Shown here: positions 1-64,000 of the stretch, piece after piece
How the letters are laid out: every line of letters starts with the position of its first letter
Position numbering within the stretch: the first letter of the stretch is position 1
Source of the DNA: Candidatus Moraniibacteriota bacterium
Lineage (GTDB): Bacteria > Patescibacteriota > Minisyncoccia > Moranbacterales > UBA1568
DNA: 64,000 bases
Reading direction: 5' to 3'
Assembly (NCBI GenBank): GCA_052034935.1
Contig: JBPOIB010000001.1
Location: 316,348-380,347 of the forward strand
Position numbers and translations under genes: made by a program
The notes under the pieces: model-generated
The model's input: only the letters and a program-made list of their open reading frames with translations
Database searches by the model: none
What the model was told of the DNA's origin: nothing

Positions 1-497
1 TGAAGATGCTGAGCAGTCGAAGTCCCTGCACCAGGTGCACCATTCTTCCCACCGGAATAAGCTATGGGTTGGCCAGCAACCACTTCTTGGCCTTCTGTAG
101 CGATGAAACCGCTGAGATGAGCATAGATGGTCCAGTAACCATTATGATGGTCGACTTTGGCAAACCAGCCGAAACCGCCATTCTCGCGGTCATTGGGGTA
201 GATACGCATGGTTCCACCAGCAGCTGCCACAACTATCGATCCGGCAGGCATGCCAAAATCAAGGTCATAGCGAGTAGCAACGTTCTGATGCGTAGGCGTG
301 TCGTTGCTGTTTTGGGTGCATCGATACCTCTGTCCGTCGTAAAACGGAAGCTGTACTTGCATCACAGGGTTCGAGCTTGCCGCAAGAATCCTCACCCTTG
401 AAGTCTCGGAGGAAGCCAAGGGAGCCTCGACTTCGCCGCCACAGGCAAGCAGGAGAATAGTTGCGAAAACGGCAACAATCCAATTCAGAACATTCAT
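1..497 (-). CDS. M23-family metallopeptidase lipoprotein, N-terminal 165 aa (ORF runs off the window start; absent from ORF track because no stop is seen)
   Basis: Own translation from ATG at 497 on minus strand: MNVLNWIVAVFATILLLAC (signal peptide with lipobox LLAC) ... RYDLDFGMPAGSIVVAAAGG ... YSGGKNGAPGAGTSTAQHLH, matching M23/LytM core motifs (the HLH of the HxH site sits at the window edge). The listed ORFs 6..401(+) and 265..504(-) are other frames of this gene. Confidence 0.6.
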   Translation of the reverse strand, partial: MNVLNWIVAVFATILLLACGGEVEAPLASSETSRVRILAASSNPVMQVQLPFYDGQRYRCTQNSNDTPTHQNVATRYDLDFGMPAGSIVVAAAGGTMRIYPNDRENGGFGWFAKVDHHNGYWTIYAHLSGFIATEGQEVVAGQPIAYSGGKNGAPGAGTSTAQHL

Positions 498-574
498 TTT
501 TCACCTCGATTGGAAAAGTACACGAAAGGATTCAGATTGAATCCACCTATGACACTCCCAATACTTTGAAAATG

Positions 575-1315
575 TCAATTGGAGGCCTCACCAGAATCTA
601 GTTTGACGAATCGAATTGATCTCAGAATTTCCGCCAGAATACTCATACTTTCTTGATCACCGCTATCACACAAAACGTACGCGTGATGATGTCTTCCATC
701 TTGGACTTTAGATCCATCCAAACGACGAAGAGGGAAAGAAAATCCAAAGTCACTCGTACAAGCTCCAGTCTTACTAAAAGAATCATAGCTGCGCATAGCT
801 GATTCTAATTCTGCCTTGCTGTCATCGCACATTTCCACCATTTGAGAATTAAGCTGGATATTGTTACATACGCCATTACTCTTGCTAAATAAGTACTTTT
901 CGGTCGGTAAGTTATTCAGTAGTATTCCAATTTTTCCTGGCTTATCAATATCAATCCCGGTACGGCCATTCTTCAAAATTGTTACATAAACTACACCGGC
1001 TGAATCAGAATCTTGTTTGATGTAAAACTGCTTTTCTGGATACCTAAACTCAAACCCATATTCCTCATTTCGATAGATCTTCCAGTCAGAAGTATCAATT
1101 GGAGTTTGAGGCTCGGTCTGAACTGGAGACTCTACGACAGGATCAATTGTCACAGGCTGATTCGTAACTGCATGCCGTTTTTGCATCAACCAAAAGGCAC
1201 CACTAGTAGCGAGAAGGGCGGTGAGAGTAATAGTGAGAAAGACGGGTTTCTGATTCATAGGTTTGACACTCGAATATATTCCCATGGGGAATGTTTGTAA
1301 ATATTGACGATACAA
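575..1315 (-). CDS. hypothetical exported protein with N-terminal membrane anchor (alternative start near 1258)
   Basis: 246-aa ORF; hydrophobic segment VFLTITLTALLATSGAFWLM near the N-terminus; Cys/Asp-rich C-terminal half; no recognisable family. Lies directly upstream of the M23 peptidase on the same strand. Confidence 0.5.
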   Translation of the reverse strand: MYRQYLQTFPMGIYSSVKPMNQKPVFLTITLTALLATSGAFWLMQKRHAVTNQPVTIDPVVESPVQTEPQTPIDTSDWKIYRNEEYGFEFRYPEKQFYIKQDSDSAGVVYVTILKNGRTGIDIDKPGKIGILLNNLPTEKYLFSKSNGVCNNIQLNSQMVEMCDDSKAELESAMRSYDSFSKTGACTSDFGFSFPLRRLDGSKVQDGRHHHAYVLCDSGDQESMSILAEILRSIRFVKLDSGEASN

Positions 1316-1349
1316 TTAAAGTATAGCGTAACTCTAAAGCACCAAAAAA

Positions 1350-1382
1350 CCCTTCATCAGAAGGGTTTGCAATCAAAAAGCG
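1350..1382 (-). terminator. rho-independent terminator after the sugar-transferase gene
   Basis: Minus-strand hairpin AACCCTTC-tgat-GAAGGGTT followed by TTTTTTGG. Confidence 0.55.
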
Positions 1383-1396
1383 AAGGGTTGAGAGTA

Positions 1397-2812
1397 CTAA
1401 TTCTTGCGGCGACGAAGCAGCGTCTGGGCCGTTTTCAGACAGATCACAATATCAAGCCAAAGCGACCAATTCTCGATATAGAACACGTCGAGCCGATACT
1501 CGTCCTCAAAGTCGAGATCGGATCGTCCGGAAACCTGCGCCATCCCCGTCACGCCCGGCTTGATGGTGAGGAGACGGCGATGGTATTCACTGTATTTTTC
1601 TACTTCTCGTTTCTGATGCGGCCGCGGGCCCACCAGACTCATTTCGCCACGGAGCACATTGAAAAACTGGGGCAGTTCATCAAGGGAGTAGCGCTCAATG
1701 AAGCTGCCAATCCTCGTCTTGCGCGGATCATCCTTGATCTTGTAGAGCGGACCCTGGCGAACACTGCGCTCGGCGATGAGCTGCTTCTCATATTCGAGTG
1801 CCTGTTCAAAATTCGGGTTATCCTTATTGATACACCATTTCCACTGCATGTAGCGAAATTTGAAAACTGGAATCTTCTCACCATTCTCCCCGATTCGTTC
1901 ATTGGTATAGATGATCGGACCATCCGGATCTTCAAGTTTAGTCAGGAGGGCAATTACGAGCATTACCGGAGAGGCGATGATGGTCAACGCAAAACCACCC
2001 ACGAGATCGAAAGCTCGTTTCAAAACTTTCCCCCAACCATCGAGCGGCGTATGCTGAAACTCAATAATGGGCTCGCCATTGAAGATACTCATCGTGAATC
2101 GTGACGTTTCGCGCGTCGTCGGGAGATATTTCAGCGTAATGTTATTGATCTGGCAATAGTCGAGCAATTTCTGTTGTTCATCATCCGTCAGCGACGGATC
2201 GCACACCATAATCTCATCGAGTCCTCTTTCTTCTCGGATAGCCTTGATTGCATGGAGTGAAATCGTTTCGATTTGGCCGACCGTCACATACCCGAGATCC
2301 GGCCGAGTGGCGAACAGACTCTTCAACTGTTCGATTTTCCCGTTCGTACCGACCAGGAGAATACGATGTACGCCCACCCCCTTCTTCACGAGGTAGTAGC
2401 GCTGAATGCGCTGGATGAGATAACGAGCAATCGTCACATAGAACACTGCAAAAGACCAGCCGGCGAGAATAATGAAACGCGACGAAAACCATTCCCGCTT
2501 CAAGAATATCGTCACGATAATAAGCACGAGGACAAGTGATGTCGCCCGGAAGACCTTGAAAGCCTCAGAAAGCGGCGTTCTGGTCGCCCGCATCGTGTAG
2601 AGTCCCTCAATTGCATAGACGATGAGGAAAAGTGGCGCCACAGCAAGCGTCACCTGGAGAAAGTCGACCAGATCAATATTATAGAGCTTGGGCCGAAGCG
2701 CGAGAATCTGCGGAACATTGCGAACAGCAAACGCTGAAAGCGCCGCCAGGACAATCATGATAAAGTCCACCGGCAGCTGGATAGCACTGAAATAGATTTC
2801 GGAACGTTTCAC
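1397..2812 (-). CDS. undecaprenyl-phosphate sugar phosphotransferase (WbaP/bacterial sugar transferase family, polyprenyl glycosylphosphotransferase); GTG start
   Basis: 471 aa; N-terminal TM helices; C-terminal bacterial sugar-transferase domain with conserved ...LRGEMSLVGPRPH... motif and KIKDDPRKTRIG segment. Confidence 0.85.
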   Translation of the reverse strand: MKRSEIYFSAIQLPVDFIMIVLAALSAFAVRNVPQILALRPKLYNIDLVDFLQVTLAVAPLFLIVYAIEGLYTMRATRTPLSEAFKVFRATSLVLVLIIVTIFLKREWFSSRFIILAGWSFAVFYVTIARYLIQRIQRYYLVKKGVGVHRILLVGTNGKIEQLKSLFATRPDLGYVTVGQIETISLHAIKAIREERGLDEIMVCDPSLTDDEQQKLLDYCQINNITLKYLPTTRETSRFTMSIFNGEPIIEFQHTPLDGWGKVLKRAFDLVGGFALTIIASPVMLVIALLTKLEDPDGPIIYTNERIGENGEKIPVFKFRYMQWKWCINKDNPNFEQALEYEKQLIAERSVRQGPLYKIKDDPRKTRIGSFIERYSLDELPQFFNVLRGEMSLVGPRPHQKREVEKYSEYHRRLLTIKPGVTGMAQVSGRSDLDFEDEYRLDVFYIENWSLWLDIVICLKTAQTLLRRRKN

Positions 2813-2867
2813 GGCGGTATCGGATTAAAGCTTATGTCTTCTCCAAACCAACCTCTTCAGTATAACC

Positions 2868-3245
2868 CCCCTGTACAAAACAGATCGATAAGCCGGATTC
2901 TGTACCCTTCGATCACTCTCTGGGCGACTATCATTTCTCTTGCTCGACCGTTGCCGGCCGAATCTTTGCAGTTCTCCCGATGTTTTTTGAGCTCCAAAAA
3001 CCATCTGGCACGACCTTGCATCGAGGTAAGGATTTAGCCGTTTCACCCCCGCCTTTCGACAGGATTCTTCCCGAAGGAAGCCGCGGCCTTTCGGCTCTGG
3101 CGTCACTGCTCGCACCTCTCAAATCGCTTTGGACGGGCGTTACCCGCTACCAGCTACCTTTTAGGGGTCGATGTCCGGACTTTCCACACCGCCCCGTTTT
3201 ATATGGGCTAGCGCGATAGTCTGATCTGTTCTGTAAAGGACGGTC
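2868..3245 (-). ncRNA. rnpB: RNase P RNA (bacterial type A)
   Basis: Minus strand carries the universally conserved P4 strands GGAAAGTCCGGAC (plus coords about 3169-3186) and ACAGAATCCGGCTTATCG (about 2886-2904). Complementary P1 strands ACAGAACAGATC (3221-3236) and GATCTGTTTTGT (2872-2890) bracket the molecule. A sigma70-like promoter TTGACA-N17-TTCAAT lies just upstream. Length about 375 nt. No long ORF on the sense strand. Confidence 0.85.
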
Positions 3246-3255
3246 ACACCGTTAT

Positions 3256-3284
3256 ATTGAATCACAAATGTATTGCTTTGTCAA
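3256..3284 (-). promoter_or_regulatory. putative sigma70-type promoter of rnpB (TTGACA-N17-TTCAAT)
   Basis: Minus-strand TTGACA at 3284-3279 and TTCAAT at 3261-3256; the predicted TSS is about 10 nt upstream of the P1 stem. Confidence 0.4.
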
Positions 3285-3289
3285 TATAT

Positions 3290-3326
3290 TTTTCAAACCA
3301 AAAGAAGCTCTGTCTAAGCCTCTTTT
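3290..3326 (-). terminator. rho-independent terminator downstream of pheT
   Basis: Minus-strand stem AAGAGGCT/AGCTTCTT (one G-U pair), loop tagacag, followed by TTGGTTTG. Confidence 0.45.
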
Positions 3327-3330
3327 TGAG

Positions 3331-5700
3331 CTACATTTTCAATCGAAAACCAACTCTCTCCCCGGCTGCTGTTACAATCTTTTCAAAAGTTGCATCCATT
3401 TCCTCTCTGGAGAGGGTGCGCTCGGAAGAACCGAAGGAAAGATGAAGCGAAAAACTCTTTTCCTCGCCGGCCTCAAAGACATCAAAAAGCTCATATGCGA
3501 CCAAAAGCGGCCGGCCGGCCTCACGAAGCACGACTTCGATGTCGTTGAAGTTCACTGACTTCGGGCCAATGAGCGAGATGTCACGTCGCGCCACTGGAAA
3601 ACGCGAGAATTCCCGGTAGAGCGACTGTTCCTTAGCATAGCTCGACAATATCGGGACCGAGAGTTCCGCGAAGTACGCTTTCACCCCTCCGCTCAGTCGT
3701 CGTGACCATTCGGTAGCGACTTCGCCCGCGTAGCCGATATGCTTACCATCTGGTGTGGTGAGATGAGCGACCCGGCCTGGGGCAAATGCTGGGAACGCAC
3801 CAGAGGCCATCTCGTTCCAGACCACGCCAATCTTTACTGTTTCAAAAATTGCCTCGAGCCGGCCTTTGAAGCGAAGAAAGGTCTCGGTATCCGATACCTC
3901 TTTCGGAGAGAGCACGGCAAGGGCAACTTGTTTCTCTTCGAACGGACCGGTTTTTTCATTCCGGTGGATGCTACCGAACTCGAAAAGGCTGGCGCGGCTG
4001 AAATGCTTAGCATTTGTCGCGAGGGCGCGGTAGAGCCCCGGGAACAGGCTCGAGCGAAGGTATGTCTGGTCCGGATTCATCGGATTCGCAATCGTGAGAT
4101 GCAATTCCTTCGGCAGCTCCACCTGACTCAGGCTTTTTTCACCGTAAAATGAGTAGCTCATCACCTCGTCGAAACCCATGGAAGCGAGCATAGTTTTGAG
4201 TCGACGCTCAAAGGCTTTAGCTGGATCCGGTTTTGCCGGAGCGGCTGGACGAGAAAGAGGGACTGGGACGATATTGTGATAGCCATGCATCCGACCGATT
4301 TCTTCGACGAGATCTTCGGGTGCACGGAGGTCGGGGCGACGAGGTGGTATCGTAATCTTCAGTGCAGGACGATTCGGGACTTTCTTCACCGAAAGACCGA
4401 GCCAAGAGCAGCACTGGACGATTTGAAAAAGCGGTATCTTGGTGCCAAGAAGACTCTCGATGAGCGATTGCTCGAGCACGATGACGACTGGTTTCAGGGA
4501 CTTGGCCGCAACATCGCGCACGGCCAGTTTTTCTCCCATCCCCCACTCACTCACGTACCGAGCCAGAAGCTCGGCGACTTCACCAGGACGCTCCGTATCA
4601 ATACCCCGCTCGTAGCGATACGCCGCATCAGTCAAGAGCCGGTGACGTTTCTCCGTCCGCCGGACACTCTGCGCATCAAAGCTCGCAATCTCAAAAACAA
4701 CACGTGATGTCTTATCGGAAATCGCCGAGTGTTTCCCACCCATGACACCAGCCAAGGCGAGTGGTTTCTTCGTATCAGCAATGACAACATCGTCTTTAGA
4801 GAGTGCAACAACCGTACCATCGAGTAACATCAGGTGCTCGCGCGCCTTAGCCTCACGGACGACGATACCGCCCGCCGGAATCGCATCCGCATCAAAAGCA
4901 TGGACCGGCTGCCCGGTTTCAAGCATGAGATAGTTCGTAAGATCGACGAAAGCATTCATCGGCCGAAGTCCCGAGAGGACGAGCCGAGCCTGAACCGAAA
5001 GCGGGCTCTGACCCGAGACAACATTTTCCAAGAGAAGGGCAATGTAACGTTTTGAACGTTCTGTCTTGATACTGACCTTTGGCACCTTGGAACTCTTGCG
5101 GAGATGTGAGGTTTTCTTCTCTTTGGACAGGAACGGCGCAACACCTCCTTCGAGCGCCGCAATCTCGCGCGCCAGTCCCTGATATGAGAGGGCATCGCAG
5201 CTTCGGTCAGGGAGAATCTTTACATCAAGAAGGGTGTCGGCGAGTCCGGCGTAGGTGACGAAATCACGGCCGAGCGGCGCATCCGCTGGCAGCACCAGTA
5301 TTCCCTCATGACTTGAACCAAGTCCGAGTTCTTTCGCCGAACAAATCATCCCGGATGACTGCACGCCCCGAAGCTCAGCTTCTTTAATTTCGATACCGCC
5401 AGGAAGCTTCGCGCCGGGAAGGGCAACCGCCACTTTCTGACCAACGGCGAGATTCGGTGCGCCACAGACAATTTCGCGCACGTTTTTCTTCCCGATCGTA
5501 ACGGTCGCGACGCGTAATCGATCAGCATTCGGATGCTCTTGTACTGCCATGACTTTTCCGATGACGACGCCAGACAATCCGTGCTCGTATGCACTAACCG
5601 ATTCCACTTCGAAAGCATGCGCCATGAGAAGCTCTGCCAGGCGCTCTGGCGATTTTGTGGTTCCGGAAAGTTCTTTGAGCCAGTGATAGGAAAACTGCAT
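3331..5700 (-). CDS. pheT: phenylalanine--tRNA ligase beta subunit
   Basis: 789 aa; N-terminal tRNA-binding (EMAP-like) domain, B3/B4 and B5 segments, C-terminal anticodon-binding-like domain; immediately downstream of pheS (canonical pheST order). Confidence 0.93.
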   Translation of the reverse strand: MQFSYHWLKELSGTTKSPERLAELLMAHAFEVESVSAYEHGLSGVVIGKVMAVQEHPNADRLRVATVTIGKKNVREIVCGAPNLAVGQKVAVALPGAKLPGGIEIKEAELRGVQSSGMICSAKELGLGSSHEGILVLPADAPLGRDFVTYAGLADTLLDVKILPDRSCDALSYQGLAREIAALEGGVAPFLSKEKKTSHLRKSSKVPKVSIKTERSKRYIALLLENVVSGQSPLSVQARLVLSGLRPMNAFVDLTNYLMLETGQPVHAFDADAIPAGGIVVREAKAREHLMLLDGTVVALSKDDVVIADTKKPLALAGVMGGKHSAISDKTSRVVFEIASFDAQSVRRTEKRHRLLTDAAYRYERGIDTERPGEVAELLARYVSEWGMGEKLAVRDVAAKSLKPVVIVLEQSLIESLLGTKIPLFQIVQCCSWLGLSVKKVPNRPALKITIPPRRPDLRAPEDLVEEIGRMHGYHNIVPVPLSRPAAPAKPDPAKAFERRLKTMLASMGFDEVMSYSFYGEKSLSQVELPKELHLTIANPMNPDQTYLRSSLFPGLYRALATNAKHFSRASLFEFGSIHRNEKTGPFEEKQVALAVLSPKEVSDTETFLRFKGRLEAIFETVKIGVVWNEMASGAFPAFAPGRVAHLTTPDGKHIGYAGEVATEWSRRLSGGVKAYFAELSVPILSSYAKEQSLYREFSRFPVARRDISLIGPKSVNFNDIEVVLREAGRPLLVAYELFDVFEAGEEKSFSLHLSFGSSERTLSREEMDATFEKIVTAAGERVGFRLKM

Positions 5701-5703
5701 AGA

Positions 5704-6735
5704 CTAGAATTGGCGGATAAAGCGGAGGTCGCCCGACATGAGGAGGCGGATATCGGAAATCTTGTACTTCATCATGGCGAGCCGGGTCAGTCCGAAACCC
5801 CAAGCGAAACCCTGATACTGATTGCGCTTATAGCCGGCCGCTTCGAGTACGTTCTGATGGACCATACCCGCACCACCGATCTCGAGCCAGCCTGTCCCCT
5901 TGCAGACCGGACAGCCGCGACCATCGCAAAGAAGACAATTTACGTCAAATTCAAACGACGGCTCAGTGAATGGGAAAAAGCTCGGGCGCAGGCGGACGGT
6001 CGTCTCACGTTGAAAGAAGGCCGTGAAAAAGTTCTCCGCTACCGATTTGAAATTCGCAACGGAAACATGATCCCCCACCACCAAACATTCGAACTGATGA
6101 AAGGTGTGCTCATGCGAGGCATCGGTCGCTTCATTGCGGAAAATCCGGCCGGGTATGATGATTTGGAAGGGTGGCTTATGCGTTTCCATATACCGCACCT
6201 GAACCGAGGAAGTATGGGTCCGTGGCAAATATTTTTTTTTGCCCCACGTCTCTCCCAACCAGAAGGCATCCTGCATATCGCGGGCTGGATGATCGGGCGG
6301 AAAGTTCAAAGCATCAAAGTTATACCATTCACTTTCAATCTCCGGACCATCGGCGACGGAGAATCCCATGGAGGCGAAGATATCTTCAATCTCATGTTCG
6401 ATCCGTGTGATGGGATGGAGGTGTCCAGCACGCTCACTTTTGCCGGGTAGGGTCACATCAATCGCATCACTCACAACACCGATATCTTTCGAAAAGACAC
6501 GGTCCTTTGCCGCCTCAAAAGCCTCAAAAAGCTCGCGCTTGATACCGTTTCCGGCGGCGCCGACTGTTTTTCGCTCCTCGGGGGATAACTCCTTCACCCC
6601 TTTCAGCAGCGTGTTGAACTCGCTTTTCCGCCCGAGATACGTGTTTTCCCAGGCATGCAAAGAAGCCTCGTCTTTGGCCTCTGCGAGGGCACTTAGCGCT
6701 TCTTGTTGTATAGCTTTCAGTCGATCAAGGGTCAT
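5704..6735 (-). CDS. pheS: phenylalanine--tRNA ligase alpha subunit
   Basis: 343 aa; class II aaRS core with ...FPFTEPSFEFDV... and C-terminal GWLEIGGAGMVH...; 3 nt from pheT. Confidence 0.93.
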   Translation of the reverse strand: MTLDRLKAIQQEALSALAEAKDEASLHAWENTYLGRKSEFNTLLKGVKELSPEERKTVGAAGNGIKRELFEAFEAAKDRVFSKDIGVVSDAIDVTLPGKSERAGHLHPITRIEHEIEDIFASMGFSVADGPEIESEWYNFDALNFPPDHPARDMQDAFWLGETWGKKKYLPRTHTSSVQVRYMETHKPPFQIIIPGRIFRNEATDASHEHTFHQFECLVVGDHVSVANFKSVAENFFTAFFQRETTVRLRPSFFPFTEPSFEFDVNCLLCDGRGCPVCKGTGWLEIGGAGMVHQNVLEAAGYKRNQYQGFAWGFGLTRLAMMKYKISDIRLLMSGDLRFIRQF

Positions 6736-6766
6736 GCCGTCATTCTATCCATTCCTGTCGTCGCGG

Positions 6767-7975
6767 TCAAAAAACGATTCTAAAGAAGTCTTTCTTCCCC
6801 ACTTTTACTACCGCATCTTTGTGGTCATCGGAAACGACAACAGCAAAGTCTTCCAGTTTTTTTTCATTCACTGACACTCCGCCTTGTTCGATCTTCCGTC
6901 GCGCTTCCGTCTTGCTTGCCGCTACACCAGCCACAACCAAAAGCTCAGTGAATGCCGTACCAACAGACGTCTGTACCGAAGGCATCTCCGTTGGCACATG
7001 GCCTTTACTAAACGTCTCGATGAAATATTGTTCCGCCGCCGCTCCCGCTGTGGCACCATGGTACAGCGTGACGATTTCTTTCGCGAGCCGAACCTTCGCA
7101 TCGCGAGGATTCGCACCAGTCACAATCGCTTCAGCAAATTTGGCGATGTCCTCCATCGGTACGCGCGTACAGTGCACGAAATACTCCATGATGAGCTCGT
7201 CCGGAATGCTCATGCATTTCCCGAACATATCATTCGGCGTATCAAGGAGATTGATCGTGTTCCCCCAGCTCGAGCTCATCTTACGGCCATCGGTCCCGAG
7301 GATGAGGTTGGTCATGAGAATCCCCTGCTCTTTCTGACCGTACTTCGGCTGCATCGTTCGTCCGGCCAACAGATTGAAACGCTGATCGGTTCCGCCGAGC
7401 TCAACATCAGACTTCACGGTCACACTGTCATAGCCCTGCATCAGGGGATAGAGGAGCTCACGGAGAGAAACTCGCTTTCCTGCTTCGAGACGTTTCTTCA
7501 CGTTTTCCCGGGCAATGAATTCAGCGAGCGAGAACGCATCCGCCTGTTCCCCGATTTCCTTATAGGTCAGCGATCCCAGCCATTCGGAATTATGTCGCAC
7601 CTCGACCTTCGAAATATCGAGAATCTTGGCCGCCTGGTCGACATAGGATTGTAGATTTTGCTCGATGACCTCAGTCGAAAGCATTGGTCGTTCCGCTTCC
7701 TTGTCTGAAGTATCGCCGATGATGCCGGTAAAGTCGCCGACAATGAACACGACATCACAGCCCAATTCCTGGAAATCGCGCAGTTTCAAAAGCGGCACAG
7801 ACCGGCCGAGATGAAGGTTCGGGCTCGTCGGATCGATGCCGAGCTTCACCCGGAGTTTTTCGCCAGCAAGAAGCCGCTTCTTCAGATGCTCGCGGTCAAT
7901 CACTTCGGCCACACCGCGAGTCAAAAGCTCTTCAATTTTTTGTTCTCGGTTTTCCATATGTATGTATTCTACCAC
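6767..7975 (-). CDS. tyrS: tyrosine--tRNA ligase (possible true start at 7957)
   Basis: HIGH-region variant GIDPTSPNLHLGR, KMSKS variant KMSSS, C-terminal S4 RNA-binding domain (RRKIEQGGVSVNEKKL). Confidence 0.88.
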   Translation of the reverse strand: MVEYIHMENREQKIEELLTRGVAEVIDREHLKKRLLAGEKLRVKLGIDPTSPNLHLGRSVPLLKLRDFQELGCDVVFIVGDFTGIIGDTSDKEAERPMLSTEVIEQNLQSYVDQAAKILDISKVEVRHNSEWLGSLTYKEIGEQADAFSLAEFIARENVKKRLEAGKRVSLRELLYPLMQGYDSVTVKSDVELGGTDQRFNLLAGRTMQPKYGQKEQGILMTNLILGTDGRKMSSSWGNTINLLDTPNDMFGKCMSIPDELIMEYFVHCTRVPMEDIAKFAEAIVTGANPRDAKVRLAKEIVTLYHGATAGAAAEQYFIETFSKGHVPTEMPSVQTSVGTAFTELLVVAGVAASKTEARRKIEQGGVSVNEKKLEDFAVVVSDDHKDAVVKVGKKDFFRIVF

Positions 7976-8409
7976 CCGTATTCGCTGTATGAGATGTTAT
8001 TCTGAATATTTCCCAGAACCGTTCTAATGTAAGGAATAGTGTTTTCAGGCAAATAATCAATGGCAAACCAAGATAAATCATCACATTTCCCCGGTTCCCG
8101 ATTTTGTACTTCACCCTCCCAATGACTGACTGGGAAAAACGCGTCTACTCGTTCTGAACCATCTTCGCCTTTCCGGTGGAGAATATGCGGTGCAGCTAAC
8201 TCGCCTGGATCAATACGGACTCCAATTTCTTCATAAATCTCCCGAAGCAAGGCGGCCGTAAAACTCTCTCCCGGTTCGACATGCCCCGCCGGCAATGAAT
8301 ATTGACCGTCACAATACCCGGTATTCGCTCGGCGAGCGAGGAGCACCTTTCCGTCCTGAATAAGTACCAGGTAGGAAGCAAGGACATTGGTCGGGAGATG
8401 TTTCCCCAT
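7969..8409 (-). CDS. NUDIX hydrolase
   Basis: Nudix box GHVEPGESFTAALLREIYEEIGV (GX5EX7REUXEEXGU). Confidence 0.85.
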   Translation of the reverse strand: MGKHLPTNVLASYLVLIQDGKVLLARRANTGYCDGQYSLPAGHVEPGESFTAALLREIYEEIGVRIDPGELAAPHILHRKGEDGSERVDAFFPVSHWEGEVQNREPGKCDDLSWFAIDYLPENTIPYIRTVLGNIQNNISYSEYGW

Positions 8410-8414
8410 ACGGC

Positions 8415-8723
8415 CTAGAGTCCAAGCTTCCGTTTCGCCAACCGGTACTGGTCATCCGACATCTGTCCGGCCTTTTTCATTGCGTCGAGCTGAGCCATGA
8501 TTTCGCCCTTGTGTTTCTCGATATTTTTCGGGGTCATCGCCTTCTGCATCACCTTTTGGCGCTCCTCCGGCGACATTTTCAGCACCCGCTTCATGGCGAA
8601 GCGCTGAATCATATTCATATCTTTCGCTCCCGGCATCGCGGCGAGTTCAGCTTCAAGCTTCGCTGCATCTTCATCAGTCTTCTTTTTTTCTTCGTCGTCT
8701 TTTTTGAAGGGATTCCATTTCAT
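8415..8723 (-). CDS. hypothetical small highly charged protein
   Basis: 102 aa, Lys/Glu-rich, no TM; co-directional between secF and the NUDIX gene. Confidence 0.45.
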   Translation of the reverse strand: MKWNPFKKDDEEKKKTDEDAAKLEAELAAMPGAKDMNMIQRFAMKRVLKMSPEERQKVMQKAMTPKNIEKHKGEIMAQLDAMKKAGQMSDDQYRLAKRKLGL

Positions 8724-8744
8724 AACTACGGAAAGATTATGGGC

Positions 8745-9677
8745 TTAGGCTGGCTTCTTGTTTTCGACTATTGCCTGATCAGGAAACTTCATCTTGAACC
8801 GGGTGACCAGGAGCGCCGAAGCGATGAAGATGGATGAATACGTTCCGAAGCCGACACCGATGAGAAGCGCAACCGCGAACCAACGGACGCTTTCGCCGCC
8901 GAGTACCGCGACCGCGATCAGCACGATGATGACCGTGAGTGATGTATTTACCGAACGAACCAGTGTTTCATTGAGCGAGCGATTCACAATCGCCTCAAAG
9001 TTTGTGCCGGCGCGCGATCGGAGGAGATTCTCACGTACTCGGTCATAGACGACGATCGTATCGTTCACCGAATAGCCGAGGATAGTGAGGAGCGCAGCGA
9101 CGAACGGCACACCGACTTCGACGTCAGAGAAATGACCAAGGAGCGCGAAGACACCGACCGTGATAACAATGTCGTGGGCGAGGGCGATGATTGCTCCTGC
9201 ACCATATTCCCAGCTCTTCACCGGGTACGCCACGCGTCGGAAGGCCCAGGCGATATAAAGCGCGATACCGATAAGAGCGAGCAGTGTGCCGGTAAAGGCT
9301 TGGCGCTGCATCTGATTGGACACGGAAGCACCGATAAAGTCGACGCGGAGCTGCGCTACGGCGGGATCAATTTCCTTCATCGCGCTGAAGACCTTTTCGT
9401 TCGTCGTATCATCCGAGGCGAGGTAACGGATGAGCATACCCCACTCGGCGGTCGGTTGTACCGTGAGACTCTGGAGCTCGACCGCGGCCAGCTTTTCCCG
9501 GATCGTATCCGCTGTCGGAGCGACTGCCTCGGTAAAGCGCACTTCCATGAGCGTCCCGCCTTTGAAGTCGATGCCGAGCCGGAGGCCGTAGATGAAGATG
9601 CAGGCGATCGCCGCTCCCGTGACAAGGATGGAGAAGGCGTAGGCGTATTTCCGTTTCTGGATGATGTTGAGCTGCAT
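8745..9677 (-). CDS. secF: protein translocase subunit SecF (ORF track extends to 9752; ATG at 9677 gives a conventional N-terminus MQLNIIQKRKYAYAF)
   Basis: Polytopic membrane protein with SecF-type periplasmic loop; follows secD with a 5-nt gap. Confidence 0.85.
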   Translation of the reverse strand: MQLNIIQKRKYAYAFSILVTGAAIACIFIYGLRLGIDFKGGTLMEVRFTEAVAPTADTIREKLAAVELQSLTVQPTAEWGMLIRYLASDDTTNEKVFSAMKEIDPAVAQLRVDFIGASVSNQMQRQAFTGTLLALIGIALYIAWAFRRVAYPVKSWEYGAGAIIALAHDIVITVGVFALLGHFSDVEVGVPFVAALLTILGYSVNDTIVVYDRVRENLLRSRAGTNFEAIVNRSLNETLVRSVNTSLTVIIVLIAVAVLGGESVRWFAVALLIGVGFGTYSSIFIASALLVTRFKMKFPDQAIVENKKPA

Positions 9678-9681
9678 ATCT

Positions 9682-11367
9682 TTATTCTTTGGGCAGATCA
9701 AGTTTTTTCGGAGTAACGAGAATCCATGGGTGTTGTTCCATCCAATCGGCAAAAAGAAAATTCACCATAATCCGGACAAGCACAACGGCCGTGAAAAGCG
9801 AGAGAAGTACACCGAGCGCCAGAATGAAAGCAAAGCCCTTCACGAAGCCCGTCCCCATGCCCATAAGGATGACCGTGGTGATGATGGTCGAGAGGTGCCC
9901 ATCGCGAATTGACGGCCAGGCGCGGCGAAAACCTTCCTGCAAGGCCTTCCGCATCGACTTACCAAAGGCGAGCTCTTCGCGAGTACGCTCGAAGATAAGC
10001 ACGTTGGCATCGACCGCGATACCGATCGAGAGGATGAATCCGGCGATACCGGAAAGCGTGAGAGTAATCGGAAAGGGTGTAAACGCGGAGAGCTTGAAAA
10101 GCGCGAGAAGCATCGCCGAATAAAGGAGCAGCGCCAGAACAGCAATGAAACCAAGGAAACGATAGAAAAGGAGCATAAAAACCGAAACGGCTGCAAGACC
10201 GATGATACCGGCTCGGACGCTCTGGTCGAGAGCTGACTTGCCGAGCGAAGCGTCGATTGATTGCTGCGAGACGAGTGTGATCGGCACCGGGAGCGCTCCC
10301 TCGTTGAAACGCTTTACTTCAGCATTCGCCTCGGCCAAGGTAAAGTCGCTGGTAATGACCGCCTGGCCATCGCGGATTTCCGCCTGCACGGTCGGCTGAC
10401 TCATGATCTGGCCGTCGATGAAAATCGCGACCGGCTTCCCAATATTGCGCGAAGTGATATCGGCGAACAACTGTTTGCCTTCATCATTGAACCGGAGTGC
10501 GATCTGCGGCGATCCAATCCCCTGACTCTGGTAATCGACAAAGACATCAGTGAGGTGCTTACCCGAGAGTCCAGTCGCTTTGTACTTGAGCTGCGGGGCG
10601 TCATCGAGCGAGTACTTGGGGAAGAGGATATGCGCGATATTCACCTCACGCTCCTCACCCTCGCCCCGTTCATCGAGCTTCTTGATGATATGCCAGCCGA
10701 AAGTCGTCTCGACCAAAGCCGGATGAATCGCACCCTTCCCGAGGTTCGGATCGAAGGCAACCGCATCGAATTCCGGTACATAGGCACCCTGCTTGGCGAA
10801 ACCGAGCTCGCCGCCGGTTTCCTTTGCTCCCGGGTCCTGGCTCCAGGTCATTGCGAGCTCGCTGAAATCACTCCCCGCTTTCGCGTTATCGAGAATTTTG
10901 TCGGCCGTATCCTTCGACTGTGCATTATAGGTATCAATTTCGGTCTGCGCCTCCGGACCGGCCAGCTCCCGGAATTCGAGGAACGGCGTTTCCTTGATGA
11001 GATTCTTCGCTTCTTCGATGTCTTTGATGCCGGGCAGCTCGACGATGATCCGGTTCTCGGTCCCCGAACGCGAGAGCTGGACAACTGGTTCTCCAACACC
11101 GAAAGCGTTCACGCGCCGTTCGATCACATCGACCGCCGCCTGAAGCGCTTCATCCTGCTTCGCTTCGTCCACATCCGAGGTATCCGCCGCGTATTCAAGA
11201 TGGATGCCACCCTGGAGATCGAGGCCGAGATTGATTTGGGCCTGCTCGAAGAACCGCTCAATGGGCGGTACGAAGAAAGCGATTTTCGGGTAGGCAATCA
11301 GACTCGACGCCAGGGCGAGGAGAACGACACCCGCGAACTGATAGCGGAGGCGCTTGATAGCGTTCAT
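9682..11367 (-). CDS. secD: protein translocase subunit SecD carrying an inserted parvulin-type PPIase domain in the periplasmic P1 region
   Basis: N-terminal TM, then LGLDLQGG motif; aa about 140-235 read SDFSELAMTWSQDPGAKETGGELGFAKQGAYVPEFDAVAFDPNLGKGAIHPALVETTFGWHIIKKL, near-colinear with E. coli PpiC (ADFGKLAKKHS...GGDLGEF...MVPAFDKVVF...TQFGYHIIKVL); C-terminal 6-TM SecD core with RND-like motifs. Confidence 0.85.
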   Translation of the reverse strand: MNAIKRLRYQFAGVVLLALASSLIAYPKIAFFVPPIERFFEQAQINLGLDLQGGIHLEYAADTSDVDEAKQDEALQAAVDVIERRVNAFGVGEPVVQLSRSGTENRIIVELPGIKDIEEAKNLIKETPFLEFRELAGPEAQTEIDTYNAQSKDTADKILDNAKAGSDFSELAMTWSQDPGAKETGGELGFAKQGAYVPEFDAVAFDPNLGKGAIHPALVETTFGWHIIKKLDERGEGEEREVNIAHILFPKYSLDDAPQLKYKATGLSGKHLTDVFVDYQSQGIGSPQIALRFNDEGKQLFADITSRNIGKPVAIFIDGQIMSQPTVQAEIRDGQAVITSDFTLAEANAEVKRFNEGALPVPITLVSQQSIDASLGKSALDQSVRAGIIGLAAVSVFMLLFYRFLGFIAVLALLLYSAMLLALFKLSAFTPFPITLTLSGIAGFILSIGIAVDANVLIFERTREELAFGKSMRKALQEGFRRAWPSIRDGHLSTIITTVILMGMGTGFVKGFAFILALGVLLSLFTAVVLVRIMVNFLFADWMEQHPWILVTPKKLDLPKE

Positions 11368-11426
11368 ATAGCCCCCAGTATAAGCCAGATTATCCCCTTG
11401 AGCAAGACGAGGCGAACGAGGTGTTT

Positions 11427-13139
11427 TTACCCTCGTTTTTTGCCGAGACGCTCTTGGAGGCGCTTCAGCCGACGCTTCGCTTCTTGTTCCAATCGCTTGG
11501 CATAGGTGGCATAATCAGCGATTGGCGCCAGCTTACCATCCGCGATGAGATAGGCATGATCGAGTTTCACATGTGAGAGGAAAGTCCGGTCATGTGTCAC
11601 GACAATAAGCGTCCCGGTATAGGCCGAGAGAGCGTCTTCCAACGCTTCGATTGCTTCGAGGTCGAGATGGTTGGTCGGTTCATCGAGCGTGAGAACATTC
11701 GCCCCCTGATGGACGAGCGAGGCGAGGACGAGCCGGACGCGCTCGCCCGGGCTCAGTCGGCCGATCTTCACGTCGGCTTCATCGGGAATGAACCCAAACT
11801 GAGCGAGCATCAGGAGTACACGCTCGCGCTCGAAGACACGATAGCGTTTGGCGAAGTAGGCAATCGGGGTGAGATCGAGCGGCAGATTCTCCCCTTCCTG
11901 CATGAGGTCACCGAAGATCACTCCTTTGCTCAGCCGGACCGTGCCGACAATCGGGTCCAGATGGCCGGTGATTGTTTTTAAAAGTGTCGACTTACCAGCG
12001 CCATTCTCGCCAAGAAGTGCCACGCGAGAACCAAACGGCAGTCGAAGCGTGATACCACTTACAACACGCTTCTCTTTCGCGTAGCCAACAGAAACTCGCG
12101 TCAGAGTCACCGCTGGTGGAGCAATCTTCGTATCGGGTGCCAGCTCGAACTCCAAGGGTGGCCGCTCAAACGGCTTCTCGTGTTCGTTCAATCGATCAAG
12201 CCGGCCTTCAAGCGCTTTGGCTGAACCAGTGAATTTCTTAATGGCACGTTCTTTTTTGTAATTCGAAGCGAGTTTGTCACGGTCCGGTCCGCGTTTTTTC
12301 TTCGTCTCATCGGCCCAGTGGATTTTCTCCGCCGCCGAAGTGACCACTCGGTCGCGCTCACGCTGCTCGGCGCCGTAGAGTTCCTTGGCCCGCCGAAAAA
12401 GATGCGCCTTGGTCTCGGCATAGGTCGACCAGTTGCCATTATAAATCTGGGCCGAATGCTTCATTGGATCGATCGCGAGCACACGCGTCACCACGTGGTC
12501 GAGAAAAGCCCGGTCATGTGATGCGACCAGTATCGTTGTGCCAGAACGGACGAGATAGGCCTCGAGCCAGAGCAGTGCGACCAAGTCAAGATTATTCGTC
12601 GGCTCATCGAGGAGGAGGAGATCGACACCCGAAAGAAGCACAGCAGCGAGACTGAGCTTACGCTTTTCACCACCCGAAAACGTATCGAGTGGACGGTTCA
12701 GATCAAGCGAGACCAAAGCGAGGCCATCGAGTATTCCCTTGGCCCGGTCGAGGAAAGCGTAGCCGCCGAGACGCTCGAAGTTCTCTTGCGCCTTTTCATA
12801 TTCGGCGAGCTTGTCTGGATCAGCGATGTATGGCTCGAGCGCAAGCATTTCCTCCTCAAACCGGCTCACCCCGCTCGAGCGACGGAGAAATTCCAGGGCT
12901 GTCTCTTTTCCTTCGACCTTGGTTTCCTGCGGCAAGTAGCCGACGAGCTTATCTTTTGTGATCGTCACGAAGCCGCGATCCGCTGGCTCGAGACCAGCGA
13001 TGATTTTGAGGAGGGTCGACTTGCCCGTACCATTCTCCCCCACCATCGCCATCCGCATCCCGGCAGGCAGCGCAAACGAGACTTCGTGGAGAAGCCGTCT
13101 GGTACCAAAACTTTTGCGGAGTCGCTTCACCGCGAGCAT
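11427..13139 (-). CDS. ABC-F family ATPase (two tandem ABC domains, no TM; EttA/Uup-like translation factor)
   Basis: Two Walker A motifs (GENGTGKST, GENGAGKST), two signature/Walker B regions, linker between domains, C-terminal basic tail; 570 aa. Confidence 0.88.
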   Translation of the reverse strand: MLAVKRLRKSFGTRRLLHEVSFALPAGMRMAMVGENGTGKSTLLKIIAGLEPADRGFVTITKDKLVGYLPQETKVEGKETALEFLRRSSGVSRFEEEMLALEPYIADPDKLAEYEKAQENFERLGGYAFLDRAKGILDGLALVSLDLNRPLDTFSGGEKRKLSLAAVLLSGVDLLLLDEPTNNLDLVALLWLEAYLVRSGTTILVASHDRAFLDHVVTRVLAIDPMKHSAQIYNGNWSTYAETKAHLFRRAKELYGAEQRERDRVVTSAAEKIHWADETKKKRGPDRDKLASNYKKERAIKKFTGSAKALEGRLDRLNEHEKPFERPPLEFELAPDTKIAPPAVTLTRVSVGYAKEKRVVSGITLRLPFGSRVALLGENGAGKSTLLKTITGHLDPIVGTVRLSKGVIFGDLMQEGENLPLDLTPIAYFAKRYRVFERERVLLMLAQFGFIPDEADVKIGRLSPGERVRLVLASLVHQGANVLTLDEPTNHLDLEAIEALEDALSAYTGTLIVVTHDRTFLSHVKLDHAYLIADGKLAPIADYATYAKRLEQEAKRRLKRLQERLGKKRG

Positions 13140-13415
13140 AGCTACAATTCGCTCAATTAATGATTCCTTACTCTATACTCTTTCTCCAAAAAAATCAAGG
13201 CTTTTATGGCTTAATGAAGCTTCTCCATCATCATTGACCCCGTTAGAAGTCACAATTATTCCCCTTAGTATTTTTTGGCTTAAATATGGGATATTTATGT
13301 TTATTTTATAACACACTACTAACAAACTTCTAACGGGGTTGACTTTTTGATTAAAATTCACTACTGTATTGATTCCATATCTCATGGAAATTTCTTTACC
13401 AACCTGGAGACATTC

Positions 13416-13628
13416 ATGAAGAATCTCCTCATTTTCATCGTGGCGTCCCTCGTCACATGCTGGGGAGCACTCCTCTTTATGGATGCCCTCAATCAACCAG
13501 TCGAAACGGACATTGTTCGCGGTGTCATCGGTTTCGCACTCTTCGTAGTCGGCCAGTGGGTTGCCGCCTACTTCTTCCTTAGACATCACTCCCCTCCACC
13601 AACCGACTCGAAAGGAACCTCATCATGA
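13416..13628 (+). CDS. small two-TM membrane protein (70 aa), first gene of a 3-gene small-protein operon
   Basis: ATG at 13416 preceded by GGAGA 5 nt upstream; predicted helices LLIFIVASLVTCWGALLFM and VIGFALFVVGQWVAAYFFL; the ORF track shows a longer 93-aa version starting at 13347. Confidence 0.5.
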   Translation: MKNLLIFIVASLVTCWGALLFMDALNQPVETDIVRGVIGFALFVVGQWVAAYFFLRHHSPPPTDSKGTSS

Positions 13629-13843
13629 AACTTGACCGTACCGAAAAGGGAGCCCTGACTTCGGTCATCGGTGCTCTGTTCATCGCCTTCATGGGGATCA
13701 TCTACGAAGATCTTCGTCATGATCCAAGTGCGGTCGCCAAGTATTGGCAGAACATCATGTTCTGGCTGATGATGCTCGGCCTCGCACTCTTCGTAAGTGG
13801 CGCCGGCATCGTCTACGGCACTCGCATGCTCACGCACAAGTGA
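13625..13843 (+). CDS. small two-TM membrane protein (72 aa), second gene of the operon (start overlaps previous stop, ATGA)
   Basis: AAAGGA RBS upstream; helices LTSVIGALFIAFMGIIY and IMFWLMMLGLALFVSGAGIVY. Confidence 0.5.
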   Translation: MKLDRTEKGALTSVIGALFIAFMGIIYEDLRHDPSAVAKYWQNIMFWLMMLGLALFVSGAGIVYGTRMLTHK

Positions 13844-13854
13844 AGGAGAACATC

Positions 13855-14088
13855 ATGACGAACAACTTGGCCGATTGGAGGGTTCGACTCATCGAGGCCG
13901 TCACTCAACTCCAGTCCGGAAGTGTTGGCGCGTACGCCATCATCCTCGACGCCGAGAGCTTCGGCGAAGACAGTGCCGTGATGCACGCCTGCCGAGACGT
14001 CCTGGCTGAAATGGCCGTCACAGACGATGAACTCAGACTCTGGTTCCGGAACTACCAGGAACGGATCACGCGACCTGTCCCCGCCTGA
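13855..14088 (+). CDS. small soluble protein (78 aa), third gene of the operon
   Basis: ATG at 13855 preceded by AAGGAGAA (perfect SD) directly after the stop of the previous gene; the ORF track shows an unlikely N-terminal extension from 13744. Confidence 0.5.
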   Translation: MTNNLADWRVRLIEAVTQLQSGSVGAYAIILDAESFGEDSAVMHACRDVLAEMAVTDDELRLWFRNYQERITRPVPA

Positions 14089-14107
14089 CGGCCATGCCCC
14101 GTCACAC

Positions 14108-14156
14108 AAAAGCCGCACCACCGAGAAACCCCTCAACGGTGCGGCTTTTGAATTTT
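14108..14156. terminator. bidirectional rho-independent terminator between convergent genes
   Basis: Stem AAGCCGCACC (14110-14119) / GGTGCGGCTT (14138-14147) flanked by A-run and T-run. Confidence 0.6.
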
Positions 14157-14184
14157 CTCCACCCTATCTATTATCTAAGTACTA

Positions 14185-14745
14185 TCAGCTCTTCACTTTT
14201 TTCAGATAGTCTTCTGTTTCTTGCAGTACACGCTTCGCATTCACGAAGGTCACTTTTTCCAATGCTCGGTTAAATGGGAGCCAGAGTGAACCGATATGCT
14301 CATGAGAGATTTTCACTTCGGTACTCCCATTCGCAAGGGCTGGATAGAAATGGACTATCTTGAAAATCCAAGTGCCCCGGCCTTCGCGCTTCCGACGTTC
14401 ATATTCATTGCCACGTGCCTCGTAGAAATACTTGATACTGACTCGCTCCGGATACACATCGAGTTCACTGATCCCGGTCTCTTCTTCCGTTTCACGCCGG
14501 AGCGTATCAACTTCCGTTTCACCACTCTCGATATGTCCCTTGGGGAAATCAAAATGCCCACTCGGATACTGAAGGATGAGGTATTCCCGCTCACCTTGTT
14601 CCGACCGTCGAAACAGAACGCTGCCAACCGAAACTTCCCAGACCGTCGGGAAGCCGAAAAGGCCAAGTGCCTGGCACAAAAATTTGTTCACAGGAAGGTG
14701 CATATGTCTCCAGATTACAGGGAAAAAAGACGATTGACAAAGCAC
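14185..14745 (-). CDS. NUDIX hydrolase (Ap4A/NudH-like; true start may be Met at 14703)
   Basis: Nudix box GHFDFPKGHIESGETEVDTLRRETEEETGI. Confidence 0.8.
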   Translation of the reverse strand: MLCQSSFFPVIWRHMHLPVNKFLCQALGLFGFPTVWEVSVGSVLFRRSEQGEREYLILQYPSGHFDFPKGHIESGETEVDTLRRETEEETGISELDVYPERVSIKYFYEARGNEYERRKREGRGTWIFKIVHFYPALANGSTEVKISHEHIGSLWLPFNRALEKVTFVNAKRVLQETEDYLKKVKS

Positions 14746-14815
14746 CCTGGATAGGATTAACTACCGCTTCTTCCTCCGATGGTGGTACAACTTCGCTATA
14801 CCGTATAATACAAGT

Positions 14816-16948
14816 ATGTCCTCTGTCTTCTCAATCTTCCGCTGGCTCGCACGCCAAACGAGCTGGCTCATTCTCATCCTCACGCTCGGACTCGTCGTCG
14901 GAGGCTTTTCTATCTATTACTTCGACGCCTCGGAGGCACTCAATCTGGACGAACACCCACTCTCTGAAGCGTCAGTCATCTATGATCGGACTGGTAAGGA
15001 AGTTCTCTATCAGATCTATGGAGAGGAGAACCGGCGCGTCGTGGCGCATGAAGACATCCCCGAATCAATTCGCCTCGCGACGGTTGCTGCCGAAGACGCT
15101 CATTTCTTCACTCATCCCGGTATCGACCTCATTGCAATCGTCCGCGCTGCGATCGTCAATGTCCGAGACAAGGAGATATCCCAGGGCGCCTCGACCATCA
15201 CTCAACAGCTCGCGCGCGCGCTTTTCCTGACCCGAGAGCGAACCTGGGTACGCAAAGTCCGAGAAGTTATCCTCGCGATCAAGATCGAGAAGTCACTCTC
15301 GAAAGAAGAGATTCTTGACCTTTACCTCAACACTGTTCCCTACGGCTCGAACGCGTACGGCGTTGAAGCAGCAGCGGAAACCTTTTTCGGGAAACCAGCG
15401 AAAGAACTGACCCTCGACGAAGCAGCACTCCTCGCCGCAATGCCGAATGCGCCAACTTTGTATTCACCCTATGGTAAGAATCAGAAAGAGCTCGTCGAAC
15501 GAAAAGAATCCATCTTAAAGAAGATGCGCGAACTCGACTTCATCAAGACAGATGAGCTAGACACCGCGCTCGCAGCGAAGACACTCGAAAAAGTCATTCC
15601 GATCGAACGCCGTATCCAGGCCCCGCACTTTGTTTTCTATGTCCTCGAAACACTGAAGCGAGAGTATGGGCTCGAAGCGCTGCAGACAGAGGGGTACGAT
15701 ATCTATACTTCAATCGATCTCGGTCTTCAGAAGGAAGCCGAGGGAATCGTCGCGGACGGAGTCAAGAAAAACCTTCCCCGTGGTGCATCGAACGGAGCGA
15801 TGGTCGCCCTCACCCCGAAGAACGGCGAAATCCTCGCTATGGTCGGTAGCCGCGACTACTTCGATACGAGGATTGATGGCCAGGTCAACGTCGCGATTGA
15901 AAAGCGCCAGCCCGGGTCGACCTTTAAACCGTTTGCGTACGCCACCGCCTTCACGAAAGGTTTTGCGCCCGATACCCGCATTTATGACGTGCCGATTAAC
16001 TTCGGTCCTGATGGTACCGGCAAAGACTATGTCCCGAGTAATTACGATGGTAAGTTCCGTGGACTCCTCACGATGCGGGCAGCATTATCACAATCACTCA
16101 ACATTCCGGCCGTTTCGACGCTCTTTCTCGCCGGGATTCCCGACACAATCGCACTCGCAACTTCCCTCGGCATCAGCACCCTGACCGAGCCGTCGCGTTA
16201 CGGCCTCGCGCTGGTCTTGGGGGGTGCCGAAGTGAAGCTCGTCGATCTGACAAGTGCGTTCGGCGTTTTCGGCCAGGAAGGAAAACGTGTCCCCGCTGAT
16301 GGCATCCTCCGAGTCGTCGACCGCGAGGATCGGGACGTTTATAAGCGCATCACAAATCCCGATACGGTGCTCAAGGCGAACGTCACAAGAGCCATCAACT
16401 CCATTCTTTCCGACAATGCTGCCCGAACGCCAGTCTTCGGTCCTTCGAGTCCGATCGCGTTTCCCAAAGGCACTGGCGTTGCCGCCAAGACCGGAACGAC
16501 ACAGAATTTCCGCGATGCCTGGACGGTCGGCTACACCAGCGATGTCGCCCTCGGCGTCTGGACCGGGAACAACGATAACACCCAGATGGAGGAAGGTGCC
16601 GATGGCATCTACATGGCCGCGCCGATGTGGCGCGCGATGATGGACAAGCTCATCGAGCGCTATCCGCCCGCGCCATTCACCGATTACACCAACGAGGCCG
16701 GATCAATCGAAGGAGCCGACCCGAGCAACATTATTGGCGAGCCGAAAATCGTTTACTATGACCGCAAGTCAGGAAAGAAAATTTCTGAGACGAAAGCCAA
16801 GAAGAAACGGCAGAGTGATGTCGAAACGCGCATCGTCGATGGCGGAACAACGTTTGAATATTCAACTGAAAAAGGCACTGGCGAGCTCCTCTTCAAACCA
16901 TCGAACGCAACTGACCTCCTCAAGATCTACTATCCCGAAGGGAACTAG
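14816..16948 (+). CDS. class A penicillin-binding protein (PBP1A; glycosyltransferase GT51 + transpeptidase)
   Basis: N-terminal TM; GT51 motifs EDAHFFTHPGID and GASTITQQLAR; transpeptidase motifs STFKP (SxxK), SQSLN (SxN), KTGTT (KTG). A perfect TATAAT at 14804-14809 lies only 6 nt before the ATG, which suggests a leaderless mRNA. Confidence 0.9.
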   Translation: MSSVFSIFRWLARQTSWLILILTLGLVVGGFSIYYFDASEALNLDEHPLSEASVIYDRTGKEVLYQIYGEENRRVVAHEDIPESIRLATVAAEDAHFFTHPGIDLIAIVRAAIVNVRDKEISQGASTITQQLARALFLTRERTWVRKVREVILAIKIEKSLSKEEILDLYLNTVPYGSNAYGVEAAAETFFGKPAKELTLDEAALLAAMPNAPTLYSPYGKNQKELVERKESILKKMRELDFIKTDELDTALAAKTLEKVIPIERRIQAPHFVFYVLETLKREYGLEALQTEGYDIYTSIDLGLQKEAEGIVADGVKKNLPRGASNGAMVALTPKNGEILAMVGSRDYFDTRIDGQVNVAIEKRQPGSTFKPFAYATAFTKGFAPDTRIYDVPINFGPDGTGKDYVPSNYDGKFRGLLTMRAALSQSLNIPAVSTLFLAGIPDTIALATSLGISTLTEPSRYGLALVLGGAEVKLVDLTSAFGVFGQEGKRVPADGILRVVDREDRDVYKRITNPDTVLKANVTRAINSILSDNAARTPVFGPSSPIAFPKGTGVAAKTGTTQNFRDAWTVGYTSDVALGVWTGNNDNTQMEEGADGIYMAAPMWRAMMDKLIERYPPAPFTDYTNEAGSIEGADPSNIIGEPKIVYYDRKSGKKISETKAKKKRQSDVETRIVDGGTTFEYSTEKGTGELLFKPSNATDLLKIYYPEGN

Positions 16949-18195
16949 TCGCGACGCAGCGCCTCCATCGGCGTAAGCTCTGAAGCGCGGTATGCCGGAG
17001 CGATACCGAAGACAAGACCAACAAGCATGGAGAAACCTGCGCCAAGAAGGAAGGATTGGAATGAGAACGAAAGCGGCAGAGCGAAGCCGAATGAAGCAAA
17101 AACGAAGCTCAGGGCGACTGTAAGGAGCATCCCGAGCACAATGCCGATGAGTCCGCCAAGGAGCGTAATAATGAGTGCTTCGAAAAGGAATTGACTGAGG
17201 ATACTCCCCGATGTCGCGCCGACCGCCTTGCGCAGGCCGATTTCGGAGGTACGCTCTGAGACTGAAACATACATGACATTCATGATACCAACGCCGCCGA
17301 CCACAAGCGATATGGAGGTAAGTGCCAAGAGGAGGATAGACAGCGATCCAAGCACGTCCCCAAGCGTTTTCTGTGCCTCTTTGGTTGAGGTCACCGAGAA
17401 GTCATCCTTGTCCGGATCATCGATATCGTGCCGCGTGCGAAGCAAAGCGACGATATCCGCGACCGTCCGCACTTCTTGAGTCGGATCAGTCATTTTGACA
17501 GAAATGAATTGGACATAGTCGACACCGAGCAGCTTTTTCTGGAGTGTCCGAACCGGCACATAGGTGAACGTATCGAAATTGAGAAAAGCGACCGCCCCGC
17601 GTGGCTCGAGCACACCGATTACGCGGTACTTCCCCCCCTTCAGGGTAATTGATTCTCCAACAGCATTATTCTGGCCGAAAAAAGTCTCCTTCGTATCACT
17701 ACCGAGAACAGCTACCTGGGCCAGACTTTCATCTTCACTTTCGGTGAAAAAACGCCCACTTTCAAGCTTGAGGTTACCATCAATCTCCGCTACCTGTGCT
17801 CCCGTCCCGAACAGCGAGATACGCTTCCCGGTCGATCCGTATGTCGCCCGTTCTTGACCGATGGTGCCAGCGTAGACTGCAGCGACATTCGGTAGTTTCG
17901 CGATCGCTTCGCCATCTGCAACGGTCAGTGTTGTGATCTGGGTCCCTTGGGCGCGCGAGGTTGCATTTTCGTTCGACATGCTCGTCGTACTTGGAATCTT
18001 CACTTCGACTTGCACCAGGTCTGTCCCAAAGCTTTCGACCTGTCCCAAAATGTATCCTTTTACTCCCTCTCCAAGACTCGTGACAACCACGATCGCAAAG
18101 ACTCCAATCACGACGCCAAGCAAAGCTAATGCCGTCCGGGCCTTGTGCGTACGGATAGTCTTCAGGGCGAAACGGAGCGATTGAGTGTACTTCAT
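16945..18195 (-). CDS. ABC transporter permease, FtsX/MacB family (second of two tandem paralogs; ORF track extends to 18336)
   Basis: N-terminal TM, large MacB-like periplasmic domain, C-terminal FtsX 3-TM domain; ATG at 18195 gives N-terminus MKYTQSLRFALKTIRTHKART, paralogous to the upstream permease. Confidence 0.8.
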   Translation of the reverse strand: MKYTQSLRFALKTIRTHKARTALALLGVVIGVFAIVVVTSLGEGVKGYILGQVESFGTDLVQVEVKIPSTTSMSNENATSRAQGTQITTLTVADGEAIAKLPNVAAVYAGTIGQERATYGSTGKRISLFGTGAQVAEIDGNLKLESGRFFTESEDESLAQVAVLGSDTKETFFGQNNAVGESITLKGGKYRVIGVLEPRGAVAFLNFDTFTYVPVRTLQKKLLGVDYVQFISVKMTDPTQEVRTVADIVALLRTRHDIDDPDKDDFSVTSTKEAQKTLGDVLGSLSILLLALTSISLVVGGVGIMNVMYVSVSERTSEIGLRKAVGATSGSILSQFLFEALIITLLGGLIGIVLGMLLTVALSFVFASFGFALPLSFSFQSFLLGAGFSMLVGLVFGIAPAYRASELTPMEALRRD

Positions 18196-18200
18196 AAAGA

Positions 18201-19442
18201 TTATTCGTAGCGGAGCGCCTCCATCGGACTCACCCGCGCCGCCTTCAACGCTGGATAGAGTCCAAATGTGATTCCAATCACAAGCGAAACTGTGAATCCA
18301 ATCACGACCGATGAGAGCGGTACGAGAAATTGCCATTCGTAGCCGAGGCGCGGAATGATAAGCGCGGCGATATACGCAATTGCGATTCCAAAGAGAATAC
18401 CGATGATTCCGCCGAAGAGCGTGATGCAGGATGACTCAATCAGGAATTGAGTAACAATGTGTGTTGGTCGGGCACCAACCGCTTTCCGCAGCCCAATTTC
18501 ACGGATGCGCTGCGAGACGGAGATGAGCATTGAGTTCATGATTCCGATCCCTCCGACAAGGAGCGAGATCGAAGCAATTGCAATCAGAAAATACTTCAGG
18601 ACATCAGTGATGCTCGTGAGCACACCGAGAGCCGCCTGCGTACTCCGGACGGAAAAATCCGACTCTTCCCCCTCCTCGATATCATGCCGGTCGCGAAGAA
18701 GCGTGGTCATATCAAGAAGTGTCCGTTCGATATTTTCGACCCGATCGACTTTGCCACGGGCGAAATTCAGGTAGTTGATTCCGAGAAGGATTTTCTGGGC
18801 GGTTTCGAGCGGAACAAAAATAAGTACGTCTGGATTAGAAAAGGCCGCCGAACCACGTTCTTCAAGGACACCGATGACTTTGAATGGATTTTTCTTGATG
18901 GTGACTGTCTCCCCAATTGGATTACGGTCAGGAAAAAGGTCTTGTGCTCTAGCTGCACCCAAGACCACAACGCGTGAAAGATCGCTCTCTTCTTCCGGAA
19001 AAAAGAATCGGCCTTGTTCCACCTGAATATTCTCAACCTCGATCATATCTGGCGAGACCCCCTGGAAGCTCATCTCAAAGGAGTCCGCATCCGATTCGAC
19101 CGTCGCCGATCCGCTCACATAGCCGGAAATCGCAGTAAGATGAGGAACATTTCGATTCGAGCGGAGTGCCTTCAGGTCATCATTCTTGAATGTCGTCGTC
19201 ACGATACCAAGCGCCGAAGCGGGCGGCCCTTTTTCCTCCGAGGCGCCGGGCAATACCGCCACCAGATTCGAACCGACATTTTCAACCTGAGAAAGCACGA
19301 GGCGCTGAGCGCTCGCTCCGATTGCCATCACCATAATGACGGCTGCAACGCCAATAACGACGCCGAGAACCGTCAAGAAGAATCGGAGTTTGGACGAAGT
19401 GAGCGAACGATAGGTTATTTTAATCGGATCGGAAAGTTTCAT
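18201..19442 (-). CDS. ABC transporter permease, FtsX/MacB family (first of two tandem paralogs)
   Basis: MKLSDPIKITYRSLTSSKLRFFLTVLGVVIGVAAVIMV...; same architecture as the downstream paralog. Confidence 0.8.
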   Translation of the reverse strand: MKLSDPIKITYRSLTSSKLRFFLTVLGVVIGVAAVIMVMAIGASAQRLVLSQVENVGSNLVAVLPGASEEKGPPASALGIVTTTFKNDDLKALRSNRNVPHLTAISGYVSGSATVESDADSFEMSFQGVSPDMIEVENIQVEQGRFFFPEEESDLSRVVVLGAARAQDLFPDRNPIGETVTIKKNPFKVIGVLEERGSAAFSNPDVLIFVPLETAQKILLGINYLNFARGKVDRVENIERTLLDMTTLLRDRHDIEEGEESDFSVRSTQAALGVLTSITDVLKYFLIAIASISLLVGGIGIMNSMLISVSQRIREIGLRKAVGARPTHIVTQFLIESSCITLFGGIIGILFGIAIAYIAALIIPRLGYEWQFLVPLSSVVIGFTVSLVIGITFGLYPALKAARVSPMEALRYE

Positions 19443-19484
19443 AATTCACGGCTGGGTTCAGACATTCGAAAATGGGCTACGGGA

Positions 19485-20207
19485 CTACTTCAAGAGTTCA
19501 TCCTCGCCCGCCGCAATCCGACGATTCCGCACTGGTTCATCGGCTACAATCTCTCCGTCTACCATACGGAGGATACGCTTGGCGTGCTCAGCCGTTGATG
19601 TCTCATGTGTCACAAGAATGATTGTCCGGCCGGCGTCATTAAGCGCCTGCAGAATCGCCATCACCTGAAGTCCTGATTTTGAATCAAGATTTCCCGTCGG
19701 CTCATCCGCAAAGATAATCTCAGGGTCGTTTACGAGCGCTCGAGCAATCGCCGCGCGTTGTTTCTCGCCGCCCGAGAGCTGATTGGAAAGATAATCTGCC
19801 CGTGGAAGCATACCAACCGCTTCGAGGGCCGCCATCACCCGGTCATCATTCGACACTTCGGCGTTCTCATCATAGAGAAGCGGCAACTCCACATTCTCTG
19901 CTACACTCGTCTTCGGCAGCAGATTGAACGCCTGAAAAATAAACCCCACCTTTTTGTTCCGGAGCCGCGCCAGCTCATCATCAGTGAACTGCGTTACGTC
20001 TTTGCTATCCAAAAAGTATTTTCCGTCGGTAGAACGGTCAAGCAGTCCCAAGACCTGCATCAGGGTAGATTTTCCCGAACCCGACGGCCCCATAATCGAG
20101 AGGAACTCCCCCTTTTCAATCACAAAGCTTGCATCGCGCAGAGCAATCGTCTCGACGCCATCGCTCTCGTATACCTTCCTGAGCCCCTGGACTTGGATAA
20201 GTGACAT
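19485..20207 (-). CDS. ABC transporter ATP-binding protein (MacB/LolD-like)
   Basis: Walker [10 protein letters not shown], signature LSGGEKQR, Walker [13 protein letters not shown]. Confidence 0.88.
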
Positions 20208-20219
20208 GAGGGATTGGAC

Positions 20220-21221
20220 CTATTTCTTTTGCGTTGCACCGATCGTGACTTCGTCGCCCTCTTTGAGGCCGGATTTCACTTCGATTGTTCCTTCGTCGCC
20301 CTCAAGCCCGGTTACGACCTCCACTTTCTCGAACCGATCTAAGTCACGTTTTACCTCAGCGTATGTTTTTGTTCCCTCTTTAACCAGGGCCCGATATGGC
20401 ACCCAGAGCACGCCGGACCGCTTTGCTGTCTCGATATCGATATTTCCCGTCATCCCTTCCCTTAGACGATCGTCGTTTCGTGAAAGACGGAAACGGACCT
20501 CGTACGATACGACGTCCTGAACCACCGTCGCTGCCGGATCGATATGAATTACCTCTCCTTCAAAAAGATCATCGTTCGAGAGTGAGTCAAAGGTAATTTT
20601 TGCTTTCATACCAAGCGCGATTTTGGCGATATCAGACTCTGGTACTCGTGACTCCAGTACCGAGGCGCCCGGTGCAACGACACGGGCGATTATTTGACCA
20701 AGCGTTACCACTTCACCCACACGTGCATCGAAACGGGAAACAAAGCCGCTCATCGGAGCGACGAGAATATCCTCTTTCATCTGAGCCTCTATGGTCCGGA
20801 CTTTTTCCCGAGCCTGGCGCGAAGCAAGCTCTTTTGCCGCGCGCTCCTCCGGCTTCAAGATATCCCAGTTGCGCCGGGCGAGTTTCTCACTCTCTTCGAT
20901 GATGGCCGCCGCGAGACGAGCCTCTTTGAGTTGGGAAAAAAATACCTCTCGATCAATCGAAGCAATCTTGTCACCTGCCTGCACGCTAACACCCGTATCG
21001 ACATAGACAGCATCAATAGTACCTGAAGAAAGGAACGCGACGTCGGCGTATGTCTCTGGAACAAGCTCGCCTGTCACGCTCACGGTCTCGGCGACATCGC
21101 CTCGACGGACCGTCTCGGTCTGAATGGGCTCAGCGGTATCTCGTCCCGTAAAGTAATAGAAAATTCCCCCAACAATGGCGACCGTACCGATGACGAGAAC
21201 GATTTTTTTCTTGAGTGACAT
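20220..21221 (-). CDS. efflux periplasmic adaptor (membrane fusion protein, HlyD/MacA family)
   Basis: N-terminal TM anchor, biotin-lipoyl-like hairpin and beta-barrel signature, coiled-coil segment; first gene of the MFP-ATPase-permease-permease operon. Confidence 0.8.
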   Translation of the reverse strand: MSLKKKIVLVIGTVAIVGGIFYYFTGRDTAEPIQTETVRRGDVAETVSVTGELVPETYADVAFLSSGTIDAVYVDTGVSVQAGDKIASIDREVFFSQLKEARLAAAIIEESEKLARRNWDILKPEERAAKELASRQAREKVRTIEAQMKEDILVAPMSGFVSRFDARVGEVVTLGQIIARVVAPGASVLESRVPESDIAKIALGMKAKITFDSLSNDDLFEGEVIHIDPAATVVQDVVSYEVRFRLSRNDDRLREGMTGNIDIETAKRSGVLWVPYRALVKEGTKTYAEVKRDLDRFEKVEVVTGLEGDEGTIEVKSGLKEGDEVTIGATQKK

Positions 21222-21227
21222 AGTTTT

Positions 21228-21656
21228 TTAGAGCAGAGTACGCTGTTTGGCGGCCAAATCAAGTGCCTTGTTGGCCTCAGCATCCGCCTTCGTATTGAAT
21301 TCGCGCCGGACATGGATGAATTCAACGCGGGAGAAATCAAGCATGAGATTCCAGACCTCGAAAAAGAGTGGCTGCAATCGCTCATTTTCAATCTTGTAGA
21401 TGTGATTGAGCTGCTTGCAAGCCAGTTCACTATCCATCCGGCATTCGACTTCTGTTTTTTTCGCTTTAGCTTTACCGAGCACAGCTTTCACTTTCTTCAG
21501 CCCGGCGACGATGGCTGCGTACTCAGCCTCATTGTTCGTCTTTATACCAAGAAACTCCCCGAAGCCGGTTCCGAAAGTTTCAAGATACACACCGAGAGCC
21601 GCCGGTCCAGGATTCCCCCGAGAACCGCCGTCCGTATACAGAATGACTTTTTCCAT
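21228..21656 (-). CDS. rnhA: ribonuclease HI
   Basis: MEKVILYTDGGSRGNPGPAA...NNEAEYAA...ADAEANKA; the characteristic DEDD catalytic spacing of RNase H1. Confidence 0.88.
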   Translation of the reverse strand: MEKVILYTDGGSRGNPGPAALGVYLETFGTGFGEFLGIKTNNEAEYAAIVAGLKKVKAVLGKAKAKKTEVECRMDSELACKQLNHIYKIENERLQPLFFEVWNLMLDFSRVEFIHVRREFNTKADAEANKALDLAAKQRTLL

Positions 21657-21706
21657 GATTTCAGTATACCAGAGCGATGTCTCAATCGGAAAACCCCGGG
21701 TTACCG

Positions 21707-23410
21707 CTACTTTGTGCGTCTCAGATCAAGCAGTTTTAACTGAAGCGCCGTCCGACCGTTCCAGGAGTTCTCTTCCAGCTGACAGGCGATGGAAAGCCGC
21801 TCACCCGGCGTCAGATCGGCATGTTTGGAAACCATCGACCAGCCCACCGCATCAAATGTTCCCTTTCCTGAAGCGTGACCAAGGGTGAGCTTCCAGTGTT
21901 TCGCGTCTTTGCCAACCATCCGAGCTTCACGTACTTCGAGATTGCTCATCTGGAAGACTGGCTCCGGATTTCCTTCACCGAACGGCGCCAGACCGCTGAG
22001 TGAGCGGGCTAAATCGATAGAAAGGTCATCGGGGTGAATCTCGGCATCGAGGAGTAGTTCCGGCACCGTTTCGACATGTCGAAGCCGATCGTCGACAATT
22101 GCTTTGAACCGCTCGATGAACGCTTCCATCCGATCGTTTCGAATCGTGAGTCCGGCCGCCTGCTCATGGCCGCCGAATTTCTCGAAGAGGTCAGCACATG
22201 TTTCAAGTGCCTCGATAACATTGAATCCCACGATGCTGCGGAATGATCCTGTACTCGTCGTCTCCCCCTGTTGAAACACACCCGTCGGCTTTCCGAGCTC
22301 ATGAGCGACCTTTCCTGCAACGAGTCCAACGACGCCGAGTGGAAACTCCGGACCGGTAGCGATAATGAATTTTTCCTCCGAAAAGCGAAGTTCGGCGACT
22401 GCTCGCACATTTTCCGCAGCGGCTTGGCTTACCTTTTGTCGAGCGACATTATAGCCTTCGAGCTCGAGCGCGAGAAGCCTGGCCTGCACCCGATCAGTCG
22501 TTGCCAAGAGCTCGTGGGCCGTTTCGGCATGAGCCATCCGGCTCGCTGCATTAATCCGGGGTGCAATCTGAAAGGCAATCATTCGCGCAGTCGGAGGCTG
22601 TCGGTCATCAATCGGAATCCGCCCAACAACATACATCTCCTGCAAACCTGGCCGGCGTGTCTTCTGAAGTACGATGAGACCGTACTTCACCAGAACCCGA
22701 TTCTCGCCGATAAGTGGCATCACGTCCGCTACCGTCCCGATGGCTGTCACATCGAGGAGCCATTTGAGTTCGTCCAGTCGTTCAGGCATAAGCCGGCGAT
22801 AGAGAGCTGTTGCCACTTTGAACGAGGTCCCGGCGCCGCAGAGCTCACGGAAAGGATAGGTATCTGTTGGAATCTTCGGATTGATGATAGCGAAGGCTTC
22901 TGGCAATACTTCAGGAACATGATGATGGTCAATCACGATTGTTTCCATACCGAGTGCTTTTGCCTCGGCAATCTCAGCATGATTCATCATCCCGCAGTCA
23001 AGCGTCAGGATGAGCCGCACTCCCTCAGCTGAAAAACGGGCAATCGCTTTGCGACTCAGACCATGTCCCTCATCAATCTTATGCGGAATATGAACAATAA
23101 GATTGATACCGAGACTCTGGAGTGTCTCGCGCATGATGACCGATGACGTGACGCCATCGGCATCGAAATCGCCGAAAACACCAACTTTCTCACCTTCTTT
23201 CCTTGCCACATCTATTCGCCCCACTACTTTCTCCATATCAAGGAACAGGAAGGGGTCGTGCAGATCACGGTCATAATTCGGAGAGAAGAACCGATCCTGT
23301 TCTTTCGGATCAATACCCCGCTGCCGAAGGATATGCGCCACGACAGAAGACGACCCTTGTGGGGTCGTATGGCGGAAAAAACCCGGTTTTTCTTTCCATG
23401 TAAGCGACAT
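21707..23410 (-). CDS. recJ: single-stranded-DNA-specific exonuclease RecJ (ORF track extends to 23548; ATG at 23410 gives a conventional N-terminus)
   Basis: DHH motifs (VGVFGDFDADGVTS, HIPHKIDEGHG), DHHA1 domain (GGGH-type GGHEQAAG), C-terminal OB-like domain. Confidence 0.85.
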   Translation of the reverse strand: MSLTWKEKPGFFRHTTPQGSSSVVAHILRQRGIDPKEQDRFFSPNYDRDLHDPFLFLDMEKVVGRIDVARKEGEKVGVFGDFDADGVTSSVIMRETLQSLGINLIVHIPHKIDEGHGLSRKAIARFSAEGVRLILTLDCGMMNHAEIAEAKALGMETIVIDHHHVPEVLPEAFAIINPKIPTDTYPFRELCGAGTSFKVATALYRRLMPERLDELKWLLDVTAIGTVADVMPLIGENRVLVKYGLIVLQKTRRPGLQEMYVVGRIPIDDRQPPTARMIAFQIAPRINAASRMAHAETAHELLATTDRVQARLLALELEGYNVARQKVSQAAAENVRAVAELRFSEEKFIIATGPEFPLGVVGLVAGKVAHELGKPTGVFQQGETTSTGSFRSIVGFNVIEALETCADLFEKFGGHEQAAGLTIRNDRMEAFIERFKAIVDDRLRHVETVPELLLDAEIHPDDLSIDLARSLSGLAPFGEGNPEPVFQMSNLEVREARMVGKDAKHWKLTLGHASGKGTFDAVGWSMVSKHADLTPGERLSIACQLEENSWNGRTALQLKLLDLRRTK

Positions 23411-23606
23411 GTCCGATTCAGACAATGATGATTTCAGCCTCGAAGTCGTTATGTTTGGACTCAGAGACGGAGCACTTATTTGTAAGCACCCCACACAGGG
23501 TTCACACAGTTTCGGGCAGACCCACATCTCATGCGAACCGTTTCGCACTACATCTAATCTTGAAGTCTTCTTAGTATAGCGTACATTGAAACCGGTCCAA
23601 TAATAG

Positions 23607-24686
23607 TTACCGTTTTGAAGCCCCTTTGAGCGCCTCGATATGCCGCTTCTCTTCGGAAGAAAGCGACCGAGGGATGATAATCGAAGTTTTTACTAAGTGG
23701 TCGCCACGGCCGAAGCGGCCGAGCTTGGGTATTCCTTTGCCGCGGATACGGAAAATCTCGCCCGGCTGCGTTCCGGCCGGAATCTTCATATTCACTTCAC
23801 CATCAATAGTTGTAACCGGAACCTTATCACCCAGCGCGAACTGATGGAACGCGAGCGGAAGTTCTGAAGCGATATCATCTCCTTGCCGAGAGAACCGGCT
23901 ATCGCGTTTCACCCGGACAACAACATAGAGGTCGCCGTTTGGTGCACCGAACTCTCCGGCCGCTCCCTGGCCCGTCAGTGAAAGCGCTTGCCCGTCCTCG
24001 ATACCGGCTGGGATACTGATCTCCTTTGATACTTCTCCTTCCGCTCGGCCCACTCCGCGGCAACGATGACATGCTTCACTCTGGATTCTCCCTCTTGCGT
24101 GGCAACGATTACACGGCACCGACTGGGTAAATGTTCCGAGTATTGTATTGATATTCTGAGCAATTGAACCCCTGCCACCACAATCCGAGCAGGTCTTTTC
24201 ACTCGATCCGGGAGCGCCGCCCGTTCCCTGACAATCAGGACACCGGACAAAGGTCCGAAAATTGACTTGTCGCTTCGCGCCCTGAACCATTTCTTCAAAG
24301 CTGATTGCGATGTCGGTCTGGATATCGCTGCCGCGGCCCGATCGCTCTCGTCGACCGCCGCCGGTAAAAAGATCAGAAAAGAGATCCTCCATATTGGCGC
24401 CGCCGAAATTAAACCCTGCACTGCCATTAAAATCAAAACCACCGAATCCCTGCCCCCGTGACTGGCCAGATGATCCAGAGAATGTCTGCCCGTACTGATC
24501 ATACTGTCGTCGCTTTTCTGGATCACTGAGGGTACTGTAGGCTTCGTTAATTTCCTTAAACTTGGCCTCGTCGCCACTCTTCTTGTCCGGATGATGCGCA
24601 TGAGCAAGCTTCCGATAGGCTTTTTTCAGCTCATCGGGCGAAGCGGTCTTGGAAACCCCCAGAATAGAATAGTAGTCTTTAGGCAT
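23607..24686 (-). CDS. dnaJ: chaperone DnaJ (ORF track starts 21 nt further upstream; [11 protein letters not shown] is the canonical N-terminus)
   Basis: J-domain with HPD (AHHPDK), Gly/Phe-rich region, four CxxCxGxG zinc-finger repeats, C-terminal substrate-binding domains. Confidence 0.92.
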
Positions 24687-24700
24687 ACAGGATAACAAGA

Positions 24701-24742
24701 TTAGCACTCATAATTATCGAGTGCTAATCAATGGCTGTCAAC
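24701..24742 (-). promoter_or_regulatory. CIRCE operator (HrcA binding site) overlapping a sigma70-like promoter of dnaJ
   Basis: Perfect CIRCE TTAGCACTC-ataattatc-GAGTGCTAA at 24701-24727, 15 nt upstream of the dnaJ ATG; minus-strand TTGACA (24742-24737), 16-nt spacer, CATAAT inside the CIRCE left arm. Confidence 0.8.
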
Positions 24743-24880
24743 CCCTCTCGGGTTAGGGCATCATTGTGAGCGGCTATCTAGTGCCCGGTTCTCAGAAAAC
24801 AATCCTCAGGAAGATTTAGATTCTTCGCCTCTGGAACGAATCCCCACACCGCCGCTCCTTCCGCTCCCACACCGGGATTA

Positions 24881-25849
24881 TCAGACAATAATCTCGCGTT
24901 CCGCAGGAACCCGCTTCACCTCGATCATCTTTGCCCGGATGAGAGCGAGAAAAATTACCGTCGCCAGTGATAGGGAAAACGAACCGATAATAGATCCGAG
25001 AGGGTAGACTGTGAAGAAAAGGAGGATTGAGAGGAAAAATGGAAGAAAGGGAACGGGATTTGATGCCTTTTCCTCACGTCCAGAAACAAAAGCAATCACT
25101 TTCTTCCTCAGCACTTCGGAAAGAACAGCATTCATATTTTCTGTACCGGCGACTTCTCGGCCGAGAAGTTTGGAAAGTTCCGCTTTTGAACGGATAATTT
25201 CAGCCTGCCGGAGTACCCCCGTCACCCCCCGCTCAACAACATTCCCATTCTCGAGCATTACGACCGGTCTGAGCTCCTCAAGAAAACTATCAACCGAAAG
25301 ATTGCGGTCCTGCAAAGTCGAAAGAGACGGCGAGAACTGGCTCGCCGTCCGAAGGAGCCATGCCCCCGTCCCCTCCGCGAGGTCGAAGTTCGGAACAAGC
25401 TCATCCCAAGAGAGCGTATTTACATTGTGGTAGTACTGGCTCGATATGACGAGAGTGAGCGCAAACAGTACCTGGGCGAATCCAACTCCTACTGCCCGGT
25501 AGATTGAAATCCGTACTCGCTCACCGATTTCCCTATCGATTCGAATCAAGCCGATAAATACAAATAGTGCTCCAAGCGCAATAATACCGAGATGCGCCAA
25601 TGACGGAGCGAAGAATAGACTCGGAAGAAGAAAAAGAACACTCCCAATCGATCGATAAACACTCTCTTGCCAGAGAATACTTGCCAGGGAGAAGGCCGTT
25701 AGTAATAAGAAAAACCAAATGACCGGTACGATAAAAACACTGGCCGTCTTGGAGAAGACCGCATTCGTCACGGATGAAAAAGCAAACCAGGAAAACAGCC
25801 CCACAAGAAAAAGCAGAATAAGGGCGATAATCTGACGCTTCGATGTCAT
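24881..25849 (-). CDS. hypothetical polytopic membrane protein (ORF track extends to 26035, overlapping mltG; Met at 25849 or 25870 more likely)
   Basis: Six or more predicted TM helices in the N-terminal half, a soluble middle segment, C-terminal TM helices; no recognisable family. Confidence 0.5.
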   Translation of the reverse strand: MTSKRQIIALILLFLVGLFSWFAFSSVTNAVFSKTASVFIVPVIWFFLLLTAFSLASILWQESVYRSIGSVLFLLPSLFFAPSLAHLGIIALGALFVFIGLIRIDREIGERVRISIYRAVGVGFAQVLFALTLVISSQYYHNVNTLSWDELVPNFDLAEGTGAWLLRTASQFSPSLSTLQDRNLSVDSFLEELRPVVMLENGNVVERGVTGVLRQAEIIRSKAELSKLLGREVAGTENMNAVLSEVLRKKVIAFVSGREEKASNPVPFLPFFLSILLFFTVYPLGSIIGSFSLSLATVIFLALIRAKMIEVKRVPAEREIIV

Positions 25850-25859
25850 AAGACTCTTG

Positions 25860-26900
25860 CTAGAGACCATGTTCAGCCCGATTGCGCTGATGCCCCTCAA
25901 AATCCTCAGCAAAATAGGTCGTACGGGTTTTGAGATTAATGAGAAAGTAATAATAGGGATTGCTCGTCGGATGAAGTGTCGCGACAATCGACATAAGACT
26001 TGGATTCCCAATCGGCCCAGGCGGCAGCCCGGCATTCGCGTACGTATTATAAGGCGACGTTGATTTCAAATCCTCAAAGGTCGGCTGATCCTTGGCTGTC
26101 CCATGGATGTAATTGATCGTCGCGTCGCTCTGAAGCGGCTGTCCGATTGCCAAGCGTTTTCGGAATACATCGCTGATATTCTTCCGGTCAGCATCCGTTC
26201 TCCCCTCCTCTTCAACAATAGATGCGAGTGTCAATACCTCATGGAAGGAAAGTCCTCGCGCTGCCATATCCCGTGCGATCAAACCGGAGGCCTTCGTTCT
26301 GAAATTCTTCAAGAACTCACTCACGATAAGCTCGCCAGTCGCCTGAGGTGGAAAGATATAGGTATCAGGAAAAAGATACCCTTCAAGACTCGCACCTTCT
26401 GGAAGATTTTTCAGAAAGTCGAAGCGTTCCCTCCACTTCGGAAATGGTTTCGAAGCAATCGCCAGAAACTCGTCGCCGGCCAATCCGGACTCATTTAAGC
26501 GGTTGGCTATTTCCTTCATCGTCCAACCCTCAGGAAATGTCACTTTCACCCCTGCTGGGACTACTTTTCCCTCAACAATCCGACTGACAATTTCCGGGAT
26601 GGCGAGTCCACCGGAGAGACTATATTCGCCGACCTGAAATTTCTTGTACAGACCCGTTTTGGCCGCATAGACAATGAATGTGAGGCGTCCATCGATAATG
26701 CCTGCCTGTTCCAGGCGTTCCGCAACAGAGACGAGGCCCTCACCACTCCCGACCATAAAGCGCTGACTATCACCTTGTGGTCCCCGGGCCGAATCGGCCC
26801 GAGAAAGCAGATACCAAAAAGAGACCGCCAGAAGAGCAGTGAGAAGAAGGCCAGCAAGCGCAAGTGACTTTGCGATACGAAAAAGAAGTGTCATGATCAA
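25860..26900 (-). CDS. mltG: endolytic murein transglycosylase MltG (YceG-like)
   Basis: N-terminal TM, YceG/MltG domain (...LQSDATINYI..., ...PGPIGNPS...). Confidence 0.85.
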   Translation of the reverse strand: MIMTLLFRIAKSLALAGLLLTALLAVSFWYLLSRADSARGPQGDSQRFMVGSGEGLVSVAERLEQAGIIDGRLTFIVYAAKTGLYKKFQVGEYSLSGGLAIPEIVSRIVEGKVVPAGVKVTFPEGWTMKEIANRLNESGLAGDEFLAIASKPFPKWRERFDFLKNLPEGASLEGYLFPDTYIFPPQATGELIVSEFLKNFRTKASGLIARDMAARGLSFHEVLTLASIVEEEGRTDADRKNISDVFRKRLAIGQPLQSDATINYIHGTAKDQPTFEDLKSTSPYNTYANAGLPPGPIGNPSLMSIVATLHPTSNPYYYFLINLKTRTTYFAEDFEGHQRNRAEHGL

Positions 26901-26902
26901 AC

Positions 26903-27343
26903 TTAATAGCCAATCACCTGAATCACCACATCTCGATCCCGGGCTCCATCGAATTCAACGGCGAAGATATTCTGTCGCTCAGTGAGAAGGAGTAAACCCT
27001 TTTCAACCGGAATCGTTTCACTGTTTCCGAGCAGGATTGCTTTGCAATGCGAATGCCCATTTGATCGGCCGTCGGATTTCGCTTCCCGACGCAGCTCAAA
27101 GAGATCATGAGAATACTGATCGTCAACCGGAACAATCTTATAGAGAACACGCATGAAATCCTGCAGGAGCATCACTTCATTATGATTGATCGCTACGCCC
27201 ATCGTCGTGTGCGGTACATACACGAGCGCCTGCCCTTCACGGATACCGGAGCGCGAAACAATCTCCTGCACCTCGGTCGTGATGTCGATAAATTGAATCT
27301 GGGTCGTGCTCTTGAGATCGATACGCTCTTTATGGATTTTCAT
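26903..27343 (-). CDS. YjbQ/UPF0047 family protein (secondary thiamine-phosphate synthase-like)
   Basis: YVPHTTMGVAINHNE ... NGHSHCKAILLGNS ... EFDGARDRDV, as in the YjbQ family. Confidence 0.75.
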   Translation of the reverse strand: MKIHKERIDLKSTTQIQFIDITTEVQEIVSRSGIREGQALVYVPHTTMGVAINHNEVMLLQDFMRVLYKIVPVDDQYSHDLFELRREAKSDGRSNGHSHCKAILLGNSETIPVEKGLLLLTERQNIFAVEFDGARDRDVVIQVIGY

Positions 27344-27376
27344 ATTTGTTTTTAACCAAGAGAACGGAACGACAAT

Positions 27377-27688
27377 TTAAATCGCGCCGAGAGCCTCCCG
27401 CAAGGCTCCTTCCTCCTGAACCCCTACAAACTCCTTTACCACTGCCCCGGCCTTGAAGACCTTCATCGTCGGAATCGACATCACGCCATACTCACTCGCG
27501 ACTTCCGGATGCTCATCGACATTGAGCTTACCAATCTTCATCGTCACTATTTCCCCAGACAGTTTATCGATGACCGGCCCCATGATTTGGCAGGGTCCAC
27601 ACCACGGTGCCCAGAAATCAACCAACACCGGCTTGTCGCTTTTCAGGACCTCCGTCTCAAAATTCTCTTTCGTAAACTCCATTGCCAT
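27377..27688 (-). CDS. trxA: thioredoxin
   Basis: WCGPC active site; 103 aa. Confidence 0.92.
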   Translation of the reverse strand: MAMEFTKENFETEVLKSDKPVLVDFWAPWCGPCQIMGPVIDKLSGEIVTMKIGKLNVDEHPEVASEYGVMSIPTMKVFKAGAVVKEFVGVQEEGALREALGAI

Positions 27689-27734
27689 AAAGATTTTTTT
27701 CCATCAATTACCTTTTTATTCTACTTTTTTCGTC

Positions 27735-27779
27735 ATAAAAAAGCAAAGAGGCATGCCGATAGTGATTATCGTCATGCCT
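27735..27779 (-). terminator. rho-independent terminator after the small acidic ORF
   Basis: Stem GGCATGCCGATA / TATCGTCATGCC (one mismatch), loop gtgat, then CTTTGCTTTTTT on the minus strand. Confidence 0.5.
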
Positions 27780-27781
27780 TC

Positions 27782-27994
27782 TCAATCATCTGCCGGAAGC
27801 GCCACTGCTTTAGGACAGAGAAACAGCCGAAGTTCCGGGTGGAGCGTAGTCGCTTCATCGGCGGTCAATCCGAGAAGCTCCAGAATAAGCTCAATGAGAG
27901 CGACCGGATCCCCATCTTCTGCTTCTCGCACCGCCTTGGCCAAAAAAGGTACCAGATTCTGGTACCGTAAGAACTCATCATAACGACAGCTCAT
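27782..27994 (-). CDS. hypothetical small acidic protein (70 aa)
   Basis: ATG at 27994 preceded by GAGGGGG 6 nt upstream; own terminator immediately downstream; no family recognised. Confidence 0.45.
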   Translation of the reverse strand: MSCRYDEFLRYQNLVPFLAKAVREAEDGDPVALIELILELLGLTADEATTLHPELRLFLCPKAVALPADD

Positions 27995-28057
27995 GGATAC
28001 CCCCTCAATAAAACATAGTCCTTACCCTAACGGAGCAGGCCGCCTTTGTCAAAAATC

Positions 28058-29866
28058 CTATTTATTCTTCAAGATTTCAAGGAAGGCTTTCGGTGGAATA
28101 TTGACCGTACCGGTATCCTTCATCCGTTTCTTTCCGGCCTTCTGTTTCTCAAGCAGTTTTTTCTTCCGACTGAAGTCTCCGCCATACATATAGCCGGTAA
28201 CATCCTTGCGGAAAGCAGAAATCGTCTCACGCGCAATTACCTTGGCTCCGATTGCCGCCTGGAGCGCTACGGCGAAGTTTTGCCGTGGCAAAATCCCCTT
28301 GAGTTTTTCGACTGTCTTCTTTCCCTCGAGATGAGCCAGCCGTTCAGGAATCATGCGTGAGAATGCATCAATTTTTTCACCGGCGACCAGGATATCGAGT
28401 TTCACCACATCGCTTTCGCGATAGCCAATCGGCTCATAATTCATCGACGCATAGCCGGCGGAAACACTTTTGAGATCATCATGAAAATTCACAATAACAT
28501 CCATGAGCGGCGCTTCGAACGAAAGAAGGACTCGGCCTTCGTCAAGATATTCGGTGTTCTTGTACTCCGATCGGATATTCTGAACCAGACTCATCACATT
28601 CCCCAGATATTCGCTCGGCGCGATAATCGAGAGCGAGACATACGGTTCATAGATCGCTTCGACACCGGCCAGGTCTGGCATATCGGTCGGCGAATAGAGT
28701 AACTCTCTTTCCGGATGGCCTACTAATTTGATTTCATAGACAACCGATGGAGTCGTAATTGTTGGGACGAGATTGAACTCGCGCTCAAGCCGCGCCTGGA
28801 TGATTTCGAGGTGGAGCAATCCGAGAAAACCACAGCGAAAACCGCGTCCGAGAGCCTGATTGCTTTCCGGCTCAAAAACGAAAGCTGCGTCATTCAGCTT
28901 GAGCTTATCCAGAGCGTCGCGCATGAAGGCATAATCCTCGCCATCCGTCGGATACAGGCTCGCGTAGACCGCCGGCTTGATTTCTCGGTAGCCAGGGAGC
29001 GCTTCAACTTTGAGTGCATCCCGGTCTTTCGGTTTCCACGTAATCGTGTCACCGACCCGGCAGTGTGCGACTTCCTTCAATCCAGTCGCGATATAACCGA
29101 TATCACCGGCGACGATGCTCTCTCGCGGTGTGAGCGCCGGCCTGAATGAGCCAACCTCTACCGTGACACTCTCATTCCCGGTTCCGAGAAGATGCAAAAC
29201 ATCGTCACGCTTGATACTGCCGTCAACAACGCGCACATATGCCACGACTCCCTTGTAGGTGTCGTATACCGAATCAAAGATAAGCGCACGCAGTGGGGCA
29301 TCGATATCCCCTCTCGGATGAGGCACTTGATCAATCACCCGTTCGAGCACTTCACGGACACCCTGGCCAGTTTTCCCTGAGGCAAGGAGGATGTCATCCT
29401 CTTTACAACCGATAAGATGGACAATTTCCTTTTTTGCTTTCTCGACCTCCGCGTTCGGGAGATCAATTTTATTCACGACGGGAACAATTTCCAGTCCCTG
29501 TTCAATTGCGAGATACAGATTAGCTAAGGTCTGAGCCTGAACGCCCTTAGTCGCATCAACGAGGAGAATCGCTCCTTCGACCGCCGCGAGTGAGCGAGAG
29601 ACTTCATAGTGGAAATCGACGTGCCCCGGCGTATCGATAAGGTGGAGCAGATATGGTTCGCCCTTGTACTGATATTTCATCTCGACCGGCTGGAGCTTGA
29701 TTGTGATGCCGCGCTCACGCTCAAGATCCATCTGATCGAGTAATTGTTCTTTCATCTTCCGCATCTCGACTGTTTGTGTCAATTCCAAAAGACGGTCTGC
29801 CAGAGTAGACTTGCCGTGGTCGATATGGGCGATGATGCAAAAATTTCGGATGTGCTTTTGGTCCAT
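28058..29866 (-). CDS. lepA: elongation factor 4 (LepA)
   Basis: MDQKHIRNFCIIAHIDHGKSTLADRLL... GTP-binding G1-G4 motifs, LepA-specific C-terminal domain. Confidence 0.93.
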   Translation of the reverse strand: MDQKHIRNFCIIAHIDHGKSTLADRLLELTQTVEMRKMKEQLLDQMDLERERGITIKLQPVEMKYQYKGEPYLLHLIDTPGHVDFHYEVSRSLAAVEGAILLVDATKGVQAQTLANLYLAIEQGLEIVPVVNKIDLPNAEVEKAKKEIVHLIGCKEDDILLASGKTGQGVREVLERVIDQVPHPRGDIDAPLRALIFDSVYDTYKGVVAYVRVVDGSIKRDDVLHLLGTGNESVTVEVGSFRPALTPRESIVAGDIGYIATGLKEVAHCRVGDTITWKPKDRDALKVEALPGYREIKPAVYASLYPTDGEDYAFMRDALDKLKLNDAAFVFEPESNQALGRGFRCGFLGLLHLEIIQARLEREFNLVPTITTPSVVYEIKLVGHPERELLYSPTDMPDLAGVEAIYEPYVSLSIIAPSEYLGNVMSLVQNIRSEYKNTEYLDEGRVLLSFEAPLMDVIVNFHDDLKSVSAGYASMNYEPIGYRESDVVKLDILVAGEKIDAFSRMIPERLAHLEGKKTVEKLKGILPRQNFAVALQAAIGAKVIARETISAFRKDVTGYMYGGDFSRKKKLLEKQKAGKKRMKDTGTVNIPPKAFLEILKNK

Positions 29867-29960
29867 AGTGTATAGTTCAGCGGTTTCGGGCGCCAGACTC
29901 CAATCCTCACTCTAGAAAGCACCTCATGCTAGCAGAATAGTGGTTTCTCCGAAAGAGCGA

Positions 29961-31616
29961 TTACCAATCCCCTTTCTCAGGATGATCCTCGGTCAAGGCG
30001 ACCGTTTCCGGCCGACGGAGCAATCGACACCAGATGAATCGCTTTATCTGTGCATATTCCGGAAGTCTGAAGAAGGCTGAAGCGAATATGTAGGTAGCAG
30101 TACCGATAACAACGCCAAGACCGAGTTTTGCTGCCACCTCGACGAAGGTATCGAGTCGGTCGATGGTGAGCGCGAATATACCCTTGGAGTACTGTGCGAC
30201 AACCGCCGCAAGAAAGGCGACGATAGCGATTTTTATCACGCCAGAAAAAATATCGCGATCATTCCACTCGCTCACCCGGGCCCGAAGCGCTAGGTAGAGG
30301 AGCGAGAAGTTGATGATAGAGCCGATCGAGAAGGCAATCGCAAGACCGGCGACTTCGTAGCGTGGAAGGAGAAATGGGATGAGCGAGAGATGAACCGCTT
30401 CCGCTGCGAGTGCGGCAAAAAGTGGGGTCCGCGTATCTTGAAGAGCGAAGAAAGCTCGGACAAAAAGCGGAACAAGACTCTGGGCAAAGAGCGAGACAGA
30501 AAGCCAGCCTAAGACAGTGAACGTCAGAATAGTATCCTCCCAATTGAACGCTCCCGTCCCTAGGACAATACGGACGATTTCAGCGCGAAAAATGATGAGA
30601 AGAAAAGAGAGCGGCAGTACGAAGTACAATATTCGTTTGACTGTTTGGGAAAATATCTTGAAGAACTCTGCGTACTCTTTTTTGGCAGCGAGGGTCGAAA
30701 GAACAGGGAACGAAGCGAGTGAAAAAGCGATGCCGAACAGGCCAAGTGGGATGCTCTGGATATTTATCGCCAGAGTGAACGCAGCCAGGCTTCCGGAAAC
30801 GAGCGTGGAGGCGAAGATTGTTACGATTACCAAACTCACTTGATTGACAGCGACCGCAAGAGACCGCGGTATCATGAGTCGCACGACTCTTCGCAATGCC
30901 TCATCACGCCAGGCACGAGCAAGAGGGATAGTGTGCATGTTATATCCTGCCCGCCGAAAAGCAGGAATCTGCACCATCATATGGAGAAAAGCGCCAAAAA
31001 CGACTCCCCAAGCGAGGCCAATCGGCCCAAAAAAAGGAAACAGAGCGAGAATACCGAAGATGATACCGAGATTATAAAATACCGGAGCAAACGAATAGGC
31101 GAGAAACTGTTTGAAGGACACGAGCACGCCCCCAAGTACAGCTGAAACCGCGAGAAAAATTGGCGAGAGCAGCATGACTCGCGTCAGAAGAGCGACCAAC
31201 TCCTGCTTCTCCGGACCAAATCCAGGCGCTATCCAAACGGCAATTTTCGGTGCGAAGATGATGCCGAGAAGTGCGGCTCCGCCCAAGAAGATGACAAGCC
31301 ATTGAAGTGCTCCTTGAACAAGTCGCCAGGCCTGCTCGCGCTTATCATGCGCGATAAGTTCCGCGAATACGGGTATGAACGCGGCAGAGAGCGCTCCTAA
31401 GACGAGAAATCCATAGATCAGGTCAGGCAGCCGGAAGGCAGCGTAGTAGGCGTCGAGAATATCTCCGGCGCCGAAGGAGGACGCCAAGAGGCGATCACGG
31501 ATGAATCCGAGAATACGGCTCGCGATGCCGGCGAGCGCAATAACAAAAGCGGCGCCGCCGAGAGTTTCAATCGGGCGCTCGCTCCACTGCCACAAGCGTC
31601 GCGCAATACGTATCAC
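29961..31616 (-). CDS. murJ: lipid II flippase MurJ (MviN family)
   Basis: 551 aa, 14 predicted TM helices, MurJ N-terminal pattern (LGALSAAFIPVFAEL, RRAGYNM...). Confidence 0.78.
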   Translation of the reverse strand: MIRIARRLWQWSERPIETLGGAAFVIALAGIASRILGFIRDRLLASSFGAGDILDAYYAAFRLPDLIYGFLVLGALSAAFIPVFAELIAHDKREQAWRLVQGALQWLVIFLGGAALLGIIFAPKIAVWIAPGFGPEKQELVALLTRVMLLSPIFLAVSAVLGGVLVSFKQFLAYSFAPVFYNLGIIFGILALFPFFGPIGLAWGVVFGAFLHMMVQIPAFRRAGYNMHTIPLARAWRDEALRRVVRLMIPRSLAVAVNQVSLVIVTIFASTLVSGSLAAFTLAINIQSIPLGLFGIAFSLASFPVLSTLAAKKEYAEFFKIFSQTVKRILYFVLPLSFLLIIFRAEIVRIVLGTGAFNWEDTILTFTVLGWLSVSLFAQSLVPLFVRAFFALQDTRTPLFAALAAEAVHLSLIPFLLPRYEVAGLAIAFSIGSIINFSLLYLALRARVSEWNDRDIFSGVIKIAIVAFLAAVVAQYSKGIFALTIDRLDTFVEVAAKLGLGVVIGTATYIFASAFFRLPEYAQIKRFIWCRLLRRPETVALTEDHPEKGDW

Positions 31617-31637
31617 AAATCAAAAAGTCAGTGTCTA

Positions 31638-33617
31638 TTAAGATCCCGAATCAGCCTGTTTTCCGAAAACGACTCCCCAATAGAAATCACGGGAAAGCGT
31701 GCGTTCCGACTGAAATGTACGCTGGTACGGTATCAAATTTTCCGGCGTCTGCCAAACCGGAATGAACGATTCCGGATACCGAATAATTGCCTTCAGGTTC
31801 GAGCCGTTCGAACCTGATTGCTTCTGATACAGCACCGAATATCCTATCGCTCCAGCCGCTTCTCCCATGGATGGGTCGACACGGAATGGTAGCTCATACG
31901 TATAGCGGACAGTTACCGACTCACCCGGACTGACATAGACCCAGTTCCCAAAAACAGTCTTGCCGGCATCGGTCGAAATTCTGGTTCCACTCGTCTCATC
32001 AATGACTGTTTCTCGCTCTTCCCGCTCTATTTCTGGATCGCGACGAAAACCGAGAGCGGTGTAGTCAAGTGGTGGTTCAGGGAATTCTCTGGTCATGCCA
32101 TCAGCCGAAAGAAGCTTTGAGCCGAGCGGGACATACACTCGGAGATAATCAGCATTAACCTTGTTCCACCACTCATACGGAGTCTGGCCACCATTATGCT
32201 TGCGCGTGATAATCACTGTATCGATCACCTTGCCATCCGGGTGTATCTCGGCCTCATGCCAAATCTCTTCTTCGATAACACCATCCGTTTTATATCCATT
32301 GATGTTGGAGTGAATCACTGATACATAGTCATGGGGTGCAGAAAGCACTTCCCCCGACCAGCCAGCCGCACGGATAAGTCGCTCCATGTCAGGATTCTTC
32401 GAATACATCAGGATATGCCGCTCATTGAGGAGATCGGCCAGACTGTTGCCGAGCTCCCACGTTTCTTTCGGGTGACCGAAAGAAAGAAATCTCTGCAAAA
32501 GAACTTCCATCACATCACCAAGTATCCGTTTTGGTTCATTCTCTTCCTTGTCGTACCCGACCTCCACTTCCTCCTGGATGATGGAGATAAAGTTTTCGGT
32601 ATCGATAGTCACACCGTACTCCGGCAAACTTACCGGCCCCACCAGTTCAAGCACGCGCTTCAACACCTCTGGTGTCAGAGTGATGATTCCATCAACTGTC
32701 GGACCGCCGGTCTTCTCATAGAAAAACATGGCTTTCTCGGCCGATGTCGGAAAATCAGGGAACCAGTTGCTATCATGCAGGCTCCAGCCGGCACTAATTT
32801 TTTGAATCGGCTTCGGCGGTACAATATTCTCCTTCAACTGCCCGTCGGGATTAAATATTCCATCGACGAAAAAACGACGGAGCTTTCCGGCGTTCACATC
32901 GAGCAGCGCATAGCTTCCGATAAATCCTCCGGTCGCACGAAGCTCATGATTATTCTGAAAAAGAAAAAGGTAAGTTCTCGGTCCATGAGCACCGAGCATT
33001 TCAGCAAAAAGTGACTGATGCTCGACATAGTTTCCGAGTAGAGCAACCGCAAGCGGCAATGCTTTATTCAGTGTAGAGTATTGGGGCTGAAACTCTCTAG
33101 GAATAACCGACGGATTAATCCGGCCGATTGCTCGCTCTGTCCGAACGAGGTACTCATGCGCGCGCGAAGCATCAAGCTTTGTCGACTCGAAAAGATCAAG
33201 CATGGATAGGGTGTCGTTCCCTGCTATACTGTTTGTCTGCATGACTCTTTCGGCCAAGGAAAGGCCCGCGAAGGCGGCTTCGATTCCATCCGATCCAGAA
33301 GAAAAGACCGCTTCCGCAGCAAGAAGATGAGAACAGCCAGGAATACTCGAACAACCTTTCGGTATCAATGCGATCGGAGAGAGCCAGAAAGCACCTCGGT
33401 CGAATATCTTTTGCGAAACCTGAAGATGTTTCCGGCTCGCTGTAAAATCTTCGCGCCGCATACTCTCGACAGCACTCCCTATCGACAGGATGCCTCTCTC
33501 AAGCTCATTTTTTAAAATACTCACCAGGCACCAGCCAAGAACAATAAAAGAAAGGATCACAGCGAATGCCACGATTGCTTTGCGCGGATATCGGGATGAC
33601 TTCTGGTAACGAGACAT
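31638..33617 (-). CDS. hypothetical large exported protein with N-terminal TM anchor (659 aa)
   Basis: Single N-terminal helix (IVAFAVILSFIVLGWCLVSIL), the rest soluble; no catalytic motif recognised; sits between murJ and a GT4 glycosyltransferase. Confidence 0.5.
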   Translation of the reverse strand: MSRYQKSSRYPRKAIVAFAVILSFIVLGWCLVSILKNELERGILSIGSAVESMRREDFTASRKHLQVSQKIFDRGAFWLSPIALIPKGCSSIPGCSHLLAAEAVFSSGSDGIEAAFAGLSLAERVMQTNSIAGNDTLSMLDLFESTKLDASRAHEYLVRTERAIGRINPSVIPREFQPQYSTLNKALPLAVALLGNYVEHQSLFAEMLGAHGPRTYLFLFQNNHELRATGGFIGSYALLDVNAGKLRRFFVDGIFNPDGQLKENIVPPKPIQKISAGWSLHDSNWFPDFPTSAEKAMFFYEKTGGPTVDGIITLTPEVLKRVLELVGPVSLPEYGVTIDTENFISIIQEEVEVGYDKEENEPKRILGDVMEVLLQRFLSFGHPKETWELGNSLADLLNERHILMYSKNPDMERLIRAAGWSGEVLSAPHDYVSVIHSNINGYKTDGVIEEEIWHEAEIHPDGKVIDTVIITRKHNGGQTPYEWWNKVNADYLRVYVPLGSKLLSADGMTREFPEPPLDYTALGFRRDPEIEREERETVIDETSGTRISTDAGKTVFGNWVYVSPGESVTVRYTYELPFRVDPSMGEAAGAIGYSVLYQKQSGSNGSNLKAIIRYPESFIPVWQTPENLIPYQRTFQSERTLSRDFYWGVVFGKQADSGS

Positions 33618-33675
33618 GGGGAATGATTATAATGACGCTGGTTCGGTAAAGCTCCTCATGAGCAGACCCACTTCT

Positions 33676-34833
33676 TTAGTATCGTCTCGAATGAGCCGTC
33701 TCGTAAAGGCGGAAGGTTTCTTCGGCCATTTTTTTCCAGGAGAACTTTCCCACTCGATGCCATCGCACTTTCCGAGAAACAACAACCTCCTCATAAAGCG
33801 CACGGCGGAGTGCCTCAGCACAGCTCCCGGCTGACCGGGGATCGAAATAATAGGCCGCATCCCCATAAATTTCAGTGAGAGATCCAGCTTCTGCAGCAAC
33901 TACTGGCGTACCATACGTCATCGCTTCAAGTCCGGGAAGGCCGAAACCCTCGTACAGCGACGGGAAGAAATACACACTGGCCCGGCGATAGAGAGCGCCG
34001 AGCGATCGGTCATCGAGATAGTTAGCGAACCGTATATTCGTACAGTCTGCTGATGTGACGTCTCGCTTGAAAGCGCGATAGAAAAAATCTTCTTTTCCAA
34101 CCAAAAGAAATTCGTACTGAGGAAACTTGGCCGCCGTCTCAATGAGCAGCCTGAGATTTTTGTGTGGATAAGCATTACCAACATAGAGAATAAATGGCTT
34201 CATCGTCACATCTTCGCCATCGTGTCCGGACCCATACAACCCTAACGAAGTGAAGAGATTCCTTTCGCTTTTCGGATCAAGCCAGAAGCAGAAGTCATCT
34301 GCTGCTTCGAGCGTCACCGTCACTTTTTCTCTCGCTGCTGGATATACCGTCTCGAGATCTGATTTGGTAAATTGAGAAACGGCAATAATAGCTCGGGAGC
34401 GCCAAACTGCATGTGCGATCACAACCCGGTAAGCTATATATTTGATCCAGTAGAGAAACGGCGATAATTCAGTCGCTTTTACCGTCGGATAGTGAAGCAG
34501 GATCAAATCATGAATCGTTACTATGAACGGTATTGTTACAAATAACGGAACGTTGAAATGAGGAAAATGCATGAGGTCGAGCCGGTGTTCCGCGATGAGC
34601 CGCGGAAAGAGAATCTGTTCTCTCCACCCGTACCACGGATAGTCCGCCAGAACCTTGATGAAGTTCTCTCGTTTCGACTGGTATTCATCGAAGTTCTCGC
34701 GGCGAAGAAAAATGAAAAACGTATGATCCGCACTGCCCGGTATGGATTCGAGGTGAGTAATGAGTTTTTCCGTATATCGGCCAAGACCCTTGCCAAGAGA
34801 TCCGTAGAAACGAGCATCGATACCAATCCGCAT
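33676..34833 (-). CDS. glycosyltransferase family 4 (GT-B, glycos_transf_1)
   Basis: C-terminal EGFGLPGLEAMTYGTPVVAAEAGSLTEI (E-X7-E region) typical of GT4 retaining transferases. Confidence 0.82.
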   Translation of the reverse strand: MRIGIDARFYGSLGKGLGRYTEKLITHLESIPGSADHTFFIFLRRENFDEYQSKRENFIKVLADYPWYGWREQILFPRLIAEHRLDLMHFPHFNVPLFVTIPFIVTIHDLILLHYPTVKATELSPFLYWIKYIAYRVVIAHAVWRSRAIIAVSQFTKSDLETVYPAAREKVTVTLEAADDFCFWLDPKSERNLFTSLGLYGSGHDGEDVTMKPFILYVGNAYPHKNLRLLIETAAKFPQYEFLLVGKEDFFYRAFKRDVTSADCTNIRFANYLDDRSLGALYRRASVYFFPSLYEGFGLPGLEAMTYGTPVVAAEAGSLTEIYGDAAYYFDPRSAGSCAEALRRALYEEVVVSRKVRWHRVGKFSWKKMAEETFRLYETAHSRRY

Positions 34834-34842
34834 AAGGCTGGC

Positions 34843-35568
34843 CTATGAATGTTTTTCTGCAATACCTGATTTTTCTCCCAGATGGAACGGTGAGTGATTC
34901 ACTGTAAAGACAAATAGGGCCTGCGCGGCTAAAATTTGAAAAATGCCAGTTTCCTCAAGCCGATTTTTCATCTTATGAAAGATAATGAAAGCCGTGACGC
35001 CCGAAGCGTCTTCCGGCGATCGGACGAAAAGAAGCCGACCCTCTTCCCAGAGATATTTTTTCGTTTCAAGTAGCGATTGTCCATCCAGGCTCTGAAGCCG
35101 CTCGATATGCTCGCCATCTCCGACGACATACTGCTCGATGAGTTCGCCACTTTCGGTCGAGACGAAATACAAGCCAACGCAATCTGATTGAGCGAGAAGC
35201 CCTGTCGCATCAATAATCGGATCATAGAGCTCCTTGCCCGTCTTTTCAAAAATCGTCGCTTTAGATTGCGGCAGCGAAACGACCATGTTTTTCACGATAT
35301 CGATCCGACGATTCATCTCACCGATATATGAATATGACTGGGAGAGATCTTTCCTGATCTGGTTCGCTTCCTGCTGCAGGGAAAGCTTTTCCCTGACCGC
35401 TCGCAAGAAGGCTGATTCTTTGCCGAGATACAAGAGGAGGCCGAGCATGCCAAAGCAGAAGATGAGCAGCGACTCAAAATCATCCTCGCTGAAGAAGAGC
35501 ACTCCTTCCCCGATAAACTCGGGAGTGACAATCATGCAGAGGAAGAGGATGAGGTAGGCCCAGTACAT
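34843..35568 (-). CDS. hypothetical membrane protein (241 aa)
   Basis: Two N-terminal TM helices, coiled-coil-like middle, C-terminal domain; no family recognised. Confidence 0.45.
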   Translation of the reverse strand: MYWAYLILFLCMIVTPEFIGEGVLFFSEDDFESLLIFCFGMLGLLLYLGKESAFLRAVREKLSLQQEANQIRKDLSQSYSYIGEMNRRIDIVKNMVVSLPQSKATIFEKTGKELYDPIIDATGLLAQSDCVGLYFVSTESGELIEQYVVGDGEHIERLQSLDGQSLLETKKYLWEEGRLLFVRSPEDASGVTAFIIFHKMKNRLEETGIFQILAAQALFVFTVNHSPFHLGEKSGIAEKHS

Positions 35569-35618
35569 TATATAGACGAAGCGAACAGTGCGAATTATCG
35601 TGAGAAATTAAGACCTCT

Positions 35619-36509
35619 TTATTTGCCCGAGCTATCAAGCAGCTCTCGCATATGAGCTCTGACTTGTTCGCCGATATCCGGACGCTCGACCGCGTAAGAG
35701 AGAATAGCTGTCATATAGTTGAGAGGATCGCCAGTAGTCATCCACTGGCCATTTTCAACCGACTTGGCGTAAAAAGTCCCTCCGCCGGCGATGTAATTAT
35801 GAATCGCATCTACCAACCAGAGCTCATTCCCCTTACCGAGGGACGTAGAACGGAGAATATCGATGATTTCTTGATTCAAGATATACCGACCAAAGCCAGC
35901 AAGACGTGAAGGAGCCTCCTCCTGGGTCGGCTTTTCGATGATATTGCGGACCCGCATTGTCTCCGGATCGACATCGACGATACCGTATTTAGAAACTTCG
36001 CTCTCCAGCACCTCCTGAACACCCAGCATCGGTTGACCATGCCGATTATACTCATCGACCATCTGTTTGGTGAAGGAGACCTCCGATTTCACGAGATCAT
36101 CGCCGAAGCAGTAGATGAACGGCTCATCGTCAACGAGGCTCGCAGCCGAAAGCACTGGCGTCCCATTACCGTACGGACCTTTCTGGCGGACATGGACGAA
36201 GTTGGCCATTTCAGCGACCCGATGGACCTGATCGTAGCGATCCTGCTTCCCATTCTTCAATAGATCATCCTCGAGAGCAGTCGAGTAGTCGAAATGGTCC
36301 TCGAGCGGTTTCTTATCCCAGCGCGTAACGAAAATAATATCTTCGATACCAGCCTCTACGAGCTCTTCCACCACCAGCTGAATGATCGGCTTATCGACGA
36401 TTGGAAGCATTTCCTTCGGCATGGATTTCGTCGCTGGCAAGAGCCGTGTGCCGCTTCCCGCGACAGCAATAATCGCTTTCTTGATTTTCTTCGGTGCTGT
36501 ATCTGTCAT
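35619..36509 (-). CDS. galU: UTP--glucose-1-phosphate uridylyltransferase
   Basis: AIIAVAGSGTRLLPATKSMPKEMLPIVDKPIIQ, the GalU signature; 296 aa. Confidence 0.88.
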   Translation of the reverse strand: MTDTAPKKIKKAIIAVAGSGTRLLPATKSMPKEMLPIVDKPIIQLVVEELVEAGIEDIIFVTRWDKKPLEDHFDYSTALEDDLLKNGKQDRYDQVHRVAEMANFVHVRQKGPYGNGTPVLSAASLVDDEPFIYCFGDDLVKSEVSFTKQMVDEYNRHGQPMLGVQEVLESEVSKYGIVDVDPETMRVRNIIEKPTQEEAPSRLAGFGRYILNQEIIDILRSTSLGKGNELWLVDAIHNYIAGGGTFYAKSVENGQWMTTGDPLNYMTAILSYAVERPDIGEQVRAHMRELLDSSGK

Positions 36510-36536
36510 AGTGCGCGTTTTAGAGGTTAAGGGGAT

Positions 36537-37340
36537 TTAGAGCGAAACGATGCGTTTGAACTCCTCGTTGAACTCGATGAGCGCTTCGCTGATCATCGGA
36601 TGGAAACGGTCACGGAATCTCTTCTCACGAACGAAATTACTCGCATCGAGAAGCGAATCATGCGTGCCAACATCGAACCAGGCTCCATCGATACGCCGGA
36701 CATCGAGTGCATCCTTGCCAAGATAATGGCGATGAAGATCGGTAATCTCAAGCTCCCCTCGTCCAGACGGCTGAAGTGATTTGGCAACCGCTACCACTTC
36801 CGCATCATAGATATAGAGTCCGGGAATAGCGAAATTGCTTTTCGGGACCTCCGGCTTCTCCTCGATCGAGATGACACGCCCAGTTTCGTTCTCGAATTCC
36901 ACCACGCCGAAACGTTCCGGATCCGGCACCTCCTTGGCAAAAATACGGCCGCCCCGCTCGAAACTTTTGATTGCCTCGATAAAGTCTCCCTCGAAGAGAT
37001 TGTCACCGAGAATCATCGTCACCGGACCGTTGTCGATGAAATCCTCGCCGAGAATGAAGGCCTCCGCTAATCCGCGCGGCTCCTTCTGAACGACGAATGA
37101 GATATTCACCCCCTGTTTCCGAAGCAATGATCCGAGCAGATTGAGATAGGTCCCTGCATGCTCCGGCGACACGATGATCAGGATATCCTTAATGCCAGCA
37201 GAAACGAGGGTATTCAGCGGATAGAAAATCATCGGCCGATCATAGACCGGTAAGAGTTGCTTCGAAGCGATTGCCGTCAGCGGGAGCAAGCGGGTGCCGT
37301 TGCCGCCGGCGAGGATGATTCCTTTCATAGAACGTTTCAT
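36537..37340 (-). CDS. rmlA: glucose-1-phosphate thymidylyltransferase-like sugar nucleotidyltransferase
   Basis: GIILAGGNGTRLLPLT...KQLLPVYDRPMIFYPL, the RmlA/short-form NTP-transferase fold; 267 aa is short, so substrate specificity is inferred from context (rmlBCD nearby). Confidence 0.65.
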   Translation of the reverse strand: MKRSMKGIILAGGNGTRLLPLTAIASKQLLPVYDRPMIFYPLNTLVSAGIKDILIIVSPEHAGTYLNLLGSLLRKQGVNISFVVQKEPRGLAEAFILGEDFIDNGPVTMILGDNLFEGDFIEAIKSFERGGRIFAKEVPDPERFGVVEFENETGRVISIEEKPEVPKSNFAIPGLYIYDAEVVAVAKSLQPSGRGELEITDLHRHYLGKDALDVRRIDGAWFDVGTHDSLLDASNFVREKRFRDRFHPMISEALIEFNEEFKRIVSL

Positions 37341-38600
37341 TTATCGATACACTGGAAACGCTTTGCAGAGTCTCTTCACTTCCATAGCAAGTCGTTTCAG
37401 CGTCCGGATATCGCCTTTAGCCCGAAGCGCCGCATCGATGACTCGCGCAATTTGCCTCACCTCTTTCTCTTTCATGCCGCGCGTCGTAAGGGCCGGTACG
37501 CCGATGCGCAGACCCGAAGGATCAATCGGTCCGCGCGGATCATTCGGTATGACGTTCTTATTGACCGTAATGCCGATGCTATCGAGCAGCGTCTCACCCT
37601 CCTTGCCGGTCACCCCGTGGCTTTTCACTACATCGATCAGCACCATATGATTTTCCGTCTTGCCGAAAACGATCGTGAAGCCGAGTGCTCGGAATTCTTC
37701 CTCGAGGGCCTTGGCATTCTTCAGGACTTGTTTTCCATAGGTCCGGAAAGATGGCTTGAGCGCCTCGCCGAAGGCCACAGCTTTGGCGGCAACCACCTGC
37801 ATATGCGGACCGCCCTGCGTTCCGGGAAAGACCGCTTTGTCGATCAGTTTAGCTATCGACTCGCGACAGAGAATGATGCCGCCGCGTGGTCCGCGGAGCG
37901 ACTTGTGTGTCGTTGCTGTGACGACATCGAAGTACGGGACCGGATTCGGAAGCGCTTTAGCGGCGACCAGACCGGCGATATGGGCCATGTCCATCATCGC
38001 ATAGGCTTTCACCTTCTTCGCGATGGCGGAAAATCTCGCATAATCAAGCTGTCGCGTATAGGAAGAGAATCCGGCCAAGAGAAGCTTCGGCTTTTCTTTC
38101 AGAGCGAGCGCCTCGAGCTTCTTGTAGTCGATCGTCCCATCCGGCTCAGTCTCGTAACGCACGAAACGGTAAACTTTAGCCGGTAAGGTGACCGGGTGGC
38201 CATGCGTCAGATGCCCGCCGTGGGACAGGTCCATGCCGAGCACGGTGTCGCCTGGCTCAAGGAGCGCCGCATAGACAGCGAGATTGGCCTGCGCACCGGA
38301 ATGCGGCTGGACATTGGCATGCTCCGCATCGAAAAGCTTCTTCGCACGATCAATCGCAAGCACCTCCACTTGGTCAGTATATGTCTGACCGCCGTAGTAG
38401 CGCTTACCCGGATAGCCCTCGGAATACTTGTTGGTCAGGGTTGTTCCAAGTGTCTCCAGCACGGACCTTGAGACGTAGTTCTCGGACGCGATCATTTCGA
38501 TTCCCTCCTCTTCGCGCTTCACCTCACCCATGACCGCCTTCCACACCGCCGGATCAGATTTCTTCAGATTTTTGTAGTCGAACATACGCGGAAATATCAA
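37341..38600 (-). CDS. glyA: serine hydroxymethyltransferase
   Basis: PLP-lysine region TTHKSLRGPRGG; 419 aa. Confidence 0.93.
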   Translation of the reverse strand: MIFPRMFDYKNLKKSDPAVWKAVMGEVKREEEGIEMIASENYVSRSVLETLGTTLTNKYSEGYPGKRYYGGQTYTDQVEVLAIDRAKKLFDAEHANVQPHSGAQANLAVYAALLEPGDTVLGMDLSHGGHLTHGHPVTLPAKVYRFVRYETEPDGTIDYKKLEALALKEKPKLLLAGFSSYTRQLDYARFSAIAKKVKAYAMMDMAHIAGLVAAKALPNPVPYFDVVTATTHKSLRGPRGGIILCRESIAKLIDKAVFPGTQGGPHMQVVAAKAVAFGEALKPSFRTYGKQVLKNAKALEEEFRALGFTIVFGKTENHMVLIDVVKSHGVTGKEGETLLDSIGITVNKNVIPNDPRGPIDPSGLRIGVPALTTRGMKEKEVRQIARVIDAALRAKGDIRTLKRLAMEVKRLCKAFPVYR

Positions 38601-38634
38601 TGGCTCAGAAAATCAGTCATCTCGCCAAAAAAGA

Positions 38635-39555
38635 CTAGAGCATATCGGCAAGATAGTCTTTCAGTGCCTCTTCATATGGACGAAGCTTCGGCCGTTTCGT
38701 ATTGAGGAGTACGGAAGTGTGAGGACGGCGGGCGGGACGCACCAGCCCCTGGGATGGGACCGGAATCACCTCGATCCGGAACTCGGCCTGGCGGTAGAGC
38801 TCAATTGTCGCCTGGAACCAGGTAACCGGATTCTCATTCGGAAGATGATAGATGCCCGGAGCAGCGTCCGAGGAGATGAGCTCGCGCGTCGCGAAGGCGA
38901 GGTCGGGAGCGTACGTGAAGCACCCCCTCTCATCATCGACTACCTCCACACTCGACCCGTTCTTTGCCTTCATGAGCATCGTATCGAAAAAGCTTTTCTT
39001 ACCAAGACTAGAGATCGCCGGCTCGCCGAAGAGTTTCGAGAGTCGGACAAGATATCCCTTGCCGCCAGCCGCGAGAACTGCCTGCTCACCCTCATATTTC
39101 GACAGTCCGTAACGAGAAATCGGATTCGGTACGGCATCCTCGGCATACCCGGCTTCATTCATTCCATCGAAAACATAGTCCGTCGAGTAATGAACAAAGA
39201 TGATGCCCTTTTCCGCGCTATAGCGAGCGAGATAGCCGGGGACATCCCGGTTCAGGACAAGCGCTTTCCGGTACTCGTCGTCATCCGCCTCGCAGGCATC
39301 AACCGCATTGTAAGCCACGGCATTGATCATCATGTCCGGAGCGAAAGCGGCGATTTTTTCGAGCGAAGCTACCTCTTCCGTCAGATTGATTTCAGTCGTA
39401 TCCCAGAGTGCGAGCTCATAGCCCGCCAATCGAAAGTCCTGACCAAGCGCCTGGCCCAGCATTCCTTTCGCCCCGAGAATCAGGGCTTTTTTTCGTGTTT
39501 TTTGTCCGGTATCATTCATAGCCTCCTTATTATAGCAAATCGCTCGTACTGACAA
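38635..39555 (-). CDS. rmlD: dTDP-4-dehydrorhamnose reductase (true start possibly Met at 39519)
   Basis: Rossmann ILGAKGMLG, catalytic region YSTDYVFDG...YGLSKYEGE (YxxxK) typical of RmlD. Confidence 0.78.
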   Translation of the reverse strand: MSVRAICYNKEAMNDTGQKTRKKALILGAKGMLGQALGQDFRLAGYELALWDTTEINLTEEVASLEKIAAFAPDMMINAVAYNAVDACEADDDEYRKALVLNRDVPGYLARYSAEKGIIFVHYSTDYVFDGMNEAGYAEDAVPNPISRYGLSKYEGEQAVLAAGGKGYLVRLSKLFGEPAISSLGKKSFFDTMLMKAKNGSSVEVVDDERGCFTYAPDLAFATRELISSDAAPGIYHLPNENPVTWFQATIELYRQAEFRIEVIPVPSQGLVRPARRPHTSVLLNTKRPKLRPYEEALKDYLADML

Positions 39556-39557
39556 TT

Positions 39558-40214
39558 TTAACCGAGAAAAGGCATGAAGTCATGCATGGTACCCTCGGTC
39601 ATATCGATATATTCGATACCGAGCGGCTCGAGCAGCATTTTCGGGATGCGTCGGGTCGGACCGAGCTGATGTTCTTGCCGCAGCATCCCATCATGGACCG
39701 GAAAGACTGCTTTCGGCTTAATAATTTTCGCATACTCGATTGCTTCCTCAAGCCGCATCCAGGGTCCAGCAACTGGCAGAGCGAGAACGGCGACGTCCTT
39801 CTTCGGATCATGAAAAGAATCGCCCGGGTAAAAGAGCGCCCCGTCGATGTAAAAACCTGTGTTCTGAACCTTCGGCAAATCGTGATGGATGCAGGCATGA
39901 ACGCTCCCGCTACTCTCAATCGACACATCCTTCACTGTCACCGTCTCACCGTCAGCAATCAGTGTATGCGTGATGCTGGCTTCATCCAGTATCCTTCCCA
40001 CGCTCGCATGCGTGATTACCTTTGCTCCGGGATTTTTCGCAAGGATAACCTCGAGACTCTCGGTATGAAGATGGTCCTGATGCTCGTGTGAAATAAGAAC
40101 AGCATCGATATCTGCCACCATTGGCGTCTCATTGTAGTTTCCCGGATCGGTCAGGATTCGTACGCCCTTCACTTCGATCAAGAGGCAGCAATGCCCGAAT
40201 TTCGTGATTTTCAT
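39558..40214 (-). CDS. MBL-fold metallo-hydrolase (ORF track extends to 40259)
   Basis: HxHxDH motif (ISHEHQDHL), downstream His/Asp ligands. Confidence 0.75.
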   Translation of the reverse strand: MKITKFGHCCLLIEVKGVRILTDPGNYNETPMVADIDAVLISHEHQDHLHTESLEVILAKNPGAKVITHASVGRILDEASITHTLIADGETVTVKDVSIESSGSVHACIHHDLPKVQNTGFYIDGALFYPGDSFHDPKKDVAVLALPVAGPWMRLEEAIEYAKIIKPKAVFPVHDGMLRQEHQLGPTRRIPKMLLEPLGIEYIDMTEGTMHDFMPFLG

Positions 40215-40218
40215 AGAA

Positions 40219-40686
40219 CTACTTTCTCTTCTTAAACAAAATTGCGAGCACTTTATCAAAGCCCGGGAGCAACCGTAGCCCCTTCGCCTCGCTTAGTTTG
40301 AGCCATACGTAATTTTTCGCCTCCCAATCAAGTCGCACCTCGTCTGTGTCCACAGTTACGAGGACAGGATGAACAATCCACGTCTTCTTATATTTCGGCT
40401 CTTCCTGATCAAAAATCTCGCCGAGCCGGATAGACACAATATGCTTCTTAGCCAGACCGAGTTCTTCACGAAGTTCTTCCCTCACTTTTTCCTCCAAGCT
40501 TTTCTGGTCATCGAGGAATCCAGAAATACCATTCCAGTAGCCTGGATAGAGTCGTAGTGAAGCACTCCGTTCAACGAGAAGAATTTTTTGCTTATACTTT
40601 ACGACACAATTAATCACAGGCGCCCAGCGGACATTGGTAAAATCCACTTGACCAGGACGAGGTTGAAAAACCTTCTCTTTCTTCAT
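40219..40686 (-). CDS. NUDIX hydrolase
   Basis: Nudix box GFLDDQKSLEEKVREELREELGL. Confidence 0.8.
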   Translation of the reverse strand: MKKEKVFQPRPGQVDFTNVRWAPVINCVVKYKQKILLVERSASLRLYPGYWNGISGFLDDQKSLEEKVREELREELGLAKKHIVSIRLGEIFDQEEPKYKKTWIVHPVLVTVDTDEVRLDWEAKNYVWLKLSEAKGLRLLPGFDKVLAILFKKRK

Positions 40687-40688
40687 AT

Positions 40689-41015
40689 TTACCCTTTATT
40701 CCGTTTTCGAATCTTCTGAATCTTACCGTCGAGCACCGACATGATATCGACATCCATCGCCCTGGCTAGCATGAAGAGCACGATGAGGACGTCCACAAAT
40801 TCACCTTCCAGATCTCCGGATTTCCCACGAGCGAGCTTCTCCTTTCGTTGATCGCCGACCGAAGCGAGCACGGCATCACAGAGTTCGCCGTACTCTTCGC
40901 CAAGCTTGATTGTCCGGGCGAAAATCCGATTCTTTTGTGTCTGCCTCTTCTCCTTTCGGAAGAATTCGTGCTGCTCGTCGATGAATTGTCGAAACTCTTC
41001 AAACGTCATACTCAT
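40689..41015 (-). CDS. MazG-like nucleotide pyrophosphohydrolase (small single-domain form)
   Basis: 108 aa; EExGELxxA-type motif (LGEEYGELCDAV) and second acidic helix (DLEGEFVDVLIVLFMLA). Confidence 0.65.
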   Translation of the reverse strand: MSMTFEEFRQFIDEQHEFFRKEKRQTQKNRIFARTIKLGEEYGELCDAVLASVGDQRKEKLARGKSGDLEGEFVDVLIVLFMLARAMDVDIMSVLDGKIQKIRKRNKG

Positions 41016-41668
41016 TTTTCCAGTTTCAAAAACTCCCCTTCACTTACTACATCAATCTGATCATCAGTAATTTTAAGTGCTGAATCATCATCAAGAGCAT
41101 ACACGGTTGTGGGAAACTTCAGAGCGAGTGAACGGATGAGATTAGTCCGAAGATGGGCGAAATAATCAGAATTCAGATGCGGCAATATCGAAAGATCAAG
41201 CATGTCTAGTCCAGTCTCATCCCCCACAAAAGATTCCTCCGGCCAAAGCTCGCGAGTAAGTTCCGTAGGCAAAAGCTTACCGACGACCATACTCCCTGCG
41301 CTAATCCCCATATACACTCGCGTCTTCAAAAGCTCCGGCAGGACTTCGGCCACGCCGGACTCTCGCATCACTTTCGCCAAATATTGCTCATCGCCACCGC
41401 CGAAACAAAGTACATCTGCCGATTCAAAGCGTGCCAGCCAGTTCTCACGTGGTACAGCGGCAATATCCACGATATCGAAAGATTTCAATCTGAGCCGAAG
41501 GAACTCATTGTAGTTTTCAACGAGCCAGCTCTTATCATCAGCCACCAGGCTTGCAGCTGTCGGAACGAATACAACGGACACTTCGTTCACCGGCTTACCC
41601 AATAATTCAAACAACGACTTTTCAATTGAGGCATTACTCAGCCCATCAGAAGTCAGGAGAAATTTCAT
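41012..41668 (-). CDS. peptidase S51 / type-1 glutamine-amidotransferase-like protein (PepE/cyanophycinase-like)
   Basis: MKFLLTSDGL...VVFVPTAA...ADVLCFGGGD...YMGISAGSMV, the S51 Ser nucleophile context. Confidence 0.7.
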   Translation of the reverse strand: MKFLLTSDGLSNASIEKSLFELLGKPVNEVSVVFVPTAASLVADDKSWLVENYNEFLRLRLKSFDIVDIAAVPRENWLARFESADVLCFGGGDEQYLAKVMRESGVAEVLPELLKTRVYMGISAGSMVVGKLLPTELTRELWPEESFVGDETGLDMLDLSILPHLNSDYFAHLRTNLIRSLALKFPTTVYALDDDSALKITDDQIDVVSEGEFLKLEK

Positions 41669-41669
41669 A

Positions 41670-42215
41670 CTATATGTTTTGACTCAAGTAACGAAGCAAT
41701 ACCAAGGCACTCCGCTCCTCGCTTATAGAACCATCGAGACACATGCCCCTTGCTTTCTCGCAATCAAAATATTCAAAAACAATATCTTCTCCATGCTCTA
41801 GCTGTTGCTCAACCTTACTGAAATCATTTACAACAAAATAGTAGAGATCCCAAACAATTGTTGCACCACAAACAGATTTGTGGAAAAAAGAAATGTCCTT
41901 CACTTCTATCCCTGCTTCTTCATGCGCTTCCTTGATAGCAGCCCGCTGAGCAGACTCATTGATATCTACACCTCTCTCCAATGCGCTATTGTACTCATCG
42001 AGTGAATCATAGACTTTTCCTCCCGGAAGTCGATAGTCATACCCGTCAAGTTCATGACGAAATTCTTTGGTCAAAAGAATTGTCTTACCCTGAGGAATAA
42101 TGAGTCGCGTCCCAGGTGAACGCCGAGCAAATTCAAACATTTTTTTCACACCAGCTTGCTCAACATCCTTCTGTACCACTTCAATTATCTTCCCCTTGTA
42201 AGTGATATTTTCCAT
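41670..42215 (-). CDS. NUDIX hydrolase (ADP-ribose pyrophosphatase-like)
   Basis: Nudix box GGKVYDSLDEYNSALERGVDINESAQRAAIKEAHEEAGI. Confidence 0.78.
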   Translation of the reverse strand: MENITYKGKIIEVVQKDVEQAGVKKMFEFARRSPGTRLIIPQGKTILLTKEFRHELDGYDYRLPGGKVYDSLDEYNSALERGVDINESAQRAAIKEAHEEAGIEVKDISFFHKSVCGATIVWDLYYFVVNDFSKVEQQLEHGEDIVFEYFDCEKARGMCLDGSISEERSALVLLRYLSQNI

Positions 42216-42218
42216 ACA

Positions 42219-42689
42219 TTAACAATCAACAAATCCGCCAATATAACTCGCTTCATAAACACACTCACCGTCTCGATAGATTTTCTCGGTACCGGAAAAA
42301 TTCTCTACCAATCCATCAATATCGTTTTCATACCGCCAATTTTCTTTCTCGAAAACTGCCGGGCCGCGATAGGGAACATCCTCTGTCGTATGGCGAAGTG
42401 CCTCCGTGAGAACGCCATACACTGCAGTATTACCAATTTCAGTATAGACAAATCCGTAGTACACCATCATCCACACAGCTTTGCCTTGGTAAAATACGAC
42501 TTCTCGACCACCATACGGTTCACCGCCGAAGTAATTGTCATGGAACTTGAAATCTCCTTCCGCAAACTCAATGGTTGTTGATCCGTCCAGCTGTTTCACT
42601 TTGATTGATTCATCACCCGACGCATACGTCGCGCGACTCGCAGAATAAATAAACCTTCTTAATTTCTCATGATCAAACCTATTTTCCAT
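42219..42689 (-). CDS. hypothetical conserved protein, possibly DUF5680-like (ORF track extends to 42722, overlapping rmlB)
   Basis: Pattern FHDNYFGGEPYGGREVVFYQGKAVWMMVYYG and C-terminal YIGGFVD resembles my recollection of DUF5680; unverified. Confidence 0.4.
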   Translation of the reverse strand: MENRFDHEKLRRFIYSASRATYASGDESIKVKQLDGSTTIEFAEGDFKFHDNYFGGEPYGGREVVFYQGKAVWMMVYYGFVYTEIGNTAVYGVLTEALRHTTEDVPYRGPAVFEKENWRYENDIDGLVENFSGTEKIYRDGECVYEASYIGGFVDC

Positions 42690-43680
42690 ATTGTTCGGAA
42701 TAGTATTTCTGATACTCCCCACTTTTCACATTCTTCCACCAGGTTTCATTAACTTTGAACCACTCAACGGTCCTAGCCAGTCCTTCTTCCAAATTCACTG
42801 ATGGTTCCCAGCCAAGCTCGGTTTTAATCTTGTCGAAGTTGATGGCGTAGCGACGGTCATGGCCGGGCCGGTCCTTCACGTACTCGATTGATGACTCGTC
42901 TTTGCCAAGGAGCCTGAGAAGTTCCTTCACGATCCAAATATTTTCCCGTTCGCCGTCGCCACCAACACAGTAGGTCTCGCCAATTGTTCCTTTTTCGAGG
43001 ATAAGCGCGATCGCCCGCGCATGATCCTCCACATACAGCCAGTCGCGCACCTGAGCGCCGTCCCCATACACCGGGATTTTCTTTCCATCGAGGAGGTTGG
43101 TAATCGCAAGCGGAATAAGTTTCTCGGGGAAGTGATAGGGGCCATAATTATTGGAGCAATTCGATATCGTAACCGGCAGACCGAACGTATGGAAATAGGC
43201 CCGGACGAGGTGATCGCTCCCAGCCTTGCTCGCACTGTAGGGACTGCGCGGATCATAGGGCGTTGCCTCATCGAACGCTGGGTCGGCTGGCGCAAGCGCA
43301 CCAAAAACCTCATCGGTTGAGACGTGATGAAACCGCTTCATATGTTTCCGCGCTGCCTCAAGAAGCGTAAACGTTCCGAGCACATTCGTCCGGACGAAAG
43401 CCTCCGGACCAAGAATAGATCGATCGACATGACTTTCAGCCGCAAAATGGACAATCGCATCACACTCTGCTACGAGCGAATCAACGAGCGAGACATCAGT
43501 GATGTCGCCTTTCACGAAACGGTAGCGTGAGTCGCCTTCGAACTCCTTTAGGTTTTCCGGATTGCCCGCATAGGTCAGGAGATCGAGATTGATGATTTCC
43601 ACCTCGAGATTACTCCCAAGCATGTAACGGATAAAATTTGATCCGATGAATCCAGCGCCACCGGTAACAAGAAGTTTCAT
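42679..43680 (-). CDS. rmlB: dTDP-glucose 4,6-dehydratase (ORF track extends to 43722; MKLLVTGGAGFIGS is the conventional N-terminus)
   Basis: Rossmann TGGAGFIGSNF, catalytic YSASKAGSDHLV (YxxxK), RmlB-specific C-terminal segment. Confidence 0.9.
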   Translation of the reverse strand: MKLLVTGGAGFIGSNFIRYMLGSNLEVEIINLDLLTYAGNPENLKEFEGDSRYRFVKGDITDVSLVDSLVAECDAIVHFAAESHVDRSILGPEAFVRTNVLGTFTLLEAARKHMKRFHHVSTDEVFGALAPADPAFDEATPYDPRSPYSASKAGSDHLVRAYFHTFGLPVTISNCSNNYGPYHFPEKLIPLAITNLLDGKKIPVYGDGAQVRDWLYVEDHARAIALILEKGTIGETYCVGGDGERENIWIVKELLRLLGKDESSIEYVKDRPGHDRRYAINFDKIKTELGWEPSVNLEEGLARTVEWFKVNETWWKNVKSGEYQKYYSEQYGK

Positions 43681-43684
43681 AATT

Positions 43685-44254
43685 TTACGCTGTAAGGATT
43701 GGGTTTGTGAAAACAAATTCACTCGAGATTTCCGAAAGGAGCGGATGCCGCTGATCCTTTTCTGAAACGATTCGCTCAGTCACACCCCAGTCGATACCGA
43801 CTGCCGGGTCATCGAAGCGGATGCCGCGGTCATACCCCTTGGAATACGCATTCGTGCACTTGTAGGAAAAAATCGTATTGTCCTCGAGCGCCGCAAACCC
43901 GTGAGCGAAGCCAGCTGGGATCCAAAACTGGCGATGGTTATCGGCTGAAAGCTCAACCGCGACATGCTTCCCGTACGTCGGCGATCCGGTCCGGATATCG
44001 ACCGCGACATCCATCACCCGACCGCGAAGCACTGAAACGAGCTTGCCCTGGGCGAACGGCGACGTCTGATAGTGCAATCCGCGAATAACGCCTTTTTTTG
44101 ACACTGAAACATTATCCTGAACAAAGGCATCCGGAATCCCTGCCTCGCGATACCGGCTACTATTGAAGGATTCGAAGAAGTATCCGCGTTCATCCCGGTA
44201 GATATCCGGCTCGATGACAAGTAGTCCTTCGATAGCGGTTCTGGCGACATTCAT
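43685..44254 (-). CDS. rmlC: dTDP-4-dehydrorhamnose 3,5-epimerase
   Basis: LLVIEPDIYRDERGYFFESF ... RGLHYQ ... cupin-fold RmlC motifs. Confidence 0.9.
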   Translation of the reverse strand: MNVARTAIEGLLVIEPDIYRDERGYFFESFNSSRYREAGIPDAFVQDNVSVSKKGVIRGLHYQTSPFAQGKLVSVLRGRVMDVAVDIRTGSPTYGKHVAVELSADNHRQFWIPAGFAHGFAALEDNTIFSYKCTNAYSKGYDRGIRFDDPAVGIDWGVTERIVSEKDQRHPLLSEISSEFVFTNPILTA

Positions 44255-44302
44255 AGGGAAAATCAGATCAATTACCTTTATCCTACCGTATTCGTGGGGA
44301 AA

Positions 44303-44345
44303 ACGAAAAAGCGCCCTGAGCAGAGTCGAAGGGCGCTTTTTGGTT
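44303..44345. terminator. rho-independent terminator downstream of the KH-protein gene (A-run/T-run flanked, potentially bidirectional)
   Basis: Stem AAGCGCCCT (44309-44318) / AGGGCGCTT (44330-44338), loop gagcagagtcga, T-run on the minus strand. Confidence 0.6.
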
Positions 44346-44737
44346 TAAATCTTGATATCGTTCATCACATCTTCGAGCGAACGCGGGGCCGGGGTCGGCT
44401 GGATCACATGCTCGAACGGTTCATTTGGACTCACCACTTCTTCGGCCGGAATCGCCTCGTGGCGCCGTTCCGGACGCTGACCGCCTTCCGGTTCATTGAT
44501 CTTCAGGTTCACGCGAGCATTATTCCGTGCGCCGATAACGCGGAGCAAAGTTCGGAGTGCCTTCGCGGTCATCCCTTCGCGACCGATGACCATGCCCATA
44601 TCGTCCGCATGGACATCGAGCGTGATAAGTACGCCCATCTCATCAATCTTCCGCTCCACTTTCACACTCTCCGGATTATCCACCAACATCTTCACTACGT
44701 ACTCGATAAATTCCTTGTCCCGTGCTTCGTCTGTCAT
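44345..44737 (-). CDS. KH-domain RNA-binding protein (KhpA/YlqC, UPF0109-like) with C-terminal extension
   Basis: VDNPESVKVERKIDEMGVLITLDVHADDMGMVIGREGMTAKALRTLLRV, a type II KH fold with GxxG (GREG). Confidence 0.75.
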   Translation of the reverse strand: MTDEARDKEFIEYVVKMLVDNPESVKVERKIDEMGVLITLDVHADDMGMVIGREGMTAKALRTLLRVIGARNNARVNLKINEPEGGQRPERRHEAIPAEEVVSPNEPFEHVIQPTPAPRSLEDVMNDIKI

Positions 44738-44817
44738 ACACGTCTCTCAAAGTAATGATGGGTTACAGAAACTTCCTCTTTATTCTAGGCGATTGGTCCT
44801 GAAAATTCAATTCCTGT

Positions 44818-46137
44818 CTACCGCCATTCTTCCGGCGGACGGAAAGGGTTAGCGCGCCAAGCAGCCGACTGACGGCAAAGAAGTGATCGATTCTTCTCTG
44901 CTCTTTGCTCGCCCCCGAGCAGCGCTTCGACGACGAGCTCCATCCGCAGCCCCTGCGAACCCTTTACCAGAACAAGATCGTGGGGGCGGACCACCGTATG
45001 TATCCGTTCCAAAGCCGTCACGGGGTCAGGGAAATGGAAGATGTTTTTCTCAGGAAAATTCGTCCCACGGAGCGCATCAGAGAGAAAGTGCATGTGCTGT
45101 CCAACACCTACGAAAACGCTCGCTCCGCTTGAAATGACCGCATCGCGGAGCATGCGATGAACCTCATCCGAAGTCGACCCAATCTCGAGCATGTCGCCGA
45201 GAATGACAACTTTCCTCGGAGCGATCAGCTCGCGCATTGTCGCAAGCGCCGCTTCAGTCGAGGCACGCGAAGCGTTATAGGTATCATCGATGACCCGGAT
45301 ATCCGCATTGCCATCGAGCAGCCTCATCCGGCCCGGAAGCGTCTGGAACTCGACAAGCGCCGCCGCGATATCGACGAGGTTCATCTTGAGCGCTGTGCCG
45401 ACAGCCGCGGCAGCGAGTACCGCCGAGATATGATGCCGACCGATAATACCTGGGAGACGAACCGGGATTGATTTGCCACCCGAATTCAACTTGAAAGAAA
45501 GACCCTCTATCCGATTCCCTTCCTGAAGCAGGCGGATATTGTCAGCACGGAGCGATGCTCCCTCGGTCAGACCGTAGGAAATGACCGCGGCCGTAGTCCT
45601 CCCACTCTGCTGCAGCGCCAAATCATTGTCAGCGTTCACAATTGCCGTCCCCGAATCAGGAATCGCAGCAACCAATTTCCCTTTCTCTTTCGCAATCTGG
45701 TCGATATTTTCGAATTGTGCAAGATGACTTTCCGAAACGTGCGTCAGGACAGCGATATCCGGCTGCACGATACTGAGGAGATAGTCCATATCGCCGGGAT
45801 AATCAACGCCCATCTCAAGAATGAGCACCTCCGGATAAGGACGGAGGCGAAGCATCGAAAGGATAGCTTCGGCACCGGCCTGAACCCAAAGCGAGAACGA
45901 CCGGCCCGGACTCTTGATCCCGAGAATCGCGGCCGGAAGGCCGAACTCATTATTGTAGTTGCCGGGCGAGTAACGGATCGTGAAATTCTTGGAGAGCACA
46001 AGCGCGGTTGCCTCTTTCGCTGAGCTCTTACCAACCGATCCAGTAATACCGACAATGATGGGCTGGTGCGCCCGGAGCACGCTGCGAGCGAGCATTCTGA
46101 GGATTCCGGCGCCTATTTTCTGTAGCCTCTTGTTCAT
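44818..46137 (-). CDS. murF: UDP-N-acetylmuramoyl-tripeptide--D-alanyl-D-alanine ligase
   Basis: Mur ligase P-loop GITGSVGKSSAKE, MurF-type YNNEFGLPAAILG, C-terminal Mur ligase domain; last Mur gene of the dcw fragment. Confidence 0.8.
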   Translation of the reverse strand: MNKRLQKIGAGILRMLARSVLRAHQPIIVGITGSVGKSSAKEATALVLSKNFTIRYSPGNYNNEFGLPAAILGIKSPGRSFSLWVQAGAEAILSMLRLRPYPEVLILEMGVDYPGDMDYLLSIVQPDIAVLTHVSESHLAQFENIDQIAKEKGKLVAAIPDSGTAIVNADNDLALQQSGRTTAAVISYGLTEGASLRADNIRLLQEGNRIEGLSFKLNSGGKSIPVRLPGIIGRHHISAVLAAAAVGTALKMNLVDIAAALVEFQTLPGRMRLLDGNADIRVIDDTYNASRASTEAALATMRELIAPRKVVILGDMLEIGSTSDEVHRMLRDAVISSGASVFVGVGQHMHFLSDALRGTNFPEKNIFHFPDPVTALERIHTVVRPHDLVLVKGSQGLRMELVVEALLGGEQRAEKNRSLLCRQSAAWRANPFRPPEEWR

Positions 46138-46149
46138 AAATCAGACAGT

Positions 46150-47916
46150 CTATTTCTTCATCGGTTCAGTCGTCGGTACTGTAGCATAGGAGAGAAGAAA
46201 CCGCATGATAGAGCCGAAAGTCGGAGCTGCGCTCGATTCTGCCCACTGCACATCTTTCGGATTATCGAATTTCACGATAACAACAAAACGCGGGTCATTG
46301 ATTGGCGCATAGCCAACGAAGGAGCCGATAGTAATATTCTCATCATAGCCTTTCGATCCGGTCTTCGCGACCTGAGCTGTTCCAGTTTTTCCGCCGACGA
46401 GATATCCGGGGACATCAGCTCGCTTGCCATGACCGTTCACAACGACGTTCCGGAGCATCTCTCCGACTTTCTTCGCCGTATCCTGCGAGAGGACACGCCG
46501 CACTTCTTCCGGCTCGACTGTCCGGACTTCGCCCTGAGCATCGATAATCCGGTCAACGATCTGCGGTTTCATCAGGATCCCGTCATTGGCAATCGCCCCA
46601 TAGGCCATCGCCAGCTGGAGCGGCGTTACGGTGATCCCTTGGCCGAACGAGGCAGTCATGAATTGAATCGCTGATTTGGGATTGTCGAGGTTGCGCAGAT
46701 TGCCCGCGTGCTCCGCCGGCAGACGGATTCCCGTTTTCGCCCCGAAACCGAAACGCCGCAGGCTTTCCCGGAACGGCACATGGCCAACGAGCCGCTCGAC
46801 ATGCATGACACCGGTATTGATCGACTCCTCAAGCACCTTCGTCATCGAACTCCGGCCATATACCTTATCCTCAGCATTTCTGATGGAGTAGCCCGCCTCT
46901 TGGACGACTCCCGTATCGACAAATTCAGTATTGGGGTTAACTTTTCCGTCTTCGATCCCGATCGCCATCGTGATTGGTTTCATGACCGATCCAGACTCGT
47001 ACGGCAAACTTACGAGCGGATTCATGAAAAGACTGATATCTTCAGTCTTGCCATACTCGTTCGGATTGAACTGCGGCACACTCGCCATCGCGAGTATTTT
47101 TCCCGTCTTCGGTTCGAGAACAATCGCGGAAGCCGTATCAGCATTGAATTTTTCCTTTGATTCGGAGAGTATTTTCTCCACCTCATACTGGATGACACGA
47201 TCGATCGTGAGAACAAGGCTCTGCCCATCTTCCGGCTCGACATGATCCCGATCCGTCAATGAAATCCAGCGACCGGCCGCATCGCGCTCCTGAGAAATCG
47301 TGCCATCTTTACCGTGAAGCTCTCCGTTCCAGCTCGCTTCGACGCCATAGATCCCAATTTCTCCATCATCGCTCGGGCCAGCGAACCCGATTACCTTGGA
47401 AGATAATTCGCCGCCCGGGTAGTAGCGGTAGATTTCCGGCAAGAAATTCACACCCTTCAGATGGAGCTCGCTAATCCGACTCTCCTCTTCCGGAGTGATT
47501 TTTTTCTTAATCACTTCAAATGGGTCAGCACGATCGGAAAGCCGTTCTCGGATTCTTTCCTCTTCGATACCGAGGATGGAGGATAGGGCAAGTGCTGTCG
47601 CAGGAACATCTTCGACGAGTTTGGGGATGACGTAGACGAGCCTATACTCACGATTGACGGCGATGGGATAGGTCAGATCACCGTCGCGGAGAGAAATACT
47701 GCCTCGTTCAGCTCGGAGCGCCTGAGCGATCGTATGTTGATCCTCAGCCATTGCCACCCACTTTTCACGACCGACAACCTGCAACACATAGAGACGACCA
47801 ATAATGACAACGCCAGCGAAAAAAAGCGCACTACGGAAAAAATACAGCCGCCAATGAGGAGCTGTGCCTGCCGGGTGCGAGAGTTTCTGACGGGAGGCGC
47901 GTCGAGCAATCTGCAT
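46150..47916 (-). CDS. ftsI: peptidoglycan D,D-transpeptidase FtsI (class B PBP)
   Basis: N-terminal TM, PBP dimerisation domain, transpeptidase motifs SVMKP (SxxK), SIN (SxN), GKTGTAQ (KTG). Confidence 0.88.
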   Translation of the reverse strand: MQIARRASRQKLSHPAGTAPHWRLYFFRSALFFAGVVIIGRLYVLQVVGREKWVAMAEDQHTIAQALRAERGSISLRDGDLTYPIAVNREYRLVYVIPKLVEDVPATALALSSILGIEEERIRERLSDRADPFEVIKKKITPEEESRISELHLKGVNFLPEIYRYYPGGELSSKVIGFAGPSDDGEIGIYGVEASWNGELHGKDGTISQERDAAGRWISLTDRDHVEPEDGQSLVLTIDRVIQYEVEKILSESKEKFNADTASAIVLEPKTGKILAMASVPQFNPNEYGKTEDISLFMNPLVSLPYESGSVMKPITMAIGIEDGKVNPNTEFVDTGVVQEAGYSIRNAEDKVYGRSSMTKVLEESINTGVMHVERLVGHVPFRESLRRFGFGAKTGIRLPAEHAGNLRNLDNPKSAIQFMTASFGQGITVTPLQLAMAYGAIANDGILMKPQIVDRIIDAQGEVRTVEPEEVRRVLSQDTAKKVGEMLRNVVVNGHGKRADVPGYLVGGKTGTAQVAKTGSKGYDENITIGSFVGYAPINDPRFVVIVKFDNPKDVQWAESSAAPTFGSIMRFLLSYATVPTTEPMKK

Positions 47917-47924
47917 ACGGGTAT

Positions 47925-48281
47925 TTAACGGAGAGCGACGGCATTTGTTCGAGCATTCAGGACAGTGGTGATTTCCGCTTTCTCCATCCGGAGATCAGCA
48001 CTCCCTTCTTCGACCCGCGAGAGAGATTTTGCTTCAGCCTCACGGACTCGGAGCTCAGCATTCGCTTTTTTCAGCTCTTTCAGCTCCTTCTCCAGGTTTC
48101 GAATCGCGTATCCCTGGACCGCATTCCGGTTCACCGAATAGACATAGAGACCGGCGGAAAGCAGGGAAAGGGCGAGTAAAGCGACAACGGCAACATGGGC
48201 GCTCGCCGCATGCGCCGACCAGAGCCTCCGCTGAAGCTTGGCTGGTTTATTTTGTCTTTTTTCAGCACAGTAGACTCGCAT
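47925..48281 (-). CDS. ftsL: cell division protein FtsL-like (single TM + coiled coil)
   Basis: 118 aa; TM HVAVVALLALSLLSAGLYVY followed by a heptad-like LEKELKELKKANAELRVREAE; positioned between rsmH and ftsI. Confidence 0.6.
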   Translation of the reverse strand: MRVYCAEKRQNKPAKLQRRLWSAHAASAHVAVVALLALSLLSAGLYVYSVNRNAVQGYAIRNLEKELKELKKANAELRVREAEAKSLSRVEEGSADLRMEKAEITTVLNARTNAVALR

Positions 48282-48289
48282 ATTTGTTT

Positions 48290-49234
48290 TTATTTTTTCT
48301 CTTCTCCGATCTTCTCGACGGAGCGGAGTTTGGCGCTCCTCGCTCGGGGATTTTTCCCGATTTCCTCTCGTGTAGGAACAAGTGGTTTTTTTGTCACCCA
48401 GACGAGACGAGGTGTTTCCGATCGGATTTCTTTTTGGAACAGGTGTTTGACGATTGCATCTTCGCCGGAGTGGAAGGAAACAATCACGGCCCGACCGTGT
48501 GGAGCAAGTGTTTCCGGTACGGTCTTGATAAATTCTTCGAGATGTCGACCCTCGCTATTGACCGCAATCCGGAGCGCTTGGAAGACTTTCGTCGCCGGAT
48601 GTGTCTTGCCTTTCCGACGCGCCGCGGCGACATTGAACCAGACGAGCTCGCGGAGAGCAGCAGTCGTTTCAATCGACGCTTTTTTGCGGGCAATGATGAC
48701 GGCAGCGGCAATCCGTTTCGCTTCCCCCTCATCGCCGTAGGTCTCGAAGAGATCAGCGAGAGCGGCTTCGGGAAGTTGATTCAAGAGATGCCGTGCTTCG
48801 ACCCGTTCATCGGTATTGAGCCGCATATCGAGCGGACCATCGACCTGGAAGGAGATGCCCCGTTCTGGGTCAGCGAGCTGGTCGCTGGAGAGTCCGAGGT
48901 CAGCGACAATAGCATCCGCCTTGTCCCAGCCATTTTCACGGATCACCTCCATGAGACGACTGTACGGCGTCCGGATAAGCTTGAGTCGTCCGCTGGCGAG
49001 TGCCAAAGCAAGTAGTGGATCCTGATTCGCTCGCCCTCGGAAACGCTCAATCGCCTTTTCGTCCCAATCGAGCGCGATGAGTTTTCCCTCCGGTCCGATC
49101 CGTTCGAGGATCGCTCGTGTATATCCGCCTCCGCCGAGCGTCGCATCGACAACTCTCATTCCTAGCCGAAGATCGAGCGCAGTGAGAACTTCCTCGAGCA
49201 TGACGGGGACATGTTCTGTATTACCCTGTTCCAT
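48290..49234 (-). CDS. rsmH: 16S rRNA (cytosine1402-N4)-methyltransferase
   Basis: HVPVMLEEVL...VDATLGGGGY...SAM-MTase motifs; classic mraZ-rsmH order. Confidence 0.9.
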   Translation of the reverse strand: MEQGNTEHVPVMLEEVLTALDLRLGMRVVDATLGGGGYTRAILERIGPEGKLIALDWDEKAIERFRGRANQDPLLALALASGRLKLIRTPYSRLMEVIRENGWDKADAIVADLGLSSDQLADPERGISFQVDGPLDMRLNTDERVEARHLLNQLPEAALADLFETYGDEGEAKRIAAAVIIARKKASIETTAALRELVWFNVAAARRKGKTHPATKVFQALRIAVNSEGRHLEEFIKTVPETLAPHGRAVIVSFHSGEDAIVKHLFQKEIRSETPRLVWVTKKPLVPTREEIGKNPRARSAKLRSVEKIGEEKK

Positions 49235-49258
49235 ATTGTTGAGGTACGTATTCGAAAG

Positions 49259-49693
49259 CTAGTAAATACCGAGTTTGCCGAGTTCGTTGGCGATTTTTTC
49301 GGTATTTTTTTCAGCTTGGTGTTTGTATTTCTCCCACTCTTTCGTGTCCCAGATTTCGAGGCGATTGTAGAGACCGACGACGGTCACTTCTTTCGCCAGT
49401 CCGGCCTCCTTCTTCAGGTATTCCGGAATGAGAACACGGCCTTGCGCATCGAGCTCGACATCCGTTGCTCCTGCAAGCATGAGCCGGATGAAGCTTCGCG
49501 TTCCCGTCTCACCGACTGGGAGCGATCCGAGCTTTCCCGCAAGCTCCTCCCACACTTTCATCGGATAGACGAAGAGTGAACGATCGAGTCCTCGTGTCAC
49601 AACGACCCGCGCACCGAGCTCCCCGCGAAACTTCGAAGGAAGCGCCAGGCGCTTTTTGGGATCGATCGAATGTTGGTACTCGCCGATGAACAT
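49259..49693 (-). CDS. mraZ: transcriptional regulator MraZ (ORF track extends to 49741; MFIGEYQHSIDPKKRLALP is the canonical N-terminus)
   Basis: Two tandem MraZ/SpoVT-AbrB halves (DPKKRLALP... and ...DAQGRVLIPEYL). Confidence 0.88.
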   Translation of the reverse strand: MFIGEYQHSIDPKKRLALPSKFRGELGARVVVTRGLDRSLFVYPMKVWEELAGKLGSLPVGETGTRSFIRLMLAGATDVELDAQGRVLIPEYLKKEAGLAKEVTVVGLYNRLEIWDTKEWEKYKHQAEKNTEKIANELGKLGIY

Positions 49694-49741
49694 AAGCGTG
49701 GCAAAAGCGAACAGTTGGAGTGTTTTCGTGAAATTCACCAC

Positions 49742-49772
49742 ATTTCACCACTTCACTGTTCTTACTACCCAT
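49742..49772 (-). promoter_or_regulatory. candidate MraZ-box direct repeats in the mraZ promoter
   Basis: Minus strand reads GTGAAGTGGTGAAATGTGGTGAATTT: GTGGTGAA(A/T)T repeated at 10-bp phasing about 50 nt upstream of the mraZ ATG. Confidence 0.4.
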
Positions 49773-49809
49773 TTTATTCCACTTTCTGAAAAGGTGCAAA
49801 TGGCCCTCT

Positions 49810-49842
49810 AAAAAGCCAAAAACACCTCCTCACAGGTGTTCA
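49810..49842 (-). terminator. rho-independent terminator about 210 nt downstream of bcp
   Basis: Minus-strand stem AACACCTGTGAGGAGGTGTT followed by TTTGGCTTTTT. Confidence 0.55.
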
Positions 49843-50054
49843 TTTTCTTATTCGCTTTGGGAAATTCGTCTTTCACCCTATAAAAAGAAAAGAGAGGGTG
49901 CAAACGTTGTGCATCCTCATCTCGCGAGTGCCGGTCCTTCCACAGGACCAAGAATTGGGGCGTTAGAGCAATTGATGGTATGAGGAGTGGAAGGTTGGCA
50001 CCTCAAATATACACCCTTTACCGGGTGCTCTGCAAGAGTTTTGTCAAGAGTCGC

Positions 50055-50528
50055 CTACTCTTTCGCGGCACCCATGTCAGCCAGCACTTCAGCGACATGC
50101 TCAGCCGGCTTCACTGCATTATAAATTTTTGAAATCTTCCCTTTTGGATCGATGAGGAATGAGACGCGATTCGTTCCCATGTATTCGCGACCCATAAATT
50201 TCTTCTTCCCCCATACCCCGTACAGCTCGACGACTTTCTTTTCTTCATCAGCCAAAAGCGTAAACGGCAGCTCATATTTCTCCGCGAACTTCGCATGCTT
50301 CTTCGCCGAATCGGTCGAAACCCCGAGCACTGCCGCGTCCAGTTTTTTCAACACAGAGAAGTTATCCCGGAAACTACAGGCTTCGACCGTGCAGCCAGGG
50401 GTATCGTCTTTCGGGTAGAAATAGAGCACGACCCACCGTCCTCGGTACTGCTTCAATGAATGCATATCGCCATTCTGGTCAGGCAGTTTGAAATCCGGTG
50501 CCGCTTTGCCAACTATTGGTACAGACAT
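50055..50528 (-). CDS. bcp: thiol peroxidase Bcp (peroxiredoxin, AhpC/TSA family)
   Basis: Peroxidatic Cys context DDTPGCTVEAC; 157 aa. Confidence 0.9.
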   Translation of the reverse strand: MSVPIVGKAAPDFKLPDQNGDMHSLKQYRGRWVVLYFYPKDDTPGCTVEACSFRDNFSVLKKLDAAVLGVSTDSAKKHAKFAEKYELPFTLLADEEKKVVELYGVWGKKKFMGREYMGTNRVSFLIDPKGKISKIYNAVKPAEHVAEVLADMGAAKE

Positions 50529-50571
50529 ACTATTTCCGTGATAAGAAAATTGGATAGGATTAATTCTAACA

Positions 50572-50620
50572 CAAATGAAAAAGCCCGAGACGCTGCACTT
50601 GCGCGCTTTGTCTCGGGCTT
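50572..50620 (-). terminator. rho-independent terminator after the small ORF 50649..50831
   Basis: Stem GCCCGAGAC (50583-50591) / GTCTCGGGC (50610-50618), then TTTTTCATTT on the minus strand. Confidence 0.55.
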
Positions 50621-50648
50621 CACAGTCTTGTCAGCGTTGCTGATTCGA

Positions 50649-50831
50649 CTAATTGGTGACCACTGACTCCTCGGCCGACTGCCCAGACGACTCTTCGCCT
50701 GGAACGTTCACCGCTTCTACCGAATCACCCAAAGGCCGGTGATAGGTCAGGTAGTGGCGAGCCATGCGCATGACCACCGCACGATGATGGGAGAAACCGC
50801 TCGTTGGCGGCGTTTGCTGTGCATCTGCCAT
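50649..50831 (-). CDS. hypothetical small protein (60 aa)
   Basis: ATG at 50831 with AGGA about 13 nt upstream; stop followed within 30 nt by a strong terminator; sequence MADAQQTPPTSGFSHHRAVVMRMARHYLTYHRPLGD..., no family recognised. Confidence 0.4.
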   Translation of the reverse strand: MADAQQTPPTSGFSHHRAVVMRMARHYLTYHRPLGDSVEAVNVPGEESSGQSAEESVVTN

Positions 50832-50956
50832 GTGTAACGAAAATCCTTATTGTGAAGTTACGGAATACCCTTGCCTCGCTGTTGTCTCGACGAACGAAGC
50901 GGAGATAGTGTATCAGGAAATAATGGTTCCGTCAACTTTCGATTAGAAAAAGCTAT

Positions 50957-50985
50957 TTGACACCAAAAAAGAGGCTGTTTATACT
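50957..50985 (+). promoter_or_regulatory. canonical sigma70-type promoter TTGACA-N17-TATACT
   Basis: TTGACA 50957-50962, 17-nt spacer, TATACT 50980-50985; the predicted TSS at about 50992 coincides with an ATG. Confidence 0.6.
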
Positions 50986-50991
50986 GGGCCC

Positions 50992-51096
50992 ATGGAAACA
51001 TATCGGTCCATGTTTATGCGTTTTATCTGTTCCCTCTCCTTTTGGGAGAAGGGAGACCGATTTGTTTTTGCTCTTGAACGTATCCGCCGAAGATAA
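50992..51096 (+). CDS. putative leaderless 34-codon leader peptide ORF (Phe-rich)
   Basis: ATG exactly at the predicted TSS; encodes METYRSMFMRFICSLSFWEKGDRFVFALERIRRR (5 Phe, 1 Trp); spans hairpin 1 and the antiterminator strand. Confidence 0.3.
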   Translation: METYRSMFMRFICSLSFWEKGDRFVFALERIRRR

Positions 51097-51150
51097 GGCA
51101 CCTCGATAGCAGAAAGAAGCCGGTCTCCCAATGGAACCGGTTTTTTGTTC
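51031..51150 (+). promoter_or_regulatory. attenuator-like leader: anti-antiterminator hairpin, 9-bp long-range antiterminator pairing, and terminator hairpin with U-tract
   Basis: Hairpin TCCCTCTCC(51031-39)/GGAGAAGGGA(51045-54); GGGAGACCG (51051-59) is the exact reverse complement of CGGTCTCCC (51121-29), which forms the 5' arm of the terminator CCGGT(51120-24)...ACCGG(51136-40)+TTTTTT(51141-46). Confidence 0.45.
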
Positions 51151-51179
51151 GCTAACAACCTATCGCAAGGAGTAGCATT

Positions 51180-51371
51180 ATGCTCGAAGGAGCCGATTTT
51201 CACGACCTTCGGATGATGGAGATGGGGCCGTTCCACACCCAAAGAACTCCTGTCATTCGACCAGAAGATACCCAAACTCGTTCTACGGAACCACTCTCGA
51301 AAGCGGCTCCTCCTGGTCCGGAGAAAAAGGAAGTGCTTATTTTCCCAAGTCTTTGGGATCAGGGCGACTGA
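51180..51371 (+). CDS. hypothetical small protein (63 aa) downstream of the attenuator-like leader
   Basis: AAGGAG 8 nt upstream of the ATG; followed by hairpin GACGCC...GGCGTC + T-run (51395-51432). Confidence 0.5.
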   Translation: MLEGADFHDLRMMEMGPFHTQRTPVIRPEDTQTRSTEPLSKAAPPGPEKKEVLIFPSLWDQGD

Positions 51372-51394
51372 TCAATCGTCAGCACCACTCTCGG

Positions 51395-51432
51395 CCGGTA
51401 CCAAACACAGACGCCAACGAAATCGAGGGCGT
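51395..51432. terminator. terminator hairpin between convergent small ORF (+) and rarA (-)
   Basis: GACGCC-aacgaaatcgag-GGCGTC followed by TTTACTTTATCCCAAATATTTTTTTT. Confidence 0.5.
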
Positions 51433-51434
51433 CT

Positions 51435-52655
51435 TTACTTTATCCCAAATATTTTTTTTCCTTGTAGCCTCTTCGGAAGATATTCTTGCGTCGCCTCCGT
51501 CGCATCCTTGAAATCAGGCGTATACTTGTACCCTTCACCGTATCCAAGAGACTTCATCAGCTTCGTCGGAGCATTGCGGAGATGGAGCGGTACCGGTTCG
51601 TTCGGATATTTGGCAATATCTTGCTTCACTTGGCCGTAAGCCATGTAGAGTGCATTCGATTTCTTCGACTGCGCAAGATAGACCACGGCCTGGGCGAGGT
51701 TGACTTCGCACTCCGGCATCCCGATGAATTGGCATGCTTGATACGCTGCAACTGCCTGTGGGAGCGCGAACGAATTCCCCATCCCGACGTCTTCGGAGGC
51801 GAAACGGACTAATCGACGAGCGATATAGAGCGGGTCTTCACCAGCTTCGAGCATCCGTCCAAGCCAGTAGAGGCTCGCATCAGCATCCCCGCCGCGCATC
51901 GATTTATGAAGAGCCGAGATGATAGTATAGTGTTCCTCCCCGTCTTTGTCGTAGAGGAGGTGTGATCGCTCAACAATTGCTTCGACGATCTTCACGGTAA
52001 TCTTCTTTCCGAAGCTCGCGCACGCCTCGAGGATATTGTAAGCCGCCCGAGCATCGCCGCCGGAAATCGCCGCGATAAAGTGAAGTGCTTCTGGATCCGC
52101 CTTGGCACGTTTTGTCTTCAATTCCTCATCTTGTTCCAGCGCTTGGGATAAAAGCGTCTCGATATTTTCTGGAGCGTGTCGTTCCAGAACAAGCACCCGA
52201 GTCCGCGAAAGGAGGGCCGCGTTTACTTCGAAGCTCGGATTTTCGGTCGTCGCACCGATGAGTGTCACCGTCCCATTTTCAACATGCGGCAAGAGTGCGT
52301 CTTGCTGCGACTTGTTCCAACGGTGAATCTCATCAATGAAAAGAATAGTCCGCGCGCCGAGCCGCTGTGTCGCTTTGGCTGCTTCGACGACTTGGAGCAG
52401 ATCTTTCTTCCCGCTTTCAACACCGGAAAGAGAAATAAAGTGCGAGCGTGTTTCGGCTGCAATCAGGCGCGCCAGAGTCGTCTTGCCGCTTCCCGGCGGT
52501 CCCCAGAATAAAAGCGAGGGCACGCGATCTTCCTCTATTGCCTGACGGAGAAATGAACCCTCGCCGAGAACTTTTTTCTGTCCCAGAAAATCAGCCAACA
52601 TCTTCGGTCTCATCCGTTCGGCGAGCGGCACCAGCGGTTCTGTTTCAGTCGGCAT
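51435..52655 (-). CDS. rarA: replication-associated recombination protein A (RarA/MgsA AAA+ ATPase; ORF track extends to 52844)
   Basis: Walker [10 protein letters not shown], Walker [10 protein letters not shown], sensor and C-terminal MgsA helical domain; Met at 52655 gives N-terminus [17 protein letters not shown] typical of RarA. Confidence 0.88.
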
Positions 52656-52660
52656 AAAGG

Positions 52661-53464
52661 CTAATTCGAACCGTCTGCATCCGAAAAAACAAGCGAGAGT
52701 CCGACCGGACAGTGGTCCGATCCGATAATGTCTGAGAGCACAATCGACTCTTTCACATTCGGCATGAGAAGCGGATCGACGAAGAAATAATCGATCCGCC
52801 AGCCGACGTTGCGCTCGCGCGAACGGGTCTTCATATCCCACCAAGTATAGGCGACCTCTTTCGGATGGAGATGGCGGAAAACGTCAACGAAGCCCTCTTT
52901 AACCAGACTATCAATCCAAGCGCGCTCCATGGGCATGAAACCTGAAGTTTTTTCATTCTCTTTCGGCCGGGCCAGATCGATTTCCTGATGCGCTGTGTTC
53001 ACATCGCCGCAGACAACGATTTTCTTTCCCTGCTTCTTCAAGTGGAGGAGGTAGTGCAGGAATTCTTCATAGAACTGCATCTTGTACTGAAGCCGGAGAT
53101 CACCCGATCCGCCGTTTGGGAAATAGACATTGAGGAGGGTGAAGTGACGGAATTCCATTTCGATCACCCGACCTTCTCGAGAGAGAAGATTGTCGCCGAA
53201 AAAAGTCTTTACGGAAAAAGGACGTTTTTTCGTATAGATACCGACGCCGCTGTAACCCTTCTTTTCGGTCGAGCAGTTGAAATAGCTGGTATAGCCGTCC
53301 GGATTCCGGAGATCTTCCGATAACTGATCCGGGTCGCTGATTTTGGTTTCTTGGACCGCCACGATCGGAAACTTCCCCTGCTGCATCCAGGCGATGAAGT
53401 CTTTCTTGCCGGCCGAGCGAAGGCCGTTTACGTTCCAGGAGATGAGGGTATATTGCTCTTGCAT
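52661..53464 (-). CDS. xth: exodeoxyribonuclease III
   Basis: MQEQYTLISWNVNGLRS... EEP-family motifs (...GDVNTAHQEID..., ...SDHCPV...). Confidence 0.9.
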   Translation of the reverse strand: MQEQYTLISWNVNGLRSAGKKDFIAWMQQGKFPIVAVQETKISDPDQLSEDLRNPDGYTSYFNCSTEKKGYSGVGIYTKKRPFSVKTFFGDNLLSREGRVIEMEFRHFTLLNVYFPNGGSGDLRLQYKMQFYEEFLHYLLHLKKQGKKIVVCGDVNTAHQEIDLARPKENEKTSGFMPMERAWIDSLVKEGFVDVFRHLHPKEVAYTWWDMKTRSRERNVGWRIDYFFVDPLLMPNVKESIVLSDIIGSDHCPVGLSLVFSDADGSN

Positions 53465-53499
53465 AGGCTCGGATATGCCTTATCCTAGCATTGTTTCAA

Positions 53500-53545
53500 G
53501 GCGAAAAAAAGAAGACCGCCCGGACTCGAAGAGTCTTGGGCGGCG
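53500..53545 (-). terminator. rho-independent terminator after the 43-aa membrane peptide gene
   Basis: Stem CCGCCC/GGGCGG followed by TCTTCTTTTTTTC on the minus strand. Confidence 0.5.
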
Positions 53546-53567
53546 AACGACATCGTGGAGAAGCGGT

Positions 53568-53699
53568 TCAATCCACTTCACTTCCGGGTGTGCCGGCATC
53601 AGCGCACCACAGACGGCCAGTGCCGGTGTGGGGGCGGAACATGAGCCAGAGGACGACTGCAATCACGGCGGCGAGGGATAGATATCCGGCGATTTCCAT
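53568..53699 (-). CDS. hypothetical 43-aa single-TM membrane peptide (below the ORF-track size cutoff)
   Basis: Own translation: MEIAGYLSLAAVIAVVLWLMFRPHTGTGRLWCADAGTPGSEVD; GGAGA 6 nt upstream of the ATG; dedicated promoter and terminator. Confidence 0.45.
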   Translation of the reverse strand: MEIAGYLSLAAVIAVVLWLMFRPHTGTGRLWCADAGTPGSEVD

Positions 53700-53751
53700 G
53701 TGAGTCTCCAAGGGACAAGCGCAGCCAAGACCACCTCAGCTACTTGAAAAC

Positions 53752-53781
53752 ATTATACACCTAAAATTCTTTTTCGTCAAT
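53752..53781 (-). promoter_or_regulatory. sigma70-type promoter TTGACG-N17-TATAAT driving the 43-aa peptide gene
   Basis: Minus strand TTGACG (53781-53776), 17-nt spacer, TATAAT (53757-53752) with TG immediately upstream. Confidence 0.55.
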
Positions 53782-53801
53782 ACCAAAGTACTGACTGGCA
53801 A

Positions 53802-54998
53802 TCAAGATTGTTTTGGTTGCTTTTCCATTTTTGAATCGATGAGATGGCCACGGCCCGAAAGCTTGAGCACAAGATGGTCCAGTTCGGTAAAACGCCGTTT
53901 CTTCTCGTGGATATCGATTTCCTCTTTTATTTTCAAAGCCGCCGTCCCAGGGCGAGGTGAATACCAAGCGATGAAGGCCTTGGAAAATTTCACTCGTCGC
54001 GCGATATCGAGCGTCTCTTCAAAATCCTCCCTGGTTTCGCCCGGGAAACCAACGATGATATCGGTCGTAAATTCGACATCCGGAACCTTGGCCCGAATCC
54101 GATCAATGAGCGCAAGATATTCGTCTCGGGTATACCAACGGTTCATCGCCTTGATGATTTTATCGCTCCCCGCCTGGATTGGAAGATGAAGCAGGCGATC
54201 GATATTTGGATGCTTCGCGATTACCTCGATGAGCTCGTCGGAAAAATCCCACGGATTCGCTGAGAGAAACATCACCTTCTCGACGCCGGGAATTTCTGCG
54301 ACCGCTTCGAGGAGATGCGGGAAGAGCGTCGGGATACGGTGCCGACCAAGATGTTTGACCATCACCGGTTTCACTTTCTTTCCTTCCGGCAACTCGTATT
54401 CCGAACCATCCTTTATTTTTTCTATCAGGAAATCAGCCCCGTACGAATTTACGTTCTGACCAAGCAGCATAATCTCGGTCTTTCCAGACCTGACTGCCTC
54501 ATGTGCTTCATGAAGGATTTCCCCGAACACCCGAGATCGCTCTTTGCCGCGCGAAAACGGAACGATACAGAACGCACAGTAGTTATTGCAGCCGTTCGAA
54601 ATCACAATCGAAGCCATCTTGCCACCCGCTCGTTTCGGCGCGTGCTCGAACCCGACGTCTTCCATCGGCAGAAATTCCTCGTTCGGAAGACGCGATTTCA
54701 TCCGCTTCATGAGCTTACCCGACGGTTCTCGCGCCGCTGCCCCAACCAAACAACCAGTGACGACGATATGGAGATCCTCCGGCCCACGCCCGGCTTTCTC
54801 ACGGAGATTCTGAACAAGACCGTAAACCTTCTCCTCGGCTCGGTCGCGGACGATGCATGTATTTACGACAAGCGTGTCTGCATCATCAAGGCTCGTCGCC
54901 AGCTCAAAGCCACGCGCTTCGTATTGGCTCGCAATCCGCTCCGAATCAGCCGTATTCTGCTGGCAGCCGAAGGTTTGGATGAGGTATTTTTTGGACAT
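53802..54998 (-). CDS. radical-SAM methylthiotransferase of the MiaB/RimO/MtaB family
   Basis: N-terminal MTTase domain (KYLIQTFGCQQNTADSE), radical SAM CNNYCAFC, C-terminal TRAM-like domain; 398 aa. Confidence 0.82.
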   Translation of the reverse strand: MSKKYLIQTFGCQQNTADSERIASQYEARGFELATSLDDADTLVVNTCIVRDRAEEKVYGLVQNLREKAGRGPEDLHIVVTGCLVGAAAREPSGKLMKRMKSRLPNEEFLPMEDVGFEHAPKRAGGKMASIVISNGCNNYCAFCIVPFSRGKERSRVFGEILHEAHEAVRSGKTEIMLLGQNVNSYGADFLIEKIKDGSEYELPEGKKVKPVMVKHLGRHRIPTLFPHLLEAVAEIPGVEKVMFLSANPWDFSDELIEVIAKHPNIDRLLHLPIQAGSDKIIKAMNRWYTRDEYLALIDRIRAKVPDVEFTTDIIVGFPGETREDFEETLDIARRVKFSKAFIAWYSPRPGTAALKIKEEIDIHEKKRRFTELDHLVLKLSGRGHLIDSKMEKQPKQS

Positions 54999-55037
54999 AG
55001 TAGAGCTAGGACAGGATACCGGGGATGAGGAGATAAA

Positions 55038-56027
55038 TCAACGCTCAGCAAATTCAGTTTGGCCATTCGTTTTAAGGAGAATCGGAAGTTCGGCGAACGT
55101 GATGCGCTTCGTCGATAAATCAAACACCGCTCGAATTACCAGCCCAGACTGTGTCTCGGGACGGAAATACTGGTCGAAGATAAGATTGCCAAGCGAGTAA
55201 TAGATCCGTTTCCCGCGATACTCCTCAGTCGCTTGGACGACATGTGGATGCGAACCGATAACGAGATCTGCTCCCGAGTCTACGAATTCATGTCCCAGGA
55301 CTCTCATCTCTCGGGTCGCTTCAACGTATTCTTTTCCCCAGTGGGCGTAAACGACGATAAAATCGGTCTGATCTTTCACGAGAGCAATATCCTCAATCAC
55401 TTTCTCACGACCGCGCCAGATGAACTCATTGTAGTTCACGAACCCGATTCTGATACTAGAGATGGTTCGAATATGGACGCGCTCATCAGTAGAAAGTGGT
55501 GAACCAAAATAATCGACCCCGGCCTGTTCCAAAGATTCCTTGGTCTGACGGACACCATCGTGTTTGAAATTCAGGATATGATTATTCCCGATATTCACGA
55601 GACTGATATTTTCCTGCTTCAAAAGGCCAGCCGTTTCAACCGGAAAGGTAAAGGTATAGTTATTCCTCGACCCCTCGACACTTGCTTCGCTCACCGAGGG
55701 CATATCAGTAATCGGCCCCTCGAGATTCGCTACGACCAGATCAGCCTTCTGAAATTCCGGTCGCAGTCCGTCAAAAACAAAAGTTCCGCCGTGCTTATCT
55801 ATAACATCGCGGATATAGCGATCAAACTGCATATCGCCGCCGAAAAGAATAGTAGCTTTTGATAGCGGAAGGGATGGCTCGCGGCTCTCAAGTTGTGACC
55901 TCTGCCCAAAAAGCTCACTGTTTTTTGGCTGAGGTGTTTGGTTCATTCGCAAGAATAGCCAGCCAGCGAGAATAATCGCCACAATACCGACAATGGCCGC
56001 TAGGAAAAAACGTGGAGGAAGATACAT
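55038..56027 (-). CDS. CapA/PgsA-family metallophosphoesterase (membrane-anchored)
   Basis: N-terminal TM; CapA motifs ...ANLEGPIT..., ...VVYAHWGKEY..., ...DLVIGSHPHVVQ... Confidence 0.72.
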   Translation of the reverse strand: MYLPPRFFLAAIVGIVAIILAGWLFLRMNQTPQPKNSELFGQRSQLESREPSLPLSKATILFGGDMQFDRYIRDVIDKHGGTFVFDGLRPEFQKADLVVANLEGPITDMPSVSEASVEGSRNNYTFTFPVETAGLLKQENISLVNIGNNHILNFKHDGVRQTKESLEQAGVDYFGSPLSTDERVHIRTISSIRIGFVNYNEFIWRGREKVIEDIALVKDQTDFIVVYAHWGKEYVEATREMRVLGHEFVDSGADLVIGSHPHVVQATEEYRGKRIYYSLGNLIFDQYFRPETQSGLVIRAVFDLSTKRITFAELPILLKTNGQTEFAER

Positions 56028-56036
56028 ACTGGTGGA

Positions 56037-57077
56037 CTAACCCTGTTTTGACTTCTCAACGGTAAGCTGGCCGCAAGCAGCAGCGATATCTGCTCCCATG
56101 GTACGGCGGCGCGTCACGTCGATCCGGGCATCAAGCAATTTCTCTTCGAAATGAATCAGCGCCGAACTCTGGCTCGTGGAGTATTTGCTTTTTGTATCGT
56201 TATACGGAATAAGATTCACTTTTACCTTGCCAACTTTTCGAGCGAAAGCGATCAATTTTTCCGCATGACCCGGTGTATCATTCACGCCCGCGAGCATCAC
56301 GTATTCGAATGTCAGGTGCCGGCGGCGGCTTTCGAATTTTTGGAAATACCGGACCGTCCACTCGGCGAGATCGTCGAGGAATTTGGGGTATGAACTCGGC
56401 ATAATATCGGTCCGAGTTTTTGTATCAGCGCTGTGAAGCGAGACCGCCAGGCGGACCGGTGGCCATGTCTCGTCGGTCAAAATTTTCCGTAGCATCGGAA
56501 TAAGACCGACCGTCGAGACGGTCAGTCGCGTGGGCCCCATATCCGTATGGGCGAGAAATGCCTGAAGTGACTGCTTGACATTCTCGTAGTTGGCGAGAGG
56601 CTCCCCCATTCCCATATACACGACATTCGATATCCGCTGGTCCAGATCATGTCGAGTAGAAAGAAAGTGCATCCAGTAGCGGTACTGGTCGATGATCTCA
56701 TCAGCTGTCAAATTCCGGGTAAAACCCATCTTTCCGGTTGCACAGAATGTGCAGGCCATCGCACACCCGACCTGCGAAGAAACGCAGATACTCCAGAAAC
56801 CGCGCGCGTTCTGCATGAGCACGGTTTCAATCCGCTTCCCATCGACTGTTTCAAGAAGAGCCTTGAACGTATCTTTTTTTACACTCTGGAGCAAGGCACT
56901 TTCTTTTAAAGAAATCCATGGGACTTCAGCGGAAAGCCTTTCCCGCCACTCTTTGGAAAGAACGGTAACATCATCCCAGGCTTTCCAGTCGGACCGAAAA
57001 AGCGCAGCCGTAATCTGGCGGCGACGGAAAGCAGGCTCCGCAGCAAGCATTTGTTCAAGTGTTTCGTTTCGAGTCAT
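56037..57077 (-). CDS. rlmN: 23S rRNA/tRNA (adenine-C2)-methyltransferase RlmN
   Basis: Radical-SAM CAMACTFCATG plus the second conserved Cys pair typical of RlmN/Cfr. Confidence 0.88.
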   Translation of the reverse strand: MTRNETLEQMLAAEPAFRRRQITAALFRSDWKAWDDVTVLSKEWRERLSAEVPWISLKESALLQSVKKDTFKALLETVDGKRIETVLMQNARGFWSICVSSQVGCAMACTFCATGKMGFTRNLTADEIIDQYRYWMHFLSTRHDLDQRISNVVYMGMGEPLANYENVKQSLQAFLAHTDMGPTRLTVSTVGLIPMLRKILTDETWPPVRLAVSLHSADTKTRTDIMPSSYPKFLDDLAEWTVRYFQKFESRRRHLTFEYVMLAGVNDTPGHAEKLIAFARKVGKVKVNLIPYNDTKSKYSTSQSSALIHFEEKLLDARIDVTRRRTMGADIAAACGQLTVEKSKQG

Positions 57078-57125
57078 GAAAAATATCGTCTCGAAACTTT
57101 ACACTTTTTCAAGAGAAAAGTCAAC

Positions 57126-57455
57126 CTACTTATCCTCTTTGCGTGCGCCCTCAAAAAGATCGCGTTCAGGTGTTCTTGTCTCCAGATGCCTTGTACGATC
57201 TTCTCCGAGCCGATTCAAAGCATCCATAAATTTTCCCTCCTGGAAGGCGGTTTCTTTAGCGGTCGAATCGAGATATGATTTGCGCTGCTCCGGCGTCCAT
57301 GAATAATGGTACAGGTAACGATACCACTGTTGGCCGGCGAATCCCGTCAACAGCAGAAAGAGGAAAACGAAGAGCAGCTTGTAGTGCCGTATCCAGACAT
57401 AGAATGCCTGACGCCGGATTTTATCAAACGAGAGTTTTTTCATGGAGAGCTTCAT
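57126..57455 (-). CDS. hypothetical single-TM protein downstream of pilO (possible pilus accessory component)
   Basis: 109 aa; TM LLFVFLFLLLTGFAG; operon position analogous to pilP. Confidence 0.4.
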   Translation of the reverse strand: MKLSMKKLSFDKIRRQAFYVWIRHYKLLFVFLFLLLTGFAGQQWYRYLYHYSWTPEQRKSYLDSTAKETAFQEGKFMDALNRLGEDRTRHLETRTPERDLFEGARKEDK

Positions 57456-57465
57456 AGGTCATTTT

Positions 57466-58209
57466 CTAGTCTTTCATATAGACTACGGTTTCAAACACTG
57501 CATCCAGGCGAAGTTTAGGCGCCACAACCGGGGCCGCTGGGATCAAGGCAGTTTCACCAAAAGGATTCAGCGCGCCCGACTCAGGCGCAACGAGGTCTCC
57601 TTCTTCGGGGTGTTCCTTGATATTCAAACCAATGACGTCCAGAGCAAAGGGTATCGTCTCAAGCTGGTGCAAGTACCGCACAATAGAGCGGTACTCGCCC
57701 GTAAGCGTAATCGTCAGCTTGAGGAATTTTTTGATCGGCAGTTCGGCAATAATCCCCGTTTCCTTAACAGCGCCTCGTTTCGTCGGCTCAGCTGGATTTT
57801 CAGATTTTTCTCCGACAACCGGTTTGCTCCCCTCTTTTTTTTCCGCCAGAGTCACCTTGCTTTCCAAAAAAGCATTATCCCTTGACTCAATCTCTATATC
57901 AACTCCGTTGGAAAGCGCTAGTGATTCAAGTTGCTCAATAAAATCAACGAGTCGCTCCTTACTCAAAATGATTTCTAATTCTTCCGCACGCTCTTTGATA
58001 AGCCCATGCTGCTTTTCGAGATCCGGTAAGCGCTCGAGTTGTTTGCCTCGATATTCCTGAGTAACTGAGAGTTTCTGGATAGAATCCATCCGGTCCTTGA
58101 TCACGGAGAGAAAAGGCCGAATACCGAACCAGCCGATAAGCCCGATGAGAGAGAGAAGGGCTATCTGCCAAAGCAGCGGCTTGATTTTTTCCCAGCTAGC
58201 GTTTTGCAT
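57466..58209 (-). CDS. pilO: type IV pilus assembly protein PilO-like
   Basis: Short N-terminus, TM (LLWQIALLSLIGLIGWFGI), coiled coil, C-terminal periplasmic domain; follows pilN with overlap. Confidence 0.65.
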   Translation of the reverse strand: MQNASWEKIKPLLWQIALLSLIGLIGWFGIRPFLSVIKDRMDSIQKLSVTQEYRGKQLERLPDLEKQHGLIKERAEELEIILSKERLVDFIEQLESLALSNGVDIEIESRDNAFLESKVTLAEKKEGSKPVVGEKSENPAEPTKRGAVKETGIIAELPIKKFLKLTITLTGEYRSIVRYLHQLETIPFALDVIGLNIKEHPEEGDLVAPESGALNPFGETALIPAAPVVAPKLRLDAVFETVVYMKD

Positions 58210-58771
58210 AAGAGCTTTCGTAAGTAAGGCACTCTTTCTTCATCTTAAAATCTATCTGAAAATCTATCTCTTTCTGAGAAAAAAGATTCGAAATCGGAAC
58301 CCGCACATCGCTCACGCATTCAGCTGCCTTGAGCGCGGCCTCGAACTCCAAAAACTGGTCCCTCGTCTCGGCCTGCCCGGAAAGTGAAATCGTATAGTCT
58401 TTGGTCAAAAGTTCAATAATCACCACCCCTTTTGGTGTCAACTCGTCAAGCATGAGTAAGAGGGACGTCCAACGTAAACGAGCCTGCTGGTAACGAGTAA
58501 CAACTTCGGTTGTCGCGTTTGCCATCTTAAACTCTTCCTGATACACCACGAGTTTCTTGGCTTCTTCATTATACTGATCGAAGGCAGCAAGCGCCTGACT
58601 GGCTGTCTTTGACTGATAATGCAGAATCATAAAGATACCACCGAGAACAACAACATAATAGAGCTCCAGGATAAGAAGCAGTGTCGTTTGCCACAAGAAA
58701 AATCGGTTTCGGAATTTCCGTATGAGCGCATCCTTTTTTTCCCCAGGAAGAACGTTAAGTAAGATCTTCAT
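58196..58771 (-). CDS. pilN: type IV pilus assembly protein PilN-like
   Basis: MKILLNVLP N-terminus (PilN INLLP-like), single TM, periplasmic domain; overlaps pilM stop. Confidence 0.7.
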   Translation of the reverse strand: MKILLNVLPGEKKDALIRKFRNRFFLWQTTLLLILELYYVVVLGGIFMILHYQSKTASQALAAFDQYNEEAKKLVVYQEEFKMANATTEVVTRYQQARLRWTSLLLMLDELTPKGVVIIELLTKDYTISLSGQAETRDQFLEFEAALKAAECVSDVRVPISNLFSQKEIDFQIDFKMKKECLTYESSYAKR

Positions 58772-59849
58772 ATTCGTCGAGGCCTCGCAAGGCGAGACCG
58801 ATAGCGGTTGAATACTGCACCGAATGTCCTCTATCTATCGGCGGGAGCGTCCGACCAAGCTTGATATTGACCCAGGGATTACCGAATTCAACAGATTGGT
58901 TGAGTCGCTTCGTTAGATAAGGGAGAAGACCCTTCATATTCGATCCGCCGCCGCAAAGTACAATACTGTCGATCGCGGCAGAATAGCCGAGGTTGGTAAG
59001 ATAGAAATTCGCCGAACGCTCTATTTCAATCGCGAGATTCTCGAGTATCGGCTGAGCCGCTTTGAACAGTGGACTCTTCATCGCGAGCGACCCAAGTCCA
59101 TACTTGATCTTCATCGCTTCCGCCTCTTCAAAAGGAATCTTCATCTCTTTGGCGATTGCATCAGAGATCATCTGGGACGACAACGGAACGCTCGAGGTGA
59201 AACAGGGAGTATGACCAATCGCGACAAGAAAACTCGTTCGGCGATCGCCAATATCCACAATAAGCCGCGTCTTATCCTCGTCCTTATCCAGTAGTAGACT
59301 GCGCGCCTGAGCGATTGACTCAGTCTCCAGACCGACAACCTCGAGCCCTGATTTTTCGAGTACGGCATAAATCTGATCAACCATCGTCCGGGCAACCGCA
59401 ACGACAAGCACACTCATCTTCTTCTTTTCATTAGCGATGGTCCGGTCAAGCACTTGATAATCGTAATAGACCTGGTCGAGCGTCAGTGGAATATTGGCCT
59501 CAATCTCCCACTTAATTGCCTCTTTGACCTCGTCAAGCTCCATCAGAGGAAGTGAAACAACGCGCAAAAAAGCCTTGGTCTCAGGGAGGGAACAGATGAC
59601 TTTCCGGGTTCGGACCGGCTTCGGCTGCGTCTTATCAAGCAAGTCCTTGATTGCCTGGACCACTATCGCCTCATTGACAATATCACCATCGACGATACTG
59701 CCAATTGCTATCGGAACAGATCCGAAGCTCGAAACCACCTCTTCCGAACCTTCACGCTCGAGCCACATCGCTTTGACCGAGAGATCTGAGAGGTCAAGAC
59801 CGAACGGTTGCGGGAAAAGATCAAAAACTTTTTTCCGAAAAAAACTCAT
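58755..59849 (-). CDS. pilM: type IV pilus assembly protein PilM (actin-like ATPase fold)
   Basis: 364 aa; FtsA/PilM-type actin fold segments (...GLDLSDLSVKAMWLE..., ...VLCGGGSNMKGL...). Confidence 0.78.
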   Translation of the reverse strand: MSFFRKKVFDLFPQPFGLDLSDLSVKAMWLEREGSEEVVSSFGSVPIAIGSIVDGDIVNEAIVVQAIKDLLDKTQPKPVRTRKVICSLPETKAFLRVVSLPLMELDEVKEAIKWEIEANIPLTLDQVYYDYQVLDRTIANEKKKMSVLVVAVARTMVDQIYAVLEKSGLEVVGLETESIAQARSLLLDKDEDKTRLIVDIGDRRTSFLVAIGHTPCFTSSVPLSSQMISDAIAKEMKIPFEEAEAMKIKYGLGSLAMKSPLFKAAQPILENLAIEIERSANFYLTNLGYSAAIDSIVLCGGGSNMKGLLPYLTKRLNQSVEFGNPWVNIKLGRTLPPIDRGHSVQYSTAIGLALRGLDEYEDLT

Positions 59850-59895
59850 ACAGCAGTTTAGTGTTTGTTTTCCTTTTCAATCATACCACGCAGAA

Positions 59896-61314
59896 TCAAA
59901 GCTCCTCCCAAAGATCAAGTTCATATTGTGTCCCCGTTGGAAAGTATGGTGGCGGGTAGTAGAGGAGATTGTTGTCATAATAGAGGTTTCGTGTCTGATA
60001 CCCAGTACCATCAGTCCACGCAAATCCGTAACGGAGATTCGTCGCGATTGCTCCATAGATCGTAATTACCGATTTGTCATCAGGACTATAGCCTTTACTG
60101 ACATAGTGCTCACGACCAACTCTTCCCTGTTGAGCGAGGAGTGCCGCATCGATACGTAAATCATTTTCGCTCGCCCAGCCAATCTCAATATTATTTTGCG
60201 CCACGATACCGATGATGTCTCGACCATCCGTATTGGTATAACGGATATCGTTCAAGATATAGACCGATGGCGCCGGTCCACCGAGAAGGTCCGCCGAAAC
60301 GATGGTGACTCTTTTCGTATTGACTGTCCCTGACACCCAAACATTGTCTTCGACAAAGATAACCCCATTATCGGGAATGGCGTAATTTGCCCACGCTCCA
60401 TTATACGAAGTAATACTGTACGCCGTATTGAAGTTTCTCACTTGCCGGGCGCGAAATGTCCCATCAGCGCGAAGCTCGATATGCGTTCCCCGATTATTTG
60501 CTCCCGCTCCAGTAAAGTACACTCCCGCCCCGCTCTGAGATTCGCTTTTCATGAAGCTGAGGTCGCCAAGCACACCATTGAAATCGATTGTTGTTGTCGG
60601 AAACTCTCTCCCCGCCTCAAAGACGTCCGTTCTCGTCGGTACTGCTGCCGGCGGTAAGGGATCGGTCGGCGCATCATGAGTATGCACGCCAAATTCATTC
60701 CCACCCGAATGATCTGGATCATTATAGCTCGCCACTCCGCTCGAGATAACATTATGTGCTACCCCATCAAAACGGATGCCGACATTTGAATGGATTTTTC
60801 CGAAAACTTCCGTTCCAGCCCCAAAACGCATGAAATCATTGGCTAAAACGGCACTCTCGCTCCAGGAAGGCCGACGGAGCCGAACCTCAAGAACGCGCTG
60901 CTGATCCGGATAGCGATATGTCCAGCCGGTCGCCTTGATGAGAGCAATGGTCGAGCCGGTATCAGGAGGGGTCACCTCTATCCGATAGCGGCCGACTACT
61001 CCGCCAGAGGGGTCACTATAGTCGTTCTCATAGGGAGCAGCGACGCCATAGGCCGTACCGCTGTTCCAGAAGGTCTGTATCTGAGAAGCTGTTTTCCCCT
61101 CGACATTATGCGCGAGATACCAGCGGTAGAATTCAATCCCCGATTCGGCGATTTGAAGTGCTTGCTCTTTTGAACGAGTCTCCAAGGAATATTTTATATT
61201 CGACGTGATAAATTGCACGACCGAAACAAGAATAACCTGTACGACCGCCATGATAACAAGGCCGTAGACCAGGGCTCCACCCGTTAGCACAGAGGGTCGC
61301 TTATTAGTCTCCAT
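59896..61314 (-). CDS. PilX-like large pilus-associated protein (N-terminal hydrophobic helix, Gly/Thr/Asn-rich beta-rich body; ORF track extends to 61443)
   Basis: Met at 61314 gives METNKRPSVLTGGALVYGLVIMAVVQVILVSV (PilX_N-like anchor without a G|F prepilin site); 473 aa. Confidence 0.5.
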   Translation of the reverse strand: METNKRPSVLTGGALVYGLVIMAVVQVILVSVVQFITSNIKYSLETRSKEQALQIAESGIEFYRWYLAHNVEGKTASQIQTFWNSGTAYGVAAPYENDYSDPSGGVVGRYRIEVTPPDTGSTIALIKATGWTYRYPDQQRVLEVRLRRPSWSESAVLANDFMRFGAGTEVFGKIHSNVGIRFDGVAHNVISSGVASYNDPDHSGGNEFGVHTHDAPTDPLPPAAVPTRTDVFEAGREFPTTTIDFNGVLGDLSFMKSESQSGAGVYFTGAGANNRGTHIELRADGTFRARQVRNFNTAYSITSYNGAWANYAIPDNGVIFVEDNVWVSGTVNTKRVTIVSADLLGGPAPSVYILNDIRYTNTDGRDIIGIVAQNNIEIGWASENDLRIDAALLAQQGRVGREHYVSKGYSPDDKSVITIYGAIATNLRYGFAWTDGTGYQTRNLYYDNNLLYYPPPYFPTGTQYELDLWEEL

Positions 61315-61951
61315 ATGATTCGAGGTTACGCAAGTCGACAAATGATTCGACATTGATATTGTTTGGTGCCCTGATTGGATCGATATTGACGCGAAGCAAT
61401 ACTCGGACAAGCCGAACATCTTCGACAGCGATCGGCGTGACAATCGGATTATTCACCGTATCCCCCGGATAGTTTTCATTGTAGAAATAGAAGATCGGCT
61501 GCGCTGCTTCGTTCACAATATAGTCGGCAATAACGCTTGTTGTTCCATCCCCCGCTGCATAGGTCGGCGGATTCGTAGCGGAAGGTTCTCGAACGCCACG
61601 CATCAGACGGTCGTTGACCGCGTCAAGCCAGTAATGCACTCTCTCAGTCATGCCGTCATTATCGATATCAAGGTACACTTGGATATCGAAATCATCACCG
61701 GATTCGACCGGATAGTCGCCATTATCTGCCTGCCGGACCTTTCGGAGATTATTGATAATCTCCGCAGAAGCACGATTCACTTTGATTGCCGATATCCCTG
61801 TCTCAATGATGAACTTATTACTTTTCCACGTACTACTCAGGAGAAGAGTAAACCCGATCATGCCAGCCGAGATAATAAAGAGTGCGACAAGGGTTTCGAC
61901 GAGCGTCAAGCCACGCAACTTTTTCTTTGGGAGTTGGGAGTGGTGGTACAT
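61304..61951 (-). CDS. type IV minor pilin/pseudopilin (PilW/PilV-like)
   Basis: Prepilin N-terminus KKLRGLTLVETLVALFIISAGMIG (G|LTLVE class III signal). Confidence 0.7.
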   Translation of the reverse strand: MYHHSQLPKKKLRGLTLVETLVALFIISAGMIGFTLLLSSTWKSNKFIIETGISAIKVNRASAEIINNLRKVRQADNGDYPVESGDDFDIQVYLDIDNDGMTERVHYWLDAVNDRLMRGVREPSATNPPTYAAGDGTTSVIADYIVNEAAQPIFYFYNENYPGDTVNNPIVTPIAVEDVRLVRVLLRVNIDPIRAPNNINVESFVDLRNLESYGD

Positions 61952-61959
61952 ATTAATCG

Positions 61960-63336
61960 CTATGGATTCAGGGCCATCGCCTTATTCACTAAGCCAGAAG
62001 TCACATCGACCGTATCAGTATCAGTAACAAATCCGGCCGCTGAGACTTCGATATCATACGTCGCGGTCGTGAGTCCGGGCGATGACGTCGGAAAATAAGC
62101 CTTCCCATACTGGCTTGTCACCAAGGTCTCATCATATGAAAGTGTCGCGTTTGTAAGACGAACCGATGCACCATTGATTGGACTTCCGTCCGCGGCGGCC
62201 GTTACCGTTATGAGGGCTCCATTAATCGTCTTATCGGCTAAAACCATTTCGATTTGCCCGGTTGTGCCCGGCGCGAGCGTTATGAGATTCGGATCGGAAG
62301 GAGACTCGGGTAAAAGACTCACGAATTCATAGCCCGATTCACTCGGATCAAGCGTCCAGGTATAGCTTCCGTAGCTTCTTCCTAAGTATTCTTTCTCGCC
62401 GTTCGTATCAGTCACCGCGTCCTCGCCGAAATCATACACTGGTGTTCCAACACCGGAAATCGTTCCGATCTGCCGGCCGCCATCAATCCGAAAATTGATA
62501 TCGGGCAGTGAATCGCCGAACTGATCGACGGTCCGAAGGTCGAGATCAACATCCGTATCCATCACAAACGATGCCTGATTGACAGTTGCATCAATAACGG
62601 ACGCATGAACATCAGTTGGAATAAAAGCGCTCGTCGGGAACGGTGGATAGGTCGCGCTGCCAAAGTACCCACCCTTTGAAAAAGTTACCTGGTACGATTG
62701 TGAGCTCGCTGGCGCGCCAACAAGGAAGAGGTTCCCACTCACATCGGTGGTAGTCGTGACATCGACAGCGGGAGCAACAGATGCATTCACTATACGCACC
62801 GTCGCATTAGAAACGCCAACCCCTTGGGCATCGAGAATGTTGATTGAAAGTATCCCACCGCCTGCTGGCTGTTCGACTCCGAGCGGGGCAAAGGTGGAAA
62901 AAAGCTGAACTTCTTCTGATTCTCCGCCCGCCCCCCAAGAAACCTCAATTCTTACTCGCTTGTAGTCATTCGGGACAAGATCGTTGGGAACCCCGCCCAA
63001 GGTACCATCGTACGAGTCGTCGACATATTGGATAAAAGTGTGTACATGGTAGGCTGAGTTATTCACTTGAACATCCTCGTCTTGAGCGATATCACCCGAT
63101 GGGACGCCCAAGACCGTACCGATACTATCGTAATCGAGACTTCTCACTATTTCCATTTTTTGATTGGCTAACGAAATTGCTCCAAGCCGGTATTTTGATT
63201 GCTGAATCAGCGCTGTTCCGTAGGCGAACGTCTGAAAAAAAACCGCTGTGATCAGGGCGAAGATAAACAGAAATGCCAAGCCTTCTATGATGGTAAAACC
63301 GGCTTCAGCTCTTTTGTTCCACCCGCCTGTTCGCAT
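61960..63336 (-). CDS. type IV pilin-like protein with large C-terminal Ig/carboxypeptidase-regulatory-like repeats (458 aa)
   Basis: Prepilin N-terminus AEAGFTIIEGLAFLFIFALITAVF; C-terminal beta-sandwich-like repeats (GVSNATVRIVNASV..., GASVRLTNATLSYDE...). Confidence 0.65.
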   Translation of the reverse strand: MRTGGWNKRAEAGFTIIEGLAFLFIFALITAVFFQTFAYGTALIQQSKYRLGAISLANQKMEIVRSLDYDSIGTVLGVPSGDIAQDEDVQVNNSAYHVHTFIQYVDDSYDGTLGGVPNDLVPNDYKRVRIEVSWGAGGESEEVQLFSTFAPLGVEQPAGGGILSINILDAQGVGVSNATVRIVNASVAPAVDVTTTTDVSGNLFLVGAPASSQSYQVTFSKGGYFGSATYPPFPTSAFIPTDVHASVIDATVNQASFVMDTDVDLDLRTVDQFGDSLPDINFRIDGGRQIGTISGVGTPVYDFGEDAVTDTNGEKEYLGRSYGSYTWTLDPSESGYEFVSLLPESPSDPNLITLAPGTTGQIEMVLADKTINGALITVTAAADGSPINGASVRLTNATLSYDETLVTSQYGKAYFPTSSPGLTTATYDIEVSAAGFVTDTDTVDVTSGLVNKAMALNP

Positions 63337-63339
63337 AGG

Positions 63340-64000
63340 CTATTTGATATTTTCAAGAACGCTGTACATTGGTTGAAGCATCGCGACCGCGAAAAATCCA
63401 ACCGACGTACCAATGAGGAGCATGAGGATTGGCTCGATGATAGAAGACATGTTTTTCGTAATCTGAGAGACCTCCTCCTCATAAAACTCAGCCAGCCGCT
63501 GAAGCACATCTTCCGTCTTCCCTGTTTCTTCGCCGACTTGAATAATCTGCGTTACAAGAATCGGGAAGATTCGTGGATGCTGCTCGGTGACCTTTGAAAG
63601 CTCGGTTCCCTTCTGAACCTCTTCAATGCCTTGGATCAGCGCCTCCTTGTAGTAGACATTGCCCAGTGTTCGCGAAACAATCGTCAATGCACTCACCACT
63701 GAGATTCCACTTTTGAGCAGCGAGCTGTAGATACGAGAAAATCGGGCGCAATTCACTTTGACAACGATACTGCCGACAATCGGAAGCCTGAGAACCAGCC
63801 AGTTGAGGAAGTGGCGGCCGGCATCGGTCTTGGCTGCGACCCGGATTCCTATCAGAATGATAATGACGCTGATGACAACGATAATCCAGTGGACTCGAAG
63901 AAGGTCAGAGGCAGCGATAAGGAATCTCGTGAGTGGCGGCAGTTCGACCGCCATATCAACGAACACCGCCGTAATCTTCGGAAGAATATAGGTCAGCATA
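63340..64000 (-). CDS. pilC: type IV pilus platform protein PilC (GspF family), C-terminal part; gene continues beyond the window end
   Basis: GspF-domain repeat with ...LLKSGISVVSALTIV..., ...PILVTQIIQVGEETG..., terminal TM; no start codon within the window. Confidence 0.8.
   Translation of the reverse strand, partial: MLTYILPKITAVFVDMAVELPPLTRFLIAASDLLRVHWIIVVISVIIILIGIRVAAKTDAGRHFLNWLVLRLPIVGSIVVKVNCARFSRIYSSLLKSGISVVSALTIVSRTLGNVYYKEALIQGIEEVQKGTELSKVTEQHPRIFPILVTQIIQVGEETGKTEDVLQRLAEFYEEEVSQITKNMSSIIEPILMLLIGTSVGFFAVAMLQPMYSVLENIK

What the first reader, a model, noticed from the sequence alone, without database searches (positions are those of the whole stretch)
10660..10950. SecD carries an embedded parvulin-type PPIase domain, possibly circularly permuted
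Residues about 140-235 of SecD align nearly colinearly with E. coli PpiC. The matching elements are the SDF..LA helix, GGELGF, MVPEFD.A.F and FGWHIIK. The canonical N-terminal AxHIL strand is missing at the start of the insert. An AHILF motif appears just after it (REVNIAHILFPKY) before the sequence returns to the SecD P1 head (ALRFNDEGKQLFADITSRNIGKPVAIFIDG). In other bacteria the parvulin chaperone PpiD docks on SecYEG/SecDF, so a covalent SecD-parvulin fusion would be Rosetta-stone evidence for that partnership. It would also be an unusual domain architecture for SecD.
Basis: partly seen in the sequence, partly recalled or inferred. Interest (0 to 1): 0.62.

Follow-up and report, generated by a model that had tools for sequence, protein, structure and literature searches.

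The report
Permuted prolyl isomerase embedded in SecD
The protein-export subunit SecD of this Moranbacteria (candidate phyla radiation) bacterium has a complete but circularly rearranged parvulin-type protein-folding enzyme built into its outward-facing domain, which joins in one chain two partners that in E. coli meet only transiently.

Summary

The fusion is not a one-off. It occurs in Moran-, Buchanan-, Kerfeld- and Falkowbacteria, Parcubacteria, Gracilibacteria and Peregrinibacteria, and is absent from the Microgenomates-type SecDs sampled. Some lineages nest a second, canonical parvulin inside the β4-β1' hairpin.

The domain resembles SurA P2 and PrsA, not PpiD. I found no paper describing the fusion or a permuted parvulin. 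The most likely function is a translocon-tethered foldase or holdase acting on emerging chains. Activity is untested.

The parts
9682..11367 (-). secD gene (561 aa, stop codon included)
   Evidence: ORF. TIGR01129 secD 369 bits, cut-off 244.4. Matches T. thermophilus SecDF 3aqp, E 2.4e-65.
10960..11238 (-). P1 base, N-terminal part (residues 44-136; Sec_GG motif and SecD_1st)
   Evidence: Pfam Sec_GG 45-64 and SecD_1st 76-135. Last base strand is E130-135 in the model.
10663..10959 (-). Parvulin core in normal order α1-α2-α3-β2-α4-β3-β4 (residues 137-235), without β1
10648..10662 (-). Hairpin loop GEGEE (residues 236-240) joining β4 to the relocated β1. A second parvulin is nested at this site in relatives.
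10618..10647 (-). Relocated β1 strand (β1', residues 241-250, EVNIAHILFP) carrying catalytic-type His246
   Evidence: H246 in 63/63 homologues. Un-permuted construct tests. E241-250 in the model. Covariation with 187, 204 and 231.
10600..10617 (-). Linker from β1' to the P1 head (residues 251-256)
   Evidence: Lies between the model strand 241-250 and the start of the Pfam P1_head match at 257.
10282..10599 (-). P1 head subdomain (residues 257-362)
   Evidence: Pfam SecDF_P1_head 257-361, E 6.5e-24. Aligned with 3aqo/3aqp.
9733..10281 (-). Return strand of the P1 base and transmembrane helices 2-6 (residues 363-545), including D453, the proton-pathway Asp
   Evidence: SecD_SecF_C 364-528. D453 in AVDANVL aligns with T. 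thermophilus D340 in AVDGNVL and is invariant.
8745..9677 (-). secF, the partner subunit, immediately downstream
   Evidence: SecD_SecF_C E 1.6e-57 and Sec_GG E 3.4e-9.

Best explanation
SecD of this Moranbacteria bacterium is an intact SecD/SecF motor subunit. Its extracytoplasmic P1 domain carries a circularly permuted parvulin-type peptidyl-prolyl isomerase domain at the connection between P1 base and P1 head. The chain leaves the last base strand and runs through the parvulin core (α1 to β4). It then turns back in a short hairpin to supply the central β1 strand with its catalytic histidine, and continues into the P1 head.

Shown: the domain content, the rearranged order, the position on the outer side of the membrane, the conservation of the catalytic tetrad H246/D178/T(S)221/H226 and of the hydrophobic proline pocket (L188, Y/F196, F200), and the spread across several Patescibacteria lineages.

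Inferred: the domain is an active, non-phospho-specific PPIase and/or holdase held next to the substrate-binding, proton-driven P1 head. It would receive polypeptides as they leave SecYEG and catalyse or protect their folding. This would do in one chain what PpiD, SurA or PrsA-type parvulin chaperones do by docking on SecD in other bacteria.
For: Domain and fold. SecD integrity: TIGR01129 above cut-off, D453 matching TtSecDF D340, adjacent secF. Permutation: searches compared with 61, and 70-71. The insert is not an ordinary SecD part: SecDs without a parvulin have about 5-20 residues between base and head. Catalytic residues: alignment to Pin1, Par14 and PpiC; H226 63/63, H246 63/63, D178 62/63, T/S221 63/63, F200 63/63. 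Purifying selection over wide divergence: 88 of the 150 top 50%-identity cluster representatives carry the insert, and 10 of 11 single-parvulin genome loci keep the His in the trailing strand. Literature on the non-covalent equivalents: PpiD photo-crosslinks to Asp-359 in the SecD P1 head (PMC7793623); AlphaFold2 places the SurA parvulin domains on the SecDF P1 head (PMC9987972); the parvulin lipoprotein Mpn444 crosslinks to SecD in M. pneumoniae (bioRxiv 10.1101/2024.09.05.611430).
Confidence: 0.72

Rival explanations
1. The embedded parvulin is a non-catalytic module, like PpiD's parvulin or SurA P1. It would serve only as a substrate-binding or holdase surface, a spacer, or a regulator of P1 head movement.
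For: In two-parvulin relatives the permuted domain has lost its β4 histidine (Glu in 42/59) and the trailing-strand histidine is kept in only 27/59, yet the domain persists. In Gracilibacteria-type proteins it is degenerate to near undetectability. So the scaffold itself is selected. Position 196 is Tyr/Phe where Pin1 and PpiC have Met.
Against: In the window's own lineage every tetrad residue is conserved in 62-63 of 63 homologues down to 65% identity. Ten of 11 single-parvulin loci from other candidate phyla keep the His. The best sequence match is the catalytically active SurA P2, not P1 or PpiD. Where the permuted domain degenerates, an intact canonical parvulin is always nested in it, as if one active site must be kept.
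Confidence: 0.2
2. The domain is not permuted. It would be an N-terminally truncated parvulin, and strand 241-250 would belong to the SecD hinge or head and only resemble β1 by chance.
For: No coordinates were available to see the strand pairing directly. Some covariation pairs link 243, 244 and 250 to head positions (8 of the top 100 pairs).
Against: SecDs without a parvulin have no equivalent strand, with a base-to-head gap of about 5-20 residues. The real segment gives 82.0 bits and reaches profile position 14, against 75.4-76.8 bits and position 31-34 for nine shuffles. It matches SurA β1 residue for residue. His246 is invariant. β2 (187-192) is assigned as a paired strand in the model and, from my own knowledge of the fold, has no partner in a parvulin other than β1. 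Each of the ten strand residues covaries best with the parvulin core.
Confidence: 0.06
3. The insert is an assembly chimera, a frameshift artefact or a recent accidental insertion with no function.
For: None found.
Against: An identical protein sits on a 399,564-bp contig. 120 homologues at 66-100% identity from many independent assemblies all share the architecture. So do distant lineages. The reading frame is continuous.
Confidence: 0.01

Closest known systems
SurA parvulin domains P1 and P2 (E. coli/Salmonella; PDB 1m5y, 2pv1, 4g2p)
   Different: SurA is a soluble periplasmic chaperone with an N/C chaperone module and canonical β1-first parvulins. Here there is no N/C module, the strand order is permuted, and the domain is covalently part of SecD.
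PrsA foldase lipoproteins of Gram-positive bacteria (PDB 4wo7, 1zk6, 6vj6)
   Different: PrsA is a separate lipoprotein dimer with an NC chaperone domain. NCBIfam PrsA scores 46 bits against a cut-off of 361, so this is not a PrsA.
   Same: A membrane-anchored parvulin-containing chaperone that sits at SecYEG and photo-crosslinks to the SecD P1 head (PMC7793623; PMC9643414). This is the same spatial partnership that is covalent here.
T. thermophilus SecDF (PDB 3aqp, 3aqo, 5yhf) and D. radiodurans SecDF (5xam)
   Different: T. thermophilus has about 40 residues where this protein has about 130 (query 139-268 against Tt 122-161). It has no parvulin, and there SecD and SecF are fused.
Two-parvulin SecDs of Falkowbacteria/Parcubacteria (e.g. 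P0131) and SecDF fusions of Gracilibacteria/Peregrinibacteria
   Same: Same insertion site and the same β1-less core followed eventually by a trailing strand before the head.
   Different: A canonical, catalytically intact parvulin (H277 and H369 in 59/59) is nested between β4 and the trailing strand of the permuted domain, which has itself lost its histidines. In the window there is a single permuted domain and it is intact.
Mpn444/Mpn436 parvulin lipoproteins of Mycoplasma pneumoniae
   Same: Parvulin PPIase at the cell surface of a wall-less, reduced-genome bacterium, crosslinked to SecD.
   Different: These are separate large trimeric lipoproteins, not part of SecD.

Membership tests
SecD (protein translocase subunit SecD, TIGR01129) | Whole-protein match to the SecD equivalog model above its curated cut-off | tested here: met
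   TIGR01129 369 bits against a cut-off of 244.4, covering residues 47-535.
SecD (protein translocase subunit SecD, TIGR01129) | N-terminal TM helix, large extracytoplasmic P1 domain with base and head subdomains, C-terminal 5-TM RND-like bundle | tested here: met
   [not shown]
SecD (protein translocase subunit SecD, TIGR01129) | Conserved proton-pathway Asp in TM4 (T. thermophilus D340) | tested here: met
   D453 in AVDANVLIFER aligns with D340 in AVDGNVLSFER and is invariant in 63 homologues. The role of D340 is from my own knowledge of Tsukazaki 2011.
SecD (protein translocase subunit SecD, TIGR01129) | Partner SecF encoded alongside | tested here: met
   secF at 8745-9677; SecD_SecF_C E 1.6e-57.
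Parvulin-type PPIase domain (Pfam PF00639/PF13616) | Profile match above the gathering threshold | tested here: met
   PF13616 72.6 bits (cut-off 22.5) and PF00639 61.1 bits (cut-off 21.7).
Parvulin-type PPIase domain (Pfam PF00639/PF13616) | Parvulin three-dimensional fold | tested here: met
   [not shown]
Parvulin-type PPIase domain (Pfam PF00639/PF13616) | Canonical order of elements β1-α1-α2-α3-β2-α4-β3-β4 | tested here: not met
   No strand precedes α1: the profile match starts at 32/116 and the model goes from base strand 130-135 straight into helix 138-163. β1 follows β4. The domain is therefore a circular permutant of the family, not a canonical member.
Parvulin-type PPIase domain (Pfam PF00639/PF13616) | Catalytic hydrogen-bond tetrad His / Cys-or-Asp / Thr-or-Ser / His (Pin1 H59, C113, T152, H157; Par14 H42, D74, T118, H123) | tested here: met
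Conservation 63/63, 62/63, 63/63 (T or S) and 63/63.
Parvulin-type PPIase domain (Pfam PF00639/PF13616) | Measured prolyl cis/trans isomerase activity | not testable with these tools
   Needs a biochemical assay.
Circular permutant (general definition) | All elements of the parent fold are present, the order is rotated, the old termini are joined by a short linker, and the new termini lie in a former loop | tested here: met
   [not shown]
PpiD | Own N-terminal TM anchor, SurA-like N and C chaperone domains, catalytically inactive parvulin | tested here: not met
   [not shown]
PrsA / SurA | Whole-protein match including the N/C chaperone module | tested here: not met
   NCBIfam PrsA 46 bits against cut-off 361 and SurA 42 against 394. 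Matches are limited to residues about 149-235.

The most novel reading that the evidence does not exclude
A circularly permuted parvulin is an ancient, lineage-defining built-in foldase of the Patescibacteria SecD motor. It would replace stand-alone PrsA, PpiD or SurA-type chaperones in these reduced genomes. It would couple the proton-driven swing of the P1 head directly to capture and prolyl isomerisation of emerging chains. It would also have served as a scaffold into whose β4-β1' hairpin a second, canonical parvulin was later nested, with catalysis handed over to the newcomer. As far as I could find, this would be the first natural circular permutant of the parvulin fold, and it would be covalent evidence that the SecD P1 head region is the physiological docking site for parvulin chaperones.
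Probability: 0.3. Interest if true: 0.75.

Novelty: new variant of a known kind. Interest (0 to 1): 0.6.

Why it matters
How proteins leaving SecYEG are handed to folding factors is still unsettled. The evidence for PpiD-SecD and SurA-SecDF contacts rests on crosslinks, low-resolution EM and AlphaFold models (PMC7793623, PMC9987972).

A conserved natural fusion places a SurA-P2/PrsA-like parvulin at the base-head junction of SecD P1. This is independent evolutionary evidence that this is where such chaperones work. It also offers a compact, single-chain system for studying translocation-coupled folding structurally and biochemically.

For protein evolution, the family offers a natural circular permutant of the parvulin fold. 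It comes with relatives in which a canonical parvulin is nested in the permutant's hairpin and the catalytic residues have moved from one domain to the other.

For annotation, these genes are named only 'SecD' in public records, so a likely foldase activity of CPR bacteria is being overlooked.

Tried and rejected

2. 'The AHILF strand is an ordinary SecD hinge or head element': rejected, because parvulin-less SecDs have almost no sequence between base and head.

3. Stand-alone parvulin gene in the window: a six-frame HMM scan found none in these 64 kb. The rest of the genome could not be examined.

4. Origin by duplication and deletion from a SurA-like tandem: the junction is collinear with SurA P1-to-P2, but that stretch scores only 7.8 bits. 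I keep it as a hint only.

5. Cluster-member look-ups gave almost no taxon names. Taxonomy came from source names and genome record titles.

Some record labels look wrong: L007 'Lysobacteraceae' has 29.7% G+C. The 'Gammaproteobacteria', 'Bacteroidales' and 'Actinobacteria' labels are unverified.

8. Literature searches for SecD with parvulin, SecDF with rotamase, parvulin with circular permutation, and parvulin with candidate phyla radiation found nothing on the fusion or on a permuted parvulin. The library lacks most subscription journals, so absence is not proof.

Full report
**1. What is at the coordinates**

Nucleotides 10660-10950 lie inside a 561-codon ORF on the minus strand (9682-11367) and encode residues 140-236.

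The protein is a bona fide SecD:
- The SecD equivalog model TIGR01129 scores 369 bits against a cut-off of 244.4.
- Pfam finds Sec_GG, SecD_1st (76-135), SecDF_P1_head (257-361) and SecD_SecF_C (364-528).
- It aligns with T. thermophilus SecDF (3aqp, E 2.4e-65). This includes the proton-pathway Asp: D453 aligns with Tt D340 and is invariant in homologues.
- secF follows immediately at 8745-9677.
- The neighbourhood is housekeeping: PheRS α and β, TyrRS, two NUDIX hydrolases, an ABC-F ATPase and a class A PBP.

**2.

Between SecD_1st and the P1 head, Pfam places Rotamase_3 (147-233, E 5e-20) and Rotamase (146-230, E 2.2e-16).

Solved parvulins match the same stretch:

| Structure | E-value |
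|---|---|
| SurA P2 | 5e-15 |
| PrsA | 1.9e-11 |
| PpiC, residues 155-231 to 17-89 | 2.4e-7 |

SecDs that lack a parvulin have only about 5-20 residues between base and head (for example P0166; loci L027-L039). So the whole of residues 137-256 (nt 10600-10959) is an insert.

**3. The circular permutation**

The Pfam match begins at profile position 32 of 116. In the model the chain passes from the last base strand (130-135) straight into helix α1 (138-163). So no β1 precedes the core.

After β4 (224-234) a short loop (GEGEE) leads to a ten-residue strand, 241-250 (EVNIAHILFP). Five lines of evidence say this strand is the missing β1.

- **Un-permuted construct against Pfam.** I placed residues 236-253 in front of residue 148. 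Rotamase_3 then matches from profile position 14 at 82.0 bits. With the segment reversed the score is 77.2 bits. Nine shuffles of the segment score 75.4-76.8 bits. All ten controls start at position 31-34.
- **Un-permuted construct against solved structures.** It aligns end to end with the SurA parvulins. REVNIAHILFP lies on SurA P1 TELNLSHILIP and on P2 EVHARHILL.
- **Conservation.** His246 is present in 63/63 homologues, as is His226.
- **Covariation.** In an APC-corrected mutual-information analysis of about 120 non-redundant single-parvulin sequences, the strongest pairs involving the strand are 204-243, 187-243 (β2) and 204-244; pair 231-245 (β4) ranked 13th in the insert-only analysis. 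Fifteen of the top 100 pairs link the strand to the parvulin core, against 8 to the head and 1 to the base. Each of the ten strand residues covaries best with the core. This is modest evidence and is not corrected for phylogeny.

**4. Catalytic equipment**

I aligned the un-permuted domain with Pin1, Par14 and PpiC. The parvulin hydrogen-bond tetrad maps as follows:

| Pin1 | Par14 | This SecD | Conservation in 63 homologues |
|---|---|---|---|
| H59 | H42 | H246 | 63/63 |
| C113 | D74 | D178 | 62/63 |
| T152 | T118 | T221 | 63/63 (Thr or Ser) |
| H157 | H123 | H226 | 63/63 |

The proline-pocket residues L122, M130 and F134 of Pin1 correspond to L188, Y196 and F200. The mapping is and the conservation. 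F200 is 63/63.

There is no Pin1-type basic loop, so phospho-specificity is not expected.

**5. Distribution and relatives**

- Source names identify the organism as Candidatus Moranbacteria/Moraniibacteriota. All 120 best homologues (66-100% identity) have the same architecture and are named simply 'SecD'.
- A full HMMER search of 1.84 billion cluster representatives with the P1 domain gave 244 hits at E ≤ 1e-30. Of the best 150, 88 carry a parvulin between base and head.
- A scan of one genome per GTDB species was capped, so it is only a sample. It shows four types, listed below.

| Type | Architecture | Lineages (loci) |
|---|---|---|
| Single permuted | One permuted parvulin; 10 of 11 loci keep the His in the trailing strand | Moran-, Buchanan-, Kerfeldbacteria and 'Patescibacteria group' (L001-L011) |
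| Two parvulin cores | Second parvulin present | Falkowbacteria/Parcubacteria (L012-L019; names) |
| SecDF fusion, about 1050-1090 aa | Degenerate first core plus a canonical parvulin | Gracilibacteria/Peregrinibacteria (L020-L022, L026) |
| No parvulin | None | Microgenomates-type lineages (Ames-, Chisholm-, Shapiro-, Gottesman-, Daviesbacteria), Paceibacter, Wildermuthbacteria |

The first core A has Glu at its β4 histidine position (42/59), and the trailing strand keeps His in only 27/59. The two relaxed elements therefore belong together.

So domain A is the permuted parvulin, and canonical domain B is nested in its β4-β1' hairpin. That is the position of the GEGEE loop in the window's protein.

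**6. How it most likely works**

Shown: a SurA-P2/PrsA-like parvulin with a full catalytic tetrad sits on the outer face of the membrane. It is tethered by a two-residue link to the P1 base and a roughly ten-residue link to the P1 head.

From the literature:
- The P1 head binds translocating substrate and swings with proton flow (summarised in PMC7793623).
- PpiD crosslinks to SecD P1-head residue 359.
- AlphaFold2 docks the SurA parvulin domains on the SecDF P1 head (PMC9987972).
- A parvulin lipoprotein crosslinks to SecD in M. pneumoniae.

Inferred: in these small-genome bacteria the foldase or holdase is built into SecD. It would meet every chain that the P1 head pulls out of SecYEG, accelerating Xaa-Pro isomerisation and/or shielding the chain.

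The main rival is a purely non-catalytic binding or structural role. The degenerate permuted domains of relatives favour that rival. It is disfavoured for this lineage by the strict conservation of the tetrad, and by the fact that an intact parvulin is always retained.

**7. Comparison and novelty**

It is a member of SecD. It is a circular permutant, not a canonical member, of the parvulin family.

Six full-text searches found no description of a SecD-parvulin fusion or of a permuted parvulin. The library omits most subscription journals. The Pfam domain pair is also already precomputed in public protein tables, so the co-occurrence is visible in databases even if it has not been discussed.

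I rate it a new variant of a known kind, with interest 0.6. It is not a new mechanism. It is a clean natural fusion bearing on an open question in Sec biology, and it brings an unusual fold rearrangement.

Noticed in passing
window 2873-3232 (-): Bacterial RNase P RNA, class A: 126.3 bits against a gathering score of 100, full-length model match. It is the only Rfam family hit in the window. No tRNA genes were found in the 64 kb.
   Followed up: partly
window 8415-8723 (-): A 102-aa, highly charged Lys/Glu-rich ORF directly downstream of secF. It has no Pfam family and no obvious TM segment. It sits downstream of secF where an accessory factor might be encoded, but it does not look like YajC.
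   Followed up: partly
P0131 and 58 homologues (alignment A2), residues 281 and 288: In the nested canonical parvulin of Falkowbacteria/Parcubacteria SecDs, two cysteines in the long β1-α1 loop (HLLICYxGxEGCES) are invariant (59/59). This suggests an extracytoplasmic disulfide or a metal site.
   Followed up: no
loci L020, L022, L026 (Gracilibacteria/Peregrinibacteria): SecD and SecF are fused into one protein of about 1050-1090 aa. It still carries a degenerate first parvulin core plus a canonical parvulin before the P1 head. Some representatives (P0194, P0209) have a further 150-165 unassigned residues between parvulin and head.
   Followed up: partly
locus L007 (JAACEG010000012.1); also L009, L012, L030 and proteins P0359, P0364: Records carrying this CPR-type SecD are labelled Lysobacteraceae, Gammaproteobacteria, Bacteroidales or Actinobacteria. 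L007 has 29.7% G+C, which does not fit Lysobacteraceae, so these labels are probably mis-binned or mis-assigned.
   Followed up: partly
window 7969-8409 (-) and 14185-14745 (-): Two separate NUDIX hydrolase genes lie on either side of the secDF region. The second follows an ABC-F-type double ATPase gene at 11427-13139.
   Followed up: no
window about 13140-14180: About 1 kb between the ABC-F gene and the second NUDIX gene contains only short overlapping ORFs (83-138 aa) on both strands, with no Rfam hit. I did not examine it further.
   Followed up: no
[not shown]
   Followed up: no

What the first reader, a model, noticed from the sequence alone, without database searches (positions are those of the whole stretch)
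13140..14156. AT-rich mini-island with a 14-bp inverted-repeat pair and an operon of three tiny proteins
Two long convergent genes (ABC-F ATPase and a NUDIX hydrolase) flank about 275 bp that is much more AT-rich than its flanks (13140-13415). That stretch contains a perfect 14-bp inverted repeat, ACCCCGTTAGAAGT (13237-13250) and ACTTCTAACGGGGT (13326-13339), separated by 75 bp. The right arm overlaps a TTGACT -35-like hexamer. Immediately downstream lie three tightly coupled genes, with ATGA overlap and stop-SD-start junctions. They encode two paralogous-looking 2-TM proteins of about 70 aa and a 78-aa soluble protein. All three have good SD sequences, and a bidirectional terminator follows. 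This is one of only two coding islands on the plus strand. The architecture (2-TM pair plus small soluble partner) resembles holin/antiholin, small toxin or immunity modules. The IR pair could be an operator or looping site, or the terminal repeats of a miniature inserted element.
Basis: seen in the sequence. Interest (0 to 1): 0.6.

Follow-up and report, generated by a model that had tools for sequence, protein, structure and literature searches.

The report
Miniature transposon beside small accessory operon
The 14-bp inverted repeats are the ends of a 101-bp miniature transposon that landed exactly on the upstream edge of a promoter in a Moranbacteria (candidate-phyla-radiation) genome; it belongs to a large, apparently undescribed repeat family, and the three tiny genes next to it form a dispensable 1-kb accessory segment of unknown function.

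Summary
The sequence features are real: the AT-rich gap, the perfect 14-bp inverted repeat, three coupled small ORFs and a bidirectional terminator. The flanking ABC-F and NUDIX genes are co-directional, not convergent.

The repeat is not an operator. It marks the ends of a 101-bp non-coding mobile element (13238-13338) with 13-bp terminal inverted repeats, CCCCGTTAGAAGT. The element is flanked by a duplicated TTGA, and the right copy forms the first four bases of the -35 box TTGACT. Two related genomes with the same operon have the intact empty site.

Pattern scans found more than 240 further copies, mostly in Patescibacteria genomes.
- 60-67% have an exact 4-bp target duplication (TTGA, TGAA or TAAA).
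- Many sit on -35 boxes.
- Many others sit on start codons, where the element's last purine rebuilds ATG or GTG.
- One 93-bp subfamily has more than 30 near-identical copies in different flanks.
- No transposase partner was found.

The three genes lie in a roughly 1.06-kb segment that is missing from the closest relative and variable in others. Only the 77-aa four-helix protein is well conserved (dN/dS about 0.2). No family, fold or defence match explains any of the three. Verdict: a new MITE family and an orphan accessory operon.

The parts
13140..13415 (.). AT-rich divergent promoter region between the ABC-F start (13139, minus strand) and the ORF1 start (13416, plus strand)
   Evidence: GC is 0.33.
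13170..13198 (-). ABC-F promoter: -35 TTGATT (13193-13198), 17-nt spacer, -10 TAGAGT (13170-13175)
   Evidence: Read. The block CTTGATTTTTTT is invariant in the window, L002, L127, L128 and L131. Promoter function is inferred.
13234..13237 (+). Left copy of the TTGA target-site duplication
   Evidence: L002 and L132 have a single TTGA at this position.
13238..13338 (.). 101-bp non-coding miniature inverted-repeat element. The left terminal repeat is 13238-13250 (CCCCGTTAGAAGT) and the right one is 13326-13338.
   Evidence: It is absent from L002 and L132 at an otherwise conserved site. It is present in L001, a second assembly of the same strain. Family copies appear. There is no Rfam match.
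13339..13367 (+). Promoter of the small operon: -35 TTGACT (13339-13344, whose first four bases are the right copy of the duplication), 17-nt spacer, -10 TACTGT (13362-13367)
   Evidence: The same TTGACT-N17-TAnnnT layout occurs in L002 and L132 (TATTAT) and in L005 and L006 (TATAAT). The transcription start is inferred at about 13374.
13416..13628 (+). ORF1, 70 aa, two hydrophobic segments, GGAG 7 nt upstream
   Evidence: Homologues P0013 and P0014 are 67-69% identical. dN/dS is about 0.4. The antisense ORF is broken in L002.
13625..13843 (+). ORF2, 72 aa, two hydrophobic segments, ATGA overlap with ORF1. This slot is hypervariable.
   Evidence: Genes at the same position in L002, L132 and L003 are 19-38% identical. 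Two hydrophobic stretches recur in the window, L132 and L003; the hydropathy scan merges L002's into a single stretch (8-34). The sequence is a singleton cluster.
13855..14088 (+). ORF3, 77 aa, acidic four-helix protein. It is the conserved core of the segment.
   Evidence: Four clusters are 64-100% identical. dN/dS is 0.17-0.37. The profile search found 18 hits at E up to 0.001, of which about ten are small proteins. The AlphaFold model has pLDDT 88.
14107..14150 (.). Bidirectional intrinsic terminator shared by the small operon and NUDIX
   Evidence: The stem is a perfect 13 bp. It is kept through compensatory changes: GCCGCAC/GTGCGGC in the window, L002 and L003, GCCGTGC/GCACGGC in L005, and GCCACGC/GCGTGGC in L006.
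13143..14203 (.). Accessory segment of about 1.06 kb (element, promoter, ORF1-3, terminator), replaced by 133 nt in the nearest relative
   Evidence: BLASTN of L127 against the window stops at 13142 and resumes at 14204. NUDIX and ABC-F are adjacent in L127-L131 and L257.

Best explanation
The inverted-repeat pair is the two ends of a 101-bp non-autonomous transposable element (a MITE). The element has 13-bp terminal inverted repeats, YCCCGTTAGAAGT. It was inserted through a 4-nt staggered cut at TTGA, which produced the TTGA duplication.

The target was the first four bases of the -35 hexamer of the sigma-70-type promoter that drives three translationally coupled small genes. The insertion leaves that promoter and the back-to-back ABC-F promoter intact. 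It widens the distance between the two -35 boxes from 35 to 140 bp. At this locus the element lies upstream of both promoters, so it is probably not transcribed and is most likely neutral or mildly regulatory.

The element belongs to a large family concentrated in Patescibacteria. The family's ends are conserved across phyla while the interiors drift. I infer that an unidentified trans-acting DDE transposase moves it. The end sequence (CCC...) and the 4-bp T-N-R-A duplication recall the piggyBac/IS1380 superfamily.

The three genes are real but orphan. They form a roughly 1.06-kb dispensable segment between NUDIX and ABC-F in a Moraniibacteriota lineage. The 77-aa acidic four-helix protein is the conserved core. 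The two small membrane proteins are accessory, and the middle one is hypervariable. My guess is that they form a small membrane-associated complex of unknown role.

Shown here: the insertion polymorphism, the target duplication, the family and its site pattern, purifying selection on ORF3 and ORF1, and presence/absence of the segment.
Inferred: promoter activity, the transposase type, neutrality of the insertion, and any protein function.
For: Insertion at this locus:
- Exactly 105 bp (101 plus TTGA) is missing in L002 and L132, and the junction reads ...TATAATTGACTTTTTGA.
- The outgroup L006 is also empty.

The family:
Nearly all hits are Patescibacteria MAGs from many candidate phyla.
- The base next to the 12-nt core is C..G in 65 copies and T..A in 50.
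- 72 of 121 copies have an exact 4-bp flanking duplication.
- An independent metagenome set gave an exact duplication in 80 of 120 usable copies.
- A 93-bp subfamily has more than 30 near-identical copies in unrelated flanks.
- Two 97.6%-identical copies with different flanks occur on one contig.

Site pattern:
- 28 of 34 copies with a TTGA duplication have TAnnnT 16-19 nt downstream, against 8.8% of all TTGA sites (p = 2e-24).
- 57 of 70 copies whose duplication starts with TG open an ORF of at least 70 codons.
- At such sites C..G elements turn ATG into GTG.

The operon:
- The promoter is conserved in five lineages.
- ORF3 has dN/dS 0.17-0.37 and ORF1 about 0.4, while the flanking genes are at 0.02-0.04 with dS above 1.3.
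- The segment is absent from L127-L131 and L257.
- The lineage is assigned from SecD neighbours.

Literature: piggyBac has 13-14-bp repeats ending in CCC/GGG and a 4-bp TTAA duplication, and IS1380 is its prokaryotic relative (PMC10140906, PMC5718144).
Against: - There is only one copy in the 64-kb window. The rest of the source genome could not be scanned.
- No transposase-carrying copy with these ends was found in 1.6 Mb of fetched loci, so the mobilising enzyme is unknown and the piggyBac/IS1380 link is only a resemblance.
- Most interiors are unrelated to each other (121 copies fall into 102 clusters). This is unusual for a young MITE family.
- Arm variants are almost always compensatory (122 of 126). 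Start-adjacent copies show a 22:2 orientation bias. Both hint at constraints beyond transposase binding.
- The direction of the event rests on few lineages, so insertion here versus precise excision in the L002/L132 lineage is not firmly settled.
- No function could be assigned to any of the three proteins.
Confidence: 0.85

Rival explanations
1. The two arms are operator half-sites or a DNA-looping pair. A regulator would bind them to control the divergent ABC-F and small-operon promoters.
For: The pair lies between two back-to-back promoters, and the right arm abuts the -35 box.
Against: Both arms and the spacer are absent from L002 and L132, which keep both promoters and the operon. The same arms occur more than 240 times next to unrelated genes, with target duplications and spacers of 60-90 nt.
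Confidence: 0.03
2. The element is a functional structured RNA or a portable cis-regulatory module rather than selfish DNA. The stem would be selected for RNA folding, and copies at gene starts would act as 5' leaders.
For: Arm variants are compensatory in 122 of 126 copies. The terminal pair covaries between C-G and T-A. An internal alternative hairpin lies on the promoter-proximal side in 22 of 24 one-sided start-adjacent copies. The last purine of the element rebuilds the start codon. The stem is predicted in the minimum-free-energy fold of both strands.
Against: At this locus the element lies upstream of both inferred promoters. Pairing does not extend beyond the 13-bp repeat and is no longer in transcribed copies than in -35 copies. 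The stop of the leader ORF is close to the gene start in only 15 of 57 cases. Interiors are not conserved. There is no Rfam family. The target duplications and the near-identical dispersed copies show DNA-level mobility.
Confidence: 0.12
3. The 105 bp is ancestral and was lost from the L002/L132 lineage by excision or by deletion between the TTGA repeats, rather than gained in the window lineage.
For: L002 and L132 are close to each other (PBP1A 99.6% identical), so they count as only one independent empty lineage.
Against: The outgroup L006 has the same promoter without the element. Precise loss would itself indicate a mobile element, so the nature of the feature would not change.
Confidence: 0.1
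4. The three small genes are a holin/antiholin, small-toxin/antitoxin or immunity module.
For: The module has two small 2-TM proteins plus a small acidic soluble protein. The middle gene is hypervariable (19-38% identity). The module is patchy among close relatives. An IS30-like gene sits next to it in L003.
Confidence: 0.1
5. The small ORFs are spurious, and the real gene is the 138-aa minus-strand ORF (13173-13589) that an automatic gene caller chose.
For: The Logan annotation of the same strain calls that antisense ORF. ORF1 is not in the protein collection.
Against: The antisense frame is cut to 54 aa in L002. ORF1 is intact in three lineages with dN/dS about 0.4, and ORF3 is intact in five lineages with dN/dS about 0.2. 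All three ORFs have Shine-Dalgarno sequences and coupled junctions.
Confidence: 0.04

Closest known systems
Bacterial MITEs such as Neisseria Correia elements, enterobacterial ERIC/IRU and pneumococcal RUP (from my own knowledge)
   Same: They are about 100 bp, non-coding, bounded by terminal inverted repeats, flanked by a short target duplication, dispersed in intergenic DNA and often next to promoters or inside 5' leaders. They can fold into a hairpin when transcribed.
   Different: The end sequence differs (YCCCGTTAGAAGT). The duplication is 4 bp, T-N-R-A, rather than TA. The ends are conserved across many candidate phyla while the interiors are unrelated. Copies concentrate on the first four bases of -35 hexamers and on start codons, which the terminal purine rebuilds. 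No parent insertion sequence is known.
piggyBac / IS1380 superfamily of DDE transposons (PMC10140906, PMC5718144)
   Same: Terminal repeats of 13-14 bp that begin CCC. A 4-bp duplication with T at the first and A at the last position. Clean empty sites consistent with precise excision or insertion.
   Different: The targets are TTGA, TGAA or TAAA, and never TTAA among the 152 exact duplications. No transposase was found, so the link is a resemblance and not a test.
REPINs mobilised by RAYT tyrosine transposases (from my own knowledge)
   Same: Two short inverted sequences separated by about 70 nt, giving a hairpin of about 100 nt. Compensatory changes keep the arms complementary. There is no transposase inside the element.
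   Different: REPINs and the IS200/IS605 type make no target duplication and insert next to a fixed tetranucleotide. Here 60-67% of copies have an exact 4-bp duplication of variable sequence.
Rickettsia palindromic elements (from my own knowledge)
   Same: Palindromic repeats of about 100 bp, some of which sit in frame inside protein-coding genes. Six such cases were found here.
   Different: In-frame coding insertions are rare here (about 3%). Most copies lie at promoters or start codons.
   Same: Two membrane proteins of about 70 aa with two transmembrane segments each, tightly coupled to a small soluble protein.
   Different: There is no sequence, profile or fold link to any holin, toxin, antitoxin or defence family. 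The genes sit in a housekeeping neighbourhood (SecDF, ABC-F, NUDIX, PBP1A).

Membership tests
MITE (miniature inverted-repeat transposable element) | Short (under about 300 bp) with no coding capacity | tested here: met
   The element is 101 bp. Family copies are 84-114 bp between cores, within the scanned spacer range.
MITE (miniature inverted-repeat transposable element) | Terminal inverted repeats | tested here: met
   The window has perfect 13-bp repeats. Across the family the terminal pair is C..G or T..A in 229 of 241 copies.
MITE (miniature inverted-repeat transposable element) | Target-site duplication directly outside the repeats | tested here: met
   TTGA in the window. The 4-bp duplication is exact in 72 of 121 and 80 of 120 copies.
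MITE (miniature inverted-repeat transposable element) | Empty site in related genomes | tested here: met
   L002 and L132 carry a single TTGA and lack exactly 105 bp. L006 is also empty.
MITE (miniature inverted-repeat transposable element) | Many copies with similar sequence in different flanks | tested here: met
   The 93-bp subfamily has more than 30 near-identical copies, and L091 carries a 97.6%-identical pair.
MITE (miniature inverted-repeat transposable element) | A cognate autonomous element with the same ends | tested here: inconclusive
   No pair of ends 0.5-5 kb apart was found in 1.6 Mb of fetched loci. Whole genomes could not be scanned for such pairs.
piggyBac/IS1380-type element | Ends begin CC(C), with a 4-5-bp duplication | tested here: met
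   The family features come from PMC10140906 and from my own knowledge for IS1380.
piggyBac/IS1380-type element | Mobilised by a transposase of that superfamily | not testable with these tools
   No transposase was linked to the element.
REPIN / IS200-IS605-type palindromic element | No target duplication, and insertion 3' of a fixed tetra- or pentanucleotide | tested here: not met
   The duplications are exact and their sequence varies.
Operator or looping site for a transcription factor | Conserved together with the promoters it controls | tested here: not met
   It is absent from L002, L132, L005 and L006, which keep the promoter.
Described structured RNA (Rfam) | Match to a curated covariance model | tested here: not met
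   There was no hit at E up to 10 in 12900-14400. Eighteen loci that carry copies gave no hit other than tRNAs.
Holin/antiholin lysis cassette | Phage context with an endolysin, and membership of a holin family | tested here: not met
   PHROG hits have E of 0.03 or worse and unknown function. The neighbours are housekeeping genes.
Known toxin-antitoxin or anti-phage defence system | Profile match to a component | tested here: not met
   PADLOC gave only one weak hit (E = 0.009), to a transmembrane region. Pfam and NCBIfam gave nothing above their cut-offs.

The most novel reading that the evidence does not exclude
The repeat family may be more than selfish DNA. It may be a promoter- and start-codon-seeking element that Patescibacteria tolerate or use as a portable 5' leader. 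T..A-ended copies land on the ATG of (mostly leaderless) genes and rebuild the start codon with their own last base. They are kept in one orientation relative to the gene (22:2) and carry an internal hairpin that competes with the long end-to-end stem. That layout could convert leaderless genes into leadered, switchable ones, or allow processing back to a 5'-AUG. The near-absolute complementarity of arm variants would then reflect selection on a hairpin.
Probability: 0.18. Interest if true: 0.75.

Novelty: new member of a known kind. Interest (0 to 1): 0.55.

Why it matters
Patescibacteria have tiny, gene-dense genomes and are usually regarded as poor in mobile DNA.

This repeat keeps the same 9-13-bp ends across many of their candidate phyla. 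It sits precisely on -35 boxes and start codons, and can turn ATG starts into GTG. It is therefore a practical annotation hazard: in one assembly of this strain (L001) the gene caller chose an antisense ORF in place of ORF1. It is also a ready marker for promoters and leaderless starts in organisms that cannot be cultured, and a possible source of regulatory variation between close strains.

It also poses a concrete question: which enzyme moves it?

For the window itself, the result replaces speculation about operators and holins with a simple account. A MITE inserted next to a strain-variable, orphan small-protein operon.

Tried and rejected
- Rfam on the region, on the whole window and on 18 loci carrying copies gave nothing but RNase P RNA and tRNAs.
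- Pfam, PHROGs, NCBIfam and PADLOC on the three peptides gave nothing above noise.
- ORF1 and ORF2 are not detectably paralogous.
- The contexts of distant ORF3 homologues are uninformative.
- Scans of viral contigs for the element found 0 hits. A metagenome scan for the interior of this particular copy also found 0 hits.
- A search for an autonomous element, as pairs of ends 0.5-5 kb apart, found none.
- Clustering of neighbouring proteins, to look for a recurrent transposase-like partner, found only housekeeping genes and sensor kinases.
- I tested whether transcribed copies have longer stems than -35 copies. They do not.
- I tested whether the leader ORF always ends at the gene start. It does in only 15 of 57 cases.
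- I tested for in-frame insertion into genes. It occurs in only 6-8 of 212 copies.
- The ABC-F leader/attenuator idea was dropped. The conserved ABC-F promoter lies downstream of the element on the minus strand, so the hairpin is not in that mRNA.
- The IS30-like gene in L003 is not the partner. Its end shows no such repeat, and IS30 elements make 2-3-bp duplications (from my own knowledge).
- Literature searches for the sequence, and for MITEs or repeats in the CPR or Patescibacteria, found nothing relevant.
Full report
**The observation**

The region 13140-13415 is AT-rich, with GC 0.33 against 0.50-0.62 in the flanks. It contains a perfect 14-nt inverted repeat at 13237-13250 and 13326-13339, separated by 75 nt. 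One of 400 shuffles of the region reaches 14 nt, and the window holds no other copy.

Three ORFs follow: 13416-13628 (70 aa), 13625-13843 (72 aa, with an ATGA overlap) and 13855-14088 (77 aa, preceded by AAGGAG). A 13-bp-stem terminator at 14107-14150 closes the unit.

ABC-F (11427-13139) and NUDIX (14185-14745) are both on the minus strand. The AT-rich stretch is therefore a divergent promoter region between ABC-F and ORF1, not a gap between convergent genes. In addition, ORF1 and ORF2 are not detectably related.

**What the repeat is**

ORF3 has close homologues, and their contigs gave syntenic relatives. L002, and later L132, carry the same SecF-SecD-ABC-F / three small genes / NUDIX-PBP1A arrangement. 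They lack exactly 105 bp.
- The window reads ...CATCATTGA[CCCCGTTAGAAGT...ACTTCTAACGGGG]TTGACTTTTTGA.
- The relatives read ...TATAATTGACTTTTTGA.

So the window holds a 101-bp insert (13238-13338) with 13-bp terminal inverted repeats and a duplicated TTGA. L001, another assembly of the same strain, has the insert. The more distant L006 has the same promoter without it.

The right-hand TTGA begins the -35 hexamer TTGACT. TACTGT follows 17 nt later. The same TTGACT-N17-TAnnnT promoter stands in front of the small genes in L002 and L132 (TATTAT) and in L005 and L006 (TATAAT).

On the other strand, the ABC-F promoter (TTGATT-N17-TAGAGT, 13198-13170) is conserved in every relative. The element therefore sits between two back-to-back promoters and upstream of both. 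The two -35 boxes are 35 nt apart in L002 and 140 nt apart here.

**The family**

Nearly all hits are Patescibacteria MAGs: Saccharibacteria, Paceibacterota, Kaiser-, Zambryski-, Moran-, Uhr-, Falkow- and Gribaldobacteria, Kazan and others. Several genomes contribute more than one locus.

Among 121 copies:
- The base outside the 12-nt core is C..G in 65 and T..A in 50.
- The four bases outside that are an exact direct repeat in 72: TCAA or TTGA in 24, TGAA or TTCA in 20, and others.

A second, independent scan of metagenome contigs fixed the left arm as ...AAAT.
- It gave 126 copies, of which 122 have the compensatory right arm ATTT.
- 80 of the 120 usable copies have an exact 4-bp duplication.
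- 40 of the 120 usable copies abut a start codon.
- Within that set, a 93-bp subfamily has more than 30 near-identical copies in unrelated flanks, mostly with a TAAA duplication. This is the classic signature of recent transposition.

Two inverted, 97.6%-identical copies with different flanks bracket a tRNA pair in L091.

Otherwise the interiors are unrelated: 121 copies fall into 102 clusters. Across species only the ends are held constant. Relaxed matching shows an invariant core, CCCGTTAGA/TCTAACGGG, with co-varying inner positions.

No copy was found in viral contigs. No Rfam family matches. The paper library holds nothing on this sequence or on such repeats in these phyla.

**Where the copies sit**

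Of 34 copies with a TTGA duplication, 28 have a TAnnnT hexamer 16-19 nt downstream, often a perfect TATAAT. Only 8.8% of all TTGA sites in the same DNA do so (p = 2e-24). The window's insertion on a -35 box is therefore typical of the family.

A second class abuts start codons.
- In 46 of 120 genome-set copies, the last base of the element is the first base of an ATG (38) or GTG (8) that opens an ORF of at least 70 codons.
- The other flank carries the duplicated ATGNN. In half of these cases a -10 box lies 6-8 nt before it, which marks a leaderless gene.
- C..G-ended copies change the start from ATG to GTG. This shows that the terminal base belongs to the element.
- Of 70 copies whose duplication starts with TG, 57 open a long ORF, against 16% of TGAA sites in the same DNA that are followed by 70 or more open codons (a loose baseline, since positions inside ORFs also count).
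- Start-adjacent copies often carry an internal copy of CTAACGGG just inside the promoter-proximal end. The orientation bias is 22 to 2.

Against a purely RNA-level role:
- Pairing does not extend beyond the 13-bp repeat in any class.
- The short leader ORF ends near the gene start in only 15 of 57 cases.
- Six copies lie in frame inside long ORFs.

**Mechanism**

The simplest reading is a cut-and-paste DDE-type MITE. It makes a 4-nt staggered cut at T-N-R-A, and survival is filtered by what a compact genome tolerates.

The 13-bp repeat beginning CCC and the 4-bp T...A duplication resemble piggyBac, whose prokaryotic relatives are the IS1380 family (PMC10140906, PMC5718144). That is only a lead. 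No autonomous copy was found in 1.6 Mb of fetched DNA, and no recurrent transposase-like neighbour appeared.

Some metagenome contigs with the 93-bp subfamily encode hybrid histidine kinases. The host range may therefore exceed Patescibacteria.

**The three genes**

ORF3 is real.
- Five lineages keep it, with dN/dS 0.17-0.37.
- A profile search of 1.8 billion representatives found 18 hits at E up to 0.001. About ten are small proteins that share the motif LI.AI.LLRSG...Y..IL..E.FGEDS..M; the rest are very large proteins matched in several short stretches, which I take to be spurious.
- It models as a confident four-helix protein (pLDDT 88).
- It has no Pfam, PDB-sequence or informative fold match.

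ORF1 is kept in three lineages, with dN/dS about 0.4. The antisense ORF that one gene caller preferred is broken in L002.

ORF2 is a hypervariable slot. The versions are 19-38% identical. Two hydrophobic segments recur in the window, L132 and L003; the scan merges L002's into one stretch.

The flanking genes are under far stronger constraint (dN/dS 0.02-0.04) and are saturated at synonymous sites between the window and L002.

Gene content varies between relatives:
- Three genes in the window, L002 and L132.
- Two genes plus an IS30-like transposase gene in L003 and L004.
- ORF3 alone in L005 and L006.

The whole 1.06 kb (13143-14203) is missing from the nearest relative, L127 (PBP1A 99.2% identical, dS 0.11), and from L128-L131 and L257. 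In those genomes NUDIX and ABC-F are adjacent.

The terminator is kept through compensatory changes.

No function can be assigned. I guess at a small membrane-associated complex. The holin, toxin and immunity readings remain unsupported.

**Context and verdict**

SecD neighbours place the window in Candidatus Moraniibacteriota.

The repeat is a MITE of an apparently undescribed family that is widespread in Patescibacteria. The 'island' is a dispensable orphan operon.

The MITE itself is a known kind of thing. The family's conserved ends, its promoter and start-codon site pattern and its missing transposase are what make it worth a follow-up.

Noticed in passing
L005 431-540; L006 30-60: A different 49-bp insert bounded by inverted repeats (CCCTGTGTAAT...ATTACACAAGG) sits on the same TTGA of the homologous -35 box, again with TTGA duplicated. 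L006 is empty. This looks like independent hits on the same site by two elements.
   Followed up: partly
L003 19-1035; L004 1-125: An IS30-like transposase gene (HTH_38) lies directly upstream of the small genes. ORF1 is reduced to its last eight or so codons (...PPPTDSKG), so the locus is a hotspot for mobile DNA.
   Followed up: partly
window 13173-13589 (minus strand); L001 584-997: An automatic gene caller annotated a 137-aa antisense ORF in place of ORF1. That frame is not conserved in L002.
   Followed up: yes
L226 1943-2035; also L192, L198, L149, L162, L247: Copies of 93, 108 or 114 bp lie in frame inside long ORFs. The core plus 6 bp is a multiple of 3, and one frame of the 93-bp element has no stop codon. 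This recalls Rickettsia palindromic elements.
   Followed up: partly
L142-L255 (metagenome contigs carrying the 93-bp subfamily): Twelve loci encode related hybrid sensor histidine kinases, which are unusual for Patescibacteria. The family probably also lives in other phyla. A few genome hits were labelled Planctomycetota or Bdellovibrionales.
   Followed up: partly
L121 2157-2283; L123 4004-4247: Tandem elements share a single TAAA between them.
   Followed up: no
L091 3156-3639; L120 2976-3178: Copies flank or directly precede tRNA genes. In L091 two inverted 97.6%-identical copies bracket a tRNA pair.
   Followed up: partly
window 11427-13139 (minus strand): The ABC-F protein scores above the NCBIfam cut-off for 'ribosomal protection-like ABC-F' (NF000355: 393.9 bits against a cut-off of 380).
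   Followed up: no
window 14185-16948 and 11427-13139, compared with L127: Synonymous divergence from the nearest relative rises toward the accessory segment: PBP1A 0.11, NUDIX 0.34, ABC-F 0.49. This suggests recombination at this locus.
   Followed up: partly
window 13215-13227 and 14149-14161: An 11-of-13 direct repeat (TGAAGCTTCTCCA and TGAATTTTCTCCA) lies near both ends of the accessory segment. It may be chance.
   Followed up: no
window 2873-3232 (minus strand): Bacterial RNase P RNA, class A (126 bits).
   Followed up: yes
window 50530-51435: About 900 bp between a peroxiredoxin gene and an AAA-ATPase gene has no ORF of 100 aa or more and no credible Rfam match.
   Followed up: partly

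Follow-up and report, generated by a model that had tools for sequence, protein, structure and literature searches.

The window, a 64,000-nucleotide stretch of DNA, carries a co-directional array of genes in the order mraZ-rsmH-PBP-murF-KH-rmlC-rmlB-slot-rmlD-glyA-rmlA-galU-GT4-DUF4012-murJ, in which six intact genes occupy the slot between rmlB and rmlD; all genes assigned coordinates in this and the next paragraph lie on the minus strand. The upstream flank is formed by rmlC (43685..44254; dTDP-4-dehydrorhamnose 3,5-epimerase; Pfam dTDP_sugar_isom, 4e-74) and rmlB (42679..43680; dTDP-glucose 4,6-dehydratase, 333 aa from its ATG, as in its orthologues), both of which pass their NCBIfam equivalog cut-offs (TIGR01221, 246 bits against 156, and TIGR01181, 500 bits against 365, respectively). 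On the downstream side lie rmlD (38635..39555; dTDP-4-dehydrorhamnose reductase; Pfam RmlD_sub_bind, 5e-64) and an rmlA-like glucose-1-phosphate thymidylyltransferase gene (36537..37340; Pfam NTP_transferase, 2e-59), for which rml families are the best NCBIfam matches with scores just under the cut-offs (TIGR01214, 214.6 bits against 224, and TIGR01207, 299 bits against 361). The original prediction had read 36537–39555 as rmlA and rmlD; both are there, but it missed glyA, a serine hydroxymethyltransferase (SHMT) gene between them (37341..38600; NF000586, 577 bits against 335). The co-directional envelope array runs on through a galU-like UTP-glucose-1-phosphate uridylyltransferase gene (35619..36509; TIGR01099, 277 bits against 327).

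The six co-directional ORFs were found as predicted, with Pfam support for every domain call, and their sequences point to five hydrolases and one DUF5680 protein without an assigned function. Reading from rmlB, the first gene (42219..42689) encodes the 156-aa DUF5680 protein (PF18931, 7e-29), which has a mean column identity of 74% and, in the alignment, the invariant motifs HDNYFGGEPYGGRE, WMMVYYG and PYRGP; no solved-structure relative was found for it, and its fold was not matched. The second product, NUDIXb (41670..42215; 181 aa; Pfam NUDIX, 4e-8), is ADP-ribose/NDP-X pyrophosphatase-like, with weak matches to NudE, YffH and YtkD and, in the PDB, to NudF (5c7q). This is followed by a 218-aa Peptidase S51-like protein of the PepE/cyanophycinase family (41012..41668; class I glutamine amidotransferase-like fold; Pfam Peptidase_S51, 5e-27), which keeps the GISAG nucleophile motif and matches Lmo0363 and PepE in the PDB, and by a 108-aa MazG-like all-alpha NTP pyrophosphohydrolase (40689..41015; Pfam MazG, 7e-7, 29.8 bits against a cut-off of 22) with its ExxE and ExxD motifs kept and a PDB match to YpjD (2gta, 7e-4). 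NUDIXa (40219..40686; 155 aa; Pfam NUDIX, 7e-11) is MutT/NudI-like, its PDB matches being 3grn (MutT-related) and NudI. The last gene (39558..40214) encodes a UPF0173-like MBL-fold metallo-hydrolase of 218 aa, counted from MKITKF (Pfam Lactamase_B_3, 1e-27), with an intact HEHQDH motif and PDB matches to TM_1162 and Igni_1254.

In terms of substrate, the nearest solved relatives are all generic (YpjD-type MazG, the NudF ADP-ribose pyrophosphatase, MutT/NudI, PepE-like S51 and UPF0173 MBL), and no dTDP- or UDP-sugar enzyme is among them. All NCBIfam equivalog scores fall far under the cut-offs, so that a substrate cannot be assigned to the NUDIX or MazG-like proteins. A close known parallel is with the nucleotide pyrophosphatases of the MutT/NUDIX superfamily and of the MazG all-alpha NTP-PPase superfamily, grouped as house-cleaning enzymes in a concept reportedly owed to Galperin and colleagues in 2006. 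The block likewise holds two NUDIX-fold proteins and a single-domain MazG-like protein with metal-binding Glu/Asp motifs kept. Nonetheless, both Nudix boxes deviate from GX5EX7REUXEEXGU: that of NUDIXb has an insertion of roughly 14 aa and an R-to-K change, and that of NUDIXa is the variant GFLDDQKSLEEKVREELREELGL, conserved in the slot orthologues of loci L006 and L086. The genes also differ from that class in being clustered with S51, MBL and DUF5680 genes.

The block is tightly packed: at the junctions between rmlC and the MBL gene, neighbouring genes overlap by up to 11 nt or lie at most 4 nt apart. Specifically, the DUF5680 gene starts at the ATG at 42689, giving a protein identical to database protein P0001 and overlapping the last 11 nt of rmlB, the MazG-like gene overlaps the stop of the S51 gene by 4 nt, and the MBL gene most likely starts at 40214. 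Between the MBL gene and rmlD the gap is +2 nt if rmlD begins at the mechanically called TTG, and about +38 nt if it begins at an ATG near 39519, the likely true start implied by orthologues of 287–294 aa. Close co-directional packing is nonetheless the norm in the window, where the minus strand carries 55 of the 67 ORFs, coding sequence makes up about 93%, same-strand gaps have a median of 19 nt and 19 of 45 such gaps are no longer than 10 nt; it is therefore by itself no evidence for a functional operon. Promoter and terminator scans stayed near background, and co-transcription was judged from spacing. At the block, neither repeats in the flanks nor attC-like sites, tRNA genes or Rfam elements were found. 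Integron gene-cassette arrays also consist of closely spaced short ORFs that share one direction, lack promoters of their own and vary in content, but here no attC-like inverted repeats or intI gene were found, and the junctions, even with about +38 nt before rmlD, leave no space for attC sites.

With respect to relatives, the slot was surveyed at about 12 loci, several on truncated contigs, and within one family-level clade it proved variable, holding 1 to 7 genes. Writing D for DUF5680, Nb for NUDIXb, S for S51, M for MazG-like, Na for NUDIXa and B for MBL, the window has D-Nb-S-M-Na-B; L086 has D-S-M, a 126-aa membrane protein, Na-B and a 165-aa ORF; L087 has D-S-M; L085 has a 249-aa ORF with a GC of 0.34 followed by S-M-B; L004 has D-M-B; L007 has D-M, a 225-aa alpha/beta-hydrolase-like protein and B; L003 has D-M and a 288-aa ORF on the reverse strand; L006 has D-Na and a 168-aa ORF; L002 has D alone; and L168/L169 have a 143-aa ORF and Nb. 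NUDIXb occupies the same slot in the near-identical strain L001 as well as in L168/L169. The recurring pool thus keeps a constant order, from DUF5680 through NUDIXb, S51, MazG and NUDIXa to MBL, with lineage-specific singletons interspersed, and DUF5680 is its most persistent member. At L088 and L089, the two nearest outgroup loci, rmlB directly adjoins rmlD in an otherwise identical gene order, which supports the claim that the block is inserted. Each member is absent from some close rml-carrying relative. Co-occurrence of the cassette, as first proposed, accordingly stands for subsets in the same slot and order, and not for a co-conserved unit of six genes. Different subsets kept in one slot make the block look optional and accessory, and the colinear order suggests that the slots derive, for the most part, from a single ancestral block by differential loss.

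The block genes are under purifying selection, like their flanks (dN/dS of 0.04–0.11 and 0.01–0.10, respectively), and their identity ranks in step with flank identity, L085 and L004 being closest, which fits vertical descent with differential loss. The locus is also a recombination mosaic: dS against L085 runs from 0.17 to 1.77 along it, and L001 has a 1.4-kb tract of 78–90% identity in rmlC/rmlB within DNA that is otherwise 97–100% identical. GC3 is low in DUF5680 (0.41), NUDIXb (0.38), S51 and NUDIXa, spanning 0.38–0.49 against 0.57–0.66 in the flanks. Flexible genomic islets and hotspots in conserved operons take the form of additive or replacement flexible islands, often at surface-glycan loci. 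The slot resembles these in its conserved flanks, its strain- or species-variable content, its mosaic dS and the rmlC/rmlB recombination tract; it departs from them in carrying small soluble hydrolases rather than glycosyltransferases, in a colinear order, and in lacking an integrase, tRNA, IS element or repeats at the block. Compared with the rmlABCD (rfb) dTDP-L-rhamnose cluster, all four enzyme genes are here and co-directional, but the set is split twice (C-B-block-D-glyA-A); most other loci retrieved with rmlB have at least two rml genes adjacent or near-adjacent.

Taken together, we favour, with a probability of roughly 55%, an ancestral, dispensable block of independent house-cleaning or salvage hydrolases within a constitutive envelope array, serving neither dTDP-rhamnose recycling nor defence. 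The host is an uncultured, ultra-small Paceibacteria (Patescibacteria/CPR) bacterium, and the block, in a clade-specific variable slot of a long co-directional envelope array, would be expressed by read-through of that constitutive array. Each hydrolase would act alone in the cytoplasm. The MazG-like protein and NUDIXa would be (d)NTP pyrophosphatases and NUDIXb a pyrophosphatase of the NDP-X/ADP-ribose type, while the MBL protein would have promiscuous phosphodiesterase or esterase activity and the S51 protein would be a dipeptidase-like enzyme; DUF5680 would be a small protein that binds a ligand or a partner. Genes would leave the slot by loss, and its content would also be reshuffled where the conserved flanks, rmlB and rmlD/glyA, allow homologous recombination. 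The glyA gene, unrelated to rhamnose synthesis, is likewise embedded in the rml set, at a position between rmlD and rmlA conserved across clade and outgroups, and we counted this in favour of the reading. Against independent action, genes that are kept time and again at one site, in a constant order and under purifying selection, could share a joint function, and the low GC3 of four of the genes is odd for old residents.

A further point against pure hitch-hiking, which does not predict it, comes from distant Patescibacteria, where DUF5680 neighbours NUDIX and S51 above chance, a statistical link that bears out part of the original prediction. In a non-clade sample of 76 DUF5680 loci (0.98 Mb), 12 of 16 NUDIX matches and all four S51 matches lay within 1.5 kb of DUF5680 (expected 20.6%; binomial P=4.5e-6 and P=1.8e-3, both ignoring kinship among the genomes, and the NUDIX profile having been built from NUDIXa only). 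By Pfam, NUDIX was seen in 7 of 138 first neighbours, and NUDIX and S51 in 2 of 116 second neighbours each. These associations, together with the strong conservation and invariant motifs of DUF5680, would suit a DUF5680-centred module with NUDIX and S51, for example one in which it is a substrate-binding or regulatory partner in nucleotide-linked metabolite turnover, rhamnose-independent and with rml as its landing place in the clade. Fusions of DUF5680 to HTH_3, SH3 and Clp_N, which suggest a binding or sensor domain, point the same way. XRE-family regulators with a C-terminal DUF5680 share the PF18931 domain; the protein here is instead stand-alone and without a DNA-binding domain, as is the case, at about 155 aa, for the majority of 2,043 representative clusters. 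We nonetheless regard such a module as rather unlikely, as neither partner lies near the majority of DUF5680 loci, the neighbours are very mixed (RuvB, DNA polymerase III delta', tRNA synthetases), the slot of L002 retains nothing but DUF5680, and that of L085 has S51-MazG-MBL and no DUF5680.

A role of the cassette in recycling or proofreading, as first suggested for dTDP/UDP-sugars, fared worse, and we consider it unlikely; its targets would be nucleotide-sugars or further nucleotide-linked precursors of the envelope (dTDP/UDP-sugars, UDP-MurNAc-peptides) supplied by the nearby rml, galU and mur genes. This proposal draws on the single slot within the rml set throughout the clade, on murF, PBPs, galU and murJ in the same array, and on the resemblance of NUDIXb to the ADP-ribose/NDP-sugar pyrophosphatase subgroup (NudE, YffH, NudF), with one NUDIXb homologue adjoining a sugar-1-phosphate nucleotidyltransferase (L172). 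Other NUDIXb homologues, however, adjoin alaS and a histidine phosphatase (His_Phos_1) or sit in miscellaneous enzyme arrays, and the MazG-like protein and NUDIXa resemble (d)NTP pyrophosphatases rather than NDP-sugar hydrolases. The rml link is itself restricted to one clade: none of the 76 other DUF5680 loci has rml genes within 10 kb, the outgroups have the same rml genes and no block, and every member is missing from some rml-carrying relative. The unrelated glyA in the set and the generic solved relatives argue in the same direction.

A defence-island-type module manipulating the nucleotide pool, the other function first suggested, is very improbable. In its favour, the slot shares its hypervariability with defence hotspots, MazG and NUDIX folds are known from some phage and defence settings, and the low-GC L085 slot gene matches an RnlA-toxin DBD below the threshold (25.6 bits, cut-off 27). 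Against it, the block is part of a housekeeping operon and evolves under strong purifying selection, and no nuclease, ATPase, sensor, toxin partner or integrase was found with it. Its sole PADLOC match is a generic NUDIX model, PDC-S07 (4e-6 and 2e-3 for the cassette NUDIX genes), which fits the housekeeping NUDIX at 7969 better (2e-13), and eight slot-specific ORFs of relatives gave no credible PADLOC match. PHROGs matches to the block were superfamily-level only, and neither phage records nor viral contigs nor viral structure models contained relatives of DUF5680.

The other two predicted NUDIX genes of the window are real (7969–8409 and 14185–14745). The resulting count of four, taken at first as an unusual density, is only modestly raised compared with other Patescibacteria loci, which over 1.02 Mb average about 0.9 per 64 kb (P~0.01 with a crude motif tuned on the window; P=0.13 with the strict canonical motif). 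Elsewhere in Paceibacteria, L171 has a comparable mixed array of small enzymes that includes three NUDIX genes.

The window encodes all four enzymes of the dTDP-rhamnose pathway (RmlA, RmlB, RmlC and RmlD), and their genes lie within a single co-directional minus-strand array that an ORF listing with Pfam and NCBIfam scans places at 35.6–49.8 kb. On this strand rmlC (43685–44254) and rmlB (42679–43680) are followed by six genes recognized by Pfam, which encode a DUF5680 protein (42219–42689), the NUDIX protein NUDIXb (41670–42215), a peptidase S51-like protein (41012–41668), a 108-residue MazG-like pyrophosphohydrolase (40689–41015), a second NUDIX protein, NUDIXa (40219–40686), and an MBL-fold hydrolase of the Lactamase_B_3 type (39558–40214). 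Beyond them lie rmlD (38635–39555), glyA (37341–38600), rmlA (36537–37340) and galU (35619–36509), glyA and galU being assigned by NCBIfam. RmlB and RmlC score above their NCBIfam equivalog cut-offs, whereas RmlD (214.6 versus 224) and RmlA (299 versus 361) fall just under theirs and are named from their best-matching Pfam and NCBIfam families. As in an rmlABCD operon, all four enzymes are present; unlike in that operon, the set is non-contiguous, with six genes between rmlB and rmlD and glyA between rmlD and rmlA. Junctions from rmlC through the MBL gene span −11 to +4 nt, and the gap between the MBL gene and rmlD is +2 nt if rmlD begins at a mechanically chosen TTG and about 38 nt if it begins at the ATG that the lengths of its orthologues suggest. 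The six-gene block of the original prediction is thus confirmed, with every domain call correct, but the accompanying gene account missed glyA and set three start codons slightly wrong. The placement of glyA between rmlD and rmlA is kept across the whole clade of family-level Paceibacteria relatives that share this locus, as well as in two outgroups; a link from its product, serine hydroxymethyltransferase, to thymidylate and dTTP supply for RmlA, in which MazG would serve as dUTPase or dCTPase, is conceivable.

With respect to the conservation of the block, we surveyed loci around homologues of the window proteins together with 80 GTDB species representatives carrying DUF5680, and mapped the window proteins onto all of them. 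Across the clade the order is mraZ-rsmH-PBP-murF-(TerC)-KH-rmlC-rmlB-[slot]-rmlD-glyA-rmlA-galU-hyp-GT4-DUF4012-murJ, and it is the content of the slot between rmlB and rmlD that varies. The window carries DUF5680-NUDIXb-S51-MazG-NUDIXa-MBL, and locus L001, from the same population, begins with DUF5680-NUDIXb before its contig ends. L086 reads DUF5680-S51-MazG, a 126-residue membrane protein, NUDIXa, MBL and an ORF of about 163 residues; L087 has DUF5680-S51-MazG; and L085, whose flanks are closest to those of the window (95–96%), has a 249-residue ORF followed by S51-MazG-MBL. The remaining states are DUF5680-MazG-MBL (L004), the same with a 225-residue alpha/beta-hydrolase-like ORF before MBL (L007), DUF5680-MazG and a 288-residue ORF on the opposite strand (L003), DUF5680-NUDIXa and a 168-residue homologue of the last L086 ORF (L006), DUF5680, a 189-residue ORF and S51 before the contig ends (L005), DUF5680 only (L002), and a 143-residue ORF with NUDIXb (L168 and L169). 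Most of the rml loci retrieved by scanning metagenomes with RmlB were distant and non-CPR, and just two, L088 and L089, could serve as outgroups. Both follow the clade order rmlB-rmlD-glyA(-rmlA-galU) and contain no slot genes: in L088 (RmlB 72% identical) rmlB overlaps rmlD, and in L089 (65% identical) rmlD starts 126 nt after rmlB. These slotless outgroups, together with the differing content within the clade, indicate that the block is indeed an insertion, as had been claimed, but one that represents a single configuration of a slot with variable content. The genes that are shared keep a constant relative order across relatives, and their identities rank like those of the flanks, which favours one ancestral block with differential loss and occasional gains. 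As for co-occurrence of the six genes as a unit, subsets recur in fixed order within the clade, but no relative possesses all six. The 249-residue ORF of L085 (9245–9994), at the position of DUF5680, has a GC content of 0.34, with neighbouring genes at about 0.50, and a sub-threshold match to the DNA-binding domain of the RnlA toxin, and looks like a recent foreign replacement.

The cassette genes have dN/dS values of 0.04–0.11 against L085 and the other closest locus, L004, similar to the 0.01–0.10 of the flanks, which indicates that they are functional. The locus also recombines, as judged from a tenfold range of dS along its length against L085 (0.17 to 1.77) and from a tract in L001, which is otherwise 97–100% identical to the window: over about 1.4 kb, comprising most of rmlB and the 3′ half of rmlC (window ~42700–44100, L001 2001–3400), identity drops to 78–90%, a clear case of recombination between co-existing strains. 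In terms of composition, window positions 40000–43000 have a GC content of 0.45–0.48 and a strongly negative GC skew (−0.16 to −0.24), with flanks at about 0.53 GC. At the gene level this fall comes from DUF5680, NUDIXb, S51 and NUDIXa, whose GC3 is low (0.41, 0.38, 0.47 and 0.49, respectively), and not to MazG (0.62) or MBL (0.58), which match the 0.57–0.66 of the flanks; DUF5680 is lower in GC in the relatives too.

We favour, with a probability of roughly 55%, an account in which the six genes form a dispensable accessory block. Its hydrolases would act independently of one another in the cytoplasm, in a house-cleaning or salvage capacity and alongside DUF5680, and the block would reside in a constitutive cell-envelope array that presumably also provides its expression, its content changing through gene loss and through recombination across the conserved flanks. 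The suggested role draws on existing knowledge of the superfamilies MutT/NUDIX and MazG, together with the limited biosynthetic repertoire commonly reported for CPR bacteria (the Patescibacteria group). Promoter and terminator scans stayed near shuffle background and were uninformative, and a regulatory RNA or riboswitch was rejected in the absence of any Rfam match in 33–51 kb.

Catalytic motifs are intact in the cassette hydrolases, and no cassette protein approaches an NCBIfam equivalog cut-off. Both NUDIX proteins exceed the PF00293 gathering threshold (42.7 and 33.7 bits versus 21.1), and the canonical Nudix box GX5EX7REUXEEXGU is absent from both: NUDIXa has Lys for the GX5E Glu and Glu for the Arg of RE, NUDIXb has an insertion after GG and an R-to-K change, and each keeps the EE pair and the preceding Glu. 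The variant box of NUDIXa (GX5E Glu to Lys/Arg, REUXEE Arg to Glu/Asp) recurs in all three orthologues, those of the window, L086 (11440–11901) and L006 (4030–4491), and looks like a compensating charge swap. The MazG-like protein combines the PF03819 domain (29.8 bits versus 22) with the ExxE/ExxD metal-binding motifs (EYGE at residue 41, EFVD at residue 72), the features expected of an all-alpha NTP pyrophosphohydrolase of the MazG type. The S51 protein (PF03575, 95 bits versus 23.9) has GISAG at residue 121 as its GxSxG nucleophile Ser elbow, and does not reach the PepE (33 versus 156) or cyanophycinase (30 versus 127) equivalogs; an exact look-up found no identical protein on record, and its relatives were reached by homologue searches. 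The MBL protein (Lactamase_B_3, 97.6 bits versus 24) carries HEHQDH at residue 43, in agreement with the HxHxDH motif. The closest solved relatives of these five hydrolases are generic: Bacillus subtilis YpjD for MazG (2gta, 7e-4), the ADP-ribose pyrophosphatase NudF for NUDIXb (5c7q, 1.5e-3), the MutT-related protein 3grn and NudI for NUDIXa, Lmo0363 and PepE for S51, and the UPF0173 proteins TM_1162 and Igni_1254 for MBL. Homologues of DUF5680, S51 and NUDIXb come nearly all from Patescibacteria (Parcubacteria/Paceibacteria) metagenome-assembled genomes.

A narrower functional link, compatible with the accessory-block reading, is that DUF5680 works in partnership with NUDIX and S51 proteins, and we regard this as unlikely, if statistically supported by gene neighbourhoods outside the clade. 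Profile searches, run with jackhmmer from NUDIXa as seed and with an HMM of 120 S51 homologues, placed 12 of 16 NUDIX matches and all four S51 matches within 1.5 kb of DUF5680, against an expected share of 20.6% (binomial P of 4.5e-6 and 1.8e-3, respectively, both ignoring kinship). The partners vary in orientation and distance from locus to locus, a point in favour of repeated association; the enrichments are pairwise only, DUF5680 with NUDIX and DUF5680 with S51. First and second neighbours in Pfam scans are otherwise very heterogeneous, including clamp-loader subunits, tRNA synthetases and methyltransferases, with RuvB at six of 71 upstream positions. The family itself comprises 2,043 representatives at 50% clustering, nearly all of about 155 residues and highly conserved, and no relative of solved fold was found. 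Rare fusions to an N-terminal HTH_3 (XRE), double SH3 or Clp_N partner, among representatives P0495, P0447 and P0508, hint more at binding or sensing than at catalysis. One genome (L023) holds two inverted DUF5680 copies about 8.4 kb apart (1175–1642, minus strand; 9995–10462, plus strand), both sharing 62% identity with the protein of the window. Seven megaplasmids of the Bacillus cereus group bear stand-alone DUF5680 genes at 35% identity to the window protein; at the one such locus read (plasmid pBFR_2, NZ_CP009606.1, 218418–218894) the gene adjoins an IS3 element and a SMI1/KNR4 gene, an uninformative context.

That the block serves nucleotide-sugars or envelope precursors, the recycling role originally suggested by its place inside the rhamnose set, appears quite unlikely. 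No rml gene lies within 10 kb of DUF5680 at any of 76 loci outside the clade, and NUDIXb does not reach the nucleotide-sugar/ADP-ribose pyrophosphatase equivalogs (TIGR00052, 23 bits versus 79.6; NudE, 26 versus 169). One NUDIXb homologue (L172) sits beside a sugar-1-phosphate nucleotidyltransferase; homologues at 72–74% identity adjoin alaS and a histidine phosphatase (L170), and a further one is part of a small-enzyme array with an integrase alongside (L171). On two unrelated contigs the NUDIXb homologue is directly followed by His_Phos_1 (L170 6001–7088, L171 6001–7072), which may be a conserved pair. The Nomurabacteria-like L171 array (800–12537) is a comparable mixed run of hydrolases and transferases: acetyltransferases, a NUDIX-APH fusion, dCMP deaminase, serine hydrolase, methyltransferase, SDR, the NUDIXb homologue, His_Phos_1 and NUDIX, then an integrase and a serine recombinase. 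A more elaborate and very doubtful proposal is that DUF5680 partners NUDIX/S51-type hydrolases in an undescribed pathway of nucleotide-derivative turnover, recruited in the clade to the rml/dcw array for policing nucleotide-linked envelope precursors. Literature searches on DUF5680, Nudix in Patescibacteria, dTDP-rhamnose in CPR and nucleotide salvage returned nothing relevant.

A defence module, the other role put forward in the original prediction and like sugar recycling largely unsupported, is highly improbable and was rejected on PADLOC-DB 2.0: cassette matches are limited to weak hits to the generic NUDIX model PDC-S07, which fits the housekeeping NUDIX at 7969 better, none of the other four proteins is matched, and eight slot-specific ORFs of the relatives have no credible match. 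Phage origin was likewise rejected, as DUF5680 was not found in phage records or viral contigs, viral protein models gave no structural match to it, and PHROGs matches of the cassette are superfamily-level only. An integron array or mobile island was rejected on the lack of meaningful repeats, attC-like sites and tRNA genes at the block and of an integrase among annotated window ORFs, together with the tight junctions (−11 to +4 nt, and +38 nt before rmlD).

The tight packing of the cassette is not special within this window, which is about 93% coding and whose minus strand holds 55 of 67 mechanically chosen ORFs; same-strand gaps have a median of 19 nt, and 19 of 45 are at most 10 nt. The two further NUDIX genes that had been reported are real and sit among housekeeping genes (pheST, tyrS, secDF, a class A PBP). 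The NUDIX density of the window, which had been called unusual, is with a crude motif about fourfold the crude background from 1.02 Mb of other Patescibacteria loci (P ~0.01, with the pattern tuned on the window), but the excess is not significant with the strict canonical motif (P = 0.13).

The locus adds little that is new in kind: rml clusters with interruptions, variable islets and house-cleaning hydrolases are all known. If the accessory-block reading holds, its value is mainly cautionary: in CPR genomes, genes packed tightly in one direction within a pathway cluster need not share a function, and what a single genome presents as a "cassette" can be one configuration of a slot that varies. 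The locus is also an example of a hotspot prone to recombination within a Paceibacteria cell-envelope array, and DUF5680, a large conserved family with a NUDIX/S51 neighbourhood, is a lead worth keeping as a starting point for the function of a widespread CPR protein. Elsewhere in the window, residues 146–233 of the SecD homologue (9682–11367, minus strand) form a PPIC-type peptidyl-prolyl isomerase (Rotamase) domain, inserted between the first periplasmic segment and the P1 head, in what looks like an unusual translocon-foldase fusion.
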